64,000 nt of DNA, taken from assembly GCA_963665665.1 (NCBI GenBank), contig OY762428.1:2336001-2400000 (forward strand). The letters are read 5' to 3'. Under the pieces are notes generated by a model. The model was not told the DNA's origin. It did no database searches and saw only the letters and a program-made list of their open reading frames with translations. Source of the DNA: Candidatus Kapaibacterium sp. (GTDB lineage: Bacteria > Bacteroidota > Ignavibacteria > Kapaibacteriales > UBA2268). Shown here one piece after another: positions 1 to 64,000 of this stretch. The position numbers and the translations under genes are program-made. Positions within the stretch are counted from its first letter, which is position 1, and each line of letters begins with the position of its first letter.

Positions 1-2
1 AT

Positions 3-599
3 AATCGCGGAAAGGAGAAAGCCTTCAGTTTTTATGAAAAATCAGTTAAAGATCATCACCATGCTGTATGCCAGGGGCTGAGTCCCGCCGGCAATCTGAA
101 CGGAAGGGTTCTGATTCTTAACCAGAGTTACGAACCTATCAGCATTTGCTCGGTAAAAAAGGCACTCGTTATGGTTTTCCTCAGGAAGGCCGATATTATT
201 GCCGAAAGGAAGGGCAGAATGGTGAGAACTTCGTCAAGCAGTTTTCCATTTCCGGGAGTTATCCGCCTGCAAAGGTATATTCGTATGCCTTACCGCAAAG
301 TGGAGCTTTCCAGGCGCAATATAATGCGCAGGGACGGGAATAAATGCCAGTACTGCGGGCGCGGCGGGGTTTATCTTACTATAGACCACGTGCTGCCAAA
401 ATCCAGGGGCGGTAAAGATTCATGGGAAAATCTTGTAGCCGCGTGTATTCGCTGTAATTCAAAAAAAGGGAACAGGACACCGGAAGAGGCAAATATGCCA
501 CTGCTGAACAAACCATACAGGCCAAACCACCTGCTGTTCCTGAAGTTATTCATGGATAAAGTCGAAGATTGCTGGAAGCCGTTTCTATTCTTCGATTAG
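3..599 (+). CDS. HNH endonuclease (McrA-like), 5' end at or beyond the window edge
   Basis: Frame is open from nt 3 and reads RVLILNQSYEPISICS upstream of the listed Met; RDGNKCQYCG, TIDHVLPKSRGG and WENLVAACIRCNSKKG are HNH motifs. Confidence 0.9.
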   Translation, partial: NRGKEKAFSFYEKSVKDHHHAVCQGLSPAGNLNGRVLILNQSYEPISICSVKKALVMVFLRKADIIAERKGRMVRTSSSSFPFPGVIRLQRYIRMPYRKVELSRRNIMRRDGNKCQYCGRGGVYLTIDHVLPKSRGGKDSWENLVAACIRCNSKKGNRTPEEANMPLLNKPYRPNHLLFLKLFMDKVEDCWKPFLFFD

Positions 600-605
600 T
601 TCCGG

Positions 606-644
606 ATCTTACCAATCCCGGTAAGATATATATCTCTTTTTTTT
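606..644 (+). terminator. Probable intrinsic terminator of the HNH gene
   Basis: Stem ATCTTACC/GGTAAGAT followed by a T-run. Confidence 0.5.
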
Positions 645-718
645 CACCCGCATCTATTCTGTTTTGATGCAGGCAGAGGGCTAACCCGCCTTGGTTAATT
701 TAAAATTCAATAGAATAA

Positions 719-1590
719 TTATTTCGCCTTCCCAAGTTGTAATTGGGAAATATAATTTCCTGCGAAGTTCAGCTTTGGAATTATTAAACCCAGGCTCTTT
801 CGGTTATCATATCCGACAGCGGCGTAGCCGCGACATTTTTGTAGAAAGGCGAATCCGGAAAGGACAACAGCCCCGTCGGGGCGACATAGACAAAAGCTTG
901 TGTCGCTCCTACGGAGCTTTGAATAATCGTTATACAAATATTTGCTACAAAAATTCCGCTCCTACGGAGCTTTTTTATATAATTTCGATGCTCTTTCGAA
1001 TATCTTATCCGAAAGCAATAAGGATTGGGAAATCCTTTCCCTTTTTTTTGTTGGGATAGGGATATCCCGACCAGCCGTTTAAGATAATGTGTGAAGAATG
1101 GATTCTTCGCTGGAGCTCAGAATGACATCCAGCCTTAGCATCGTTAAATTCAATAGCCACGTGCTTTAGCTCGTGGATAAGGGAGGCTAAAAAAAAGAAT
1201 CCACCCCGTCTCGCTGCGCTCGCCACCCCTCAACGGAGGGAATTTTTAAGAATCCACTCCCGGCCTGTCGGGGGACAGGTAATGTTGTCATTCTGACGGA
1301 GCGAAGCGACGGAAGAATCCATCTTTCTTTGTAGATAGTGTGTGAAGAATGGATTCTTCGCTGGCGCTCAGAATGACATCCCAGCCTTATAATCGTCAAA
1401 TTCAATAGCCACGTGCTTTAGCTCGTGGATAAGGGAGGCTAAGGAAAAGAATCCACCCCGTCTCGCTGCGCTCGCCACCCCTCAACGAGGGGAATTTTCC
1501 GGAAATCCACCCCCGTCTGCTTGTGCAGGCAGGGGCCGGCGGGGAACATGACTCTTCCCATGTTTGCCCAACCATCCGATGGTTAGTAAA
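719..1590. repeat. Mosaic of several REP/MITE-like palindromic families
   Basis: TTCCCAAG..TTGGGAA; two CGCTCCTACGGAGCTT; TGTCATTCTGA..TCAGAATGACA (1286-1378); two CCACGTGCTTTAGCTCGTGG; two CCACCCCGTCTCGCTGCGCTCGCCACCCCTC; relatives recur near 24.7, 30.2, 41.7, 43.7, 47.1 and 55.0 kb. Confidence 0.85.
1082..1514. repeat. Direct duplication of a ~170-bp composite REP unit (about 1082-1260 and 1333-1514)
   Basis: Near-identical copies at an offset of about 251 bp. Confidence 0.9.
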
Positions 1591-1595
1591 ATCTC

Positions 1596-4500
1596 CTACC
1601 TAATCACCAACACCTTTTCAATAAAATGCTGATTGGGTGTTTTCAGGATAACGTAATAAACGCCGTTGGCAAGATTGCTGATATCAGCTTTGAATTTATT
1701 TGCACCGGTGGTTTCGTTGTTTGCTGAAAACATTGTCTGAACCGATTCGCCGAAAGAATTGAATATTGAAAGCTCCGTTTGTCCTTCTTCTATCAATGAT
1801 ATTTCAATATTCAGGCTCTTTTCCGCCGGGTTTGGGGAGATATTTATAATTCCGGCCTCTACATCCGGGTTTATCAGCCTGGCGCCGCCCTCGCGGCAGA
1901 TGCCGAGAAGGGTGAATGTGCCGCTCTGTTTTTCAAATTCGTATTCTATCGGGTTGCCGGAAGGGTCAAGCAGGTTCATTTCCACCACGTCGATTGAAGT
2001 TTCCTCCGTGTTGCCAAGGCAGGCAATTACCGGTATTTCTGATAGTTCTATAGTACTACCGATTTTGCCATTAATTGTAATATAAATGGAATCAACTGTG
2101 CTTTGCCAGTCGATGCTTCCCGATGGAGCCAGCAGTGTTCTTTGGAAGCGGATTGTTGCTTCGTAATCTGTGGCAAGTTTGGCAATGCCCTCGGGTTTTA
2201 CATTTCCGAGCATTAGTTTTAAATTGAACTGGTCTCCGGCGTAGGCAGAATCGTCCGCTGCATAGACAAGGCCGCCTTTGCCTGTACCGAATAGCTGAAC
2301 TATTGCGGGGCTGCCTGCGCCGTCGTACTCGAATCCGAGCTGGCCGGAGGTCCTTCCGCCATATCTCGGCATGAACTGTAAGGACATTTTGTGGTCGCCG
2401 TTCGGGGCAAGGGTAAAAGGCTCGCCTCCGCTGATAATATGGAACTGCTCCATATCCGGCCCAAGCTGGCTGACACCTGTTATATCTATTGTCTGTGCAG
2501 AAATATTTTTTATCAGGACAGTATCTGTAATTGTCTTTTCCTGCGTTAATTCCACTTCGCCAAAATCGAGAATATCACAGGCAAGCTGCAATTTTCTTTC
2601 TTCCCCAATGCCTGTAATATCATATTCCAGTGTTTCAGCCTGTGTAATAATATTCAATTTTGCAGTATGCAGCCCAACCCGGTTTGGTATAAACCTGAAT
2701 TCTGTGGATTGCGCCTTATCAACCTCAATTTCATAAACAGGGAAAGCCGAAACCTGCGCGAAAGCATTTGCATCAGCCCCGGTGAAATATATTGAATCAA
2801 CCCTAACCTTATACGACCCGGTATTCTCTACAAAATCCACGAAAAGGGAATCCTTCATTTCGCCAACAATCTCCCTGCCCATATCTATGCTTCGCGCTTC
2901 TGCGTGTGGGGCGACGATGGAGAAAACGGCGTCGGATGTGTCGGATTGACCTTTTTCTTCTTCAGGTATAAGTTTTACTATCCAGTAGTCACCATACCCT
3001 CCATGATTGCCGGTTACATCTCCATCATTGGACATCGAATATCCAGCAATAATATAGCCTCCGTCATTGGTTAACTGAATTGAATTAGCAGTTTCATATT
3101 CGCTTCCTCCAAGACATTTTTGCCAATCAATATTACCAATTTGATCAAGTTTTACTATCCAACAATCTTGATTTAAATGATAACCGCTTGCATCTCCATC
3201 ATTTCTACCAACAAATCCTGAAATTAGAAACCCGCCATCTTTTGTTTGAACAATATTATTAGCTCTGTCATCACCAGTACTTCCTAAACATCTCTGCCAT
3301 TGAATTTCACCGGATTCATCTAATTTAATAACCCAACAATCTATATAACCTCTTTTTCCGTTCATTTCTTCATTGCTGGCTATTGTATGACCTGAAACAA
3401 TATAGCCGCCATCAAAAGTTTGTTGAATTGAATTTGCTACATCATCCCACTTGCCACCTATACTTTTTTGCCATTGAATATCACCTATAGAGTCAAGTTT
3501 AACTATCCAGCCATCTTTATAACCAAAATATTCGGAAACATCACCATTGTGAGATTCAGTAAACCCAGCTATAATAAATCCACCATCATTTGTTTGTTGA
3601 ATTGAGTTTGCTATGTCCACATCATTGCCACCAAGAACTTTTTCCCATTCGATTTCACCATTGCTTTTCAGTTTAACTATCCAATAATTATATAAAAAAT
3701 ATTTTCTTGAAACATCTCCATCAATAGAATTTGAATATCCAGCAATAACAAATCCTTCATCGTCGGTTTGAACCACAGAAGTTGCATGATCTAGAGCACT
3801 ACCTCCAAGACATTTTTCCCATTCGATTGACCCAAAATTATCTAATTTAAGTATCCAATAATCACCAAAACCTCCATGATAACCATGTAAATCGCCATCA
3901 TCTGAAGCAGAATACCCGGCTACAATATATCCTTTGTCGCGTGTTGGTTGTATCGATTGAGCAACATCGCTACTGCTGCCACCAAAATTGTTCTTCCACT
4001 GAATATGTCCGGTAGGATCTAATTGTAAAATCCAATAATCTTCCAGTCCTTTAGATCCAATAATATCACCATCGTTTGAAGCAGATAATCCGGCTACAAT
4101 ATATCCGTCCTCTTTATTTTGTTGTATTGAATAGGCTACATCCTGATTCCGGCCTCCATAACAATTTTGCCATTCAATTTCGGGACTATTCGAAGGTAGA
4201 GAATTATCTTGAATTGAAACTCTTACCAGGCATTCCTCCGATTCAGGTAATGGAACATAATTCCAATTATAATTCCAACCGGTTGCCGTATCTGTTATCA
4301 CTGACCAAGAAGTACCATTATCAGTACTGAGCTCTATCTTTACTGTATCTGTTTTTGCAATACCCTCCCAGGTAATAATAGTATCGCTTCCAACAATAAA
4401 CTTCTCGCCACCGTTGGGATGAGTGATTTTCAGCGTTTTCTTCTTTGGTAATACTCCGGACCAGCTTCCTCCGGCATATAAATTGGCATTACAAATATCA

Positions 4501-5636
4501 GTTTGGAATTCCATTTTACAGAATGAATAAGCACTGTCCTGAGCTTTGTAACTAATTTGTAAATCTTTACTTTTTCCTTTTTTCAAGGTAAAATTCGAAG
4601 GATAAACATAATAGTTTTGATTGTTGATAATAATGTCATTGATTTTAAAATCAGCATTCTCTGCTGTTACTTTTACAACTTGCCAAACCTTTTCACCCGG
4701 AACAGGATTTTTGAAATAAATATAGGCCGGTTCAAATTCCAGCTTCGCCATTGACATTTCCGGAGGAATATATGATGTTTGAGTACTTATATTATGAGAT
4801 AATAATTCAGCGCCAACATTGATTTTGCTGTATTTACAAAAAAAATAGCTATGCCACTCGATTGTGCATGGATTGCTGCTTTGTGAAATACTCAAAATTT
4901 TAAGATAAATATCTTTTGCATTCTCAATATTATTTACATTTTCAAACCACTTGCTGCCGGTTGATTCTGAAATATTTTTCAAGATTTCCGGACATGACAT
5001 ATTAAGTGTTACGCAATAAATTGAAGCCCCTATTTCGTTTGCTTTTTGGATAATTGCTGCTTCGTTACCTGTAGCGTATCCGTCAGTTAGAAACACAACT
5101 ACTTTTTTGTGCCTCCCATTTTCCGCTGCAATTAAGGCACCGGACATTGGATTTATAAAACCGGCATTGAAATCAGTTCCTCCACCGGCACCCAACGTGC
5201 TTAACTTTTCAAGAAGCCTCGATCTGTTTGTTGTAAAATCCTGAACCATGAAATTTCTTGAATTGAAGGAAGTAATTGCGCATTCTGATTTTCCGAGAGG
5301 CAGCCCGTTTATCCATGCTCTTCCGGCTTCCTTTGCCATATTTAGGTTGCTCCCGGACATAGAGCCGGAAACGTCAATTGTCAGTACGCTTGAAATTGCA
5401 ACAGGTTCTTTCGGTTCCGGGCAGGAAACACTAATCACATCCCTTTGCTCTCCATCCTCGGTTATTTCAAAATCGGATGGGGATAGATTTGTGATCTGAT
5501 CTCCGTTTTCATCAAAGGCAAAGAATTTAGCCCGCATAATAGGAAAGTTTGTTGTATCAATATCAAATACAGAAAGATCTTGTGCCTGCGCTGCAAGTGG
5601 CAGCAGTAGTAATAGGGTAAGGATAGCTTTTTTCAT
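1596..5636 (-). CDS. T9SS cargo: VWA domain, WQKCLGGS beta-propeller-like repeats, ASH/Ig-like domains, CTD
   Basis: Signal peptide MKKAILTLLL; MIDAS motifs DVSGS and FLTDG; about seven GG-x-DxA-SIQQTxDGGY-DYWIVKL repeats; C-terminal ISPNPA..GVYYVIL..KVLVIR. Confidence 0.85.
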   Translation of the reverse strand: MKKAILTLLLLLPLAAQAQDLSVFDIDTTNFPIMRAKFFAFDENGDQITNLSPSDFEITEDGEQRDVISVSCPEPKEPVAISSVLTIDVSGSMSGSNLNMAKEAGRAWINGLPLGKSECAITSFNSRNFMVQDFTTNRSRLLEKLSTLGAGGGTDFNAGFINPMSGALIAAENGRHKKVVVFLTDGYATGNEAAIIQKANEIGASIYCVTLNMSCPEILKNISESTGSKWFENVNNIENAKDIYLKILSISQSSNPCTIEWHSYFFCKYSKINVGAELLSHNISTQTSYIPPEMSMAKLEFEPAYIYFKNPVPGEKVWQVVKVTAENADFKINDIIINNQNYYVYPSNFTLKKGKSKDLQISYKAQDSAYSFCKMEFQTDICNANLYAGGSWSGVLPKKKTLKITHPNGGEKFIVGSDTIITWEGIAKTDTVKIELSTDNGTSWSVITDTATGWNYNWNYVPLPESEECLVRVSIQDNSLPSNSPEIEWQNCYGGRNQDVAYSIQQNKEDGYIVAGLSASNDGDIIGSKGLEDYWILQLDPTGHIQWKNNFGGSSSDVAQSIQPTRDKGYIVAGYSASDDGDLHGYHGGFGDYWILKLDNFGSIEWEKCLGGSALDHATSVVQTDDEGFVIAGYSNSIDGDVSRKYFLYNYWIVKLKSNGEIEWEKVLGGNDVDIANSIQQTNDGGFIIAGFTESHNGDVSEYFGYKDGWIVKLDSIGDIQWQKSIGGKWDDVANSIQQTFDGGYIVSGHTIASNEEMNGKRGYIDCWVIKLDESGEIQWQRCLGSTGDDRANNIVQTKDGGFLISGFVGRNDGDASGYHLNQDCWIVKLDQIGNIDWQKCLGGSEYETANSIQLTNDGGYIIAGYSMSNDGDVTGNHGGYGDYWIVKLIPEEEKGQSDTSDAVFSIVAPHAEARSIDMGREIVGEMKDSLFVDFVENTGSYKVRVDSIYFTGADANAFAQVSAFPVYEIEVDKAQSTEFRFIPNRVGLHTAKLNIITQAETLEYDITGIGEERKLQLACDILDFGEVELTQEKTITDTVLIKNISAQTIDITGVSQLGPDMEQFHIISGGEPFTLAPNGDHKMSLQFMPRYGGRTSGQLGFEYDGAGSPAIVQLFGTGKGGLVYAADDSAYAGDQFNLKLMLGNVKPEGIAKLATDYEATIRFQRTLLAPSGSIDWQSTVDSIYITINGKIGSTIELSEIPVIACLGNTEETSIDVVEMNLLDPSGNPIEYEFEKQSGTFTLLGICREGGARLINPDVEAGIINISPNPAEKSLNIEISLIEEGQTELSIFNSFGESVQTMFSANNETTGANKFKADISNLANGVYYVILKTPNQHFIEKVLVIR

Positions 5637-5745
5637 GTTTTCCTCTGGTTTCCAAATGTTCAGCGCCCCAATGATTGATACAAACCTTAATCTATCTTCG
5701 GACACCCCCAATATTTACAATATTCCAATATCGCAAATTTTAATG

Positions 5746-5771
5746 AAAAAGGCAAGCTCAATGCCTGCCTT
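5746..5771 (-). terminator. Probable intrinsic terminator
   Basis: GGCAGGC/GCTTGCC stem followed by a T-run on the minus strand. Confidence 0.5.
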
Positions 5772-5870
5772 ATCACTAATACCTTCCCGAAAAAATGCCA
5801 TTTGGGGGTCAACTTTTTTCATCGTTGCAATGTATAGAACAAGCATGCCTGTTCCTGGGTTTACCCCGCA

Positions 5871-5895
5871 TTCCGAAGGTTTGAAACCTTCGGAA
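5871..5895. repeat. REP-like hairpin (TCCGA-N13-TCGGA family)
   Basis: TTCCGAAGGTTTGAAACCTTCGGAA; same geometry as the 27642 and 30302 hairpins. Confidence 0.7.
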
Positions 5896-5912
5896 GGTGG
5901 GGTATTATAATT

Positions 5913-8312
5913 TTAATAAACTATTTGCATTTTCCTGATGATTTTTTCGGAAGAAATTATATCAATGATATAAACACCCGGGGTATTTATAGTGAACTCC
6001 GAAATATAATTGTCAATTTTCGTTTTCAGTATCAGCCTGCCGTTGATATCCCTTATTTCAACATCCGAGCCAATTATTCCTTCGTCAATTGTTTCAATTT
6101 TAAAACTTCCGTCTGTTGGATTCGGGAAAATTTTAATATTATCTGTTTCCTGAATATCCCTGACCGAATTAGGGTCGGTAATTTTTACTATGAGTTTTTC
6201 AGACCATTCGCTGGAACCGCAATAATTTGTAGCCCGAACGCTGATCTCTGCATCTCCTTCGAAATCATCACGCCAGTTAATGCTTGCTTTTGCGCCGTCA
6301 GGAGTAATTTCGCCGGCATCAGCAGGTGTAATTCCCCAGATATATTCCTCAACATTTTCAACTTCTACTGTAGTGTATTCCGTATCAGCAGCATTAATTT
6401 TTAGAGAGTCCGGCCCGGCTGGTTTTTCAAGCTGATCGGGTTTCTCGGAAATAAATATGTCGAAAGCCTGGGAATATTCGCTTTCACCACAGTCATTAGA
6501 TGACTTAACTTTCAGGTTAGCAGTACCCGTAAAAGTGGAAGACCATGTTACCATAACAGTATCGCCGTGGCCGGCAACATAACCGGCATCAAACGGGCTG
6601 ATAATCCATATATAGCTGTTTGCTGCCTCTACCGGCTGAATAATATATTCACTGCTGCCATCGCCAATACAAACTTTTTCCGGCCCTGATATATCGCCGG
6701 GTTGCATTGGATTAGAACTTATCCTTACATGATATGCCTCCGACATTGTTTCTCCGCTCTCGTTGTATGCTGTAACGTAAAGATCGGCTTCACCCCTGTA
6801 TGAAGGGCTCCATACGACACTTCCGCTTGTATCGGAATCCGTTGTTTCGGCTGCTTCTTCCGGGTCAACCGACCAGTGGTAACCGGCATCAATATCAAGT
6901 TTTGTGGCAGTGTATATATATAATTGTTCATTCGAAGGATCGCAGATAAGATCATCACCCGAGAGGATTTCCGGAACTCCGGGTTCATCAATAAAATCGT
7001 ATTCGATAACAAAGTAAATTTCGTCGCTCATATCCAGGTCGTTCCATTCTTTAGGATAACCTGTTTTATTACCCTGGGGCCAGATGCTTATCCCCATGGC
7101 AGCGGCATGTTGCTTTTCAAGATAATTATCAGGTTCGTAGTAGGAGCCTTTTTTCTCCATTCCGCCCCAGTTGCAGTACATACCGAATCTTGCCTCGCCA
7201 TTTCCCATTCCGAATTTCCCCTGCCCGTTCCAGAAATTGACGCCATTGCCGTCATTATCTCCGTCCCAGAGCCATTTTCCTTCTTCGTTTTTATCAGTAG
7301 CGCCAATCCAGAGGTATGCTGCGCCACCGCCGTCGAGAACTGCAATATAGTCGTCCGGGACTCCGGCGCCATTGATTATTGCATCATAGATGGCATCGTT
7401 TTCTTCAACACTGCTTATATGTACAAGCCTTCCGCCGCGATCAACTGCGTAGGCAGAAGCTTCTTCCCATGTTTTTTTCAGCTTAACCACCTCGTATCTC
7501 TGATCATTATAAGTAAAATTATGAATATTGGGCGCTTCCATATTCCATTCTTCAAAATGATCGTAAACCACTGCCTGAACAGCTTCTTTAATGATAGCGG
7601 CATCATTGTCGCTGAGTGTAAAATTCCAGTCGATAAGCATCGGGTCATTCTTAAATAATACAGTATAAAATGCAACAGCTGCTGCATAAGAGCCTATTTC
7701 GGATGGATGGCTGTCATCTGCCTGGTATAGTTCAATTACAGGATATTTTTCCCTGATATATCTCCATACTGCACCAACAGGTGATATTATCCCGCCAACA
7801 GTGTCGGCCATCATCCTGTACCTTAAGTTCAGCAGGCTGTCCATTCCCTCGTATGTACAAACCGGTGGCCAATTAGGGCAGTTAGCCGGATCGCCGTTTT
7901 TCCAGCCCCATGTCATGAAGAAAGTGGTTTTTGCATCCGGGTTGGATTGTTTTATAGATTCATCAAGAGTTTTTACAAAAGGAAATACTTCCTGTTCCAC
8001 CTGTGATAACGGAAATGCAGGTTTCTGGCTTTGTTCCTGGAGTACAACAAAGTCCCAGTTGTCGGCATTAAACATATCCAGAGTAGTGTTGTCCGTCGAG
8101 TGCATTTCAAGTGTTGCACCTCCGGGGGCATTAGTCTGGTAAATAAGCATATCGCCGAATGAACCGGCAATATTTGCAATTAGCGCCGGAAGGTCATTAG
8201 TTGCTGTGTAGCTGTTCCCAACGAAGCAGGCACGAACCGTATCCGGCTGCGAGTATACTGTTTCGGAGATTGATATTATTGCAATAATAAAAAGTATAAG
8301 AAATTTTTTCAT
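5913..8312 (-). CDS. T9SS cargo: SGNH-like (DUF4886-type) hydrolase, C-type lectin domain, three PKD-like domains, CTD
   Basis: FVGNSYT and DDSHPS motifs; LWIGATD..EPDN..WNDL lectin motifs; SNDCGES and TNYCGSS repeats; IFPNPT..GVYII. Confidence 0.8.
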   Translation of the reverse strand: MKKFLILFIIAIISISETVYSQPDTVRACFVGNSYTATNDLPALIANIAGSFGDMLIYQTNAPGGATLEMHSTDNTTLDMFNADNWDFVVLQEQSQKPAFPLSQVEQEVFPFVKTLDESIKQSNPDAKTTFFMTWGWKNGDPANCPNWPPVCTYEGMDSLLNLRYRMMADTVGGIISPVGAVWRYIREKYPVIELYQADDSHPSEIGSYAAAVAFYTVLFKNDPMLIDWNFTLSDNDAAIIKEAVQAVVYDHFEEWNMEAPNIHNFTYNDQRYEVVKLKKTWEEASAYAVDRGGRLVHISSVEENDAIYDAIINGAGVPDDYIAVLDGGGAAYLWIGATDKNEEGKWLWDGDNDGNGVNFWNGQGKFGMGNGEARFGMYCNWGGMEKKGSYYEPDNYLEKQHAAAMGISIWPQGNKTGYPKEWNDLDMSDEIYFVIEYDFIDEPGVPEILSGDDLICDPSNEQLYIYTATKLDIDAGYHWSVDPEEAAETTDSDTSGSVVWSPSYRGEADLYVTAYNESGETMSEAYHVRISSNPMQPGDISGPEKVCIGDGSSEYIIQPVEAANSYIWIISPFDAGYVAGHGDTVMVTWSSTFTGTANLKVKSSNDCGESEYSQAFDIFISEKPDQLEKPAGPDSLKINAADTEYTTVEVENVEEYIWGITPADAGEITPDGAKASINWRDDFEGDAEISVRATNYCGSSEWSEKLIVKITDPNSVRDIQETDNIKIFPNPTDGSFKIETIDEGIIGSDVEIRDINGRLILKTKIDNYISEFTINTPGVYIIDIISSEKIIRKMQIVY

Positions 8313-8516
8313 GATCGCCCCGATATTGTTAATATTTTCATCTGCAATTTTAAACAGTAACAATTATAAAATGTTACATGAATTTTCCAAATTTTTATCA
8401 AATTTCGACGATTTTTGTTTAATTATATCACCCTGTTTGATCAATTTTAATTGCAAAATGCATCTATCGTTATTAATTTGTTTCTGAAGACAGAATATAA
8501 AATTGAAAGATTAAAT

Positions 8517-8837
8517 ATGAACTGGATTATACTGTTTGTTGCCGGACTATTTGAAACCGCATGGGCTGTAGGGTTGAAATATTCCGACGGGTTTTCAAAG
8601 CCTTTGCCTTCTGTTATTACAATAGCAGCAATGGCTGTCAGTATCTATCTTCTTTCACTGGCAGTTAAGGATCTGCCTATCGGTACTGCTTATGCCGTAT
8701 GGACGGGTATAGGCGCTGTAGGGACTGTGATAGCAGGTATTTTCTTATTCAAGGAACCGGTGGACTTGCTCAGAATTCTGTTTATTGCCATGATAATAGG
8801 CGGTATCCTCGGCCTTAGGATGACTTATCGCGGGTAG
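8517..8837 (+). CDS. sugE: SMR-family exporter (SugE/Gdx)
   Basis: MNWIILFVAGLFETAWAVGLKYSDGF and PIGTAYAVWTGIGAVG. Confidence 0.9.
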   Translation: MNWIILFVAGLFETAWAVGLKYSDGFSKPLPSVITIAAMAVSIYLLSLAVKDLPIGTAYAVWTGIGAVGTVIAGIFLFKEPVDLLRILFIAMIIGGILGLRMTYRG

Positions 8838-8914
8838 TTTATTGTATTTTATTATGATTTGATTATATTGTAAAAAAATAATTTTATTGCTTTTATTAAG
8901 GTTAGATTTGAATC

Positions 8915-9513
8915 ATGCAATCAGATAATAATCACGTGCCCTTCATTAAACATTTTGTTGCATTATCTTTTTTAATAATACTTTTGAATTCCTGCTTTGA
9001 TCCTGACGAGGAACACTTTGTGGAAGTTCAGCGGGTGGATGATCCGGGCCTCTTGAAAATTGATATTGAACCTGCCGATGATCCGGTTATGTATGTTAGT
9101 GGTGAAAAGATAACTTTCAATGTCACACCGATGAAATTAATGCAAAATCTAAAAATCTATGCTTTGGATTAGGGCCGATGGTTGAAGTTAAATCAAAAAT
9201 ATTGCCCGACAATATGGAATTGAAATTTTTTCTTCGATTAGGTTATCTTTTCTCAATTTCTGATATTGATGAATATGTTGAAGTAAATGGCACAAAAGAT
9301 ATTGGCCGTGATGAAACGATTGATTCAAAAAGTATGTTCATTCAGCCAGGCCTTAAGTATCTTTACAAATTCAATAATTTTGATGTTGGATTCAGTTTCA
9401 GTTGGTTTGCTGATTTCGACAAACTCTATGTAGATCATTATTCTTATAGTACCCAATGGGATGGTGTAAGGCTGACATTGCTTTTCGAAACAAGTCTGGG
9501 GCAATTTGATTGA
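8915..9513 (+). pseudogene. Deletion-fused remnant of a lipoprotein plus OM beta-barrel gene pair
   Basis: 5' part has lipobox LLNSC like the 9760 gene; from about 9133 another frame reads EINAKSKNLCFGLGP..TQWDGVRL, matching YIDSKSVNYCIGLGP..TQWDGIRL of the 11639 gene. Confidence 0.75.
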
Positions 9514-9759
9514 TTTGATTAACAAATTATTTTATAGTGATTTATAAAACATTTATTTTTGTGGATATTAATTTTTTAAAAATTATAAAAGAAATTATAA
9601 ATTTATATGCTTTAAGCTTTTTGGAAATAAGGAAACCGGAAAAAAGGCATAGTTGTATAATTATCAAATTAGTAGCATTATTATCAATAAAGGGCATGCT
9701 TTATAATATGTACATGAAAAAGAGAATACCCGAAATAAAATAGGAGGAATTATTCAGAC

Positions 9760-11622
9760 ATGAAGCATTTATTAAATCTATTATCAACAGTATTAATTGT
9801 TTTTTTATCAGCATCCTGCATGTATAACCCGGTTGAAACCGTGGATGCGATAGTGGAACCAAGGCTCGACATAGGCAATACTGATATCAGGATCCTTCCC
9901 GAGGCAGATACATTGATCCTTCCTGAAAATGGCAATCTTGAAGTAAAATTAGTAGTTCAAACAGAACTTATCGTAAATCATGTTGAACTTATCAAGGATA
10001 CAACAACTATAAGCGTTGTAAATGACGGATCAAGCTATCCCGGTAGTAACAACACAAAAGTGTTCAGATATTATTTTAATAAGAATACGAAATATTTGGC
10101 CGGACTAATTAATTCATTGAAATTCAGAATAGTATTTGAAACCTGTACAGGATCGCTTGCGGACAGGTATCATCAGGAATTTATTACTGTGGAAAGAGAC
10201 TTTATTGTATCGAACATGAGTATAGAGGAAAAACCCTCAATTACCAGATTTGCTGATACAAACGGATCATTAATGATCTTTTGGGAAAAATCCGAAAGCG
10301 AATATTTTAGTTCATACTCTCTGATCAGTAAAAATGAAGAGGTGGCCAGAATATATGACATAGATAAACCGATGGCATACGATACAACATTCTTTGGGCC
10401 GGAAAAAGATTATTATGTAAGAACATATTACTTCGATGGAAAAGTTTCTATCGACGGGAATAAAACTTCATATAAGAAAAACCTGCCATCACCAATTGTT
10501 CAGCTATCTGCCGATACTGCAAGAATTACGGTTTCCTGGGATACCTTCCCCTATTATAACAATCTGAAAGGATACCGGCTTTTAATTATGGATAATAGCA
10601 ACCAGAATGAATTTAAGTTCTATACATCGAATAAAAAAACCACCAGCTTTGTGATTGACAGTTTGTTTATTCTTGAAAACAACAGGTACAATCTGATGTA
10701 CCTGACTAAAGTGGATGTTGAAAACCAATTTGTGAAATATAGCGGTATCAACAACCGGGGGGCTTTCAATACCGGCGAAGAGTCAGGTTTTCAGGGCCTT
10801 TACAAGATGTATCAGGATGAAAATGATAATTGCTACTATTTTGATTCCGGTGAATTTGGCGAATATGACATTCATACTCATTTGAAATTAAATTCAACTT
10901 CTATTCAATTCGACAGAGTATGGCTTTGCGAGAATGGTAAATATTTTACTATTCAATACTGGAATTTTTTATATGTATATAACATGGAATCCGGCGAATG
11001 TGTTGATACATTAAACGTCAGTTCAATAAGCGGGAGCGCGGATACTGATATTGATTTCCTGGATATATCACTGGATAGTTGTTATGTGTTTGAACATAAA
11101 AGGACTTTATATCTTTATAATTTTATTAGTTCTGTTCTGAAAACATACAGCTTGCCATCTGCCATATCGAACCTGAAGATTTCAGAAGACGCGGAATATT
11201 TAAGCTATGTTGTATATTCGAATCCGGGATATACTACCAAATGTTTTAAAATTGCCGAAGATTCTCTTGAGCAAATATCTTCTAAAGAAATCGAGGGCCT
11301 CAGGTTCATAACTACATTCAAGGGAAGTGGCCATCAGTTTGTTGGATATGATCAATATGGAATTTCAATATTTGATCCGGAGTCGGGAACTATTGTTGAA
11401 AAATATAATTTTGCAGTAAATACTTATGAGCAGAATTACTTCAGCTTTGACTGGAAAAACAGAAAGTTGCTGGTTTGCAATGATTCGCGGGGAAAATTAT
11501 ACGACATGGACAGAAAAAAGACGATTTTTACCATTGGAACTACCTGGGGGAAATATTACAATCTAATCGGGAACCAAATCTATAAAAATCAGAAATATAT
11601 TGTTATACCGGATATTGAATAA
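9760..11622 (+). CDS. Hypothetical lipoprotein (FN3-like segments, probable C-terminal beta-propeller)
   Basis: 620-aa ORF, lipobox LSASC, SD AGGAGG. Confidence 0.75.
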   Translation: MKHLLNLLSTVLIVFLSASCMYNPVETVDAIVEPRLDIGNTDIRILPEADTLILPENGNLEVKLVVQTELIVNHVELIKDTTTISVVNDGSSYPGSNNTKVFRYYFNKNTKYLAGLINSLKFRIVFETCTGSLADRYHQEFITVERDFIVSNMSIEEKPSITRFADTNGSLMIFWEKSESEYFSSYSLISKNEEVARIYDIDKPMAYDTTFFGPEKDYYVRTYYFDGKVSIDGNKTSYKKNLPSPIVQLSADTARITVSWDTFPYYNNLKGYRLLIMDNSNQNEFKFYTSNKKTTSFVIDSLFILENNRYNLMYLTKVDVENQFVKYSGINNRGAFNTGEESGFQGLYKMYQDENDNCYYFDSGEFGEYDIHTHLKLNSTSIQFDRVWLCENGKYFTIQYWNFLYVYNMESGECVDTLNVSSISGSADTDIDFLDISLDSCYVFEHKRTLYLYNFISSVLKTYSLPSAISNLKISEDAEYLSYVVYSNPGYTTKCFKIAEDSLEQISSKEIEGLRFITTFKGSGHQFVGYDQYGISIFDPESGTIVEKYNFAVNTYEQNYFSFDWKNRKLLVCNDSRGKLYDMDRKKTIFTIGTTWGKYYNLIGNQIYKNQKYIVIPDIE

Positions 11623-11638
11623 TTATTAAGAGGAAAAA

Positions 11639-12319
11639 ATGAAAAAGTGCTTCGTTCTTATATTTTCAGTTCTATTATTTACTTCATCTTATTCTATGGC
11701 GAATGATCTGTTTTTCAGCTTAAATCCCGGCTGGGGATCTTATCAAATGATCGACCTGAAAAACTATTTTGACGATATAAAAAAGAGCAATGCAATCGGC
11801 CTTGTTACAGATGATTTTCCGGGGTATTTCAATATCGGAGCCGATTTATTATATGAAATGACAGGATCGTTGAATATCGGTGTTGCTTTTATCTTCAACA
11901 GTACCGGCGGCAGATTCCATTATAATGATTATTCCGGTTATATTGATTCCAAATCAGTTAACTACTGCATAGGTTTAGGGCCTGTTTTTGAATTAAAAAC
12001 CAGCATTCTTGACGACAGGATAACCGTAAAATACTACAGCAGGTTCGGGCTGTTGCTTTCAAGTATGGAATTATCCCATTATATGGAAATTAACGAAGAA
12101 GTAATAAAAGATAATAAATCAACCACCGAAGCATCCAGTATGTTTTTAGAACCAGGTTTCAAGGTACTTTGGAATAACGATAATGTTAATTTTGGAATCG
12201 GAATGGGGTATTTCCTTGATTTTGATGAATTTTACGATGGAACTGAATTTCGCACCCAATGGGACGGAATTCGCCTGTATGCTATTCTGGAAACAAATAT
12301 CTCAAAATTGTTGCAATAA
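11639..12319 (+). CDS. Outer-membrane beta-barrel protein
   Basis: Signal peptide, amphipathic aromatic strands, SD AGAGG. Confidence 0.7.
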   Translation: MKKCFVLIFSVLLFTSSYSMANDLFFSLNPGWGSYQMIDLKNYFDDIKKSNAIGLVTDDFPGYFNIGADLLYEMTGSLNIGVAFIFNSTGGRFHYNDYSGYIDSKSVNYCIGLGPVFELKTSILDDRITVKYYSRFGLLLSSMELSHYMEINEEVIKDNKSTTEASSMFLEPGFKVLWNNDNVNFGIGMGYFLDFDEFYDGTEFRTQWDGIRLYAILETNISKLLQ

Positions 12320-12356
12320 TGTAAACAATTTATTTTCATATAAATAAGAATATTTT

Positions 12357-12364
12357 TATCTTTG
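12357..12364 (+). promoter_or_regulatory. Bacteroidota-type -7 promoter element (TAnnTTTG)
   Basis: TATCTTTG upstream of the 12572 gene; the same motif precedes genes at 15311 (+), 26402 (+), 21785-21792 (-) and 59060-59067 (-). Confidence 0.5.
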
Positions 12365-12571
12365 TTGAACTTGTATCACCAGGGGGACAGAATGTGGCAG
12401 GTATTCCGGTAAGTAAGGAGTTTTTCCTTAAAAAATTAAAAAAAATAAATAATAGCGTGACAATTCCGTTATAGGAGTGTTAATAATGTAGGTTATTGAT
12501 TATTTTTGTATTGAAGTAAATTGCAAAATAAAGTATTGTAAATAATTTTTTAATTTTATCAGGGACATAAT

Positions 12572-15208
12572 ATGTTGCAAACTAAATTGATCAAAAGGTT
12601 ATCGATCTTTTTCTTAGCCTTTTTGTTTGCCGTTGCTACCGATGCCTGGGCTCAACCATCGGTTTCGGGAGTAACACCTTCAAACACTGCTGACTGTGTA
12701 GATCTGGAAACTGACTTTGTATGGGAAACTGCTGACGGAGATGCGGTATCCTTTGTTTTCCAGCTTTCCGAATCCTCATCATTTACCAATTTGATCTATG
12801 ATGAAACAGTTAGTTCGAAAACTTTTACAGCCATACTTCCAAATTATCAAACTCAGTATTACTGGCGTGTGGAAGCTACTTTCGATGGCGGGGCAACAGC
12901 CTCGACAGGAATCCTTCGTTTCTGGACCAAAATGGCGCCACCGCTGAACCAGGTTCCGGCAAACGGCAATGAATGTGCGAATATTGAAACTACATTCGAC
13001 TGGAGTGATGTTGATGAAACTATAAACTACGTTCTTCAGATATCATATTCTTCGTCATTTACTTCGCTTTATGCCGAAGTTGATGACCTGACCTCTTCTT
13101 CCTATACAATGCTTCTGCCCGAATACAATACAGAGTATTTCTGGAGAGTGAAATCTGAAATGGGAGCTACCTGCGAAACTGAATTTTCCGATCCTTTCTC
13201 GCTAACCACTGCAATGAGGCCACCGACGATGATCCAGCCTGTGAACGGGGCTTTTGGCCTGGATAAAACAGTTGAAATGACCTGGAGCGCTGATGACGGA
13301 TACGATTCTTTCAACCTGATGGTGGATGATAATTCAGATTTTTCATCTCCTGTGTTTAATGAAACTGATCTGACAGATCCAAGCTATACAATAACACTTC
13401 CACAAAATAATACTCAGTATTTCTGGAAAGTTCAGGCTGATTATGACGGATGCCTTACTGACTGGACTGCTGCACGGACTTTTACTACAAAGTATGATGC
13501 TGTTTTGCTTGATTCCCCGGAAGACAACGTGCTTTGCGTGGAACTTGTTACCACTTATTCATGGGAAGCTGTAAACGGTGCTACTATGTACAGGCTTCAG
13601 ATTTCAGACAATCCTGATTACGATAGCCCGGTTGTAGATACTAATGAAATCGCCAATGTTTTCTTCCAGGCTACTATCCCCGACCCGATAACAGTTTATT
13701 ACTGGAGGGTGCGTGCAGAAGATGACAATAATGTTGGTTATTGGTCAACAAGCCGGACATTTACATCAACAATAACTGCACCTGAACTTCTATTTCCTGA
13801 CGAGAGCCTTTCAGGGCTTCCTCTGAAGTTTACTCTTGTCTGGCAGGAAGATGTTCCCAACTCTATTTATAATGTTCAGGTATCACGGTCAACAAACTTT
13901 TTAAATCCGATTATCAAAGCAGAGAATCTGGACGAACCAAATTATGATATCGAACTTGATGATTATTTCGAGGATTACTATTGGCGTGTACAGGCAGTTT
14001 ATAATACCTGTTCCAGTTCATGGTCCGAGGTTAAACAGTTCCGTACTGTAGTAGGTCCTCCCGGGCTTATTGCTCCTGCTGATAGTGAAGTTAACGTTGC
14101 ATTGAAACCTCGTTTCGAATGGGAACATTCCTCGGGTGCAACCCAATATGAAATATCAGTTGCTACTGATACTTTATTTGACAATGTGGTGCTGGGACGC
14201 CGTGGTATTCTGTCAACAAATTTCCAGGTTTCTGATGTTCTTGAAAAGAATACCCTGTATTACTGGAGAATCAGGGCTTCAAATAATGAAGGTACCAGTC
14301 TCTGGTCAGACAGATCATCATTCACAACCGGCGGGCTTGGTGCAGAAGTGCCGATATTACTTTATCCCGAGCAGCTTGCTGAAATGATACCTGTTGATAT
14401 GACTTTCGATTGGGATGATGCCGAAAGAGCCGATAGGTATCAGTTACAGGTTGCCCTTACTAAAGAATTCTTCGGTTATGAAATAAATATTGATACAATT
14501 AGTTCTTCTTCGTTTACTCATACCGGATTTGATAATTACACCGAATATTTCTGGCGCGTTCTTGCCATTAATGACAGCGGTAAAAGCTCCTGGTCTGAAA
14601 TCAGGAAATTCCGCACCATAGCGCTCCCGGTTGAAGAACATCCTGTATTACGTACTCCCGAGAACAACCTTGAGAATCTGCCGGTTGACCTTACTTTCTC
14701 CTGGCATAGTTCTGAACATGCTGAAGGATATTCCTATCAGCTTGCAAAGTCGAATTCATTTACCGCAGATCAGATGGTGGTTGATGAACCGGTAGTCTGG
14801 GGGCTTCAGCACAAGATATATGACCTTGAAGAAGATATGAGATACTTCTGGCGCGTGCGTGGATGGAACGAAGCTTCCGAAGGACCGTGGTCTGAAATAT
14901 TTACATTCACTACTACCGACGGATCAGGCATTCTTGATGAAATTGAAATGCCATTCCTGAGTTCTGTTTCTCCGCACCCGGTAACTGATAATGCTATGCT
15001 GTTCTTTACATTACCAACTGATTCCAGAGTTGTTATTAAAATATATAATTCATTGGGCCAGGAAGTGATGCAGGTTGCCGACCAGTTCATGCTTGCCGGT
15101 GAAAAACGTATGAAAATAGTACCTGTTGGAATGGAAAGCGGTATCTATATTTATACCATCGAAGCCGGAAACAGGAAAGAAACAAGACGCATGATCTATT
15201 TGCGTTAA
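12572..15208 (+). CDS. T9SS cargo built of eight FN3-like repeats plus CTD
   Basis: Eight P-x-N..F-x-W..Y-x-LQ..YYWRV-x-A..WS..FTT units; C-terminal VSPHPV..SGIYIYTI. Confidence 0.85.
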   Translation: MLQTKLIKRLSIFFLAFLFAVATDAWAQPSVSGVTPSNTADCVDLETDFVWETADGDAVSFVFQLSESSSFTNLIYDETVSSKTFTAILPNYQTQYYWRVEATFDGGATASTGILRFWTKMAPPLNQVPANGNECANIETTFDWSDVDETINYVLQISYSSSFTSLYAEVDDLTSSSYTMLLPEYNTEYFWRVKSEMGATCETEFSDPFSLTTAMRPPTMIQPVNGAFGLDKTVEMTWSADDGYDSFNLMVDDNSDFSSPVFNETDLTDPSYTITLPQNNTQYFWKVQADYDGCLTDWTAARTFTTKYDAVLLDSPEDNVLCVELVTTYSWEAVNGATMYRLQISDNPDYDSPVVDTNEIANVFFQATIPDPITVYYWRVRAEDDNNVGYWSTSRTFTSTITAPELLFPDESLSGLPLKFTLVWQEDVPNSIYNVQVSRSTNFLNPIIKAENLDEPNYDIELDDYFEDYYWRVQAVYNTCSSSWSEVKQFRTVVGPPGLIAPADSEVNVALKPRFEWEHSSGATQYEISVATDTLFDNVVLGRRGILSTNFQVSDVLEKNTLYYWRIRASNNEGTSLWSDRSSFTTGGLGAEVPILLYPEQLAEMIPVDMTFDWDDAERADRYQLQVALTKEFFGYEINIDTISSSSFTHTGFDNYTEYFWRVLAINDSGKSSWSEIRKFRTIALPVEEHPVLRTPENNLENLPVDLTFSWHSSEHAEGYSYQLAKSNSFTADQMVVDEPVVWGLQHKIYDLEEDMRYFWRVRGWNEASEGPWSEIFTFTTTDGSGILDEIEMPFLSSVSPHPVTDNAMLFFTLPTDSRVVIKIYNSLGQEVMQVADQFMLAGEKRMKIVPVGMESGIYIYTIEAGNRKETRRMIYLR

Positions 15209-15228
15209 TCATTTCCAAAATATTTACT

Positions 15229-15254
15229 AAAAAGGCCGGCATTCCCGGCCTTTT
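15229..15254 (+). terminator. Intrinsic terminator
   Basis: AAAAGGCCGG/CCGGCCTTTT hairpin right after the stop codon. Confidence 0.8.
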
Positions 15255-15404
15255 CCTGTTTTATCTGATTTCAAAGGAATTAACTCCTTGCTTGCAAATA
15301 TAAAATAATGTAGTTTTGCTCTTTCTTTCGGGGAAAGGTGCGTGTTTAAATAATTATTAGCAGCAGGGTTTCCCGTATATTAAACTGAATAACAATAGCA
15401 AATT

Positions 15405-16097
15405 ATGAGTAAATACGTAATCGGAGATATTCACGGATGTTCATCCTCACTTTCCGGCCTTCTCGACAAGATTTCACCGGAAAAAGGGGATACTATTTAC
15501 TTTCTTGGGGACTATATAGACCGCGGCCCGAATTCTAAAGCTGTTGTGGATATTATTTTGGGCCTGAAAGAATCAGGGATATTGATAATGCCACTGATGG
15601 GAAACCATGAGGAAATGATGCTTAATTCTTTTTTTTCTGTTAAATATTTTGAACAATGGAAAAAAAACGGCGGCAGAAGTACACTTAAAAGCTTTCTTGC
15701 TGACCATGTTAAAGATATTGATAAAAAGTATATTGACTTTTTCTCATCCCTGAAATATTTTTATCTTACCGACGATTATGTTATCGTTCATGGCGGGCTC
15801 AATTTCAAACTTTCGGATCCCCTGAAAGACAAACTGAGTATGGTATGGGAAAGAAATAATGTTGTGGATACAAGGAAAACAGGCGGCAGAAAATTGATTG
15901 TAGGCCATACTCCCATACGTCTGAAAGATGTCAAAAAAAGTATTTATCACGATAAGATAATGCTTGACGGCGGATGTGTGTATTATTACCGCTATCCTGA
16001 GCTTGGATACCTTTGTGCGTTAAGATTGGATGATAAAGAACTTTTTTATGTTAAGAACAGTGATTATTCAAGAAGCAGGAAATATCATGAATATTGA
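15405..16097 (+). CDS. PPP-family Ser/Thr metallophosphoesterase
   Basis: GDIHG, GDYIDRG, GNHE, VHGG and GHTP motifs. Confidence 0.92.
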   Translation: MSKYVIGDIHGCSSSLSGLLDKISPEKGDTIYFLGDYIDRGPNSKAVVDIILGLKESGILIMPLMGNHEEMMLNSFFSVKYFEQWKKNGGRSTLKSFLADHVKDIDKKYIDFFSSLKYFYLTDDYVIVHGGLNFKLSDPLKDKLSMVWERNNVVDTRKTGGRKLIVGHTPIRLKDVKKSIYHDKIMLDGGCVYYYRYPELGYLCALRLDDKELFYVKNSDYSRSRKYHEY

Positions 16098-16443
16098 GCA
16101 ATTCAGGGAATATTGCCTTTCGAAGAAGGGGGTTAGCGAGGATTTCCCGTTTGATGAAACATCTCTCTGCTTTAGGGTAATGGGAAAAATATTTGCTATT
16201 ACCGATACTGAAGACCTTCCCCTTTTTTTTAATTTGAAATGCGACCCCGAGCGGGCAGCTGACCTCAGGGAAAGGCATCCCGGGATAAAACCTGGCTGGC
16301 ACATGAACAAAAAACACTGGAACTCGGTTGTACCCGACGAAGATGTGCCGGAGGATCTTATCTATGAGCTTATTGACCATTCTTACGATCTTATAGCCAA
16401 ATCCCTGAAAAAATCAGACAGGGAAAAACTAAGCATGATGTAA
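16087..16443 (+). CDS. MmcQ/YjbR family protein
   Basis: FRVMGKIFA, NLKCDPE, PGWHMNKKHWNSV; start overlaps the upstream stop region. Confidence 0.92.
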   Translation: MNIEQFREYCLSKKGVSEDFPFDETSLCFRVMGKIFAITDTEDLPLFFNLKCDPERAADLRERHPGIKPGWHMNKKHWNSVVPDEDVPEDLIYELIDHSYDLIAKSLKKSDREKLSMM

Positions 16444-16678
16444 ATGTTTATTGCGGTTTTTAAAGAAGTATTTTGCAAATGGCTGACAGAAGGCTTTTTA
16501 ATCAGAAATAAAAAAAGGAAATCCTTTCCTTTTCGTCGTTATGGGATATTTTCGGGTTCTCCCGAAGAATTTTTCAAATTAAACTGTTTTATGAAACTAC
16601 CCGTATTCTTATTTAAGAATAAAATAACTATGACAAAATGAATTATTAATAAATACGATACTGAATGGATCAGTAAAT

Positions 16679-18187
16679 ATGGAAAAAGGAAAAGTATATT
16701 TGATTGGTGCCGGGCCGGGCGATCCCGGACTGATAACTGTAAACGGAATAAACGCCCTGAAAGTAGCGGACGTTGTGCTATATGATAAGCTTGCCAATCC
16801 CGAGCTTCTTGGCGAGTGCCGCTCCGACGCAGAAATGATATTCGTGGGAAAAGCTGCCGGACACCATTACGTAAAGCAGGAAGACACCATCAAATTAATG
16901 ATAGAAAAAGCAAACTCCGGGAATATTGTTGCCAGGCTGAAGGGCGGCGATCCATTGATATTTGGCCGGGGCTCCGAGGAAGCCATCGAACTGGTAAAAG
17001 AAGGTATAGAGTTCGAATTTATTCCCGGAGTAACAGCGGCGGCAGGGGCAACAGCTTATGCCGGAATCCCGCTTACTCACAGGAATATGGCCACACAATG
17101 CGTTATGCTTACTGCCCACGAGGCCCCCGGCAAAGAAGAATCTCAAATCGAGTGGGAAAGGCTTGCCGGAATGAAAAATACCACCATAGTTATTTACATG
17201 GGAGCTGCCATGCTGCCGGAGATTTCAAAGACTCTGATCGATTTCGGTATGGATGAAAATCATCCCGCAGCAGTTGTGCAGAACGGAACATTGCCCGAAC
17301 AAAGAAGTATAAGCGGAACAATTAAAACTATACCGCAGCTTGTTAGTGAAAAAGGGCTTAAGCCGCCGTTGATTACTATACTCGGCCCTACGGTCAGTTT
17401 AAGGGAGAAGATCAATTTCTTCGAGAATAAGCCGCTGTTTGGCAGGCGGATTGTTGTGACAAGAGCTAAGGACCAGGCGGCATCATTCTATAAAATGCTG
17501 CGTGAACTTGGCGCCGAACCCGTACCTTTCCCTGTTATCAAAACCGAGCAGGCAAACCCGAAAACCAACCTGGAAACAGTCCTTGAAAATAAATACGAAT
17601 GGACGGTTTTTTCGAGTGAAAACGGAGTGCGTTGGTTTTTCAGCCTTTTGAATGATAACGGCAAAGATGCCAGGGTGCTTGGAAATTCCAGGGTTGCTGC
17701 CATTGGCAGCGGTACTCAGAAAAAATTAAAAGAAATGGGGATAATTGCTGATTTTGTACCGGAAACATATACCTCAAGAGCTTTGGTTGATGAATTAGCT
17801 TCAAAGCATGATATAGCCGGAAAAAATATTCTAAGGGTGAAAGGATATTTTGAACAGGATCCCCTGACTGAAAATTTAATTAAAAAGGGTGCTGAAGTTC
17901 ATCCCCTTGAAGTTTACAAGCTGGATAAAGACGAACCAACGGAAATGCAAAAAGAAAACCTGCTGAACAATGGGGCGGAAGCGATTGTGTTTACAAGTGG
18001 TTCAACAGTGGACAACCTTCTTTCGGTATTAGGAGAAAAATCTGCTGAAGTGCTTATGAACACGATTCCCATTGCCATTGGCCCTGTTACTGCCACAAAA
18101 CTTGAAGAGCGGGGCGTGCTGCATTATATCATGGCCGATCAGCATGACCTGGACGGAATTATCCTTAAATTGCTTGAGTTGTTCTGA
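16679..18187 (+). CDS. cobA: Fused uroporphyrinogen-III C-methyltransferase / uroporphyrinogen-III synthase (CobA-HemD)
   Basis: VYLIGAGPGDPGLIT and RLKGGDPLIFGRG, then KPLFGRRIVVTRA and FTSGSTV in the HemD domain. Confidence 0.95.
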   Translation: MEKGKVYLIGAGPGDPGLITVNGINALKVADVVLYDKLANPELLGECRSDAEMIFVGKAAGHHYVKQEDTIKLMIEKANSGNIVARLKGGDPLIFGRGSEEAIELVKEGIEFEFIPGVTAAAGATAYAGIPLTHRNMATQCVMLTAHEAPGKEESQIEWERLAGMKNTTIVIYMGAAMLPEISKTLIDFGMDENHPAAVVQNGTLPEQRSISGTIKTIPQLVSEKGLKPPLITILGPTVSLREKINFFENKPLFGRRIVVTRAKDQAASFYKMLRELGAEPVPFPVIKTEQANPKTNLETVLENKYEWTVFSSENGVRWFFSLLNDNGKDARVLGNSRVAAIGSGTQKKLKEMGIIADFVPETYTSRALVDELASKHDIAGKNILRVKGYFEQDPLTENLIKKGAEVHPLEVYKLDKDEPTEMQKENLLNNGAEAIVFTSGSTVDNLLSVLGEKSAEVLMNTIPIAIGPVTATKLEERGVLHYIMADQHDLDGIILKLLELF

Positions 18188-18240
18188 GATAAGTGTTTAT
18201 CTGATTTCAGAAATAGTAAAACAATCCTGAAAGAACGAAA

Positions 18241-18276
18241 AAAAATCCGGTATTAAATTAATAATACCGGATTTTT
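18241..18276. terminator. Bidirectional terminator between convergent genes
   Basis: AAAAATCCGGTATTA..TAATACCGGATTTTT. Confidence 0.8.
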
Positions 18277-18299
18277 ATATAAATCATGAATTCAGAACT

Positions 18300-21200
18300 T
18301 TAGTTCTTGATAAACTGCTTTCTAATATCAAACTTATCATTTAATAATCTAACAAAATAAGTTCCCGGAACGTAATTATCAATCTCTATTCTGAGCATTG
18401 AATCATCCTGCATATTTACAGATTTTGTTTCAATAACATTCCCTTCAAGGTCGTAAACGTACATGTCTGCAGGGCCAATGGCTTTTGGTACATGAATATC
18501 AACATGGCTTGTAGCCGGATTGGGGTATAGTTCAGCTGCAAATTCATCATTTTTAACAGGTACATCAACCATGTCGCCAATTCGGAATGAATAAAATACG
18601 CCAATACCAAAATCAGGATCGAAAACATGTATGTCTTCACCGGCACCGTCAACTATTCTCAGGTAGCCGTTGCCCTGGTCAGGAATAGCCCAGTAGGAAA
18701 GGCCGTAATGTCTTTGGTCAAGTACTCTTAAGGTGTAGCATCCTTCTTCCAGTTCTGCAAAGTTGAAAGTATATAAAGAATTGTTCTGGAAATTATCTCC
18801 GCTTTTAACAACATTTCCTGCATAGTCCAAAATCTCGACAGAGAACTCGCTTCCGCGAAGGTTTGTCAATATCCGGACTTCACAGCTATTAGTATACATA
18901 TCAGTTTGTTTGAAACGGCTGGTGTAAGTGTCATTTTCAGCATATTGATCCTGCTTACCGTTAGGATCGGAAACTGTTGCAGTAAATTTCCTCTGTTCGT
19001 CGCCATGCCAGAATGCTGATGATGTTATCGGTATGTATATTGTATCAAAGCGCATAGGTTCAATATTGCCTGTCCAGTTGAAATCAATGGGGTCGCCGCC
19101 TGAAACACCGATATTGATATTCAAAGATGTTATAGGCTCGCTGCCATTATTTCTTACAATTATTGTAGGCTCGGAGCATATCGGATTTATCCTTGAGTAA
19201 TAATCCCAGCTGTTAGGAGAAATGATGTCATAAAGCTCGGCATCAATTTCGTGTGTCGGAGCAGAATATTGAATAAAGTGCATTGAAGTTACGTAATTAC
19301 CGTTGCCCATATTTTTATTATTAGCCGGCACAGGAGTAATTCCATAATCGAATTTTGTTGTTGGTTTGGTTACTATTCCCGTCAGCTCGAATTCAAAATC
19401 TTTTACTACATCTCCCGGGCACCAGCCTTCGCGTGCTCCGGGCCATGTTCCGCCCTGGGGATAAACCGGGTTCATCGCGCATTCGTAATACTGGAATATC
19501 TTCCATGAAAATTCATCATTATTTACCAGTAAATAATGGTCGTTATCTTTCCATTCGCAGCAATGAGGATATTCACCGTCGTTGCTGTGATGTCCGTGGC
19601 CGGTAAGCCTTGTTTTGATTTTGAAAGTTTCTGCGTCATCCAGAATCGGAACTTCAATTTCCGACAATACATCGTCATTATCCATCTGGCTGTATCTATA
19701 AGATTTCATTGGGCCCCATATCCTGTCTACGCTAAGAACTTTTCTCGGAGGGGTTCCTTTGATAAATTCAAACCTGACATCGAGCAATTCCTGCTGGTTG
19801 CCTGCCGACATATCAACTTCGCCTGTCAGAAGATGAGCATATTCCGTAACGTCGTATCTCCATTCGAACCCGTCGGGCCCAAGGTCAAGCATTTTTCCGT
19901 AAGGAGTGATAAACCTTGCTATTTCATACCTGTCCAGTATTTCAGCAGGTTCGGTATAATATGTAATTACATCATTATAAATTTCTTCTGATTTCTCGGA
20001 ATAGCTGGAATCGATTCTGTTGCCGTCAGGATCGTAGGTGTATCCCCATCCACCCTGTTCCACATTAATCAATTCATCAACAATTGCTCTGTGTCCGTCT
20101 TTTTTGAATTTTACAATACTAAGTTGGGGAAGCTGTTCGGATATTGTTGCTACTGATTCATTTACCCGGGTTTCATATTCGCCTCGGAGCATAACTACAG
20201 CGGGACGGTTCTCGCTGCCAAAAGAATTTTTCATGTAATCCGCAGGATACATCTGTTTAACGGCAGGCATTCCAATTAGCCTTCCGTTTCTTTCCTTGCC
20301 TGATTTATCAATTACATAGCCATTCTCGATATTCTCCATATCATAATAAAGCTGTAGGTTAGAGTAATTCGGGTGTGTTTCGTCAATATCCTTATCCAGC
20401 CATTCAGAAATAGCATCATTGCTAAGAGCATCATTCCAGATTCTTACATCATCAATACATCCGTCGATCATTGAATTATTGCCTATAGTACTCGATATTT
20501 TAACGGGCTCGTTATTCACCGGAGTATAGGAAGGAATCACGTGCTTATATATAAGCCCTATTTCCCGACCGTTAATGAAAAGCTTCAGCTTGTCATTATT
20601 CGATTCTCCTGAACCGTCGAAAACCATGGCAATATGCGTCCATTGGCCAACCTGCAGAACGCCTTCGGCCCTGCCCCACTGATTCAGAGCAGGACGAACT
20701 ATACAATATACTTCCCTTTCCGATCCGCCGCACTGCAGAACCAGCTTGTTGTTCTTTGTAATAATATCAGCCCAGTTTTTCCATTTGTTGATCTTTACCC
20801 AGGTTTCGTAAGTTACTTTCTGAACTCCGTTAATTTCCGGAATATCCGTTGCTTCCACATAATCATAAGTGCCGTCAAATTCAAGGAATGTATCATTCTC
20901 GGCAGAAATTATGCCGCCGGATACTGCGTTGGCTCCCCAAATAACATCTTCGGTATCTTCATCTATCGAGTAGCTGATATCGAAAAGAACACTGAACAGT
21001 CCGTTCCAGTCGAAAGGCTCATTGAAATAAATAGTATGCCAGCCTTCTTCCTGAACAGTAATATCATCATAATGATATGTTACTAACTCAATATTATCTA
21101 TCATATCAGTTGTTTTAGAATTCGTATTCTTCAACCCGATCTTAAGGTTCTTCAGCGTTATCGGCGCACTTTTCAGGTAAAATTTAACACCGTGTATATT

Positions 21201-21740
21201 GCCTTTACTTAAACCGGCATCCTTCAGGTCGTTCTTTTTATAAAGAAACTGCATCCTGACATTTTTATCGGAAATGGCCAGGTCGGCGTTTTCATCACCG
21301 GCCTGATACTCATCCTCGGAAATTACCGATGTAACTTCAGTGTTGAACTTCCTGTATTGAAAATTATTGATAAGTTCAGTGTTCGAGTACCTGATGGTAT
21401 CGGGCGACTGCCTGCCGATTTTATACAGGGGGTGCTCCGTAAGGCTGGAATCCATAACCCCGGTGTGCTTATATACGAAAGTATGCGTCAGGTAGTCCCA
21501 TTCGCCGCAATGATACTGATCCCTGTATGTCAGCGGATCGCATTTCAGCTTGTAATACATATATATCTTACGGTACTCATCAGGGTTGTCCGGGAACTGC
21601 CATGTGCCGCGCCTCGTAGTAATCGAATCATAACTTAGCGTTTGTACCACAATTTTCTCCAGGGCAAAAGTATCCATTGCAACAAGAAGCATAAATGCTG
21701 TTAGTGCAGTAAGTTTCATGTTGTTCAGCAATTGTTTCAT
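18300..21740 (-). CDS. Peptide-N-glycosidase F-related protein with LamG insert, T9SS cargo
   Basis: CGEWDY, EIARFITPYG, TGHG..CCEW, GTWPGAREGWCPG; LamG WTHIAMVFDG..GCIDDVRIWN; CTD LYPNPA. Confidence 0.85.
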   Translation of the reverse strand: MKQLLNNMKLTALTAFMLLVAMDTFALEKIVVQTLSYDSITTRRGTWQFPDNPDEYRKIYMYYKLKCDPLTYRDQYHCGEWDYLTHTFVYKHTGVMDSSLTEHPLYKIGRQSPDTIRYSNTELINNFQYRKFNTEVTSVISEDEYQAGDENADLAISDKNVRMQFLYKKNDLKDAGLSKGNIHGVKFYLKSAPITLKNLKIGLKNTNSKTTDMIDNIELVTYHYDDITVQEEGWHTIYFNEPFDWNGLFSVLFDISYSIDEDTEDVIWGANAVSGGIISAENDTFLEFDGTYDYVEATDIPEINGVQKVTYETWVKINKWKNWADIITKNNKLVLQCGGSEREVYCIVRPALNQWGRAEGVLQVGQWTHIAMVFDGSGESNNDKLKLFINGREIGLIYKHVIPSYTPVNNEPVKISSTIGNNSMIDGCIDDVRIWNDALSNDAISEWLDKDIDETHPNYSNLQLYYDMENIENGYVIDKSGKERNGRLIGMPAVKQMYPADYMKNSFGSENRPAVVMLRGEYETRVNESVATISEQLPQLSIVKFKKDGHRAIVDELINVEQGGWGYTYDPDGNRIDSSYSEKSEEIYNDVITYYTEPAEILDRYEIARFITPYGKMLDLGPDGFEWRYDVTEYAHLLTGEVDMSAGNQQELLDVRFEFIKGTPPRKVLSVDRIWGPMKSYRYSQMDNDDVLSEIEVPILDDAETFKIKTRLTGHGHHSNDGEYPHCCEWKDNDHYLLVNNDEFSWKIFQYYECAMNPVYPQGGTWPGAREGWCPGDVVKDFEFELTGIVTKPTTKFDYGITPVPANNKNMGNGNYVTSMHFIQYSAPTHEIDAELYDIISPNSWDYYSRINPICSEPTIIVRNNGSEPITSLNINIGVSGGDPIDFNWTGNIEPMRFDTIYIPITSSAFWHGDEQRKFTATVSDPNGKQDQYAENDTYTSRFKQTDMYTNSCEVRILTNLRGSEFSVEILDYAGNVVKSGDNFQNNSLYTFNFAELEEGCYTLRVLDQRHYGLSYWAIPDQGNGYLRIVDGAGEDIHVFDPDFGIGVFYSFRIGDMVDVPVKNDEFAAELYPNPATSHVDIHVPKAIGPADMYVYDLEGNVIETKSVNMQDDSMLRIEIDNYVPGTYFVRLLNDKFDIRKQFIKN

Positions 21741-21901
21741 TTTCTCTCTCTTTTGTTAGCTAAAACTTCATTCTTTCAATCAGGCAAATATAATAACGAT
21801 TAAGTTACCATGCAGAATAAAGTTCTGTATTTTTTGATTAAAAATAATAAAAGAAAGAGGAAAACGACAATATCTCCAAAAAGTAATATAATGGAGCATG
21901 A

Positions 21902-22009
21902 ATGGGAAAAGATTGTCCTTTTTGTAAAAGCGGAAAATGCACCAAAGAATGCAAAACCGATAAAAATAAAAAGAAGAAGAAAAAACATAAAAAAAAGAAG
22001 AAAACCTGA
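21902..22009 (+). CDS. 35-aa Cys4 / poly-Lys microprotein (not in the ORF track)
   Basis: MGKDCPFCKSGKCTKECKTDKNKKKKKKHKKKKKT; GGAG 5 nt before the ATG. Confidence 0.55.
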   Translation: MGKDCPFCKSGKCTKECKTDKNKKKKKKHKKKKKT

Positions 22010-22212
22010 CATTCTGTTGCTGTATAAACAGGACTACGGATTACAATTTACCTAAACTATACTCCGGTTCATGCTTTCCCCGCCCCCTTATACCCGGTAT
22101 TTTCCCGGAAATATCGAAATTCCCTTATCCAAAATCAAAACCATGCTCCGGCATATCCTATCAGCGCATCCGAATATCGAACCTCCCGGCCAGAATAACA
22201 AACTTGCGGACT

Positions 22213-22750
22213 GGAAAAGCAATAAAATGATTCAAACCATGTTTTTTCCGCTGCAGCTCTTGTTTTTTGCCATCTGAAATATTGAATATCAGCGCTTAAA
22301 TTACTTTGGCTGGTTCGCTAAAGCCTAAAGTATTTTCAAAAATCAGATATAGATAGATCAAATAATAATATTTATAAAACAGATTATACAATATTTAATC
22401 TAAATTAATATATTATAAGTAAATATAATAATATATCCGATTCATATTATGCTTGATATAGTTTATCTAACAAAACTTTTAATATAAATTATAGAATATT
22501 ATTATCATTCAAACAAATACATTATTTATAATATAATATTTATTAAGTATCTAATAAATTACCTGATAAATCTTATGATTTATCATATATATCTATTTTG
22601 TTAGATGCATTGATTATATCCTAATTTATACTATTAATTTCATTGATCGGGTTTCTGAATTTATAATTCATATTAATAATTTTATAATATATCTGAATAA
22701 AATCATTCGGATAATTAATTATTTTATAAGATTTATTATTAATATCATTA
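22213..22750. repeat. AT-rich non-coding element, copy A (homologous to 63369-63906)
   Basis: Colinear at a constant offset of 41,156 bp; manual alignment gives about two-thirds identity with no gaps needed. Confidence 0.85.
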
Positions 22751-22897
22751 GATATAAATATTATATCTTAATTTGTTCTGCAAATATTCTAATCAGGATT
22801 ATATATAAACTAATTCATACTATATATTTTATTATTTCCTTTCAGAGAAGCAGATAAATTTATCGCTTTAGATTATTTCAGGACGACAGAAAGGCAT

Positions 22898-22933
22898 TTT
22901 TACTCCGGGCTTTACGGTAAAAGCCGGAGTAAA
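22898..22933. other. Imperfect hairpin just left of the IS
   Basis: TTTACTCCGG..CCGGAGTAAA. Confidence 0.5.
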
Positions 22934-22971
22934 CGGTTGCTTTTAAATGGCTCACACACAAAACTTGGGGA

Positions 22972-23904
22972 CTAAGCAAAAAGTTTCATTAATCTGAATA
23001 AGAAGAAATCGTTATCGACAACCCCTCTTTGGTTAGCCCTGAATAGCTTGATTTTTGAGTTGAATGACTCAGCATTAGCATTGGTACTACGCCTGACAAA
23101 GAAGTTAAGGATATTATTAAAATGATTTCTGATAGTATTGGAAACTGTATTAAACTCCTTAATAGCCAGCTCTTTTGTTTTGTCAATCCAATCGGCAATT
23201 TTCTTTGCAGCAGTGGCTTTATCATAGGATTCATATATACTTCTAAACTCTAGCACATGATAGTAAGCATTTTTTATATCAGGATATAAGTCAAACATCA
23301 ATGATGCCCTCAATTTTTGGCTTTCAGTCCATTCATTAGGTTTCCTTGCAACGATATAGCGGCATCGTGCAAGCAATTGTTTGTGAGTATCTCCATTTAT
23401 TAATTTCTCAGCTTTGAATCTTTTTCCCTTCTTCCTGCAAGCGTCAATTGCCTTGTTCTCGGTATCCAGTTCATCCCATCGATGTTTAATTCTAACGTGC
23501 TGCAAAGCTTCCAGAGCAAGCCTTACAACGTGAAAACGGTCAATAACATGGAATGCTGACGGGAAGGCCCTGCGGGCTGCCGATGACATATTATTTGCCA
23601 TATCCATCGTTATTTCCCGCACCTGATTCCTTAGTACAAGTGGTATCTTTTCAAGTACTTTAACGATTTTATCCGACGATGTTCCTTTAATTATTGCTAT
23701 TATTGTTCCTTTCCTGCCACGGCCTGCCTTGTTGGTTATAAAAGTATATAACTCTCCTTTGACCAGGGACAATTCATCAATACTGACATATGGTCCAATA
23801 TTATCAGGGAAAATCAAATAATCGGAAGCATGCTGTTTTTGATCCCAATCGGTATAATTACTGCTGTGTTCCTTATAATGGCGACGCAGTGTATTTGGTA
23901 TCAC
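22972..23904 (-). CDS. ISL3/ISAon1 transposase, catalytic DDE part
   Basis: SIDE, ITMDM, IDRFHV, TNANAESFNSKIK; the frame stays open upstream to about 23960. Confidence 0.93.
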   Translation of the reverse strand: MIPNTLRRHYKEHSSNYTDWDQKQHASDYLIFPDNIGPYVSIDELSLVKGELYTFITNKAGRGRKGTIIAIIKGTSSDKIVKVLEKIPLVLRNQVREITMDMANNMSSAARRAFPSAFHVIDRFHVVRLALEALQHVRIKHRWDELDTENKAIDACRKKGKRFKAEKLINGDTHKQLLARCRYIVARKPNEWTESQKLRASLMFDLYPDIKNAYYHVLEFRSIYESYDKATAAKKIADWIDKTKELAIKEFNTVSNTIRNHFNNILNFFVRRSTNANAESFNSKIKLFRANQRGVVDNDFFLFRLMKLFA

Positions 23905-23926
23905 CCTGTAATAATTTGCTATTGTT

Positions 23927-24310
23927 TTAATCGTATCTTCCCGGGTCTCTACCTGTAGATTTTAAAAAATCCGACAACTCCTGTGTAAGTTTTACGCCCT
24001 TGGCTATGAAAGAATAATCGTTGCTAACAACCTTATTCTTATTAGTTTTATTACGCCAGCGACGACGCTTGATATACAGATATACCGCCTTGCCACGCAT
24101 TGGAAAATCCTGTATCCTCTTTGGCGGCAGGAAGCCTTTAGACTCGTATTCCACGGCTTTTGATCCTGCGGGAAGGATGTTCTTTTCTTCGATGTATATT
24201 CCTATAGCCACACTCTGATCCTGGGGATCCTCTATCTCTTTTACTTCGGTTATTGTAAAAAATTTTAACAGGCCTTCTGGGAGTATATATTTTGCCAGTT
24301 CTTCTGTCAT
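23927..24310 (-). CDS. ISAon1-type transposase N-terminal ORF
   Basis: SKGF..IQDFPMRGKAVYLYIKRRRW..GVKLTQELSDFLK. Confidence 0.88.
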   Translation of the reverse strand: MTEELAKYILPEGLLKFFTITEVKEIEDPQDQSVAIGIYIEEKNILPAGSKAVEYESKGFLPPKRIQDFPMRGKAVYLYIKRRRWRNKTNKNKVVSNDYSFIAKGVKLTQELSDFLKSTGRDPGRYD

Positions 24311-24686
24311 TATGCTGTCACTTTCATTATTTACTGATCTTCTCTTATTCTTAATTTTATTACATCCTTTAAAGCTTCTTTCTAGGCTTAAAAGGGGATG
24401 CTTGAATCTTGCAATTTAGCACTTTATCCCCAAGTTTTGTTACTGGGCCTTTTAAATGAAGATGGCACGGAGAATGCAAAAGAATATCCGGAGGCATGGG
24501 ATAGTAATTATTCAGCTTTACGGGATAAATAATATATTGGCAGGGTTTGGTATATATGAATTAATGAAGCTATTTAAGCCTGCCCCGGGCTTTCGCCCGG
24601 AACAGCTGTTTAATCAAAATTATTAGTTTGTTTCTGCCCCGAATAAAAATAATAGTATGTCAGATATTTTCAACAATACTAAGAAG

Positions 24687-24776
24687 TGTTACTCTGAACG
24701 AAGCGAATAGCCAGTTCTTCATAATTTTATCCAAAACAAGCGGATTCTTCAGTTGCAAGCTCTGAAAGCCTGCCCC
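24687..24776. repeat. MITE/REP copy (GTCATTCTGA-type family)
   Basis: Matches the reverse complement of 47076-47166 and is related to 1286-1378. Confidence 0.7.
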
Positions 24777-24896
24777 TGCCTGCACCGATTTATCGGTGAG
24801 GTTTCGGGGAATCACAATTTTGCAATTATTCTCTTTCGAAACAGAATAATATTATCAATGCAAAGTAGTAAGGATTTGCGGTTATGCATTCAGAAA

Positions 24897-25319
24897 TCAG
24901 ACAATATTGTTAATGAAAAGAAGAATATCCACGGATGTAACAATCCCTACAAGATTGTTGTCCCAGTCAACTACCGGCAGACAATCAATTTTGTATTTCA
25001 CGAAAAGCTCAATGGCTTTCTTCAGGCTGTCTTCAGGGAAAAGTACTTTTTCCGGTTTACTAATAATATTTTTATAATCAATTATCTGGTTCAGGGTCTG
25101 GCCTTCGTAGCCGTCGTCAAATTCATAAATTTTCCTGAGCGTGTATTCCATAACGCTTCTTTCGGTTATCAGGCCAACTAATTTTTTTCCGTCCAGAACA
25201 GGCACGTGACGAACATTTTCTTCACGCATTATCTCATCAGCTTTCTTAATGGTATCATCAACCGAAACAGTATAGACATCTTTGGTCATTATCTCTATTA
25301 TTCTTGTTTTTCCCGGCAT
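24897..25319 (-). CDS. CBS domain-pair protein
   Basis: IMTKDV, RHVPVLD..LVGLIT, CLPVVD..LVGIVT; SD GGAGG. Confidence 0.9.
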   Translation of the reverse strand: MPGKTRIIEIMTKDVYTVSVDDTIKKADEIMREENVRHVPVLDGKKLVGLITERSVMEYTLRKIYEFDDGYEGQTLNQIIDYKNIISKPEKVLFPEDSLKKAIELFVKYKIDCLPVVDWDNNLVGIVTSVDILLFINNIV

Positions 25320-25479
25320 AAGGCCTCCAATTGAAAATGTTAACACCTGATTATATATTCAGCGGTAATATATAAATTTTGAGCAATATTTGAAATAAAT
25401 AAAAACATTTTTTAAAATCTATTGTTCTTTAGCAAAGAAATTGTATATTTTATTGAGCCGGATAATTGATCCGGTTTTT

Positions 25480-26265
25480 ATGATAAACACTAAAACAGGC
25501 AAAGTTATGGAGAACTTGAAGCAATTCGTAAGAAATAATGACTATTTTATTGTGGCTCACAGGGGAGATTCCGGAATGGCCCCGGAAAATACATTGGCGG
25601 CATTCCAAAGGGCGCTTGATGCAGGTGCAAAGATGATTGAAACCGATATACAGTTTACAGCTGACGACAAGGTGGTTATTTTTCACGATGCAACACTGGA
25701 AAGAACAACCAATGGCAGTGGCGTCCTGGGCGAAAAAAAATATGATGAGATAAAAGGCCTTGACGCGGGGTCATGGTTCTCGGAGGAATTTTCGGGCGAA
25801 AAGATACCCCTGCTTTCCGAACTGATTGAATTAATCAGGGGAAAAGCATATCTTAATATTGAAATTAAAAGCCGTAAAAGTTCTGTAATTGACCACAGGC
25901 TGGACAAAATCCTGAACCTGATATACGAACATAAGTTTGATGACCAGGTGCTTCTGTCTTCATTCGATCATGGACTTATAAAAACAATAAAAGCGACTCA
26001 TCCGGAACTGCCTGTTGCTGCTATTAATATTCCGGGCGACAAAAGAATGCCATCGGAAATTTGCGGGGAAACCGGAGCCGAGGCTTATGTTTGCTCCCTG
26101 CTGGAAATTAATGAGGAAATTGCCGATAATGCAAAACAGAACGGTATTTATACAGGTGTTTATTCCTTTGATAATGCCGGGCATGTAGAGCTTGCAAAGA
26201 AACTCGGCATAAAGATCATGGTAACTAATTTCCCGTCGAGAATTGCAGAAATTCTTGGTGTATGA
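25480..26265 (+). CDS. Glycerophosphodiester phosphodiesterase
   Basis: AHRG..APENT, IETD, FHDATLERTT, LNIEIK; start could be 25507. Confidence 0.92.
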   Translation: MINTKTGKVMENLKQFVRNNDYFIVAHRGDSGMAPENTLAAFQRALDAGAKMIETDIQFTADDKVVIFHDATLERTTNGSGVLGEKKYDEIKGLDAGSWFSEEFSGEKIPLLSELIELIRGKAYLNIEIKSRKSSVIDHRLDKILNLIYEHKFDDQVLLSSFDHGLIKTIKATHPELPVAAINIPGDKRMPSEICGETGAEAYVCSLLEINEEIADNAKQNGIYTGVYSFDNAGHVELAKKLGIKIMVTNFPSRIAEILGV

Positions 26266-26309
26266 TATAGAATTTTTTTGCTTGTATTTTTTATTTATAC
26301 AATGAAACT

Positions 26310-26367
26310 TAACCCTGAAAGGCTATATACATTCTGTGTATTATCCTTCCGGGGTTTTATTTTTTTC
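26310..26367 (+). terminator. Probable terminator
   Basis: AACCCTGAAAGG..CCTTCCGGGGTT followed by a T-run. Confidence 0.55.
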
Positions 26368-26433
26368 CTGCCAATATTTCATCTATGTCCTGAAAAAATG
26401 CTAATTTTGTAATTTTTTAACAGGATAGGAATA

Positions 26434-27624
26434 ATGGCTTTTAAAATTAACGACAGTATAGCGTACACGGGAAAAATTGACTGGGAATTGAGAAAATTCC
26501 ACGGATCGCAGCTTAGCACTCATCGTGGAAGTTCATACAATTCATTCCTGATCAGAGATGAAAAAACCGTACTAATAGATTCCGTATGGACACCCCACAC
26601 GGCTGAGTTTATCAGGGAGCTGAAAAAGATTATCGACCTGAACGAAATAGATTATATTGTTTCTACTCATGCCGAGCCCGACCACAGCGGAGCATTGCCC
26701 CACCTTATGGCAGCCATACCGGATACGCCGGTTTACTGCACCAAAAACGGAGTAAAATCTCTTCAGGGATATTATCATAAGGATTGGAACTTTCAACCGG
26801 TTAAAACAGGCGAAACATTAAACCTTGGTTCCAAAGAGCTGATATTTGTTGAAGCACCCATGCTTCACTGGCCGGACACAATGATGGCTTTCCTTACAGG
26901 TGATAATATCCTGTTTTCCAGCGATGTTTTCGGGCAGCATATTGCCTCGGAATATATGTACAACGATCTTGAAAATGAATTCGAGGTATATTCTGAAGCA
27001 ATGAACTATTATGCCAATATAGTAGCTCCATTTTCGAAGAAAGCGCTTAGCAAGATTGATGAATTTGACAAAATGAACCTGCCCCTGGAAATGATTTTCC
27101 CGGCTCATGGCATTTTGTGGCGGAACAACCCGAGGGAAATCGTTGACAAATACTTAGAATGGGCTAACGGCTATAAAGAAAACCAGGTAACAATTGTATA
27201 CGAAACAATGTACAACAGCACCCGCAAACTGGCCGAGGCAATTGCTGCCGGTATCAAGGATTCTGACAGCGACGTAAAGATAAAACTTTTCAATGCCGCA
27301 AAAACAGATACCAGCGACCTGGTAACGGAAGTTTTCCGGTCTAAAGCCATGCTTGCCGGTTCTCCCAACCTGAATGGCGGCATTCTGAATAATATGGCCG
27401 CGTTGCTGGAAGAGCTTGCAGGAATGTCTTTAACAGGAAAGAAAGCCGGAGCATTCGGCAGTTACGGATGGAGCCCCGCTAATATCAAGCACCTGAACAG
27501 CGGCCTGGAAAATGCCGGTTTTGAATTGACAGGCAAGGGAGTAAAAACCACCTGGGCGCCTGATGAAAAAGCTCTTGGGCTGGCTTATGACTTTGGAAAA
27601 GAATTCGCTGAAGCAGTAAAATAA
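26434..27624 (+). CDS. fprA: Flavodiiron protein (FprA; MBL plus flavodoxin domains)
   Basis: HAEPDHSG, PMLHWPD, FSSDVFGQH, AFGSYGWS. Confidence 0.9.
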   Translation: MAFKINDSIAYTGKIDWELRKFHGSQLSTHRGSSYNSFLIRDEKTVLIDSVWTPHTAEFIRELKKIIDLNEIDYIVSTHAEPDHSGALPHLMAAIPDTPVYCTKNGVKSLQGYYHKDWNFQPVKTGETLNLGSKELIFVEAPMLHWPDTMMAFLTGDNILFSSDVFGQHIASEYMYNDLENEFEVYSEAMNYYANIVAPFSKKALSKIDEFDKMNLPLEMIFPAHGILWRNNPREIVDKYLEWANGYKENQVTIVYETMYNSTRKLAEAIAAGIKDSDSDVKIKLFNAAKTDTSDLVTEVFRSKAMLAGSPNLNGGILNNMAALLEELAGMSLTGKKAGAFGSYGWSPANIKHLNSGLENAGFELTGKGVKTTWAPDEKALGLAYDFGKEFAEAVK

Positions 27625-27641
27625 GAATTTTTGATATTTAT

Positions 27642-27676
27642 AACTCATCTGATCACTTCAAGTGGTCGGATGAGTT
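27642..27676. repeat. 35-bp REP-like hairpin, possibly also acting as a terminator
   Basis: AACTCATCTGATCACTTCAAGTGGTCGGATGAGTT; sister copy at 30302-30336. Confidence 0.75.
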
Positions 27677-27707
27677 TTTTTTTTATAAACAATTCCAAAT
27701 TGAATAA

Positions 27708-29954
27708 TCACCGCCCTACAACCACCGGCACAGTCCTTGTTGTGCCACCAAGACGGATATTAATAAAATACACTCCTGATGAGACTGAGGAACAATCCCA
27801 GATTATTTCGCCGTGATATACATTCATTTTATTTACGCTTATCTCGCCGGGTTTGCTGATTGTTTTACCCGTGTAGTCGTGTACTGTTATTGCGGCGTTT
27901 TGCATATCGTACCTGCTATCCCAGTATATTTCCGTACTAACACGGTTGTTTGCCGGCTGGGGATATGGAGGATAGTTATACATTTTTATTACTTCTGCCC
28001 CTGGTTCTTCTACTGGTGTATCTTCATAGAATGTGAATTTTATGAAATCTTTACCGATACCATATGAGAATAATTGATTATCTTGAAATTCGTTCAATGC
28101 CCATGGTGAATAACCAGGTAACTCAATAGTTTTCCAAATATTATTGAAGTTATTACTATTCTCGGAATAATATAAACCATTAATTGATCCTGTGATTATT
28201 TTGTTCTCCCATTTAACAATTTTGATGTAACTTCCAATATTATCAAATCTCAGTAATTTATATGATTTATTTTTCAAATCAGCTCTGTACAAAACCCCAA
28301 AAGAATTCGTATCAGTTCGGCCTGTCCAATAAATTCCACCGAGATATACATAATCATCAATAATATCCATAAAGTTTATTATTGTATCCAATGTTCTCAT
28401 TGTGATAACTGTATCCCATGTTATGCCGGGTTCTCCCGATTTTAAGATATGATAAACACATGTATCAGGTTTTTCTCCATCGTCATATCTCATATCCCTG
28501 GCAAGGGCATAATATTGGTTTTTATATTCTTTGATTGAAAACAAATGCAGAGAATCAATCAACTGTTTACTTTTATAATTAATATCTTCGTCAAAAGTAA
28601 ACAATAATGTATAGGGCCATGATGCAAATCTTGAAGGAAAATACAATTTGTATTCATTGTTATATTTCACTAAAGGAGCAAATTCAGAATAACTATAGTT
28701 GGCAGTTTCTTCAATTCGAAATATTTTAAAAGTCTCTCCTCCATCAGTAGTTTTCATTACGTTCGGATAACCTGTATTAACTCTGTTGGTGAATAAAACT
28801 CCATTAGCCATTTCATCAAAGTGTGCTGTAAAAGGTTTGTTTTTGAATTTTATAATTTCTTTGTCAGTTAGTAACTGTGGACGCCATGTAATGCCTCCAT
28901 TTGTTGTTTTAAAAATTTTTGCTTTTGTATTCCAAAAGAATCCATTCAAACTATCAATCCAGATAACATTAGCTTTGGGCTCATAATTTGACAATACTTC
29001 CCATGTTACACCTCCGTTTGTTGATTTAATAATGGAATTGTCTTTACCTGCAGCAAAAATCAAATCATCATTAATAAAATTAAGTTCCATTAAAAACAAC
29101 TCAGTTACATATCTGTCTAACTCATTATTTGAAATTGTTTTTGTTCCGTTTCCATCATTTTTATAGAATAGTACCTGATTATAATTAAAACGTGTATCAA
29201 TTGTTCCCGTTGTTATCGAATACAAAATATCATCGTTAACATCAAATAGTTTAGTTTTGGAGTAGATTTCTTCAAAAACTTCAAGATTATTAGTTTTATA
29301 TATAAGCGAATCGGATATAAAATACAAATAACCATTACTATTTACAAATCTTCTGATTGTCTTGTTAGAATCGGTTAAATTTCTTTGATATAGATCAATA
29401 ACTGATACTTCATCCTGATTATCAGGTGATATTTTTAATATTTTGCTGTTTTTTGTAGCAATTAGTAAGGAGTTTCTAAAATAACATAAGCCACTTATTT
29501 CAATACCATCCGGAATATTGATTTCTTTAAAAAATTGAAAGTCTAAATTGAATGCCAAAACTTTATCTTTAAATGCCATGTAATATTTATTGGACAATTT
29601 ATAAATATCAACGATTTCATCTGTCAGGCTGTCGGGTAATGTTATTGTTTCAAGCAGATCAGCATTTTCATTGAGTTTGAAAAAATATTTTTGATTATAA
29701 ACACCATAGAATTCATTACCATCAGTTCTTATTTTTTTTATAGCCAATGGTTCTAAAACAGGTTGAATATTTACCCATTCTGATGTAAAAAAATTCGTTT
29801 TTAAAAAGTTGCTCGAATTGCCATAGAATAAAATACAATTATCATTATGTACAATCCCATAAATATCATCAATATTCAATTTTTCATAATGAAATTTCAG
29901 ATCAGCATTGGAAATATATACAATCAGTAAGAATAACGGTAATATCTTTTTCAT
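27708..29954 (-). CDS. T9SS cargo with BNR/Asp-box (YCF48-like) repeats
   Basis: KSTNGGVTW, KTTNGGITW, KTTDGGETF; CTD PPYPQPA..SGVYFI; low-GC gene body. Confidence 0.8.
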   Translation of the reverse strand: MKKILPLFLLIVYISNADLKFHYEKLNIDDIYGIVHNDNCILFYGNSSNFLKTNFFTSEWVNIQPVLEPLAIKKIRTDGNEFYGVYNQKYFFKLNENADLLETITLPDSLTDEIVDIYKLSNKYYMAFKDKVLAFNLDFQFFKEINIPDGIEISGLCYFRNSLLIATKNSKILKISPDNQDEVSVIDLYQRNLTDSNKTIRRFVNSNGYLYFISDSLIYKTNNLEVFEEIYSKTKLFDVNDDILYSITTGTIDTRFNYNQVLFYKNDGNGTKTISNNELDRYVTELFLMELNFINDDLIFAAGKDNSIIKSTNGGVTWEVLSNYEPKANVIWIDSLNGFFWNTKAKIFKTTNGGITWRPQLLTDKEIIKFKNKPFTAHFDEMANGVLFTNRVNTGYPNVMKTTDGGETFKIFRIEETANYSYSEFAPLVKYNNEYKLYFPSRFASWPYTLLFTFDEDINYKSKQLIDSLHLFSIKEYKNQYYALARDMRYDDGEKPDTCVYHILKSGEPGITWDTVITMRTLDTIINFMDIIDDYVYLGGIYWTGRTDTNSFGVLYRADLKNKSYKLLRFDNIGSYIKIVKWENKIITGSINGLYYSENSNNFNNIWKTIELPGYSPWALNEFQDNQLFSYGIGKDFIKFTFYEDTPVEEPGAEVIKMYNYPPYPQPANNRVSTEIYWDSRYDMQNAAITVHDYTGKTISKPGEISVNKMNVYHGEIIWDCSSVSSGVYFINIRLGGTTRTVPVVVGR

Positions 29955-30115
29955 CTCCAATCCTTTATGATTATGGTTTAATTATTTCCCCGAATGATTA
30001 ATATCTAAATCTGATTCTTTATTAAGGTATGAAATATTTTATATATAAGCAAGAAAAAAATAAATAATCTTAATTATTTTTCACAACTAAAATTATCTCC
30101 TCAAACTGCCCCCGC

Positions 30116-30336
30116 GATCTCCGTATCCCGACACAAATCAGGGTAGGATTTCCCAATTCTCTTTACTTTCGGATAAGATATCCGAAAGAGCCCGGGCTTC
30201 ATATTTACTTTGCATTTGTTTTACCTTCCCAAGCAGGGGCTTGGGAAGGAGATAAAATATCAACTCAACCAAACTTATTACTTATCAAGACTTTATAAAA
30301 AAACTCATCCGATGGCCTAAAGCCATCGGATGAGTT
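30116..30336. repeat. REP mosaic
   Basis: 30116-30191 is an inverted homolog of 990-1066; TTCCCAAGCAGGGGCTTGGGAA; hairpin at 30302-30336. Confidence 0.8.
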
Positions 30337-30364
30337 AAAAGTGGTTAGATATTTTCAGGAAATA

Positions 30365-30865
30365 TCAGCTTAATTTCTCAATTATTTCTTTGTGAACGGG
30401 GAAAAGTTTAAGAAGCTGTTCCCTGTTTCCCAATTCAAAATCATTGAAATCAAATCCGGGAGCAACAGTGCATCCAACGAGTGAGTAAGATTCCCTTTCA
30501 ACCGGCTCGGCTGCAAACCAGCTACCTGCTTTGATAACTAATTGAAGGTCATGGCGTTTTTCCGGATCATTGCCAAGGAGCAATTCCGAATAGTTGCCTT
30601 CAGGGCTTATCTGGTACAAGCGAACGGGGCTTCCGTAATAGAAATGCCAAATCTCATCGGATTGCAGCCGATGAAACTTCGAGCATTGTCCGCTTTTAAG
30701 CAGAAAATAGATTGACGTTGAAAAACTATGTTCAGTATTGTATCTTTCGGGAAGGGAATCTGATGAAACAGTTTCGGCAGAACGATATATTTCATTGAAA
30801 TATCCTCCTTCAGGATGGGGCTGCAATTGAAGTTTTTCTATCCAGTAATCGAATGATTTCAACAT
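30365..30865 (-). CDS. Cupin_5 (DUF985) protein
   Basis: PHPEGGYF, TSIYFLL, FHRLQSDEIWHFY, GCTVAPGFDF. Confidence 0.93.
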   Translation of the reverse strand: MLKSFDYWIEKLQLQPHPEGGYFNEIYRSAETVSSDSLPERYNTEHSFSTSIYFLLKSGQCSKFHRLQSDEIWHFYYGSPVRLYQISPEGNYSELLLGNDPEKRHDLQLVIKAGSWFAAEPVERESYSLVGCTVAPGFDFNDFELGNREQLLKLFPVHKEIIEKLS

Positions 30866-30908
30866 ATAAATTCTTCTGTTAATTTAAAAAATTTGCCTGT
30901 CGGGATAT

Positions 30909-31322
30909 TTATAAATAATCTTTTTCTGATTTTGTCCATATTCCGGATATCATTGGCGCTCTTAGTGTGCAATCATCTTTATTTACCATAATGGTTAGAA
31001 CAGAGTTGTTTATCTGGAATATATAAAGGTTGTCATCATCGCCGCAGTCACTGTCTTCTATAAGCTGAATGCTGTTGTTGTCCACGAACTCGAACTTTGC
31101 ATTCGATGAAGTATGGCCTGTATTTTCACCAATAGGTTTCCAGAACATTTCCATATCTTCGGTAAATTCAATTGAAGCATAGAATGTAACGCCCGAACTG
31201 TCTGTTATTGATCTTGTCCAATATCCGTACAGAGGGCTTTTATCAGCATCATCATCCTGGCAGGAGGATAGAAATACAACTAATAATAAGGCTGCAAGAA
31301 CTCCGGTTAGTATTTTTTTCAT
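30909..31322 (-). CDS. Hypothetical lipoprotein (lipocalin-like)
   Basis: Lipobox LSSC followed by LYGYW. Confidence 0.7.
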   Translation of the reverse strand: MKKILTGVLAALLLVVFLSSCQDDDADKSPLYGYWTRSITDSSGVTFYASIEFTEDMEMFWKPIGENTGHTSSNAKFEFVDNNSIQLIEDSDCGDDDNLYIFQINNSVLTIMVNKDDCTLRAPMISGIWTKSEKDYL

Positions 31323-31529
31323 AAGATCACCTGTTTATTGTAATTCATGGTTAATTATATAATCTAAAATAAAGAAAAAAAATTATCAGTTAAAATCAAA
31401 CAGAAATTTTTATAAAAGAATTTATCCCCTGCTGCTATTATAATATTTCTTTTTAAGGATATTTTTTATTATCTTTTTGTTAATTGTAGATCATTACGGG
31501 GATGACTTGTCATTGAATTAATATTGAAT

Positions 31530-33761
31530 ATGAGCAAACAAAAATTTATTATCGTCTGCATATCATTATCATTAATGATTATTGAGCTTGTCTGGACCAG
31601 GATATTCTCGGCTGAATTTTTCTATACATTTGCATTTCTTGTTCTGTCGCTGGCTGTATTTGGTTTAGGGGCCGGCGCTTTAACAATCAGATTGTTCAGA
31701 ATAACAAATGATTCGGCAAACTGGATATACCTTTTATTATCGGCAACGTCGATTATTATAGGGCCTGCCCTGATATTCCTGATTCAGCCGGAATTTACAA
31801 AAGCCTTTGCTTCGGGCACAGAATTATTAAAAACTATTGTATCCGTATTTGTTCTTTCCCTGCCTTCGTATTTCGGGGGCATATCATTATCACAGATATT
31901 CAAAAGCAGCCCGGGCAGGCTTCCGGGGCTGTATATGGCCGATATGATATCAGCCGGAGCGGGAGTGATTTTTGCCGTATTTTTCATGCAGTATTTTCAA
32001 ACTCATTATACAGCTTTCATAGCGCCGCTTCCTCTTTTACTGGCATCATTTATTATGGCTAAGGGATTCAGGAAATTCTTCCCGGTGATCCTGTCTGCTA
32101 TCAGTATTGTGATGATGATAAATTCTCAAACTATTCTTACCCTGCCAGGCCGGGACAAAGCGCCGGTAGAGCACAGGCACTGGGATGCCATGGCAAAAAT
32201 CAAGATTTATAAATATAATGAAGATTACAAAGGCCTGATAACTGACAATCATGCTTCTTCAACAGTTATCGGATTCAATGGCGATTTCAATGATCCTGAA
32301 TTGAAGAATTATAATTTCTTCGGAGCGGATTTTGGCTATCTTGTCCGGAGATTTGATAATTGCAAATTTCTTGCCCTCGGGGCAGGTGGCGGAAAGGACG
32401 TGATGCACGCACTTGTTGAAGGTGCTGCCGAAGTGCATGCAGTAGAAGTTAATCCATACATAAATTATCTTTTAACTTCCGGGCGGCTGGCATCATTTAC
32501 AGGGAATATTTACAAAGATCCGCGAGTAAAGGTTATTACCGAGGACGCGCGTTCATATATCCGCGGCAGCGACCGCAAATATGATATAATATTTTCTTTC
32601 AGTTCAAATACTTATGCAGCTCTTGCCTCGGGAGCCTTCGCCCTGGCCGAAAACTATATATATACAAAAGAAGCCTTTGTTGATTACTGGAATGCTTTGT
32701 CGGATAACGGCTTTTTGGTAATTGAGCATCATTACTATGTGCCAAGGCTTCTGTCGGGAATGCTTGAAGCCCTCGGGGATTTAGAAATAGCGGATTACAA
32801 AAGGCATTTTGCTGTTTATGGTATGCCGGAATGGAACAGGCAGCTGATACTTCTATCAAAAAAACCGCTTGATGCTGAAATACTGAAAAATGCACTTGGC
32901 GGGCTTGGCAGTAAGAATTTCGGAATTTATCTTATATACCCCGGCCCTCCGAACCTTGATAACCATATTATTAACAGAATAATAAGGGACGGATGGGAAA
33001 AATCATCTGAATATGCCGGTTTTAAAATTTCTCCTTCCACCGACGACAGCCCTTTTATACCGCAGCTTGGATTGTGGGAAAACTTTTCTTTAGAACAACT
33101 TGCAAATATTGAGGAGTTTTCTGAATTTCTCGGATTTCCGCTTGCATATACCGTTATCATAACAATTTTGGGAATTTCCATAATAATTATGATGCCGCTG
33201 AACCTTATACCATATTTTCGGCCCGGACCAAAGCTCGGTATATTCCAATGGATTTATTTTTTCCTGATAGGTGCGGCTTTTATGGGAGTGGAAGTTGTTC
33301 TGATCCAGAGATATACCTTGCTGATAGGGGTTTCTGTTTACAGTACCGTTGCAGTTTTGATGGCGATGCTTGTAATATCAGGCCTGGGAAGCCGTTTTTG
33401 TGAAAAATTCAATTTAAAGTATGCTCTTTCGATAATAATATTGTTATTGTTGTTCGAAACAGCTATAGCTCCGGAGATAACTTTGCTTTTTGCCAGGTCG
33501 TCAGTATCCGTTAGAATTCTGGCATCAATATTATTAATATCGCCATTATCATTCTTCATGGGAATGCCTTTTCCGCTTTTTGGCAAAAATACAGGGGAAT
33601 TAATCGATTGGGGATTTGCCGTAAACGGAACAGCATCTGTTATCGGTTCGGCTCTTGCCGTTTTTATTTCTATCTCGTGGGGATTTTCAGTTGCATTGAT
33701 ATTTACTGCTCTTTTGTATACATTAGCATTCGTAATTATATTTACCAGAGTTGATAAATAA
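31530..33761 (+). CDS. Membrane-embedded spermidine-synthase-like SAM-binding protein
   Basis: N- and C-terminal TM bundles; LYMADMISAGAG, LGAGGGKDV, AVEVNP, EDARSYI, TDDSPF, FAVNGTASV. Confidence 0.8.
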   Translation: MSKQKFIIVCISLSLMIIELVWTRIFSAEFFYTFAFLVLSLAVFGLGAGALTIRLFRITNDSANWIYLLLSATSIIIGPALIFLIQPEFTKAFASGTELLKTIVSVFVLSLPSYFGGISLSQIFKSSPGRLPGLYMADMISAGAGVIFAVFFMQYFQTHYTAFIAPLPLLLASFIMAKGFRKFFPVILSAISIVMMINSQTILTLPGRDKAPVEHRHWDAMAKIKIYKYNEDYKGLITDNHASSTVIGFNGDFNDPELKNYNFFGADFGYLVRRFDNCKFLALGAGGGKDVMHALVEGAAEVHAVEVNPYINYLLTSGRLASFTGNIYKDPRVKVITEDARSYIRGSDRKYDIIFSFSSNTYAALASGAFALAENYIYTKEAFVDYWNALSDNGFLVIEHHYYVPRLLSGMLEALGDLEIADYKRHFAVYGMPEWNRQLILLSKKPLDAEILKNALGGLGSKNFGIYLIYPGPPNLDNHIINRIIRDGWEKSSEYAGFKISPSTDDSPFIPQLGLWENFSLEQLANIEEFSEFLGFPLAYTVIITILGISIIIMMPLNLIPYFRPGPKLGIFQWIYFFLIGAAFMGVEVVLIQRYTLLIGVSVYSTVAVLMAMLVISGLGSRFCEKFNLKYALSIIILLLLFETAIAPEITLLFARSSVSVRILASILLISPLSFFMGMPFPLFGKNTGELIDWGFAVNGTASVIGSALAVFISISWGFSVALIFTALLYTLAFVIIFTRVDK

Positions 33762-34089
33762 ATATAGAATAGATAATTATCAAATATTTCGGGGTATTAA
33801 TTGAGGATTATATGTGCATATATATGCAATAAGAAAATGTATTTCATGTCGTGATATTCGTGACATGAAAAAAAAATAAAAAAAATTTAAAAACAGAGTA
33901 ACTTTTATGTCTTTACCCTGTTAGAATATTTTTGAAGGAAAGTTTAAAAAAAAACGGGTGATTATATATATACATTTTTTTTTCAGGAAATATTTTCTTA
34001 TTATTATCTTCGGTATTTTGATAAAAACTATGAGGCTAATTAAATTGAACTTTATCACCAATAAATTATTCTATTTTGAAGGAGCTTAT

Positions 34090-37000
34090 ATGAAATCAAG
34101 AATTACAGGATTTCTGATGGCTTTCATGGCGTTAATATTGATGGCTCAGTCTGGTGCTCAGGCAAGCGACAATATTGACATGAAAGAGATCAAAAAAAAT
34201 CTACAGGAACTTTTAGGTGCGAATAATGTGGGGAAGGAATTCTGGATTTCCAATCCGCCATGTTACGAGGAGACTGCCGGTAACAACTTTGTTAAAATCT
34301 TTATAACATCACCTGTTAAAACACAGGTTATCGTTGAAGTGCCCGGCAAAGGTTTTTACAGAAACCAGATGACAATTCCAAATGATGTTATTCAGTTTGA
34401 TATTCCCCCGTCGATAGGCCAGGTAATATCAAAGGGTGTACGTGAAGTACCTGCACCTGAGGAAGTGTATATTGGCGCCGGCGTTCACATCTACGCTGAT
34501 GACCCTATTGTTGTTTATTGTGTTGTTCGTTTCCAGGCTACAAGTGACGGTTATCTTGCAATTCCTGTTTCAGCACTCGGTAAAGAATATATCGTGGCTG
34601 CATACGAGGAAGATCCGATGTTCAAAGCCGTATGGAGCGATCATTTTCCGTCAACTACATGTATTGTGGCTCCGCATGACAAAACAAGAGTTACTTTTAT
34701 CATGGGAGGTAACGGTTTTTCGAAAACAGCAGGCGGACTTAAACCGGGCGATGCTACTACAAAAACCCTTAACAAAGGTGATGTATGGATGTTTATGTCC
34801 TATGGTGACGGTGTAAATGCTGACCTTTCAGGCAGCCGTGTTTTTGCAGATAAACCTATCGGAATGGTTTCAGGTAACCAGTGTACAAACATTCCAATCG
34901 GAAACCAATGGTGTGATTATACAGTTGAAATGCAGCTCCCAACAAATGTTTGGGGCAAGCACTACCATGTTGCCAAGGTTCCGGGCCGTAAATTCCCCTC
35001 TATTATCAGGGTTTTCGGTAAGGAAGAAAATACTGACATTTTCCGTAACGGTAACAAAGTTAGTGAAGTAAAAACTGTTGGTGGGGTTATTGGTAAGGGC
35101 TATCAGGAAATGCGTATGGGGCCGTTTATCGAAAACCAGAACAAGTCCTGCGTTATATCCGGTGACAAACCAATTGGTGTTACACTTTATAACTGTGGTG
35201 TGCAGGAAGACGGCTATCCACTTCCAAACTCCGATCCGTTTGTTGAAGTGCAAACGCCTATTGAGCAGTATCAGGATGAAATAACCTTCTGTACTCCTGC
35301 TACATTTGGCGGCGACTTCTTTATGGAGAACTACCTGAATGTTGTTTATGAAACCGACGAATCAGGCGTTATTCCTCCCGATCTAATGTATGCTGAAGTA
35401 TCCGGCGGAAGGTATGAATGGATCAAAGTAAGGGACAAATTCCCCGGAACCGGCGAATTATTTACTTACGACGTTGACGGCAGGAAATTTGGTACTCACA
35501 CACTGACACTTCCAACCGTAGGTGTGTTCAAAATTAAAGCAGACAAACCATTTGCTGCTTATTCTTATGGTTATGACTGGTGTGATTCTTATGGTTATCC
35601 CACATCAGCCGCTCTTGCAGATCTTGAAAAACCCGATACTATACCGCCGGCTCCGGAATGGACTATGGAATGTGATGGAAATGTGAATGCTGACGGTAAA
35701 ACATTAGTTACAGATTATCCTGACGATGAAGAAGTAAGGTCTAACCTTGCAAAAATTATTTTCTTCAGGGATAGTTCTGATAATTATGACTTATGGTACA
35801 ACGAATTTATTCCGGGTGTTGATTGGGTAACTGAATGGGGATTGAATATTCTTAATCCTGAAGAAGATGCCAGAGCTTTGATCGGCTTTACTGACCGTCG
35901 CGGTAATGATACTATTCTTGATATCAGGTATTATGCCGTGAAGCTGGACATTATACCCGAAGAATATGACTTCGGCAAGCTTAAATTGAACGAAGAAAGA
36001 GTTCATGACTTTAAAGTTGTTAATAAAGGAGAGGGCGACGTTCATATAGTTGAACTTAAGCTTAAATCCAACGACCAGAATTTTGAATTGATGGATTATT
36101 CATTACCGACAGTACTTCCTGCCGGTGGAGAAATGCCATTTAAAGTTAAATTTACGGGCGTTGAACCCGGCTATTTCAAAGATTCTATCGGTGTTGGCGA
36201 TACCTGTTTCTTCTGGTATAAATCGTTTGTTGAAGGATCTGTTGGCGAACCTGAAATTAATGCTGACGACTGGGATTATGGTGATGTTCGCGTTGCTACA
36301 AGTGTAAATCACCAGTTCAATGTGTGGAATACCGGTTCTTCACAGCTTGTGATTACAGGCTATTCCGGCCCGACTAATTCGGTTTATCAGCTTACTGATA
36401 TGATCGAAATCAGCCCGGACAATCCATTGATCCTGGAACCTGGTGTGGAAAATGGTTATAAGTTTAATGTCCGATTCACACCGGATGCTGTTCAGGCTTA
36501 TCCTGACCAGATAATCTTCCACAGTGATGCAAAGGCTGTTGACAGTATAAATGTTATAATGGGACGCGGTATTGCACCGGGGCTCATAGCTAACAGCTAC
36601 GACTGGGGCAGGAAAAGAGTAGGCGCAGGGCCTTATGACTACGAAGGCGACGATTATAATCAGGTTATTACTCTTCGGAATGACGGTTCTGCACCTGTTA
36701 AGGTTTATGATATTGTAATCGAATCCGATTATGAAAATCGCGGTGGAGCCTTTGACTTCGACAGAAATGCTTTCAAAAATATAACCATTCCCAACGGTGA
36801 TTCAATTATAGTACCTGTAAAATTCGACCCGCAGGTAGTTGGACTTCATGAATTACAGATCAGCTATAATAATGATGCTGATTCTGAAACTAAAACAACT
36901 CTTAAAGGTGTTGGTATTCGTCCGAAAATTGCTACTAATGATGTTGATTTCGGTACAACACTTGTAGATGCACCGACTCCGAATATTGGCGACAGGAAAG

Positions 37001-38481
37001 TATTCTTTAAGAACACTCCCTGGACTGATCCTGTTGACGGGCTTGATGTTTCTGATGAATTAACTCTTACAGGTTTCAGAATTGATCCTGCAAATGGTAT
37101 TTCTGATGATGCTGCAAACCGTGGTTCACAGGGATTCCTGTTCGACAGGAACAATATCGATCATTCTGAGGATGGCGTTGTTTCATTGGATAATCCGATT
37201 GTTCTTCAGCCGGGTGATTCAATTGAAATAGTTGATCCTGATTTCGTTGCACAGTTCAACGGAGCACATCAGGCAACAATTGAGTCTATTACAGACTGTC
37301 TGGATGAAGCTTTATCCAAATGGACCGGTTATGGTATCTCTCAGGGTATTACTGCCCGCGGAGGATCCTCGAATATTTGTATCTGGGAAGAAGATATAAT
37401 CACATGCGAAATTGAAAATACAGGCGATGCTGATATCCAGGTTACTTCGCTTTCCTTCGAACCTGATACATATTCAGAATTCCAGTTTGTTAACCCGGGT
37501 ATTGCAGCAGGATTTAATATCACTCCGGGCGAAATAGTAGAAGTTCAGGTCAGGTACGTTCCTACAGTTCCGATGCCTGAAACAACAGTTGAGCTGGTTG
37601 TTGAAAATAATTCCTTAACAAATCCTGAAGTAAGAACTGACATTGTTGGTTCAAGTGTTCATTACGACAGAACTACTTCTTCGGGTGTGACATCAGGCAA
37701 GAGCGGTACAGCAGGAGTTTATGAGATCAATGAATTGTTCAAATATGCTATCATGCTTGATAACAATGGTGCTGACAATAATCATCAGCTTGCAAGTGTT
37801 TACGAGATGGACGTAGTTATTCAGTACAAAAATGATTTCTTTGATTTGCCGCCGAATGACGATGATGCCATAAGCCTTGGTTCTGATTACGAAAATGGTT
37901 TCAGGATTAAAGACGGAACACTTAATGTTGGAATGACCGGCCCTGATAATACTATTAAACAGATCAGCTTTACTATCGAATCAGTTGATGGCGATCAGAT
38001 TATGGTTCCCGGACAGCTTGTTTCGATTAATTTCTGGACATTCCTGCCATCATATAATGAAGAGAATGAAGGAATTGACATCAAGAGGAAAACAGTTGAA
38101 ATCACTCACATGGTGACTGCTCCGGATACAAGATGTGTTGATTATACGTCTGAACCTATTGATGCTACATTACTTCCCGTATGTGTTAATGATATGCGCC
38201 AGGTAGTATTCGGCGATGTTGATTTCACAATGAAAATTAATCCTAACCCGGTTGGCTCAAATGGCGCTGATGTTGATTACAGCGTTGGCCTTAGCGGATA
38301 CACTGAGATTAATATTGTTAATTCAGCTGGTAATATAGTTGATACGCCTGTAGCAAAAACACTTTCATCTGGCAACTACTCATTCAGGCTGCCAATTGAT
38401 AAACTTCCTTCAGGTGTTTATATTATCAGGATGAAATCAGGTCAGTTCGAGAAAAACCAAAAACTGGTTATTGATAAATAA
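34090..38481 (+). CDS. IgGFc-binding-domain protein with ASH/Ig-like repeats, T9SS cargo
   Basis: GKEFW, TSDGYLAIPVSALGKEY, DLSGSRVFADKPI, SYGYP; repeated DFG..V-x-N-x-G units; CTD INPNPV..SGVYII; SD GAAGGAG. Confidence 0.85.
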   Translation: MKSRITGFLMAFMALILMAQSGAQASDNIDMKEIKKNLQELLGANNVGKEFWISNPPCYEETAGNNFVKIFITSPVKTQVIVEVPGKGFYRNQMTIPNDVIQFDIPPSIGQVISKGVREVPAPEEVYIGAGVHIYADDPIVVYCVVRFQATSDGYLAIPVSALGKEYIVAAYEEDPMFKAVWSDHFPSTTCIVAPHDKTRVTFIMGGNGFSKTAGGLKPGDATTKTLNKGDVWMFMSYGDGVNADLSGSRVFADKPIGMVSGNQCTNIPIGNQWCDYTVEMQLPTNVWGKHYHVAKVPGRKFPSIIRVFGKEENTDIFRNGNKVSEVKTVGGVIGKGYQEMRMGPFIENQNKSCVISGDKPIGVTLYNCGVQEDGYPLPNSDPFVEVQTPIEQYQDEITFCTPATFGGDFFMENYLNVVYETDESGVIPPDLMYAEVSGGRYEWIKVRDKFPGTGELFTYDVDGRKFGTHTLTLPTVGVFKIKADKPFAAYSYGYDWCDSYGYPTSAALADLEKPDTIPPAPEWTMECDGNVNADGKTLVTDYPDDEEVRSNLAKIIFFRDSSDNYDLWYNEFIPGVDWVTEWGLNILNPEEDARALIGFTDRRGNDTILDIRYYAVKLDIIPEEYDFGKLKLNEERVHDFKVVNKGEGDVHIVELKLKSNDQNFELMDYSLPTVLPAGGEMPFKVKFTGVEPGYFKDSIGVGDTCFFWYKSFVEGSVGEPEINADDWDYGDVRVATSVNHQFNVWNTGSSQLVITGYSGPTNSVYQLTDMIEISPDNPLILEPGVENGYKFNVRFTPDAVQAYPDQIIFHSDAKAVDSINVIMGRGIAPGLIANSYDWGRKRVGAGPYDYEGDDYNQVITLRNDGSAPVKVYDIVIESDYENRGGAFDFDRNAFKNITIPNGDSIIVPVKFDPQVVGLHELQISYNNDADSETKTTLKGVGIRPKIATNDVDFGTTLVDAPTPNIGDRKVFFKNTPWTDPVDGLDVSDELTLTGFRIDPANGISDDAANRGSQGFLFDRNNIDHSEDGVVSLDNPIVLQPGDSIEIVDPDFVAQFNGAHQATIESITDCLDEALSKWTGYGISQGITARGGSSNICIWEEDIITCEIENTGDADIQVTSLSFEPDTYSEFQFVNPGIAAGFNITPGEIVEVQVRYVPTVPMPETTVELVVENNSLTNPEVRTDIVGSSVHYDRTTSSGVTSGKSGTAGVYEINELFKYAIMLDNNGADNNHQLASVYEMDVVIQYKNDFFDLPPNDDDAISLGSDYENGFRIKDGTLNVGMTGPDNTIKQISFTIESVDGDQIMVPGQLVSINFWTFLPSYNEENEGIDIKRKTVEITHMVTAPDTRCVDYTSEPIDATLLPVCVNDMRQVVFGDVDFTMKINPNPVGSNGADVDYSVGLSGYTEINIVNSAGNIVDTPVAKTLSSGNYSFRLPIDKLPSGVYIIRMKSGQFEKNQKLVIDK

Positions 38482-38514
38482 GCCTGTATTTCACAGAATT
38501 AATTTCTGAATTTT

Positions 38515-38547
38515 GGGCCTCATTTGATTATGAGGCCCTTTTTTTTG
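38515..38547 (+). terminator. Intrinsic terminator
   Basis: GGGCCTCAT/ATGAGGCCC stem plus T-run. Confidence 0.85.
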
Positions 38548-38651
38548 CATAAAACCGAAACTTTTGTAAATTCTGCTTGTTAAGATTAATATATTATTAT
38601 AGATTTATAGCTATAATATTTTAGAATTTTGGGATTACTCCCGGAGAATAT

Positions 38652-41531
38652 ATGAAACAGATATTTACTACGGCTTTATTATTTACATTATTGACGATTT
38701 CATCCGGACTTTGTGCTTTTGCTCAGGATACTTTAGCCCCGGCTCCTCTTTGGAAGTTAAATTGCGACGGCAATGTATATGGCGCTACTGTTACAGATAA
38801 ACCTGACAGCCCCGGAGAAAGATCGAATCTGAATGAAATTATTTTTGACAGTGCGAATAGTTTCAATTATGATTTTCAGTATGCTGAATTTAATCCGGGT
38901 GACGTTATTACCACCACCTGGGAGTTAAGAATAATTGACAACATGAAGGATGCCAGGGCTGTTATAACATTTTCGGATGTTGCCGGTAATGATTCTACGC
39001 TGAAAATTGAATTTTCACCGCCAAAGATAGAAGTAACCCCGGGATATATTGATTTCGGAAAAACTGATCCCGGCGAGAGTGCTTATAGTGCTATTTTAGT
39101 TAAAAACCTTTCTTCAAATAGCGATTTTGTTGTTGATCATCTGAGTTTCAAATCCGGAAAAACTGATTTCAAATTTGTAACTCCGTCCCTGCCTTATCCC
39201 ATAGCTCCGGGAGACACGCACAGCTTCAATATTGAATTTCTTACAGATAAGGAAGGTATTTATGTTGATTCCGTTATTGTTGGTGATACCTGCATCCGGT
39301 TCAACACAACAGGACTAAAAGCAGAAGTAGGCAGCAGTGTGATAAATGTTTCGGATATTGATTTTGGCAATATTGCTCTTGGGGCGAGTGATACAATGAC
39401 ATTTACAATAGCAAATGAAGGCGACTCCCAGCTTAGTATAAGCGATATTAGCGGGCCTGTGCTATCGGTATATGAACTGATTGATTTCAGGCTTCCTACC
39501 CCCGGAGATCCGATCATCATTCCTGCAGGGTTGGATATTCAGGTAAAAGTACGATTTTCCCCTGATACCGAGGGGCAGTTCGATGATGAAATAGTTTTTA
39601 CTTCAAATGCTAAAGGAGCTGATAGTACAGCATACCTGAAAGGCAGGGGAATAAACCCTGAGTTGAATGTTGACGGGATTTATTTCGGAAGGATAAATAT
39701 TAATGATTTTCCCATAAATGAGCAATACATTAAGATATTTAATCCCGATGAAACCAAGGTGACAATTGAAAGTATTGAAATTGTTTCCAATATCAAATCC
39801 ACTGATGTTTTTCTTATCGACAAGACATCTGTTGTTGGGATATCCATTGGCCCTAAAAGTACGCTTGCAGTACCGGTTGAATTTGTTCCGGATGCAATCG
39901 GATATTATGAAATTAAATTTCAGATAAAAGACAGCAAAAATATTAATCCGGTTGGAATTGTTGCAGGTACAGCTATCGAATCAAAAATTGAATATTCCGA
40001 CCATTTGTTTGATCCCACAATTCTTAATGATTTTTCTAACCCTGCAAAATCCCAGGTGCCGGTCCGCTTCCTTAATACCCTTCATTATGATATTGACAGG
40101 CCGGATACATTGCTTTCCGATAATATTATATTTACGGATTATATTATCGGCCCTTCAAATGATGCCATTTCAGATGATGGCACAAATTGGGGATCGGAAG
40201 GATTTCGGTTTGATAAAAATGCTATTGAATTAACCGACGGTTCTACTACTAATTTGCCCAAACAGGTTCAGCCGGGTGAATATATTGAAATCGATGCTGA
40301 TTTTGTTTCCATAAAAAAAGGATGGCACAAGGCAAACTTTACAGTTGCTGACAGCAGGGGAAATGAATATAAATCCGAATGGTCGGGCTTTTGGCAGGCA
40401 AGTGGTTTCTATTCTATTCCGGAAACCGACAATGCATCATGCTGCGTGCATGAAACAGCATCTATTGCCTGCATAATGGGTAATAAAAACGGCAGTGGCG
40501 GAGTACTTGAAGTTAGTTCATTAGAATTTTCTCCGGCAATTCCACAGCTTTCTTTGTCTGATAATTCGCTTATGAACGGATTCAGTATTTCCGACGGAGA
40601 TTCTATTAATTTTGATATTGTTTTCCAGCCAGATGCCATTATTGCCGAAAATGTTACCCTGATTATCAATAACGACCCGGAAAATGAGCTTAATATAAAC
40701 TTCTCTGTTCGATCCTTCGACCATAAAGCAATGTCCTCGAATACATTACTTTCTTACCCGGACAATATGATAAAACCTGAAGAGCAGATAACATACATGA
40801 TTGACTTAAAAACGGAAGCCGAATTCGATCTTGCCGGTATAACTGAATTTGATATATACCTGCAATATGAAAATGATTTTATTGAAATTCCCGATACAAA
40901 CTGGGATAACATTAATATTTCAAATCCAATTATCCCGGGTGATCTGATTAAGGATAAATTCAACATGAAGGATGTTGAAACAATATCCGATACCGATGGG
41001 CTAAAGACTGTCAGATTCAATTTTGTAAGCAGGGACGGTAGTATTTTAAAGGGCAACGGAAATTTGTTTGGTGTTAAATTTTACGGGCTTCTGCCTTCAT
41101 GGCTTCCTGATGAAAATTCAACCCCGGCCGATAGTATTGCAAAAATAAAATCAATGGTAATTCCCCGAGTTCTTGTTGAATGTGCTGAAATTGCCCCTGA
41201 TTCTCTTGAAATAGGAATGGATGGGGTATGTGGCTATGGCATTAGGCAAATTGTAATCAGTGCTAATGATTATGATGCCGGCGAAATAACGCCTTCTGTA
41301 ACTTCAGGTGCTGAAATAAACTTTAACTATTCCCTCGGGTTATCATCCGATTCAAATATTGAAATTTATGACTTGCAGGGCCGGACTGTACGTTCAATTT
41401 ACATCAAAAAACAAAAATATGGATCTCATACTGAAATAATTAATATTGAGAATATTAATAATGGTATGTATTTCCTCAGATTTACTTCAGGGCCGTTTTC
41501 AGCCACAAAAAGTTTTATTATAAACAGGTAA
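38652..41531 (+). CDS. T9SS cargo, paralog of the upstream protein lacking the IgGFc-binding head
   Basis: Mature N-terminus DTLAPAPLWKLNCDGNV matches internal DTIPPAPEWTMECDGNV of the 34090 protein; colinear to the CTD. Confidence 0.85.
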   Translation: MKQIFTTALLFTLLTISSGLCAFAQDTLAPAPLWKLNCDGNVYGATVTDKPDSPGERSNLNEIIFDSANSFNYDFQYAEFNPGDVITTTWELRIIDNMKDARAVITFSDVAGNDSTLKIEFSPPKIEVTPGYIDFGKTDPGESAYSAILVKNLSSNSDFVVDHLSFKSGKTDFKFVTPSLPYPIAPGDTHSFNIEFLTDKEGIYVDSVIVGDTCIRFNTTGLKAEVGSSVINVSDIDFGNIALGASDTMTFTIANEGDSQLSISDISGPVLSVYELIDFRLPTPGDPIIIPAGLDIQVKVRFSPDTEGQFDDEIVFTSNAKGADSTAYLKGRGINPELNVDGIYFGRININDFPINEQYIKIFNPDETKVTIESIEIVSNIKSTDVFLIDKTSVVGISIGPKSTLAVPVEFVPDAIGYYEIKFQIKDSKNINPVGIVAGTAIESKIEYSDHLFDPTILNDFSNPAKSQVPVRFLNTLHYDIDRPDTLLSDNIIFTDYIIGPSNDAISDDGTNWGSEGFRFDKNAIELTDGSTTNLPKQVQPGEYIEIDADFVSIKKGWHKANFTVADSRGNEYKSEWSGFWQASGFYSIPETDNASCCVHETASIACIMGNKNGSGGVLEVSSLEFSPAIPQLSLSDNSLMNGFSISDGDSINFDIVFQPDAIIAENVTLIINNDPENELNINFSVRSFDHKAMSSNTLLSYPDNMIKPEEQITYMIDLKTEAEFDLAGITEFDIYLQYENDFIEIPDTNWDNINISNPIIPGDLIKDKFNMKDVETISDTDGLKTVRFNFVSRDGSILKGNGNLFGVKFYGLLPSWLPDENSTPADSIAKIKSMVIPRVLVECAEIAPDSLEIGMDGVCGYGIRQIVISANDYDAGEITPSVTSGAEINFNYSLGLSSDSNIEIYDLQGRTVRSIYIKKQKYGSHTEIINIENINNGMYFLRFTSGPFSATKSFIINR

Positions 41532-41640
41532 TATTCCTGATATAGTTTCAGGCCATTCCTAAACACATTTTATGACAGAGCCTGATCCGGAGAAGTTTAA
41601 AAGATTTGGCAGGGAGGCTGTCCAATTAAGCTGGCAGTGT

Positions 41641-41712
41641 TGTCAAACTGAGCGTAGCGAAGAGTCCATAGCCTGCATGAATACCGGATTCTTCTCAACG
41701 CTTCCGAATGAC
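41641..41712. repeat. Degenerate MITE/REP copy
   Basis: TGTCAAACTGAGCGTAGCGAAGAGTCC..GGATTCTTC..GAATGAC. Confidence 0.6.
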
Positions 41713-41755
41713 GAATCGTATGAAGTCAGAAAAAAGAGACATCCTCCTTATAATT

Positions 41756-42286
41756 CTATTCAGCGGCCTTTTTCAGTTCAGTCATTGTAAACAGCGGACT
41801 AAGGTTTATATTTATATCTTTCAATTTGGCGGGACCACCTGATTCACGATCGATCACGCAGATAGCATTTTCTATTATTGCGCCTCTTTCGCGAAGTTCG
41901 CCGGATGAAATAACCACCTGGCCCGCACTTGTTACAACGTCTTCGATAACCACAACTTTTTTGTCTTTTATATCTGCGCCTTCGGCAAGCCTCATAGTGC
42001 CGTATTCTTTGGCTTTTTTCCTGACCATTGCAAGCGGTTTACCGGTAAGGGATGATATAATTGTTGCCAGTGGAATGCCGCCCATTTCCAGTCCGGCTAT
42101 TACATCATATTCTTCAGGAAGAAGTTCCACCATAGCTTTGGCAATTTCCATAAGCAAAGCGGGATTGCTTTCGAACTGGTATTTATCAAAGTATTCGTTG
42201 CTGATAACACCCGAGCGAAGTTTGAATTCGCCTGTAATATGGGATGAGTCGTAAATTCCTTTTGCTAATTCTGTTCTGTTCATCAT
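41756..42286 (-). CDS. pyrE: Orotate phosphoribosyltransferase
   Basis: GEFKLRSG..YFDKY, VRKKAKEYG, VVVIEDVVTSAG. Confidence 0.95.
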   Translation of the reverse strand: MMNRTELAKGIYDSSHITGEFKLRSGVISNEYFDKYQFESNPALLMEIAKAMVELLPEEYDVIAGLEMGGIPLATIISSLTGKPLAMVRKKAKEYGTMRLAEGADIKDKKVVVIEDVVTSAGQVVISSGELRERGAIIENAICVIDRESGGPAKLKDININLSPLFTMTELKKAAE

Positions 42287-42293
42287 TTTTCCT

Positions 42294-43652
42294 TTAGTTT
42301 ACTATTAAATTAATATCTAATTCCGAGTAAAGATAAACCGCAACGGCAATTGCCGCAACGCATCTGTTGAAGTCGTTCCTGTCAACCTTGTCCGGAGTAT
42401 CCAGCGCTGAATGGTGGTACTCAAAGTATTCGCCCTGGTCGTCGGTATTCAGGCTCATTGCCGGTACGCCCTGTTTCATTAGCGGCCTGATATCCACACC
42501 ACCGCCACCGTCTTTTACTATTATCCTGTCGTCAATTGTTTTCAGAATATCTTCAAAAGTCCTGACGATGGTAAAGAGTGAATCCGGCCCCTTGTATTTA
42601 ATTTCCTGTGGAGGAAAAACCCCGCTGTCAAATTCAAACGCCAGGGCATGTTTTTCATCTTTATGGTTTTCAGCATATTTTCTACCGCCGCGCAGGCCGT
42701 TTTCCTCGTTAGCCCACATCACGCAGCGAAGTGTTCTTTTCGGTTTTATCCCGAGATCCTTCATGGCTTTTATTACCTGCCATGCTGATATACATCCGCT
42801 TGCGTCGTCGTGTGCGCCGCTTCCCACATCCCAGGAATCGATATGCCCGCCAAGAGCGATTATCTCGTCGGGTTTTTCGCTGCCGCGAATTTCCGCTATA
42901 ATATTGGATGATTCAAAATCAGGCATTGTTTCAGCTTCCATGTATATTTTCAGAACAGGTGTTATACCCCGCGTCTGCATTCTTGCCAGGAACTGTGAAT
43001 CTTCCTCAGGTATGGCGCAGTGCGGGATTTTTTTAACGGTATCCGAATAGAACATCACGCCAGTGTGCGGATGCCTGTGAGAATTTGGCGACGTCGAGCG
43101 GGTAAGGCTGGCCACAGCTCCGTGCTGCGCTGCGCGGAAAGCTCCGTAGAAACGATATTGAACAGCCTGCCCGTAATTTTTCCAGGGAATATTATAAAGA
43201 ACGATTTTTCCTTTTGCCTGTTCGGATTTTTCCTCAAGCTCGTCGAAACTGCTTACAACAAGTACGGGTGCAGTAATTCCTTCGGGAGGAGTGGCAATTG
43301 AACCGCCTAGAGACAGCATTGGGATATTCTCCGTCCGGGGTTTAATCATCCGGCAGTATTCATTCCCGCGCACCCAGTGGGGAACCATAACCGGCTCCTT
43401 GTAGGAGGAATCGAAATCATCTTTTTTCATTTCTTCAATTATCCAGTCAAGGGCATTTTCCAGATTTTGCGAACCGCTCAGGCGCGGCCCGAACATATCG
43501 CACATATAAACCATCCGGTTATAGGCAACAGTATCTTTTACCAAATAATCTATCAGCCTGTTCACGTTCCTTTGCGTTTCAGTGCTGATATGCTGCTGAG
43601 TAAATGCAGTTGAGGCGGTAAAAAATAATATTATAGTAATAAATTTTCTCAT
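42294..43652 (-). CDS. M28 carboxypeptidase Q-like peptidase with PA domain
   Basis: FGPRLSGS, GGHIDSWD..GAHDD, NEENGL..G, HHSALDT. Confidence 0.92.
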   Translation of the reverse strand: MRKFITIILFFTASTAFTQQHISTETQRNVNRLIDYLVKDTVAYNRMVYMCDMFGPRLSGSQNLENALDWIIEEMKKDDFDSSYKEPVMVPHWVRGNEYCRMIKPRTENIPMLSLGGSIATPPEGITAPVLVVSSFDELEEKSEQAKGKIVLYNIPWKNYGQAVQYRFYGAFRAAQHGAVASLTRSTSPNSHRHPHTGVMFYSDTVKKIPHCAIPEEDSQFLARMQTRGITPVLKIYMEAETMPDFESSNIIAEIRGSEKPDEIIALGGHIDSWDVGSGAHDDASGCISAWQVIKAMKDLGIKPKRTLRCVMWANEENGLRGGRKYAENHKDEKHALAFEFDSGVFPPQEIKYKGPDSLFTIVRTFEDILKTIDDRIIVKDGGGGVDIRPLMKQGVPAMSLNTDDQGEYFEYHHSALDTPDKVDRNDFNRCVAAIAVAVYLYSELDINLIVN

Positions 43653-43717
43653 AAATCAACTCCCGTATAAACAATCAGTCAGGAGACAGGGGGTAAAAAT
43701 CGATATAAAAATACTGA

Positions 43718-43855
43718 AATTCCCCTCCGGCGGAGGGGTGCCCGAAGGGCCCCGATAAATCGGGGCAAGCCGGAGTGGCGAAAAAATGTGATTGTAAATA
43801 AATCCAAAAATGAAGAAACCACCCCTTTAATCCCATCCAATGGAGGGGAATATCA
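43718..43855. repeat. REP mosaic
   Basis: AAATTCCCCTCC..GAGGGGTG..GGAGTGG related to 1201-1246; CCACCCCTTTAATCCC..GAGGGGAAT. Confidence 0.65.
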
Positions 43856-43861
43856 TTCAAT

Positions 43862-45331
43862 CTACTTCGCAATAATCAGGAAGGCCGTTCGGCGGTTCTT
43901 CGCCCTGCCCTCCTCGGTTTCATTATTTGCTACAGGTTGCGACATACCAAAGCCTCGGGATCTGAGCCTTACAGGTTCGATTCCCCTTTGTATTAACGCA
44001 GTGCGAACAGCATTGGCCCTGTCTTCCGAAAGTTTCTGGTTGTATTCCACTTTGTTTGCAAGCGGTCCGATATTATCAGTATGCCCCTGTATTTCTATCC
44101 TTAATTTGGGATAAGCCAGCATTATATCGGCAATTCCATCCAGGATATAATAGGATTCAGGCCTGATAGCAGCGCTGTCAAATTCAAACAGGATAGGTTT
44201 TTCGAATGCCTTGCCGATGCTGTCCCAGGGTACAAGGTCGCTTGTGTCATATTCGCCGATTCCTATCAATGAATCTGCTCTGCCCGGCGCCATGAGTTCG
44301 GAAAAGACTGTGTGAAAACCATAGTAAAGCGGAGCCTTGTAGGTTATATAATAATAATAACGAAGGCTCATGTATATATCCCGGAATATTGCTATCAGTT
44401 CTTTCTTTGAATATGCTTTATAAAATTTACCCCCGGTATATTTTGCCAGATACCTGAGATTCTCATCCTTTGAATATCCAAATGCAACGCAAAAAACATT
44501 GATCTTGTTTGCTTTTGCTTTTTCGATCAGGTCGCCTATCTTCGTTTTCGAGTAATTGTCGTCCCCGTCGGTAAATAATACAAGTACCCTCGGGTCTTCC
44601 TTAGGTGTTGTTATCAATGTATCAATACACTGGTTCATGGCATCCCAGCAAGCCGAGAAAAGCCCGAAGCCTTTAGTTCTTTTTTTTCTGTAAAGGTTCA
44701 ATATTTTTTTCTTTTCGTTCAGAAGGGGCACTTTTACGTCAAGTTCCTTATTAAAAGAAGTCAGGGCAATATTGTCGTAGGGGAATTTCATACCCACAAA
44801 AAGCTCAGTGCCCATGTAAATAGCGTCCATCACGGCGCTCATCGAGCCGCTGTAATCAACCGTCATTACAATATTATAAGGAATTGAATCATTAGCGCCG
44901 TATTCGCGTACATTGAACTGCTCAATATTTTCATCGCGCACGTTATAATGTTTGCCAAGCCTTTCGTCGATACGGGTGAAGTATGTATTGCTGTCTCCCT
45001 CTTTTTTATAGGGATCAGCCATATTGGTAACGAAGTTTCCGGATGAATCATACACCCTGGCATATACCTTCAGGTTTTCCGGGTACTCATCAGTTTCGAT
45101 ACGCCAGATGTCATAGATCAGTTTGTTTACATCGATAGAATCGATTGGTTTGGTGTCGGTAATATAGATTTTCTTTTCCGTGGAATCCAGAATATCATCA
45201 ATATCTTCGTCGTAAACCTCGCGCATCAGGGCGAAACCTGTTTTCCGCGACGATCCGCATGATTCCAGAAAAATAGATATAAATAAGGAACTTAGCAGAA
45301 ATACTGCTATAAAAATTGACTGCTTTTTCAT
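43862..45331 (-). CDS. VWA plus OmpA-domain lipoprotein
   Basis: Lipobox LESC; DYSGSM and FTDG; IQGHTD..LSEDRA..GRAKNRR. Confidence 0.9.
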   Translation of the reverse strand: MKKQSIFIAVFLLSSLFISIFLESCGSSRKTGFALMREVYDEDIDDILDSTEKKIYITDTKPIDSIDVNKLIYDIWRIETDEYPENLKVYARVYDSSGNFVTNMADPYKKEGDSNTYFTRIDERLGKHYNVRDENIEQFNVREYGANDSIPYNIVMTVDYSGSMSAVMDAIYMGTELFVGMKFPYDNIALTSFNKELDVKVPLLNEKKKILNLYRKKRTKGFGLFSACWDAMNQCIDTLITTPKEDPRVLVLFTDGDDNYSKTKIGDLIEKAKANKINVFCVAFGYSKDENLRYLAKYTGGKFYKAYSKKELIAIFRDIYMSLRYYYYITYKAPLYYGFHTVFSELMAPGRADSLIGIGEYDTSDLVPWDSIGKAFEKPILFEFDSAAIRPESYYILDGIADIMLAYPKLRIEIQGHTDNIGPLANKVEYNQKLSEDRANAVRTALIQRGIEPVRLRSRGFGMSQPVANNETEEGRAKNRRTAFLIIAK

Positions 45332-45533
45332 AATCTTACCGCTTATTTCTTCCTGTTCAACAAATAAGTAAAAAATGCCAATAAGCGATTTCCATAGTTA
45401 TACAAACAAGTCAGCAAGCTACAAACAATATTCCAAAAAAGCAATCATATTAATCATTTCGCAGGATTTTTTTCCTTTTCCCTCATTGGGACGAATAAAT
45501 TTACACTTGAGTTTGAATTTGTTTTTTTATCAA

Positions 45534-46916
45534 CTACTTTGCCAATACCACTTTGCCGAACTTATAAAAACGTCCTACTGCAAGGCTGTAAAGGTATTCT
45601 CCCGATGGCAGGAACGACAGGTCTTCGTTAATAATATACGTGCCGGCATTTAGAATTCCGGAATCTATTTCTTTAATTATCCGCCCTTCTAAGTCGTACA
45701 GGCTTATTACAACCCGGTCGGCAGATTCTATTGTTACTTCAAAGTTTACATTTCCGTGGCTCGGGTTGGGATAATTCTTAACGCTGAACGCCCTTCCTTC
45801 AAGTACGCTGCTTGGCTCGGGTATATATTTGTAAATATTTCCAAGGTCTCTTGATATTCCCAAAACACAGTTTTGAGAATGCATGGCAAAATCTTCGAAA
45901 TAGTCTTCAATTAGCTTACCAGTATATGCGGAATCTCTTTTCCAATTTTGGCCTCCGTCGCTTGTACGGAACATGTAATACCAGTATCCAAGGGCTATTC
46001 CGTTATTAATATCCGTGAAATGTACGTCAATAAGCCCGTCCTGCTGTGGCGTAATCGTATCGAGTTGAACCTCCCAGTTATACCCTCCGTCAGTGGTATG
46101 CATTATCTTTACAACTTCCACATCGTTTGAAACGCTTGGCCGGCCAACCGCCCACCCGTTCAGGCTGTCAATAAAGCAGATTGTGCACATTCTTTCACTG
46201 AATGTATATCTTCTTTCCCAGTTTTTTCCCTGGTCTGTTGTTGTTAGAATATAGTTCTCAAGGCTATTTGTAAGACCAATTGTAAATATAGCGTTTTCAT
46301 TTAGAATTTGCACATACTCATAAATTGCAAAATCTGAAGTGTCATTATTTATTAATTTTTGCCAGCTATCACAACCGTCCGTAGTTAAATATAAATCTCT
46401 CCAGGTTGATATTACGCCGGTTTTTTCATCAAAAAATTTAACCTGCATTAATTTGTCATTTATCCCGTTTAAATTTCGTCTTTCCCAATTCCGGCATTTG
46501 TCTTTTGATATCCAGTAGTAGCCTTCTTCGCAAACTACTACGCAAAGCCCCGGGCCGGGGTATGAAATACCCTTTGCCTGCGTTGGCCTGTACAATATAT
46601 TGACTCCGCCAGTGCCCCATTTCCAAACAAGAGAGTCATTCAGAGCAACTGACCATGTATTTCCGCCGTCGGTTGTTATCCTTACAAGGGGTTCCTTAAT
46701 ATTTACATTCATCAATGCCGCGTAATTCAGGCTGTCATAAGTATCAATTTGCACATACCTTTTTGCAAAGCTATCGATTTCATTTGAACCTAACCTGGTT
46801 CTTAAAGCATCGTAATGATCAATTTTTTCCCAAGTTTGGGAATAGGCCATTGTATGAAACAGGAATAGAATAAGTGAGATTAGTAAATAATTGGAAAACC
46901 GCAATATAATTCTCAT
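45534..46916 (-). CDS. T9SS cargo with BNR/YCF48-like repeats
   Basis: TTDGGNTW, TTDQGKNW, TTDGGYNW, TSDGGQNW; CTD NYPNPS..SGEYLY; SD GGAGG. Confidence 0.85.
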   Translation of the reverse strand: MRIILRFSNYLLISLILFLFHTMAYSQTWEKIDHYDALRTRLGSNEIDSFAKRYVQIDTYDSLNYAALMNVNIKEPLVRITTDGGNTWSVALNDSLVWKWGTGGVNILYRPTQAKGISYPGPGLCVVVCEEGYYWISKDKCRNWERRNLNGINDKLMQVKFFDEKTGVISTWRDLYLTTDGCDSWQKLINNDTSDFAIYEYVQILNENAIFTIGLTNSLENYILTTTDQGKNWERRYTFSERMCTICFIDSLNGWAVGRPSVSNDVEVVKIMHTTDGGYNWEVQLDTITPQQDGLIDVHFTDINNGIALGYWYYMFRTSDGGQNWKRDSAYTGKLIEDYFEDFAMHSQNCVLGISRDLGNIYKYIPEPSSVLEGRAFSVKNYPNPSHGNVNFEVTIESADRVVISLYDLEGRIIKEIDSGILNAGTYIINEDLSFLPSGEYLYSLAVGRFYKFGKVVLAK

Positions 46917-47075
46917 AGTTCCTCCGGGGTGACTATTGATTCAAAGTAGTATCTGAATGAATAATTTAAGAAACATCATTAATTATTCCAAATATATTTT
47001 TTAGATATGTATATCTTTTAGCGCCTCAGGGTAATGTGCGGAAAATGCTTTGAAAATATCATTCCCCGGCTGTTT

Positions 47076-47166
47076 GGGGCAGGCTTCCTGAGCTTGCGAC
47101 TGAAGAATCCATCTTTCTTAGGAGACGATATTTAAGAATGGATCCTTCACTTCGTTCAGGATGACA
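47076..47166. repeat. MITE/REP copy
   Basis: GAAGAATCCATCTTTCTT..AAGAATGGATCCTTC..CAGGATGACA, shared with 1286-1378 and 24687-24776. Confidence 0.75.
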
Positions 47167-47222
47167 TTCATAAGTATTTTTAAAAATTATTCAACAGATT
47201 TGTTTTTTAAAGCCAAATAATA

Positions 47223-47357
47223 TATCAACTACTTTGCCAATACCACTTTGCCGAACTTATAAAAACGTCCTGTTGCAAGGCTGTAAAGGTATTCTCCCGA
47301 TGGCAGGAACGACAGGTCTTCGTTGATAATATACGTGCCGGCATTTAGAATTCCGGA
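47223..47357 (-). pseudogene. 135-bp orphan copy of the CTD-encoding 3' end of the 45534 gene
   Basis: Direct repeat of 45528-45662 with 3 mismatches, including the stop codon. Confidence 0.9.
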
Positions 47358-47399
47358 TAATACTTTTATCGGAATAAAATTCAATTGGCCCAAATAAAG

Positions 47400-47437
47400 A
47401 AACTCTCTCTCTGGTTGAAACCCAAGAGAGAGAGTTT
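47400..47437 (-). terminator. Intrinsic terminator of the 2156-aa gene
   Basis: AAACTCTCTCTCT..AGAGAGAGAGTTT hairpin. Confidence 0.75.
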
Positions 47438-47482
47438 ATTATAAAAAACGGACGCTATGATTTTATACATACAAATCAAAAT

Positions 47483-50400
47483 CTACCATTTAATTATCCT
47501 GTTGAAGGATTGTCCTTTGCCGGTTCTCAGAATAAGGATATAATTTCCGGAACTAACCGCTGCGCCATTAGGATATGTGCCATTCCAGACAAATTCATGT
47601 CTTCCTTCGGTCAGCCATTTATCAGCTATATGACTAACCAGATTACCCTTAATATCATATATTTCCATTTCCACTTTTATATCTTCGGGAACCGCAAGCT
47701 GAATCCTGACTGCTTCGTCCTTCTCGCTGGGATTCCTGACAATTGTAATTTCCGGCAGTATCTGCTCTTTATCAATAACTCCGACTTCGGCAAATTCCAT
47801 TTCGCTGTTGTATTTTTGCCCGATAATACCGACAATATAGCACAATGTATCACTCGAAGACCATTCCGCGAGAATGGGCTGGCCGGAATCGCCATGAACC
47901 CAACTTAGGAAATGTTCTTCAATTCCGCCTGCGGCGTTTTCTTTTGTATCGCTTACAATCCAAACCGAATTAACTCCGGCCGCGTTACTTATTCCTGATA
48001 CAGAAACAAACTGCCCGGCAAGAGCCTCGCCATTCGGGCTTATCCACTGAACTGCCAGCTCAACGCCCATGTTGCTATCCAGTGCGCTCTTCAGATAATC
48101 CCATGTCGGGTAGCCGCCGGCATTTCCGTCAACCTTCAGGCCATAATGCAGGTAGCGTCCATCCGGCGAGAAGATAGTATCGGGAGCAATTCCCGGAGTC
48201 TGATACTGAACCTCAAGCTTAATTTTGATACTATCAATATATTGCAGCTTGGCAGCAACAAGTTCTGACAGGCTTACCCCGCTATTCTCCGCCCTTCCGC
48301 TGAACCGGCTTGTCAGTTCAAGTGTCCTGCGCGGTTCTGTATCAAAGTTAAATTCTGTATGGGCTTCGTCGATAAACCTTACGGACGCCCCGACAGATGC
48401 AGGGCCTCCGGCGCCTTCGTCACCCGAGTATATTGCAGTATATTGAGGATCATCATCGGCACTGTTCAGGTCTGGCTGATACATCTGTATATCACGATAT
48501 ATAAAGTCGTAAGTATCAGGTTCCGAGAACTGTACAGCTATTGGGTTGGATACTTCTGCAAGCGCGGTTTCATCTAATCCGTCGGATATATAATAATCTG
48601 TTTCGCTAATAGGTATCGTTTCCCAGTCAACGCCGGTAATTTGCGATGTCCAGGGACTTTCAGTAACGAAGGTTGATATTTCAATTTCCTCGAGAGCCTG
48701 TATTTTTTCAATTTCCTTTTCCATCATTTCATAGTCGAACCAGTACAGGCATTCTTCATTATCAAAGTCCGGCATGATCAGTGCATTCTTCAATATCCAG
48801 AATTCGCTTGTGCCGTCGGGCTTCCTGGCAACAACATTTCCATACAGCGGGCTGCCACTTTCATTCGAAGAAGCTTCGAAAAGCACCGAACCCTTTCTGA
48901 CAGAAGCCAGTGTCATGGGTTTATCTACTTTATTTAAACTGACTTTTTTTATCTTCAGTTCTTTGGGTTTCGGCTTTTTATAGCTTTCGGAAACAATACT
49001 TTCAATTCTTCTGTTGCTGCTTCCCCAGCGTTTAAGAATAGGAATACCGGTGCTTGTTGTATCCCAATCAATAAATTCCTCGCCGGTTGTATCCCGTTCG
49101 GAATAAGCATAGCCGTAACCGGAAGAATCCTGCCGCAAATCGTCCTTTATCCACAGAGACCTTACTCCGCCAATGTCAATCATTCCGGTAACAGTTACCC
49201 AGTGGCCGCCTTTTCTTACCCCGGCAGTATCGTATTTGCCGTATTCCAGTTCAACGTCTTCGCCGTCTTTCATCTCCTGTTTCAGGAATTCCCATGTAGG
49301 CCAGGTGCTGTCGCCTGTATTTCTGTTGGAAGCTTTCAGTACATTGCCGCTGCTGTCGGTTACCTGAGGAATTTCTGATTTCTTCATCTTTTTAGTCTGG
49401 AACTTCACTTCAATGGGCAGATTGTATTTCTGGATAAATTTCAGCTTTCCTTTAATAAATTTACTTGTATAAACGCCTCTTTCATTTGCCCTGTCCATCA
49501 TTTCACTCAGCTCTGTAAGTTTTTTACGGTGAGTGATCTTAGAATCTATCTCGTCGTGAACTTTTTCAAGCCATTGCATACTGTTTGCAGCCGATGCAGG
49601 CCCACAGGCATTTTTGTCTCCGGCATAGCCTTCCGTATTAGCTGAATTATGAGAAGCAGAGTCAAGGTCGATATTTGGTACTTTACATCCACGGTAAAGG
49701 AAATCTTTCAAAGCAAGATCAACGTAATCAAGATCTGAAAGAGGTATCATTTTCACGGTATCTTTCTGTCCGTCCTGCAGGCTGCCTTCCTCGAAATTAA
49801 TTTTGAAAATATCTACGTGAGCTGTTTTCCAGATATCCTGTATTACAGGCTCGGTCCAATTTTCGTCGCCAACACTCATCTGGTATTCAATTTCTTCCAG
49901 CCTGTCTCCGGCTGCCAGCCCGAGTTTGCTAAGGTCAAATCCGTAAGAAACACGCCTGTAGTTATCAAAAGGAGGTGCCGGCATATTCCTGATTAGCCAG
50001 ACAGGTTCTTCATCTTCGTTTAGCCTTGCCACCACATTCACAAAGCCCATATCTTCGCTCGGATTGAATACCACTGAGAAATTGCCCGTATTCGTCAATC
50101 CGGCTCCGGGAAGCATACTATAATACTGCCCGAAGTCCTCCGTGCCTCTCTGCACCCTGTATTGTACAGTAGGATCGTAACTTTCTGATATAACAGAATG
50201 AACATACCTTACGCCACGGCCGTATCTCCTAATGTAAGGCCTGCCCCGGCTGTCGGTGCTCCATTCAAGAATTTCCTCTCCGCTTTCGTCAATATGCCTT
50301 CTCCTTGCCCTGCCAAGGCCCTCGCGTCTTTGTTTTGCATCGTCCTTAATCCATAATCTCTGCACTCCGCCCGTTGTGGCAACACCTGAAACAGTAACGG

Positions 50401-53400
50401 CATGCCCCCTGATTTTGCCATCGCTGCCACGCCATGCAAGCATCATTTCCACGTCCTCTCCGTGCTGCATCTCGCCAACAAGCCAGTCCCAGTCAGGGAA
50501 TTGCGAATCTTCATCGCGCTCGTTCCTGGCGCTGTGAGCGAAACCTCCGCCGTTTGTTGTATCGGGAGAGTTAATAACAGAATCAGGTGGAATTTCGAAG
50601 CTTTGGAATTTAACTTTTATCGGCAGCCTGTGTTTATCAATATAAGCCAGCTTGCCTTGTACGAAATTAACAATTGAAGATACTCCCTTGTTGGGCTCTC
50701 TTTTCATTAGTTTACTTAGTTCATATAACTTGCCGCGCAGCGAATCATCAATCGAAAATTCGTCATGGACTTCGTCTAACCAGTGCAGGCTGTTTGCTGC
50801 TGCTGCCGGAGCGCATGCATTTCTGTCGCCGGCATAGCCTTCCACATCATCGTCGCCGTATTCGCGGTCGTTAAGGTCGATATTATAAACATCACAGCCG
50901 CGATAAACAGTATCCCTTAGCGGATCGTCAGCGTCAAACACCAGTTCGGGAACATCCTCTGGCTCGGCGTTGAAATCGTCATTAAGGTTGATACCGCCGG
51001 GAATATCGAAATCAACGTCACCAACATCAACTTCTATCCATTTGTCAATTTGCTCAGGCTCCTCCCATGGATTAATAGTTATAGATGTTCCAATATGCAT
51101 TGACTCTACATCATCGCCTGCTGTAACCCCCAGCCTTGCAAGATCGACACCATAAGCCATTGAGTGCCTTCTCGGGAAGGGCATTATTGGCAGGTTGGGA
51201 ATCAGCCATACTGGTTCGTCAGATTCTTCAATTTTGGCAAACACCTGCAGGTATTTAAGCTCTTCCGACGGATTGAAAATTGCGCTGAAATAAGCTCCGG
51301 TCGTCAGATTTCCATCGTCGGGATCCAGCATATTCGTCTGGTTCATTTCTATACTTTCTTCATCCACAGAAAATTGAACGGTGGAATCATAACTTTCGGA
51401 AACAACATCCTCGACAACCCGAACATAAGTTTGCCCGGATGAATCAGCCCAGGGTTTGCCAAGTATTACCATTTGTCCGCGGCTGGTATTATAAGTATTC
51501 CATGCCATTTCCTCTTCTCGGGTATCGGTGTTTATGCTGTCATTAGCCCGTGACTGGTTGCGGTCGTGTTTGAATTTGATTTTATTTACTCCCCCGTCGT
51601 CGCCTGCGCCTGTAACGGCTACTTTATGGCCGCCGGTTCTTTCCAGGTCGAATCGGAATCCGTTTATTCCCCCGGCAGGTATGGTAAACTTATATGTACC
51701 AAAAGCAAGTTCGACGTCTTCATCGTCTTCCAGCTCTCCTTTTATCCAGTCCCATTCGGGATAAGCCCCGGCAGTATCGTTATGGCATTTAGCTTTCATA
51801 TTGAACGTACTGGATGGCGCTGTTATCTCAGTCGTATCGGTATAAAATATACCCTGGAACTTAACTTTTATCGGCAGCCGGTACTTTTCAATAAACTGCA
51901 TTTTCCCTTCAATGAAGTTTACCGGCAAAGTACCACTACTATCAGCCCTGCCCATCATACCACTGAGTTCGCGTAGTTTTTCCCTGGCCTCGTCCATTTC
52001 GTCCGTAAATTCGATCCCGTCATGATTTGCCTGGAGCCACTGCATACTGTTTGCAGCGGCGGCCGGGGCGCAGGCATTTTCATCCCCGGCGTAACCGTTC
52101 GTGTCCGGGCCGTTACGGGAATAATCAAGGTCGATATTTGTAAAAGTGCAGCCATGATTGATATCAACGGTTCTCGTGTATGAGCTGTCATATTCAGGAT
52201 TAAGTATTTCATCCCAGAGATCACGTATTTTCCTCGTTGTTGTATATGTACCGCTTGCATTTGTTAAAGTACCGCTGTTTATACTTCCGGTAATAAGATC
52301 TTCTGTTCCAAGTGGCCATGTAAACCACATATCATCAACCGGCATTGGTGTTACAAGGATATCATCAGTTACTGATATTTGAACTTCAATTTCTTCAAGA
52401 TCCCATGGCGCTGAAACATTAAGCGGCTCCAGGCTGAAATCAAAAGATTTGTAAACAGGAAAATCATAAGGATAGATTTTCATATTATCAACGATGAGCG
52501 AAACTGTTGTGCTGCCGGGTGCCCTGGCAAGTATGTTCACGAATTTTTCTTCATCAGTGGGAATTGCCACAGCGCTGAAGTTGGCATAAGTTGTTGTTAA
52601 TTCCTCCTCATTTTCATGTATCCTGACTTTATTGAATTTCATTGTTTTCTTGTTCATACTGAACTGAACATTGGAATTATAGCTTTCAGAGATCATGTCA
52701 GTTACAACACAAGCCCTGTTGCCTTTGGACCATTCATCAAGCAGAGGCAATTCACTGTCGCCAATAGTTCTCCATGTCAATCCATTTTGCTCTGTTCCCC
52801 CCTCGCCGTTCTGAACATCATCATCTTTTATCCATATCCGATTTACTCCGCTGATTTGCGAAACTCCGGTAACAGTAGCTACATGGGAGCCTTTATAAAC
52901 CCACCGGGTGCCGTCCCATTCATAATAATCCATTACCATTTCAACATCTTCCCCGTCTTTCATTTCATTGTAGAGCCATGACCAGCTAAGTGGATTCAAA
53001 TCCGTATCTGTTCTGCTTTGATTATCTGCGCTGTGGCCGTATTTATCATTCGGTGAATCAATATCGTTTGTCCTGCCGGTATATAGACTCTGGAATTTTA
53101 CACTAATCGGCAGTTTATGTTTATCAATAAAAGCCAGCTTTCCTTTTATAAAATCTTCTACAGAAACGCCGCTGTTGGGCTCGCGTCCCATCAAACCGCT
53201 TAATTCAACAAGTTTCCCCCTCAGATCCTTATCCGTAGCTATTTCCTCATGAACTTTTTCCAGCCAGTGCATGCTGTTTGCAGCGGCGGCGGGAGCACAG
53301 GCATTTTTATCGCCCGCGTAGCCTTCAGCTGAACCCGGAGGGTTGGCAGCCGAATCGAGGTCAATATTAGGTATGTTGCATCCACGGTAAATAATATAAT

Positions 53401-53953
53401 CCTTATAGCTGTCCAGTATAACGCTGTAATCAATATCTGTGAAAGTAATTTCGTAAGGTTCAAACCGGCTGAAAGTATATACCGGATCGTGCAGCGCCCC
53501 GGAACTTCCAATTGCAGCCGGAAATGGTGCTACTTCAATAGGCCTGAAATCAGATAATTGAAGATCAGGCATCTCAAGAATATAATCTCCGTCAGTATAG
53601 AAAATTTCCAGCATTTCCAGTGGCGTTCCCGGTTCGAATCCCATTTCTATCAAATCAAAATTATAGGACATAACCTGGGTATTCTCGAAAATTGGTATCG
53701 GAAAGTTTTTAATAACCCAGAAATATTCATCTGAAGTTGGCAATTTTGCACAGACATTCAGAAAGAATAGTCCGCCGACGGGAGCAACCTCACCCATAAG
53801 CCGGGCAGTTGTAGAGAACTGCTGGTCATAAGGTTCAATCCAGTCAACCTGCTTCACGAAGTATGGTGTAAACACCTGGCTGAGTGCAATATTCGCTGAA
53901 AAGAACGCGAATATCAATGCAATTATATAAGTGGAATGGAATTTTGGCTTCAT
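47483..53953 (-). CDS. Giant secreted protein with five tandem papain-fold (C39-like) domains and FlgD/T9SS-type CTD
   Basis: Four repeats of GD-x-NAC-x-PA-x-AANS..H-x-x-x-V-[TS]-G..K-x-D plus one degenerate repeat; signal peptide; C-terminal WNG..VSSGNYIL. Confidence 0.8.
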   Translation of the reverse strand: MKPKFHSTYIIALIFAFFSANIALSQVFTPYFVKQVDWIEPYDQQFSTTARLMGEVAPVGGLFFLNVCAKLPTSDEYFWVIKNFPIPIFENTQVMSYNFDLIEMGFEPGTPLEMLEIFYTDGDYILEMPDLQLSDFRPIEVAPFPAAIGSSGALHDPVYTFSRFEPYEITFTDIDYSVILDSYKDYIIYRGCNIPNIDLDSAANPPGSAEGYAGDKNACAPAAAANSMHWLEKVHEEIATDKDLRGKLVELSGLMGREPNSGVSVEDFIKGKLAFIDKHKLPISVKFQSLYTGRTNDIDSPNDKYGHSADNQSRTDTDLNPLSWSWLYNEMKDGEDVEMVMDYYEWDGTRWVYKGSHVATVTGVSQISGVNRIWIKDDDVQNGEGGTEQNGLTWRTIGDSELPLLDEWSKGNRACVVTDMISESYNSNVQFSMNKKTMKFNKVRIHENEEELTTTYANFSAVAIPTDEEKFVNILARAPGSTTVSLIVDNMKIYPYDFPVYKSFDFSLEPLNVSAPWDLEEIEVQISVTDDILVTPMPVDDMWFTWPLGTEDLITGSINSGTLTNASGTYTTTRKIRDLWDEILNPEYDSSYTRTVDINHGCTFTNIDLDYSRNGPDTNGYAGDENACAPAAAANSMQWLQANHDGIEFTDEMDEAREKLRELSGMMGRADSSGTLPVNFIEGKMQFIEKYRLPIKVKFQGIFYTDTTEITAPSSTFNMKAKCHNDTAGAYPEWDWIKGELEDDEDVELAFGTYKFTIPAGGINGFRFDLERTGGHKVAVTGAGDDGGVNKIKFKHDRNQSRANDSINTDTREEEMAWNTYNTSRGQMVILGKPWADSSGQTYVRVVEDVVSESYDSTVQFSVDEESIEMNQTNMLDPDDGNLTTGAYFSAIFNPSEELKYLQVFAKIEESDEPVWLIPNLPIMPFPRRHSMAYGVDLARLGVTAGDDVESMHIGTSITINPWEEPEQIDKWIEVDVGDVDFDIPGGINLNDDFNAEPEDVPELVFDADDPLRDTVYRGCDVYNIDLNDREYGDDDVEGYAGDRNACAPAAAANSLHWLDEVHDEFSIDDSLRGKLYELSKLMKREPNKGVSSIVNFVQGKLAYIDKHRLPIKVKFQSFEIPPDSVINSPDTTNGGGFAHSARNERDEDSQFPDWDWLVGEMQHGEDVEMMLAWRGSDGKIRGHAVTVSGVATTGGVQRLWIKDDAKQRREGLGRARRRHIDESGEEILEWSTDSRGRPYIRRYGRGVRYVHSVISESYDPTVQYRVQRGTEDFGQYYSMLPGAGLTNTGNFSVVFNPSEDMGFVNVVARLNEDEEPVWLIRNMPAPPFDNYRRVSYGFDLSKLGLAAGDRLEEIEYQMSVGDENWTEPVIQDIWKTAHVDIFKINFEEGSLQDGQKDTVKMIPLSDLDYVDLALKDFLYRGCKVPNIDLDSASHNSANTEGYAGDKNACGPASAANSMQWLEKVHDEIDSKITHRKKLTELSEMMDRANERGVYTSKFIKGKLKFIQKYNLPIEVKFQTKKMKKSEIPQVTDSSGNVLKASNRNTGDSTWPTWEFLKQEMKDGEDVELEYGKYDTAGVRKGGHWVTVTGMIDIGGVRSLWIKDDLRQDSSGYGYAYSERDTTGEEFIDWDTTSTGIPILKRWGSSNRRIESIVSESYKKPKPKELKIKKVSLNKVDKPMTLASVRKGSVLFEASSNESGSPLYGNVVARKPDGTSEFWILKNALIMPDFDNEECLYWFDYEMMEKEIEKIQALEEIEISTFVTESPWTSQITGVDWETIPISETDYYISDGLDETALAEVSNPIAVQFSEPDTYDFIYRDIQMYQPDLNSADDDPQYTAIYSGDEGAGGPASVGASVRFIDEAHTEFNFDTEPRRTLELTSRFSGRAENSGVSLSELVAAKLQYIDSIKIKLEVQYQTPGIAPDTIFSPDGRYLHYGLKVDGNAGGYPTWDYLKSALDSNMGVELAVQWISPNGEALAGQFVSVSGISNAAGVNSVWIVSDTKENAAGGIEEHFLSWVHGDSGQPILAEWSSSDTLCYIVGIIGQKYNSEMEFAEVGVIDKEQILPEITIVRNPSEKDEAVRIQLAVPEDIKVEMEIYDIKGNLVSHIADKWLTEGRHEFVWNGTYPNGAAVSSGNYILILRTGKGQSFNRIIKW

Positions 53954-54324
53954 AATGGACTCCGAATATCAACAATGAATATAATTAATTTCAAATATAT
54001 TGTTATTCAAGAGTGGCCGCGCTTTGGATCTGATCAAAGATATGCGTAGTATCAAATCAATACTTTAGGTAAAACTAAAGTACTGAGTAATTCCTGATAT
54101 GAAATATAATTAATTTACACTATAATACAAAATGAATTATCACTTCGCTAATTATAAATGAGATTAAGCTTTACTTTAAAAATAAATATTCTTAATTTAT
54201 ATAGTTTAATTCTACAAAGTTTCTGCCTGTGACTTAGTATAGGTTTGATTGGGTAGAATTGATTTAATTGTAAGTTGGAATTGTATGACAAAGTAAAAGA
54301 ATTTTTGACAGGGAGAAAATCTAA

Positions 54325-54837
54325 ATGAAAATTATAAAGAATATGAACAGGTTTGTTTTATTATTATTGATTCTTATTCCGATTCAGCTTCAGATAATAT
54401 TTCCGGATACATATTTCAAATATCAGCTGATTGAGTATTTATCAATTTCTTTTTCCACATTGTTTATTCCACTGTGGTATTTAACAGCTTTTAAATACTT
54501 TCATAAAAGCATATCAGAAAAGAAATTAGAAAAAAATAAAATCACATCTAAAGCAAATCGCTTATTTGTGATAAATACAATTTTCATATATATTTACTTC
54601 AATTTTTTAACTGCCGGGCCTTCTGTTTTTAATATTCAATTAAATGATTTCGTTGGATTTCTTATTCCATTTCAATTATACCTCGCTATTGCCAATATTC
54701 ATGCTAACTATCATATTTCAAAAATCATTTCCCTTTACGATCATAAGAACAGGTTTATATATTTTTTCCTGTTAATGATACCGCCAATTGGCATATTTTT
54801 TATTCAACCGAAGTTAAATGAAATCAAAGAAGCCTGA
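54325..54837 (+). CDS. Hypothetical membrane protein
   Basis: 170-aa hydrophobic ORF, SD GGGAG, ends PIGIFFIQPKLN. Confidence 0.65.
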   Translation: MKIIKNMNRFVLLLLILIPIQLQIIFPDTYFKYQLIEYLSISFSTLFIPLWYLTAFKYFHKSISEKKLEKNKITSKANRLFVINTIFIYIYFNFLTAGPSVFNIQLNDFVGFLIPFQLYLAIANIHANYHISKIISLYDHKNRFIYFFLLMIPPIGIFFIQPKLNEIKEA

Positions 54838-55004
54838 GGATGGATTATTAGTTTCATCGGTCAGAAATCCAGGTAATGGAATTTCATCTGTGCACAGAAT
54901 GACCGCTCTCTAACTTATTTAGAAAGGCCCGGATACAAAAAATATGGTTTAAACATATCATTTACAATGGACTAAATTACTAATGACAATTTTCCAATTG
55001 CTAA

Positions 55005-55027
55005 CCACGAGCTAAAGCACGTGGCTA
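55005..55027. repeat. REP palindrome
   Basis: CCACGAGCTAAAGCACGTGGCTA is the reverse complement of the copies near 1154 and 1406. Confidence 0.75.
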
Positions 55028-55069
55028 TATTGTTTCGTGAACCTTCTAAATAGTTGATATTTTTCTGCA

Positions 55070-56185
55070 TTAAGCTCCTGTTTTTTTATACCTGTTCACG
55101 GCAAATGCCAGCATTCCGATTCCATAAACTGAAAGAACGGTAAACTGTTCAAGAATATCCGCAAAACCGGCTCCTTTTAGTATTACACGCCTCATAATTT
55201 TCATAAAATGAGTAACCGGATTTAGAAACGCTATTTTCTGTGCCCAATCCGGCATGCTTTCAACAGGTGTGAACAGGCCGCTCATCAGTATGAATATTAT
55301 CATAAAAAAGAAAGCGATGAACATCGATTGCTGCTGTGTTTCGGTAATTGTTGAAACCAGCATCCCGAATGACAATATTACCAGCAGGTAAATACCTGCC
55401 ATTGCAAAAAGAAGCAGAAGGTTGCCTTCTATCGGTATTTCAAAAAGGAGTTTTGCTACTACAAGCCCGAATGCCAGCTCGAAAAGCCCTATTATCCAGA
55501 ATGGTATCAACTTACCGAGTATAAACTCATGCTTCTTGATTGGTGTTACATTCAACTGCTCGATAGTTCCTATTTCCTTTTCCCGCACAATATTCATTGC
55601 TGTAAGAAACATACCAATGATTGTTACTAATATTGACAGGATGCCCGGAACCATATAATACTTATAATTCAGGTCGGGATTGTACCAGAATCTGTCAATA
55701 ATATTTATTCCGGATCTATATGATTTACTTCCGGATAATGACATTAGTATGTTTTTGTTGAAATTCATAATTATCTTTGCTGCATAGGATTGTATAACGC
55801 CTGCTGCCGAGCCGTCAACAGCATCGAGTATTATCTGTAGTTCCGGATTTTGTCCTGCAATCATATCTTTTTCAAATCCACGGGGAATTACAAGAGCCAT
55901 TCTGGCATCGTTATTCCGAATAAAATCAACAGCTTTTGCGTCGGATTCCTGTTCACTTAGAACATTGAACCTGCCCGTTGCTGAAAATTTACTTTTTAAC
56001 TGCCCCGAATAAGTGCTTTTATCGTGGTCGACAATAACAGTATCAACAATTTTTATTTCGAATGTTGCTGCATAAACAAGCACCAAAAGCTGAAAAATCG
56101 GGATTCCAAAAATTATTGGAAGCATTTGCCTGTTTCTTCTTATCTGTAAAAACTCCTTGCGGACAATATGTTTTACCCGTTTCAT
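55070..56185 (-). CDS. ABC-2 transporter permease (YbhR-like)
   Basis: KEFLQI, REKEIGTIEQLNVTP, LMSGLFTP. Confidence 0.9.
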   Translation of the reverse strand: MKRVKHIVRKEFLQIRRNRQMLPIIFGIPIFQLLVLVYAATFEIKIVDTVIVDHDKSTYSGQLKSKFSATGRFNVLSEQESDAKAVDFIRNNDARMALVIPRGFEKDMIAGQNPELQIILDAVDGSAAGVIQSYAAKIIMNFNKNILMSLSGSKSYRSGINIIDRFWYNPDLNYKYYMVPGILSILVTIIGMFLTAMNIVREKEIGTIEQLNVTPIKKHEFILGKLIPFWIIGLFELAFGLVVAKLLFEIPIEGNLLLLFAMAGIYLLVILSFGMLVSTITETQQQSMFIAFFFMIIFILMSGLFTPVESMPDWAQKIAFLNPVTHFMKIMRRVILKGAGFADILEQFTVLSVYGIGMLAFAVNRYKKTGA

Positions 56186-56190
56186 TTTAT

Positions 56191-57300
56191 TTAATCCAAT
56201 CTGATTTTAAATTTCTTAACTGAAACTAATGTAAGAAAGACTATCATCCCGAGTATGACCAATGTTTCCTTAACCAGGCTTTCAATACCAAGCCCCTTCA
56301 GCATTATTGATTTTACAATAACAAGGAACCACCTGGCAGGTATAATATTACTGAAAACCTGTAACGCTACCGGCATGTTTTCTATAGGATAAATAAATCC
56401 CGAAAGCAGGATCGTCGGCATTAGTAACCCTACCATTGATATCATCAGTGCTATTTGCTGGGTTTTTGCTATCGTTGAAATAAGAATCCCCAGCAATAAT
56501 ACTGTAATAATAAAAACAAATGATAATAAAAGGAATAAAGGTATACTTCCAGCAAAGGGAACTTTGAAAATTGTAATTGATAATAGCAGAATGGTTGCAA
56601 GGTTTACAAGTGCAATAGCTATGTAGGGGATTACTTTGCCAATAATTATCAATTGTGGTTTCAAAGGAGACACAAGAAGAATTTCCATCGAGCCCATTTC
56701 TTTTTCGCGGGTTATTGCAATGGACGTCATCATTGCTGATACAAGAGTTAATATCAATACAATTAATCCGGGCACGAACATGAAAACAGATTTCATTTCA
56801 GGATTAAACAGCATTTTAATTTCCTGATTTATTGTTCTGTTGTTTCCTTCGGGCATGTTCATTGCTTCCCGATTATATGAATATACAACAGCCTGCATAT
56901 AAGAACTAAGAAGTGTTGCTTCGTTCGGGCTGCTGGCATCGTTTAAAAGCTGCATATCGGCATAGCCTTCTTTCCTGAGTTTCCTTCCAAATCCCGGCTC
57001 AAAAACCACAACCTGTTTTACTTTTCCTGATTTGAATGCCGGTTCGATATCATCCGGGCTTTGTATATCTGCTCTTATGTTGAAGTATCCGCTACCTTTT
57101 ATCTTATCTATAATTTTTTGTGTTTCAGTATCTCTTGATTTATCATAGATTCCAATATCAGCGTCTCTGATCTCAGTTCTTATTGCAAAACCGAATATGA
57201 TCAGTTGAGCTATAGGCATTCCGATCAATACAAGTAAAGTCCGGTAATCTCTGGCTATATGAATAAATTCCTTGCGGACTATTTCGAAAAATATTTTCAT
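56191..57300 (-). CDS. ABC-2 transporter permease (YbhS-like)
   Basis: KEFIHIARD, REKEMGSMEILLVSP, LLSGFIYPIENMP. Confidence 0.9.
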   Translation of the reverse strand: MKIFFEIVRKEFIHIARDYRTLLVLIGMPIAQLIIFGFAIRTEIRDADIGIYDKSRDTETQKIIDKIKGSGYFNIRADIQSPDDIEPAFKSGKVKQVVVFEPGFGRKLRKEGYADMQLLNDASSPNEATLLSSYMQAVVYSYNREAMNMPEGNNRTINQEIKMLFNPEMKSVFMFVPGLIVLILTLVSAMMTSIAITREKEMGSMEILLVSPLKPQLIIIGKVIPYIAIALVNLATILLLSITIFKVPFAGSIPLFLLLSFVFIITVLLLGILISTIAKTQQIALMISMVGLLMPTILLSGFIYPIENMPVALQVFSNIIPARWFLVIVKSIMLKGLGIESLVKETLVILGMIVFLTLVSVKKFKIRLD

Positions 57301-57324
57301 GATAAAAGACTTTAAATGTACATA

Positions 57325-58077
57325 TTAATTAATATTCTTCCGGAAACTTTCCATCCGGGCTATCCTGATAAAAACGTTATTAATGCTGTCCGAGTCATAC
57401 TTTTCTTTAAGTTCTGCCGGAGTCCCCAGGGCCTCTACCCTTCCTGCAACCATTATAGAAACACGGTCGCAGTATTCAGCTTCATCCATGTAATGGGTAG
57501 TAACAAAAACAGTTACCCCGGAATCAGAGGCTTCATATATCATATCCCAGAACTGACGGCGAGTAACAGGGTCAACACCTCCGGTAGGTTCATCCAGGAA
57601 AATTATCTTCGGGTGGTGTATCATTGCAGTGGAAAAAGCAAGTTTTTGCTTCCAGCCAAGTGGCAGGCTGCCTATCAGTTTTTTTCCGGAATCAGAAAGT
57701 CCGAGTTTATCAAGAAGTTCATTGGCCCTTGATTTTACGGTTTTCTTTTCCAATCCGTATATACCCCCGTAAAATTCGATATTTTCCATAACAGTAAGAT
57801 CTTCGTATAGAGAAAAACGCTGGCTCATGTACCCGATATTCTTTTTTATTTTTTCGGATTCCTTATACACATCAAAGCCGGCTACAAGCGCGGAACCGGA
57901 TGTAGGGCACGAAAGTCCGTTCAGCATTTTTATTGCTGTGGTTTTTCCCGCGCCGTTAGCACCGAGAAAACCAAATATTTCTCCCGATTTTACATCAAAG
58001 TTTATTTTGTCCACAGCTGTGAATTTTCCGAATTTTTTAGTCAGGTTCCTGACTCTGATAGCAATACTATTTTCCAT
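57325..58077 (-). CDS. ABC transporter ATP-binding protein
   Basis: GANGAGKTT, LPLGWKQ, FLDEPT, TTHYMDEAE. Confidence 0.93.
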   Translation of the reverse strand: MENSIAIRVRNLTKKFGKFTAVDKINFDVKSGEIFGFLGANGAGKTTAIKMLNGLSCPTSGSALVAGFDVYKESEKIKKNIGYMSQRFSLYEDLTVMENIEFYGGIYGLEKKTVKSRANELLDKLGLSDSGKKLIGSLPLGWKQKLAFSTAMIHHPKIIFLDEPTGGVDPVTRRQFWDMIYEASDSGVTVFVTTHYMDEAEYCDRVSIMVAGRVEALGTPAELKEKYDSDSINNVFIRIARMESFRKNIN

Positions 58078-59005
58078 TTTTTCTCCCGTTTTCAGCATCC
58101 TGTTTCATTGCACGGTCAATAAACACATCTTCAATTCCCGGTTGAATTTCCTCTAATCTGAAATTCTTTAAATTATTTTCTATAAGGAAGTTTTCAATAT
58201 CTTCTTTTGCATCATTATCCCGGGTTGAGAAATGTATTGAATCTCCGAAGGGAAAAACCGATGGTTTCCCCGGATAATTCCTCAACAATTTTATCATTTT
58301 ATATTTATCATGGTGATAAACAGCAAATAGTCTCTTTGCAAACAAAGACGGTATTTCCGCAGGTTTACGGCAGGCAAGCACAGAGCCGTCCTTTATTAGA
58401 GCAATGCGGTCGCAAAGTTCGGCTTCATCCATGTAGGGGGTTGATACAATTATTGTTATACCTGACTCTTTCAGCTTTTTCAGCATATCCCAAAGTTCCC
58501 GTCGCGAAACAGCATCAACACCCGTTGTGGGTTCATCCAGAATCAGTAATTCGGGTTTGTGTATCAAAGCGCAGGACAAGGCAAGTTTTTGTTTCATTCC
58601 ACCGGAAAGCCGCCCTGCCCGGCGCTTTTTGAATGGTTCTATCTGCCTGTAGATGTCTTTTATCAGGTGGTAGTTCTCATCAATGCTTGTATTAAATATT
58701 GATGCGAAAAATCTCAGGTTCTCTTCGATTGTAAGATCCGGATAAAGAGAAAACGTTCCCGGCATATAGCCGGTAATATTCCTGATTTGCCGATAGTCCT
58801 TTACAACATCGAAATCACCAACCCTTACACGTCCGCCGGAAGGCAGAAGCAAGGTGGCAATTATTCGGAAAAGGGATGTTTTGCCGGCACCATCAGGACC
58901 AATAAATCCAAACAGTTCGCCCTTTTCAATATCCAGGCATATTTCTTTAATAGCTTCTATGCCGTCGTAGTCTTTTCTTATATCTTTTATTTCAATAAAA
59001 CTCAT
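58067..59005 (-). CDS. ABC transporter ATP-binding protein
   Basis: GPDGAGKT, LSGGMKQ, ILDEPT, STPYMDEAE. Confidence 0.93.
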   Translation of the reverse strand: MSFIEIKDIRKDYDGIEAIKEICLDIEKGELFGFIGPDGAGKTSLFRIIATLLLPSGGRVRVGDFDVVKDYRQIRNITGYMPGTFSLYPDLTIEENLRFFASIFNTSIDENYHLIKDIYRQIEPFKKRRAGRLSGGMKQKLALSCALIHKPELLILDEPTTGVDAVSRRELWDMLKKLKESGITIIVSTPYMDEAELCDRIALIKDGSVLACRKPAEIPSLFAKRLFAVYHHDKYKMIKLLRNYPGKPSVFPFGDSIHFSTRDNDAKEDIENFLIENNLKNFRLEEIQPGIEDVFIDRAMKQDAENGRKNGK

Positions 59006-59299
59006 AGCATTCAGTGATAATTACTATATCAACCATATTATTTAACCATACGGTTAATACAAAGATAAAGAAATTTTATTTAAATGCAAGAAATTATTTG
59101 GCAGAACAGTTTCTATCAAACATTCTCAAAGGCTGTCTACTGTAATCACCCTCCATTATTGCTGTTTCCGGCAATACATTTTTTCAGCAAACAGAATCTC
59201 CCGGTAAAGGTATATTCTCATCATAGCCATAGCTTAAGGGTTAGCTTCGGACAGGCTGAATGAAAAAAAAGTTTCTGCAATAATTTTGAATTAACACTA

Positions 59300-60070
59300 C
59301 TATTTAAAAGCAGGCAGAAATGTTTTCTCGGGTGGATAATAAATCTTTTCGAGTATAAGGCCGTTAGGCGGGGCCAGCGGAGCCAGGTTGTTTCTCTTCC
59401 TTTCCACCAGGGTTCGGTTTATATCATCCAATGTAATTTTTCCCCGGGCATACTGAGTCATTGTGCCAACAAGCGTCCTTACCATTCCGTACAGGAAACG
59501 GTTCGCTTTAATCCTGAGCTGCCAGTAATTTGTGGATTTCTTTTCCCATTCACAGGCCTGTACGTCGCATATATGCGATTTAGTTTCGGGATTATTCTTA
59601 GAGAAAGCTGTAAAATCATGCCTGCCAAGAAAAATTTCTGCTGCCTGCTGCATTTTCTGCGGTTTATACGGATATTTGAAATAGGCAGCAAAATGACTCA
59701 GGAAAACTGATGGTTTGTCAATCAGGTGGTAGGAATATTCTCTGGCACAGGCATCGAATCGGGAATGGAACTCATCCATAACAATAGCAACGCCGTTTAT
59801 TCTTATATCTCCCGGCAGGTTAGCATTTATTGATTTCATGGTTTTCTCTCCCCGGGCGGGAAAAGGCTTCTTCAGCACGGCATGAGCTACCTGGCCCCGG
59901 GCATGAACTCCGGTGTCTGTTCTTCCTGCCCCCATTATCCCCACCTGATAGCCGCAAATTCCGCTCAATGTTTTTTCAATAACACCCTGAACCGTCCTTT
60001 TATCCGGCTGGTACTGCCACCCGCAGAATCCGGCTCCGTCATATTCTACTCTTAATATCAATGTTTGCAA
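59300..60070 (-). CDS. truA: tRNA pseudouridine(38-40) synthase
   Basis: YDG..F.GWQ, GAGRTDTGVHA, RFLYGMVR; TTG start. Confidence 0.95.
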   Translation of the reverse strand: MQTLILRVEYDGAGFCGWQYQPDKRTVQGVIEKTLSGICGYQVGIMGAGRTDTGVHARGQVAHAVLKKPFPARGEKTMKSINANLPGDIRINGVAIVMDEFHSRFDACAREYSYHLIDKPSVFLSHFAAYFKYPYKPQKMQQAAEIFLGRHDFTAFSKNNPETKSHICDVQACEWEKKSTNYWQLRIKANRFLYGMVRTLVGTMTQYARGKITLDDINRTLVERKRNNLAPLAPPNGLILEKIYYPPEKTFLPAFK

Positions 60071-60384
60071 AATATCCCATCCTTTTCATCTGAATCAATT
60101 ACACAAAAATAGTTTTTTTTGGCAAACAATACCAAATTGATCTCTCAAATATATGTACAGAAAATGCTATGTATTTTTTTATTGGCGATATGATGCCGCC
60201 TGTTTTTGAAAATTCCGAATATACGGTGATTCCGGCTATCAGAATAAAATTACCTGCGTATAGCCGGCTCATATTATATTTTCAGACAGTACTTTTGGGC
60301 AAATAATATTAGCCCTTGAATTTTCCGATGGAAAGATATACTTTTGTAATTGCAGCGTATGATAAAAATTTACGGAAAAATAAA

Positions 60385-61647
60385 ATGGATAAATTAGTAA
60401 TTGAAGGCGGCCGAAGGCTCAGGGGCAGGATTAGCATTTCCGGTGCCAAGAACGGCTCCCTGGCTATGATGCCGGCCAGTATACTTGCGCCGGGTACATA
60501 TCATTTCAGCAATACTCCCAACCTGAGGGATATCTGGACTATGTCCCGTCTGCTTGGTTCAATGGGGATTTTCTGCGAACTAAACGGGAACGACCTTTTT
60601 ATAGATTCACATAATATAACAAGCTATGAAGCTCCATACGAGCATGTTAAGAAAATGAGAGCTTCTTTCTATGTTCTGGGGCCTTTGCTGGCACGGTTTG
60701 GCGAGGCAAAGGTATCGCTTCCGGGAGGATGTGCCTGGGGGCCTCGTCCTGTTGACCTTCATCTGAAAGGGATGGAAAAGCTTGGCGCTGAAATTTCTCT
60801 TGAAAAAGGTTATGTTGTGGCCAGGGCTAAAAAGCTGATTGGAAACAAATTTCACATGGATATTTCCAGTGTGGGCGCCACAGGTAATATACTTATGGCA
60901 GCTACTCTTGCTAAGGGTAGCACAAGGATTAGCAATGCAGCGCTTGAACCGGAAATTACTTCACTGGCAAGAATGCTTCAGAAAATGGGCGCAAAGATTG
61001 ACGGAATCGGAACAAGCGAACTTGAAATTGAAGGCGTTGACGAACTTCACCCGGTGGATTTCGATACTATCCCGGACAGGATTGAAGCAGCTACCTACCT
61101 GATTGCCACTGCAATGACAAAAGGAAGAATCGAACTGGATAACTGCAATCCCTACCACATGTCCGTGATTATCGACAAACTTGAGGAAACAGGCTGCAAA
61201 ATGGATATCAACGGCGACAGGATTTTTCTGGAAATGGATGATTCGCCTAAACCACTTGATATTAAAACAGCTGTTTATCCCGGTATCCCTACCGATATTC
61301 AGGCACAATGGACTTCATACATGATGATGGCCGAAGGAACTTCAAAAATTACGGACAATATATATATTGACAGGTTCAAGCATGTTCCGGAACTTCAGCG
61401 CCTCGGGGCAAACATTGAAGTTGTAGACAATACTGCCATCGTTACCGGCGGAACAAATCTGGAAGGGGCCACTGTAATGAGCTCAGACCTCCGCGCCAGC
61501 GCATCATTGATCCTTGCCGCACTCGTGGCCGAGGGCAGTACGGAAGTTCTCAGGGTTTACCATCTGGACAGAGGCTACGAGGACGTGGTGAATAAATTCA
61601 ATACTCTCGGCGCTTCTATTAAAAGAGTAAAAACCGATTTAATATAA
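60385..61647 (+). CDS. murA: UDP-N-acetylglucosamine 1-carboxyvinyltransferase
   Basis: SGAKN, KMRASF, LPGGCAWGPRPVDLH, DLRASA, HLDRGY. Confidence 0.97.
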   Translation: MDKLVIEGGRRLRGRISISGAKNGSLAMMPASILAPGTYHFSNTPNLRDIWTMSRLLGSMGIFCELNGNDLFIDSHNITSYEAPYEHVKKMRASFYVLGPLLARFGEAKVSLPGGCAWGPRPVDLHLKGMEKLGAEISLEKGYVVARAKKLIGNKFHMDISSVGATGNILMAATLAKGSTRISNAALEPEITSLARMLQKMGAKIDGIGTSELEIEGVDELHPVDFDTIPDRIEAATYLIATAMTKGRIELDNCNPYHMSVIIDKLEETGCKMDINGDRIFLEMDDSPKPLDIKTAVYPGIPTDIQAQWTSYMMMAEGTSKITDNIYIDRFKHVPELQRLGANIEVVDNTAIVTGGTNLEGATVMSSDLRASASLILAALVAEGSTEVLRVYHLDRGYEDVVNKFNTLGASIKRVKTDLI

Positions 61648-61691
61648 TTGGATAATATAAATTATTATCAACACGGGTGTCTCCTTCGGAA

Positions 61692-62864
61692 ATGGTTCGA
61701 AAAGGATTAATATATCTAAAGAAATTTTCCACGCTACTGATATTATTGGTAGTATCCTGCAATATTCTCCATTCAGAACCCGATAACCTGAAGGGCAGGA
61801 AGAATGAGCTGAACAAACTCAACCGCTCGATAAACGAAACCCGGAATAAAATTAAAAATATATCCAAAAGGGAAAAGAATACCCTGAAGACCCTTGATAC
61901 ATACCAGAAGCATATCAGTAATGTGAAAAGATATATCAACCTGCTTGATTCTGAATTAAATGCTCTACAGGATTCTATCTCTTATCTTGTGGGTTTGATG
62001 AGGATAGCCGGGGAAAACCGGGAAGGTATCAGGGAGGATTTCACAAAACTGGCTTCCATGATTTATCTTAACGGGGAATCCTCGCCGGAGGAACTGATTT
62101 ACCTGAAAAGATCGCCGGAAAAGGAAATCCGGAATAAATATTTTATTAAGCTGCTGGCAGAAAACAGTACAAGGAAAATTTCGGATATCTCCATGTTCAT
62201 GGATACAACCCAAAGCTTAGTGAAGGAACTTTATGATAAATCGATGAGAAGCGAGGAACTTCGCAAAACAAAACAGGGCGAGCAGAATAAGCTGAACAGG
62301 ACACTTGGAGCAAAGAAGAAATTACTAAACAGGTTAAAACAGGACAAAACCTACCTGACAAAAAAATTGAGGCAGAAGGAAGCAAGCGCTAAAAAACTGA
62401 CGAATATTATTGCCGAACTTGCCCGAAAAAGCAGCAGTGGGAGTACAGCAAAAAAATATCCCCCCCCGAAGAAACTTTCCATTGGTTATCTTTCATGGCC
62501 GGTGAAAGGCAGAAAAGTATTGAGGAATTTTGGTAAAATTAAAAATAAGAATACTAACACGATATTCGATAACCCCGGGATTGATATTTCCGCAAAAAAC
62601 GGCTCGGCGGTAACTGCCGCGGCCGACGGGAAAGTTTCGCTTATCCACTGGCTTCCGGGCTACGGCTCGCTTGTTATTGTTGATCACGGAAAGGATATAC
62701 GGACCGTTTATGCAAATCTTTCATCTATCAATGTAAAGAAGGGGCAGAAAGTAAGCCGCGGTACTGTAATTGGTAAATCAGGAGAGTCGGTGGATGGCGC
62801 CTTTGTTCATTTTGAAGTATGGAAGGGCGGCACAAAGCTGAACCCGAGGAAATATATGAAATAA
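61692..62864 (+). CDS. EnvC-like coiled-coil M23 murein hydrolase activator
   Basis: Long coiled coil; NPGIDI, TVYANL, HFEVW (degenerate LytM metal ligands). Confidence 0.88.
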   Translation: MVRKGLIYLKKFSTLLILLVVSCNILHSEPDNLKGRKNELNKLNRSINETRNKIKNISKREKNTLKTLDTYQKHISNVKRYINLLDSELNALQDSISYLVGLMRIAGENREGIREDFTKLASMIYLNGESSPEELIYLKRSPEKEIRNKYFIKLLAENSTRKISDISMFMDTTQSLVKELYDKSMRSEELRKTKQGEQNKLNRTLGAKKKLLNRLKQDKTYLTKKLRQKEASAKKLTNIIAELARKSSSGSTAKKYPPPKKLSIGYLSWPVKGRKVLRNFGKIKNKNTNTIFDNPGIDISAKNGSAVTAAADGKVSLIHWLPGYGSLVIVDHGKDIRTVYANLSSINVKKGQKVSRGTVIGKSGESVDGAFVHFEVWKGGTKLNPRKYMK

Positions 62865-62883
62865 GCTAATTACATTTCTGATC

Positions 62884-63153
62884 TTATGCTGCCCCGATAC
62901 CAGAATAGCAGGATGGGCCCTCCGGGCCTGGAGCGGGATTTCCCACATTTCCCCCGGCAAGGCAATCAGGATAGTAAGGATTACTGTCTCCTGATCCATG
63001 AAAACAATTCGGATCATCTGCATCCCACACACCTGAAGTTCCGATTATACAACTTACTGCACCTGCTATACCGCCGGATGCTGCTGAACCATTTCCACAT
63101 AATAAACTGTTATCTGTGCTAATCATGATTGTTTTTAATTTTTGATACTTCAT
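62884..63153 (-). CDS. Putative RiPP precursor with five CxxG motifs (ScmA-like)
   Basis: Leader MKYQKLKT then a Gly/Ser/Ala/Pro-rich core with CGNG, CIIG, CFHG, CLAG, CYSG. Confidence 0.65.
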   Translation of the reverse strand: MKYQKLKTIMISTDNSLLCGNGSAASGGIAGAVSCIIGTSGVWDADDPNCFHGSGDSNPYYPDCLAGGNVGNPAPGPEGPSCYSGIGAA

Positions 63154-63368
63154 ACTGTTTATTTCTGAATTAATAAAGAAGTGAAACACATCACAATTTC
63201 CTTATAAATATAAGGAATAATTAAATAGTTGATAAGTTTGGCAATAATTACTCCGTTTATTTTAATATTGAATTTTCTGGTTCAAAACAACATATTTCAG
63301 ATCACTTCCAACAGACACAAATTGAAGCTTTTCCGAAAGCAGATGGCTTTTCAATAAATTTCCGGCCC

Positions 63369-63906
63369 GGAAAAGCAATATCATGCTGTGTATCATGTTT
63401 CCTCCGCTGCTGCACTGGCTTATTGCTCTCCGTTAAATAGAATAACAGCGCTGAAATTACTTTGGCGTATCCGATAGGAACGAAAATTAGTCAAAAACAA
63501 TGGTATATATTAATCAAAAAATAATATTAATAATACAAATTATAATATTTTATTTCTATCCTTATATATTTTAGATATTTATAATAAAATATATAATTTA
63601 TTCAACCATTGATATAGTATAACTAACAAAACTTTTTACATATATTATAAAATAATTAATGTATATAATTATTTTAATATTATATCAAATAATATTATTG
63701 AAATATCCTATTAAATAAATGATTTATATAATAATTTATATAGTATATCTTTTTTATTAGGCGGATTAAATATTTCATAATTTATATCATTAATATTATT
63801 AGCCAGGCATTGAATTTAATAATTCATGTAATTTATTTTATAAAATGATAAGAATAAATAATTTGATGGATCAATAATAGTTTAAATCATAATATTAATA
63901 TGCTTA
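63369..63906. repeat. AT-rich non-coding element, copy B (homologous to 22213-22750)
   Basis: Shared anchors GGAAAAGCAATA, CAGCGCTnAAATTACTTTGGC and TTGATATAGTnTAnCTAACAAAACTTTT at a constant offset. Confidence 0.85.
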
Positions 63907-64000
63907 TCCGGTCCAATATTTTTATAAAATATCTTGATTATTTAATAATAATAACTTAAAAATTTATAGGGTATTATAATGTTTTAATCAGATTAATCGG

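What the first reader, a model, noticed from the sequence alone, without database searches (positions are those of the whole stretch)
22213..22750. ~540-bp AT-rich non-coding element repeated 41,156 bp away with no net indels
Seen: 22213-22750 and 63369-63906 align at one constant offset, about two-thirds identical by my manual count. They share a GC-richer ~100-bp head (GGAAAAGCAATA..CCGCTGC..CAGCGCTnAAATTACTTTGGC) and an extremely AT-rich body with conserved islands, e.g. TTGATATAGTnTAnCTAACAAAACTTTT and an inverted partner (TTTTGTTAGAT in A, TTTTATTAG in B) about 130 bp downstream. Weaker similarity extends left to about 22040/63190. Neither AT-rich body has an ORF of 60 aa or more, mismatches in the head show no codon periodicity, and the flanking genes are unrelated. 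Inference: one-third divergence with preserved length in low-complexity DNA implies selection on exact spacing, such as a phased nucleoprotein platform (chromosome-organising, origin-like or recombination site, or a long regulatory module) or an unknown RNA. I recognise no named family. Best candidate for an undescribed system here.
Basis: partly seen in the sequence, partly recalled or inferred. Interest (0 to 1): 0.85.

Follow-up and report, generated by a model that had tools for sequence, protein, structure and literature searches.

The report
Phase-locked AT-only 21-bp repeat element, two copies
Two old copies of a non-coding DNA module, a short conserved head followed by about 25 strictly phased 21-base AT-only units, have kept their exact length despite heavy sequence change, which points to a DNA-level protein-binding scaffold of a kind not yet described.

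Summary
22213-22750 and 63369-63906 are 66.9% identical without gaps, against 34.7% (sd 2.0) for shuffles. Homology starts sharply at about 22197/63353 and ends near 22750/63906.

The AT-rich body is an array of about 25 units of exactly 21 bp. It is phase-locked over about 500 bp in both copies. The copies match unit for unit: 0.65 identity between orthologous units, 0.43 between other units.

The element is not coding. It shows no RNA structure signal and no Rfam hit. It has no match in plasmids, phages or 1.23 Mb from related Kapaibacteria/Ignavibacteria genomes.

The unit profile is two-fold symmetric, including the placement of the rare G and C. Single units are not self-complementary. 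This favours double-stranded DNA read by a symmetric protein every two helical turns, over hairpins.

Best reading, at confidence 0.4: a cis-acting phased nucleoprotein platform. Its function is not shown. Only two copies could be seen, because the source genome and the metagenome collections were out of reach.

The parts
22197..22312 (.). Copy A, head: GC-richer (0.35) non-coding segment, 74% identical to the B head. Homology to B begins sharply at its left edge.
   Evidence: nhmmer places the match at 22197-22799. Mismatches 8/11/10 by codon position and stops in 5 of 6 frames. No significant RNA fold on either strand.
22313..22860 (.). Copy A, array: about 26 units of 21 bp, GC about 0.15. 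Homologous to B unit for unit up to 22750. The periodicity continues to about 22850 without detectable homology.
   Evidence: Autocorrelation peaks at 21, 42, 63, 84, 105 and 126. Sharp peaks at lags 21 and 42 only among lags 1-45. Column information 3.97 bits per unit against 1.90 (sd 0.34) in shuffles. Constant phase of the 4.2-bp harmonic from 22342 to 22678. Unit orthology.
63353..63468 (.). Copy B, head (GC 0.43).
63469..64000 (.). Copy B, array: at least 25 units of 21 bp, with the lowest GC in the window (0.11-0.14 in 300-bp windows). It runs into the end of the window, so its right end is unseen.

Best explanation
Each copy is a cis-acting DNA element that works as double-stranded DNA.

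Structure: a conserved head of about 115 bp is followed by about 25 contiguous 21-bp units. 21 bp is two turns of B-DNA, so equivalent positions of all units lie on one face of the helix. Each unit is a weak site of about 4-5 bits. It has two-fold symmetry: a strictly A/T half, and a half in which G and C are tolerated only at mirror-image columns.

Proposed mechanism: a two-fold symmetric (dimeric) DNA-binding protein, or a filament-forming nucleoid-type protein, occupies the units cooperatively. This builds a long phased nucleoprotein structure, which the head nucleates or bounds. Selection on this structure keeps the unit length, the unit number and the register fixed while most individual bases drift.

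Shown: periodicity, phase lock, unit-for-unit orthology, absence of net indels, symmetry of the unit profile, absence of coding and of RNA-structure signals.

Inferred: that a protein binds, that binding is cooperative, and what the complex does. My preferred guess for the role is silencing or insulation of the neighbouring leftward genes, or local chromosome organisation.
For: 1. Constraint on length. Identity is 66.9% with no gap over 554 bp. Identity expected from the periodic column profile alone is 0.437 against 0.65 observed. From this I calculate about 0.5-1 substitution per site. At the usual bacterial ratio of roughly one indel per 10-20 substitutions (established knowledge, not computed here), tens of indels would be expected.
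2. Periodicity. Autocorrelation peaks at multiples of 21 in both copies. Lags 20 and 22 lie below the mean. Information per column is 0.19-0.23 bits at period 21 against 0.07-0.11 at periods 19, 20, 22 and 23. In the sliding scan of the window, 25 of the 27 printed windows with z > 2 lie at the two elements; 16 of them lie in A's region from 21951, whose first five or so start in A's separate left-flank periodicity. The two others are at 51951 and 61751.
3. Phase lock. The phase of the 4.2-bp (21/5) harmonic stays within 46-74 degrees in A and 43-96 degrees in B from 22342 to 22678, and agrees between copies.
4. No homogenisation. Units within an array are only 0.41-0.43 identical, while orthologous units between copies are 0.65 identical. 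The orthologue is the best of 20 candidate units for 11 of 20 units.
5. Symmetry read on duplex DNA.
- The unit profile correlates with its reverse complement at r = 0.70 (A) and 0.77 (B) at one shift. 0 and 1 of 1000 column permutations reach this.
- Independently, the G-per-column profile mirrors the C-per-column profile best at the same axis out of 21 possible axes in both copies, r = 0.64 and 0.68. Only 21 of 65 G/C positions of A are identical in B.
- Single units are not self-complementary. They show 3.83 and 3.74 complementary pairs of 10, against 4.24 and 4.45 expected from the columns alone; 1878 and 1991 of 2000 permutations are at least as high as observed. This speaks against hairpins and for independent reading of half-sites.
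6. Alternatives weakened.
- Every frame has 13-33 stops.
- There is no Rfam match at gathering or at E <= 1, except one chance-level snoRNA hit outside the element.
- Fold energies are no better than shuffles.
- Power at 10.5 bp is at noise level, so this is not classical A-tract curvature.
Against: - No protein, transcript or phenotype is linked to the element.
- Only two copies were seen. They are homologous, so features shared by both are not fully independent evidence.
- The profile symmetry on the A/T signal may follow trivially from the dominance of one harmonic (4.2 bp). Only the G/C mirror test is independent of that, and it rests on 58-65 G/C bases per copy.
- With that harmonic removed, the same axis ranks first in B but second in A.
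- No candidate binding-protein gene lies beside either copy.
- No relative of the element was found in 80 loci (1.23 Mb) of related genomes. Conservation beyond this genome is therefore unshown, although the nearest of those genomes is distant (MurA at most 77% identical).
- Short compensating indels cannot be excluded.
- Within A, two local duplications at multiples of 21 bp (spacing 42 and 147) show that the array is not completely frozen.
Confidence: 0.4

Rival explanations
1. Old copies of a non-autonomous mobile element that carries an internal minisatellite, built like the BrickBuilt MITE of Porphyromonas gingivalis (leader, tandem 23-nt repeats, tail). It would have at most a side effect on neighbouring transcription.
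For: - The architecture is similar: a non-repetitive head followed by a spacer-free tandem array of about 20-nt units.
- It is strictly intergenic, in a bacterium of the same superphylum, next to type IX secretion cargo genes.
- BrickBuilt is described this way in PMC4596501 (abstract and sections 5 and 7 read): leader up to 285 nt, 1 to 22.8 repeats, always intergenic, several neighbours with PorSS C-terminal domains.
- The left edge of homology is sharp.
Against: - No inverted repeat links the left end of A to its right end among the 14 pairs listed, and no target duplication was seen.
- The two copies are 67% identical with the same unit count and register over the shared 554 bp. BrickBuilt copies vary from 1 to 22.8 repeats, with 0-11% mismatches and 0-6% indels within an element.
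- Units here are almost fully diverged from each other (0.41-0.43), unlike a young minisatellite.
- There is no match to plasmids or phages.
Confidence: 0.2
2. A relic or domesticated iteron-type replication origin or partition centromere from an integrated plasmid or similar element.
For: - Phased repeats about two helical turns apart beside AT-rich DNA are typical of iteron origins. In Vibrio cholerae oriCII an array of six 12-mers needs exact spacing and phasing (PMC4551981, passages read).
- Plasmid centromeres such as parH are arrays of degenerate short boxes with AT-rich spacers, coated cooperatively by dimers (PMC3130281, abstract and passages read).
Against: - None of the 40 ORFs scanned against Pfam carries a Rep, ParA, ParM or ParB domain, nor does any of the 14 scanned against NCBIfam.
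- The flanks are housekeeping genes: murA, an M23 peptidase, truA.
- DnaA-box-like sites are not clustered at either copy. One one-mismatch site lies at 22125-22133 and none in B.
- About 25 units is several times the number in known origins or centromeres.
- Two diverged copies sit 41 kb apart on one chromosome.
- There is no plasmid match.
Confidence: 0.1
3. A long AT-rich non-coding RNA, or the leader of a transcript, whose length is constrained at the RNA level.
For: - Length conservation is also typical of structured RNAs.
- In the head, a stem (GGAAAAGCA, 18 nt, then a T-rich partner) is kept in both copies while its loop varies. B's two changes keep pairing only on the minus strand, through G-U.
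- A terminator-like hairpin lies at 63373-63359 on the minus strand at the left edge of B. A hairpin lies at 22899-22933 to the right of A's array.
Against: - The consensus fold of the two copies is -17.9 (+) and -24.1 (-) kcal/mol for 664 columns.
- Head folds: z = +1.53, +0.15, -0.07, -0.62. Body folds: z = -0.86 and -0.68.
- Within-unit complementarity is below expectation.
- There is no strand asymmetry in composition: AT skew is -0.004 and -0.003.
- No Rfam family matches.
- No exact match to the promoter box TAnnTTTG lies inside either element. That box is about three times enriched in the intergenic DNA of this window.
Confidence: 0.1
4. Functionless, decaying duplicates of an old AT-rich minisatellite. 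The shared register would be inherited rather than selected.
For: - The array could have arisen by slippage of a 21-bp unit that is itself built from about five 4-bp sub-repeats. The strongest harmonic is 4.2 bp.
- No function or partner is shown.
- There is no conservation in the related loci that could be searched.
Against: - Units within an array have decayed almost to background (0.41-0.43 against about 0.37), yet the register is intact over about 25 units in both copies.
- There is no net indel between copies at about 0.5-1 substitution per site.
- G and C are confined to mirror-image columns in both copies, although most G/C positions differ between them.
- A<->T changes dominate the differences (81 of 178). 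Rapid transition-type hypermutation therefore cannot explain divergence without indels.
Confidence: 0.12

Closest known systems
BrickBuilt, a MITE with an internal 23-nt minisatellite in Porphyromonas gingivalis (PMC4596501; abstract and sections 5 and 7 read)
   Same: It has a non-repetitive leader next to a spacer-free tandem array of about 20-nt units. It is always intergenic, occurs in the Bacteroidota/Chlorobi superphylum, often sits beside type IX secretion cargo genes, and is restricted to one lineage.
   Different: - BrickBuilt has IS5-like terminal inverted repeats, 19 copies, repeat numbers from 1 to 22.8, and young repeats (0-11% mismatch).
- Here no terminal repeats were found in A.
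- The units are nearly fully diverged.
- The two copies keep identical unit number and register at 67% identity.
- The array is almost pure A/T.
Iteron arrays of replication origins, for example the six 12-mers of Vibrio cholerae oriCII-min (PMC4551981; passages read)
   Same: Repeated protein sites are held at fixed spacing and helical phase next to AT-rich DNA. In that system, insertions that alter spacing abolish function, which would explain intolerance of indels.
   Different: - Origins have about 4-9 well-defined sites, a DnaA box and an initiator gene nearby.
- Here there are about 25 weak sites (4-5 bits each).
- There is no DnaA-box cluster and no initiator gene.
- Two copies sit 41 kb apart among housekeeping genes.
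Plasmid partition centromeres coated by ribbon-helix-helix dimers, for example parH/OF of TP228 (PMC3130281; abstract and passages read)
   Same: It is an array of many degenerate short boxes separated by AT-rich spacers, coated cooperatively by dimers. It has no intrinsic bend, and its boxes occur in direct or inverted orientation.
   Different: - parH is about 100 bp with 12 (to 20) boxes at 8-bp spacing.
- It lies upstream of its par operon, and the paper reports it as elastic to rearrangement.
- Here the array is about 550 bp with a 21-bp unit and rigidly kept length.
- No par genes are nearby.
AT-rich nucleation regions of nucleoid-associated silencers (H-NS, Lsr2, MvaT, Rok type). Recalled general knowledge; no paper read for this.
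   Same: These are long, very AT-rich non-coding DNA bound cooperatively through weak, shape-based recognition.
   Different: To my knowledge such regions show no strict sequence periodicity or length conservation. No such protein is known to me in this lineage, and none was identified here.

Membership tests
MITE with internal minisatellite (BrickBuilt type) | Leader, tandem array and tail architecture | tested here: inconclusive
   A head and an array are present in both copies. A tail cannot be defined: homology ends inside the array at 22750/63906 and B is cut by the end of the window.
MITE with internal minisatellite (BrickBuilt type) | Terminal inverted repeats at both ends | tested here: not met
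   None of the 14 inverted pairs found in 22050-22945 joins the left edge (22197-22230) to the right end. B's right end is unseen.
MITE with internal minisatellite (BrickBuilt type) | Many copies with variable repeat number and young repeats | tested here: not met
   There are two copies in the 64 kb with equal unit count over the shared part. Units are 0.41-0.43 identical to each other. The genome-wide copy number is not testable here.
Iteron-type replication origin | Repeated sites at fixed helical phase | tested here: met
   A 21-bp period with constant phase over about 480 bp.
Iteron-type replication origin | Initiator (rep) gene and DnaA box beside the array | tested here: not met
   No Rep domain in the 40 ORFs scanned against Pfam or the 14 scanned against NCBIfam. 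Of the 34 sites within one mismatch of the DnaA-box consensus, one lies near A (22125-22133) and none in B.
Plasmid partition centromere (ParR, ParG or omega type) | Repeat array directly upstream of a partition operon | tested here: not met
   No ParA, ParM, ParB or ribbon-helix-helix domain among the 40 ORFs. No similarity to 72,556 plasmid records.
Any Rfam RNA family | Covariance-model match | tested here: not met
   0 matches at gathering score in the whole window. At E <= 1 there is one chance-level hit (E = 0.3, 19.4 bits against a 45-bit threshold) at 21891-21951, outside the element, and none in 62850-64000.
CRISPR leader | AT-rich leader directly followed by a repeat-spacer array | tested here: inconclusive
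   No repeat-spacer array follows A, and none is anywhere in the window. What follows B lies beyond position 64000.
Intrinsically curved DNA (phased A-tracts) | AA/TT periodicity near 10.5 bp | tested here: not met
   Total power at 10.5 bp is 0.45 and 0.44 in the bodies, against 3.7 and 6.6 at 4.2 bp (the mean maximum over seven periods in shuffles is 1.3). AA and TT power at 10.5 bp is 0.03-0.23.

The most novel reading that the evidence does not exclude
This could be a so far undescribed class of chromosomal cis-element. A long A/T-only array is phase-locked at 21 bp (two helical turns, with a 4.2-bp inner rhythm) and bounded by a conserved head. It would act as a positioning or nucleation sequence for a helical, chromatin-like protein coat in Kapabacteria-type bacteria. 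That would make it a bacterial counterpart of a positioning sequence, with the geometry of the complex encoded in the DNA and kept by selection while the bases drift.
Probability: 0.2. Interest if true: 0.85.

Novelty: new variant of a known kind. Interest (0 to 1): 0.6.

Why it matters
If the reading is right, the element is a natural example of non-coding bacterial DNA in which selection preserves geometry rather than sequence. The preserved features are unit length, unit number and helical phase over half a kilobase.

Such an array would be a ready-made bait for finding an unknown DNA-coating or DNA-organising protein in a poorly known, uncultured lineage. It would also extend the known repertoire of phased repeat arrays (iterons, centromeres) to chromosomal sites of much greater length.

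If instead it proves to be an old minisatellite-bearing mobile element, it is a minor addition to a known class.

Tried and rejected
CODING
- All six frames have 13-33 stops in both bodies.
- Head translations are no more conserved than the DNA, and mismatches fall 8/11/10 by codon position.
- The only 'protein' similarities between ORFs around A and around B are translations of the homologous DNA itself.

RECODED STOP CODONS: no frame is free of any one stop type in both copies.

TRANSITION-TYPE HYPERMUTATION as a way to diverge without indels: A<->T transversions make up 81 of 178 differences.

REPLICATION ORIGIN: no DnaA-box cluster.

PROMOTERS
- The head as a Bacteroidota-type promoter: the conserved TACTTTGG is one base short of the TAnnTTTG box seen upstream of many genes here.
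- Sigma-70-like sites are not enriched: 9 found against 9.1 expected, and 7 against 9.9.
- The type IX secretion gene left of A has its own TATATTTG box at 21785-21792.

EXTENSION OF THE ARRAY TO THE LEFT
- A's left flank (22090-22200) has its own 21/63/84-bp periodicity.
- It does not fit the unit profile of the array in register. Register 0 scores 0.2 and the best register (16) scores 6.2, sd 8.7. B has no such periodicity.

MORE COPIES
- Motif scan of genome contigs with the head motif: 0 hits.
- nhmmer with the A/B profile and with the head profile on the window: only the two copies.
- The same two profiles on 80 related loci: best E = 0.21 and 0.9.

PERIODICITY SCAN OF THE 80 LOCI
- 29 of 24,171 windows had z > 2.5, in 10 places.
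- Five of those ten places were looked at: L006 6151, L033, L013, L029 and L050, plus two sub-threshold or borderline ones (L010, L006 10551). None of them resembled the AT-only array.
- L006 6151 is an unrelated young tandem repeat. The others read like ordinary gene or intergenic sequence; I took them for coding, heptad-type periodicity by eye and did not translate them.
- L045, L073 and L075 (GC 0.47 or more) were not read. TRF lists a 21-bp repeat in L073.

LITERATURE
- Searches found no description of such an element. Only listings were seen, apart from the three papers named above.
- A claim of 'not in print' rests on these five searches only.

ORPHAN ORF: the 101-aa ORF left of B matched only itself (1 hit among the 3 candidates scored), so it gives no functional lead.

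Full report
**1. The observation**

At the constant offset of 41,156 bp, 22213-22750 and 63369-63906 are 66.9% identical over 538 bp. 2000 dinucleotide-preserving shuffles give 34.7% (sd 2.0, maximum 41.8%), so z = 16. The head alone gives 74% (z = 10.7) and the AT-rich body alone 65.3% (z = 12.8).

As a control on real sequence, the A body was slid over all 564 window positions with GC below 0.25. The true partner scored 0.653 and the next best 0.514.

MAFFT opens no gap in 22197-22750. With lenient gap penalties a global aligner adds short excursions that always return to offset 0. 'No net indels' therefore holds, but small compensating pairs cannot be excluded.

Homology begins sharply at about 22197/63353. 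The 'weaker similarity to the left' is not there: 28.0% against 26.5% in shuffles, z = 0.46, and 156 of 300 shuffles reach the local alignment score. To the right, homology at this offset is lost after 22750/63906 (39.4%, z = 0.9).

The 9-bp 'inverted partner' exists, but it is one of 14 (A) and 21 (B) inverted pairs of 12 nt or more in these AT-rich stretches. B's change in it is not compensated.

**2.

The secondary peaks of the sliding comparison fell at multiples of 21 bp. Both bodies are arrays of 21-bp units.
- Autocorrelation peaks at 21, 42, 63, 84, 105 and 126 in both copies.
- Among lags 1-45 only 21 and 42 stand out (0.47-0.49 against a mean of about 0.37). Lags 20 and 22 lie below the mean.
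- Stacked in 21-mers, the columns carry 3.97 (A) and 4.81 (B) bits per unit, against 1.9-2.0 (sd 0.34) in shuffles. Periods 19, 20, 22 and 23 give a third to a half as much per column.
- In a sliding scan of the whole window, 25 of the 27 printed windows with z > 2 lie at the two elements. 16 of these are in A's region from 21951, and the first five or so of them start in A's separate left-flank periodicity (section 6). The two others are at 51951 and 61751.
- The strongest harmonic is 4.2 bp (21/5). It is carried mainly by ApT steps and its best-fit period is 4.19-4.195.
- The phase of that harmonic stays within 46-74 degrees (A) and 43-96 degrees (B) from 22342 to 22678, and agrees between copies. 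The register has therefore been kept over about 480 bp in each copy.
- There is no signal at 10.5 bp, so this is not classical A-tract curvature.

**3. The two copies correspond unit for unit**

Orthologous units are 0.65 identical and non-orthologous units 0.43 (sd 0.14). For 11 of 20 units the orthologue is the best of 20 candidates (ranks 1,1,1,3,1,1,2,1,4,9,1,6,1,1,1,2,1,3,1,4). Units within one array are only 0.41-0.43 alike.

The arrays are therefore old and have not been homogenised. The identity expected from the shared column profile alone is 0.437. From the excess over this I estimate roughly 0.5-1 substitution per site since the copies split (my calculation). With the usual bacterial ratio of about one indel per 10-20 substitutions (general knowledge, not computed here), tens of indels would be expected in 440 bp of slippage-prone DNA. 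None persists as a net shift.

Differences are dominated by A<->T changes (81 of 178). This rules out rapid transition-type hypermutation as a shortcut to divergence without indels.

**4. Not coding, no sign of a structured RNA**

Every frame of both bodies has 13-33 stops. Head mismatches fall 8/11/10 by codon position, and five of the six head frames have stops in at least one copy.

Rfam gives nothing at gathering score. At E <= 1 it gives only one chance-level hit, outside the element. There is no tRNA or tmRNA.

The consensus fold of the two copies is -17.9 kcal/mol on the plus strand and -24.1 on the minus strand for 664 columns. The head folds no better than shuffles on either strand (z = +1.53, +0.15, -0.07, -0.62), and neither do the bodies (z = -0.86, -0.68).

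One small head stem is kept in both copies with a variable loop. In B it pairs better on the minus strand. That is a weak lead only.

**5. Symmetry of the unit**

The unit profile correlates with its own reverse complement at one shift, r = 0.70 in A and 0.77 in B. 0 and 1 of 1000 column permutations reach this.

On reflection this can follow from the dominance of a single harmonic, so I looked for an independent signal. The rare G and C are confined to particular columns. The G-per-column profile mirrors the C-per-column profile best at exactly the same axis out of 21 possible axes in both copies (r = 0.64 and 0.68). Only 21 of A's 65 G/C positions are identical in B.

With the 4.2-bp harmonic removed, the A/T preference is antisymmetric about that axis as well: rank 1 in B (r = 0.81) and rank 2 in A (r = 0.51).

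Each unit thus has a strictly A/T half and a half in which G/C is tolerated at mirror-image positions.

Individual units are not self-complementary. They show 3.83 and 3.74 complementary pairs of 10, against 4.24 and 4.45 expected from the columns alone; 1878 and 1991 of 2000 permutations are at least as high as observed. Symmetry of the average without pairing inside single units is what independent reading of two half-sites on duplex DNA would give. It is not what hairpins in RNA or single-stranded DNA would give.

**6. Surroundings**

The window is chromosomal DNA of a member of the Kapabacteria/Ignavibacteria branch. The window's MurA finds 80 loci, all MAGs, and most of those whose record title names a lineage carry that name. 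The best identity is 77%.

Ten of the 40 larger ORFs carry the type IX secretion sorting domain.

Left of A lie small doubtful ORFs and then the start of a 1146-aa secretion cargo gene (18300-21740, minus strand). That gene has its own TAnnTTTG box at 21785-21792. Right of A's array, after 80 bp that hold a hairpin (22899-22933), sits an ISAon1/ISL3-family insertion sequence (22949-24449). It is flanked by the 8-bp duplication TTTTAAAT.

B lies after murA and an M23 peptidase gene. It is 163 bp from the start of an orphan 101-aa ORF on the minus strand, whose only match among the 3 candidates scored was itself. B runs into the end of the window.

The flanks of A and B share nothing else. No replication, partition or obvious DNA-binding gene is adjacent.

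**7. Search for relatives**

- The head motif gave no hit in genome contigs.
- The element has no blastn match in 72,556 plasmid or 50,697 phage records.
- nhmmer with the A/B profile and with the head profile found nothing in the 80 related loci (1.23 Mb). The best E-values were 0.21 and 0.9.
- No AT-only 21-bp array occurs in those loci.
Copy number, and conservation beyond these two copies, stay unchecked.

**8. Interpretation**

Three kinds of function impose strict length conservation on half a kilobase.
- Coding is excluded.
- RNA structure is unsupported.
- Helical-phase-dependent protein-DNA assemblies fit the two-turn period, the phase lock, the weak (4-5 bit) symmetric units and the lack of hairpin covariation.

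I therefore favour, at confidence 0.4, a cis-acting platform on which a symmetric DNA-binding protein or nucleoid-type filament assembles cooperatively. The conserved head would be the nucleation or boundary site. What the complex does is inference only; candidates are silencing or insulation of neighbouring genes, or local chromosome organisation.

Rivals:
- An old mobile element that carries a minisatellite, like BrickBuilt of Porphyromonas gingivalis (0.2). The architecture is similar, but terminal repeats were not found, and BrickBuilt copies vary freely in repeat number (PMC4596501).
- A relic iteron origin or centromere (0.1). Phasing matters there too (PMC4551981, PMC3130281), but no rep or par genes and no DnaA-box cluster are present.
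- A long non-coding RNA (0.1).
- Functionless decay (0.12). This is hard to square with the kept register.

**9. Novelty and verdict**

No named family fits, and a defining feature fails for each candidate family tested (see the membership table). As a phased repeat array it belongs to a known general kind, but it is unlike known members in five respects:
- its length, about 25 units;
- its nearly pure A/T make-up;
- the weakness of its units;
- its chromosomal setting;
- the rigid conservation of geometry across two strongly diverged copies.

I rate it a new variant of a known kind, with a 0.2 chance that it represents something categorically new. Interest is 0.6. The signal is real and striking, but it rests on two copies in one uncultured lineage, without any functional evidence.

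Noticed in passing
window 22949-24449 (duplications at 22941-22948 and 24450-24457): An ISAon1/ISL3-family insertion sequence. It has imperfect terminal inverted repeats, two ORFs on the minus strand (127 aa N-terminal-region protein at 23927-24310; 310 aa DDE_Tnp_ISL3 at 22972-23904) and an 8-bp target duplication, TTTTAAAT. It is inserted 80 bp to the right of A's array.
   Followed up: partly
window 22090-22200: A's left flank (GC about 0.41, not homologous to B) has its own periodicity at 21, 63 and 84 bp. An example is the pair AATATCGAAATTCCC / AATATCGAACCTCCC, 63 bp apart. It does not fit the array's unit profile in register.
   Followed up: partly
window 21902-22009 (+): A tiny 35-aa ORF with four cysteines (CxxC, 4 residues, CxxxC) and a poly-lysine tail lies about 190 bp left of A's head. 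The same stretch holds an A-rich 21-bp tandem repeat (21962-22004). There is no family match, and the ORF may be spurious.
   Followed up: partly
window 62884-63189 (-): A 101-aa Gly/Cys-rich ORF, 163 bp from B's head. In the homologue search, 3 candidates were scored and its only match was itself, seen on a single contig of 5,458,198 bp. It has no Pfam or NCBIfam hit.
   Followed up: yes
L006 6360-6595: A related Kapaibacterium MAG carries a young tandem repeat of 11.2 copies of an unrelated 21-bp unit (89% matches). The unit contains a 6+6 palindrome. The repeat sits in what looks by eye like a divergent intergenic region; no ORF call was made on L006. It is the only other non-coding 21-bp array seen in the 80 loci.
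   Followed up: partly
whole window: Sites within one mismatch of the DnaA-box consensus are more frequent than expected: 34 against 20.5 (sd 4.9), a count that none of 100 shuffles reaches. They are scattered, mostly inside genes, and are not clustered.
   Followed up: no
whole window: Ten of the 40 larger ORFs carry the type IX secretion C-terminal sorting domain. A 2156-aa protein (47483-53953, minus strand) has only a FlgD_ig match at its C-terminus. Several ORFs have no family at all: 9178-9513, 9760-11622, 11639-12319 and 54325-54837.
   Followed up: no
window 22672-22749 and 22664-22835: Within A's distal array there are two local duplications at multiples of the unit. One is 36 nt at 81% identity with spacing 42; the other is 25 nt at 80% with spacing 147. 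The tool lists no counterpart in B. They suggest in-register conversion or duplication inside the array.
   Followed up: no
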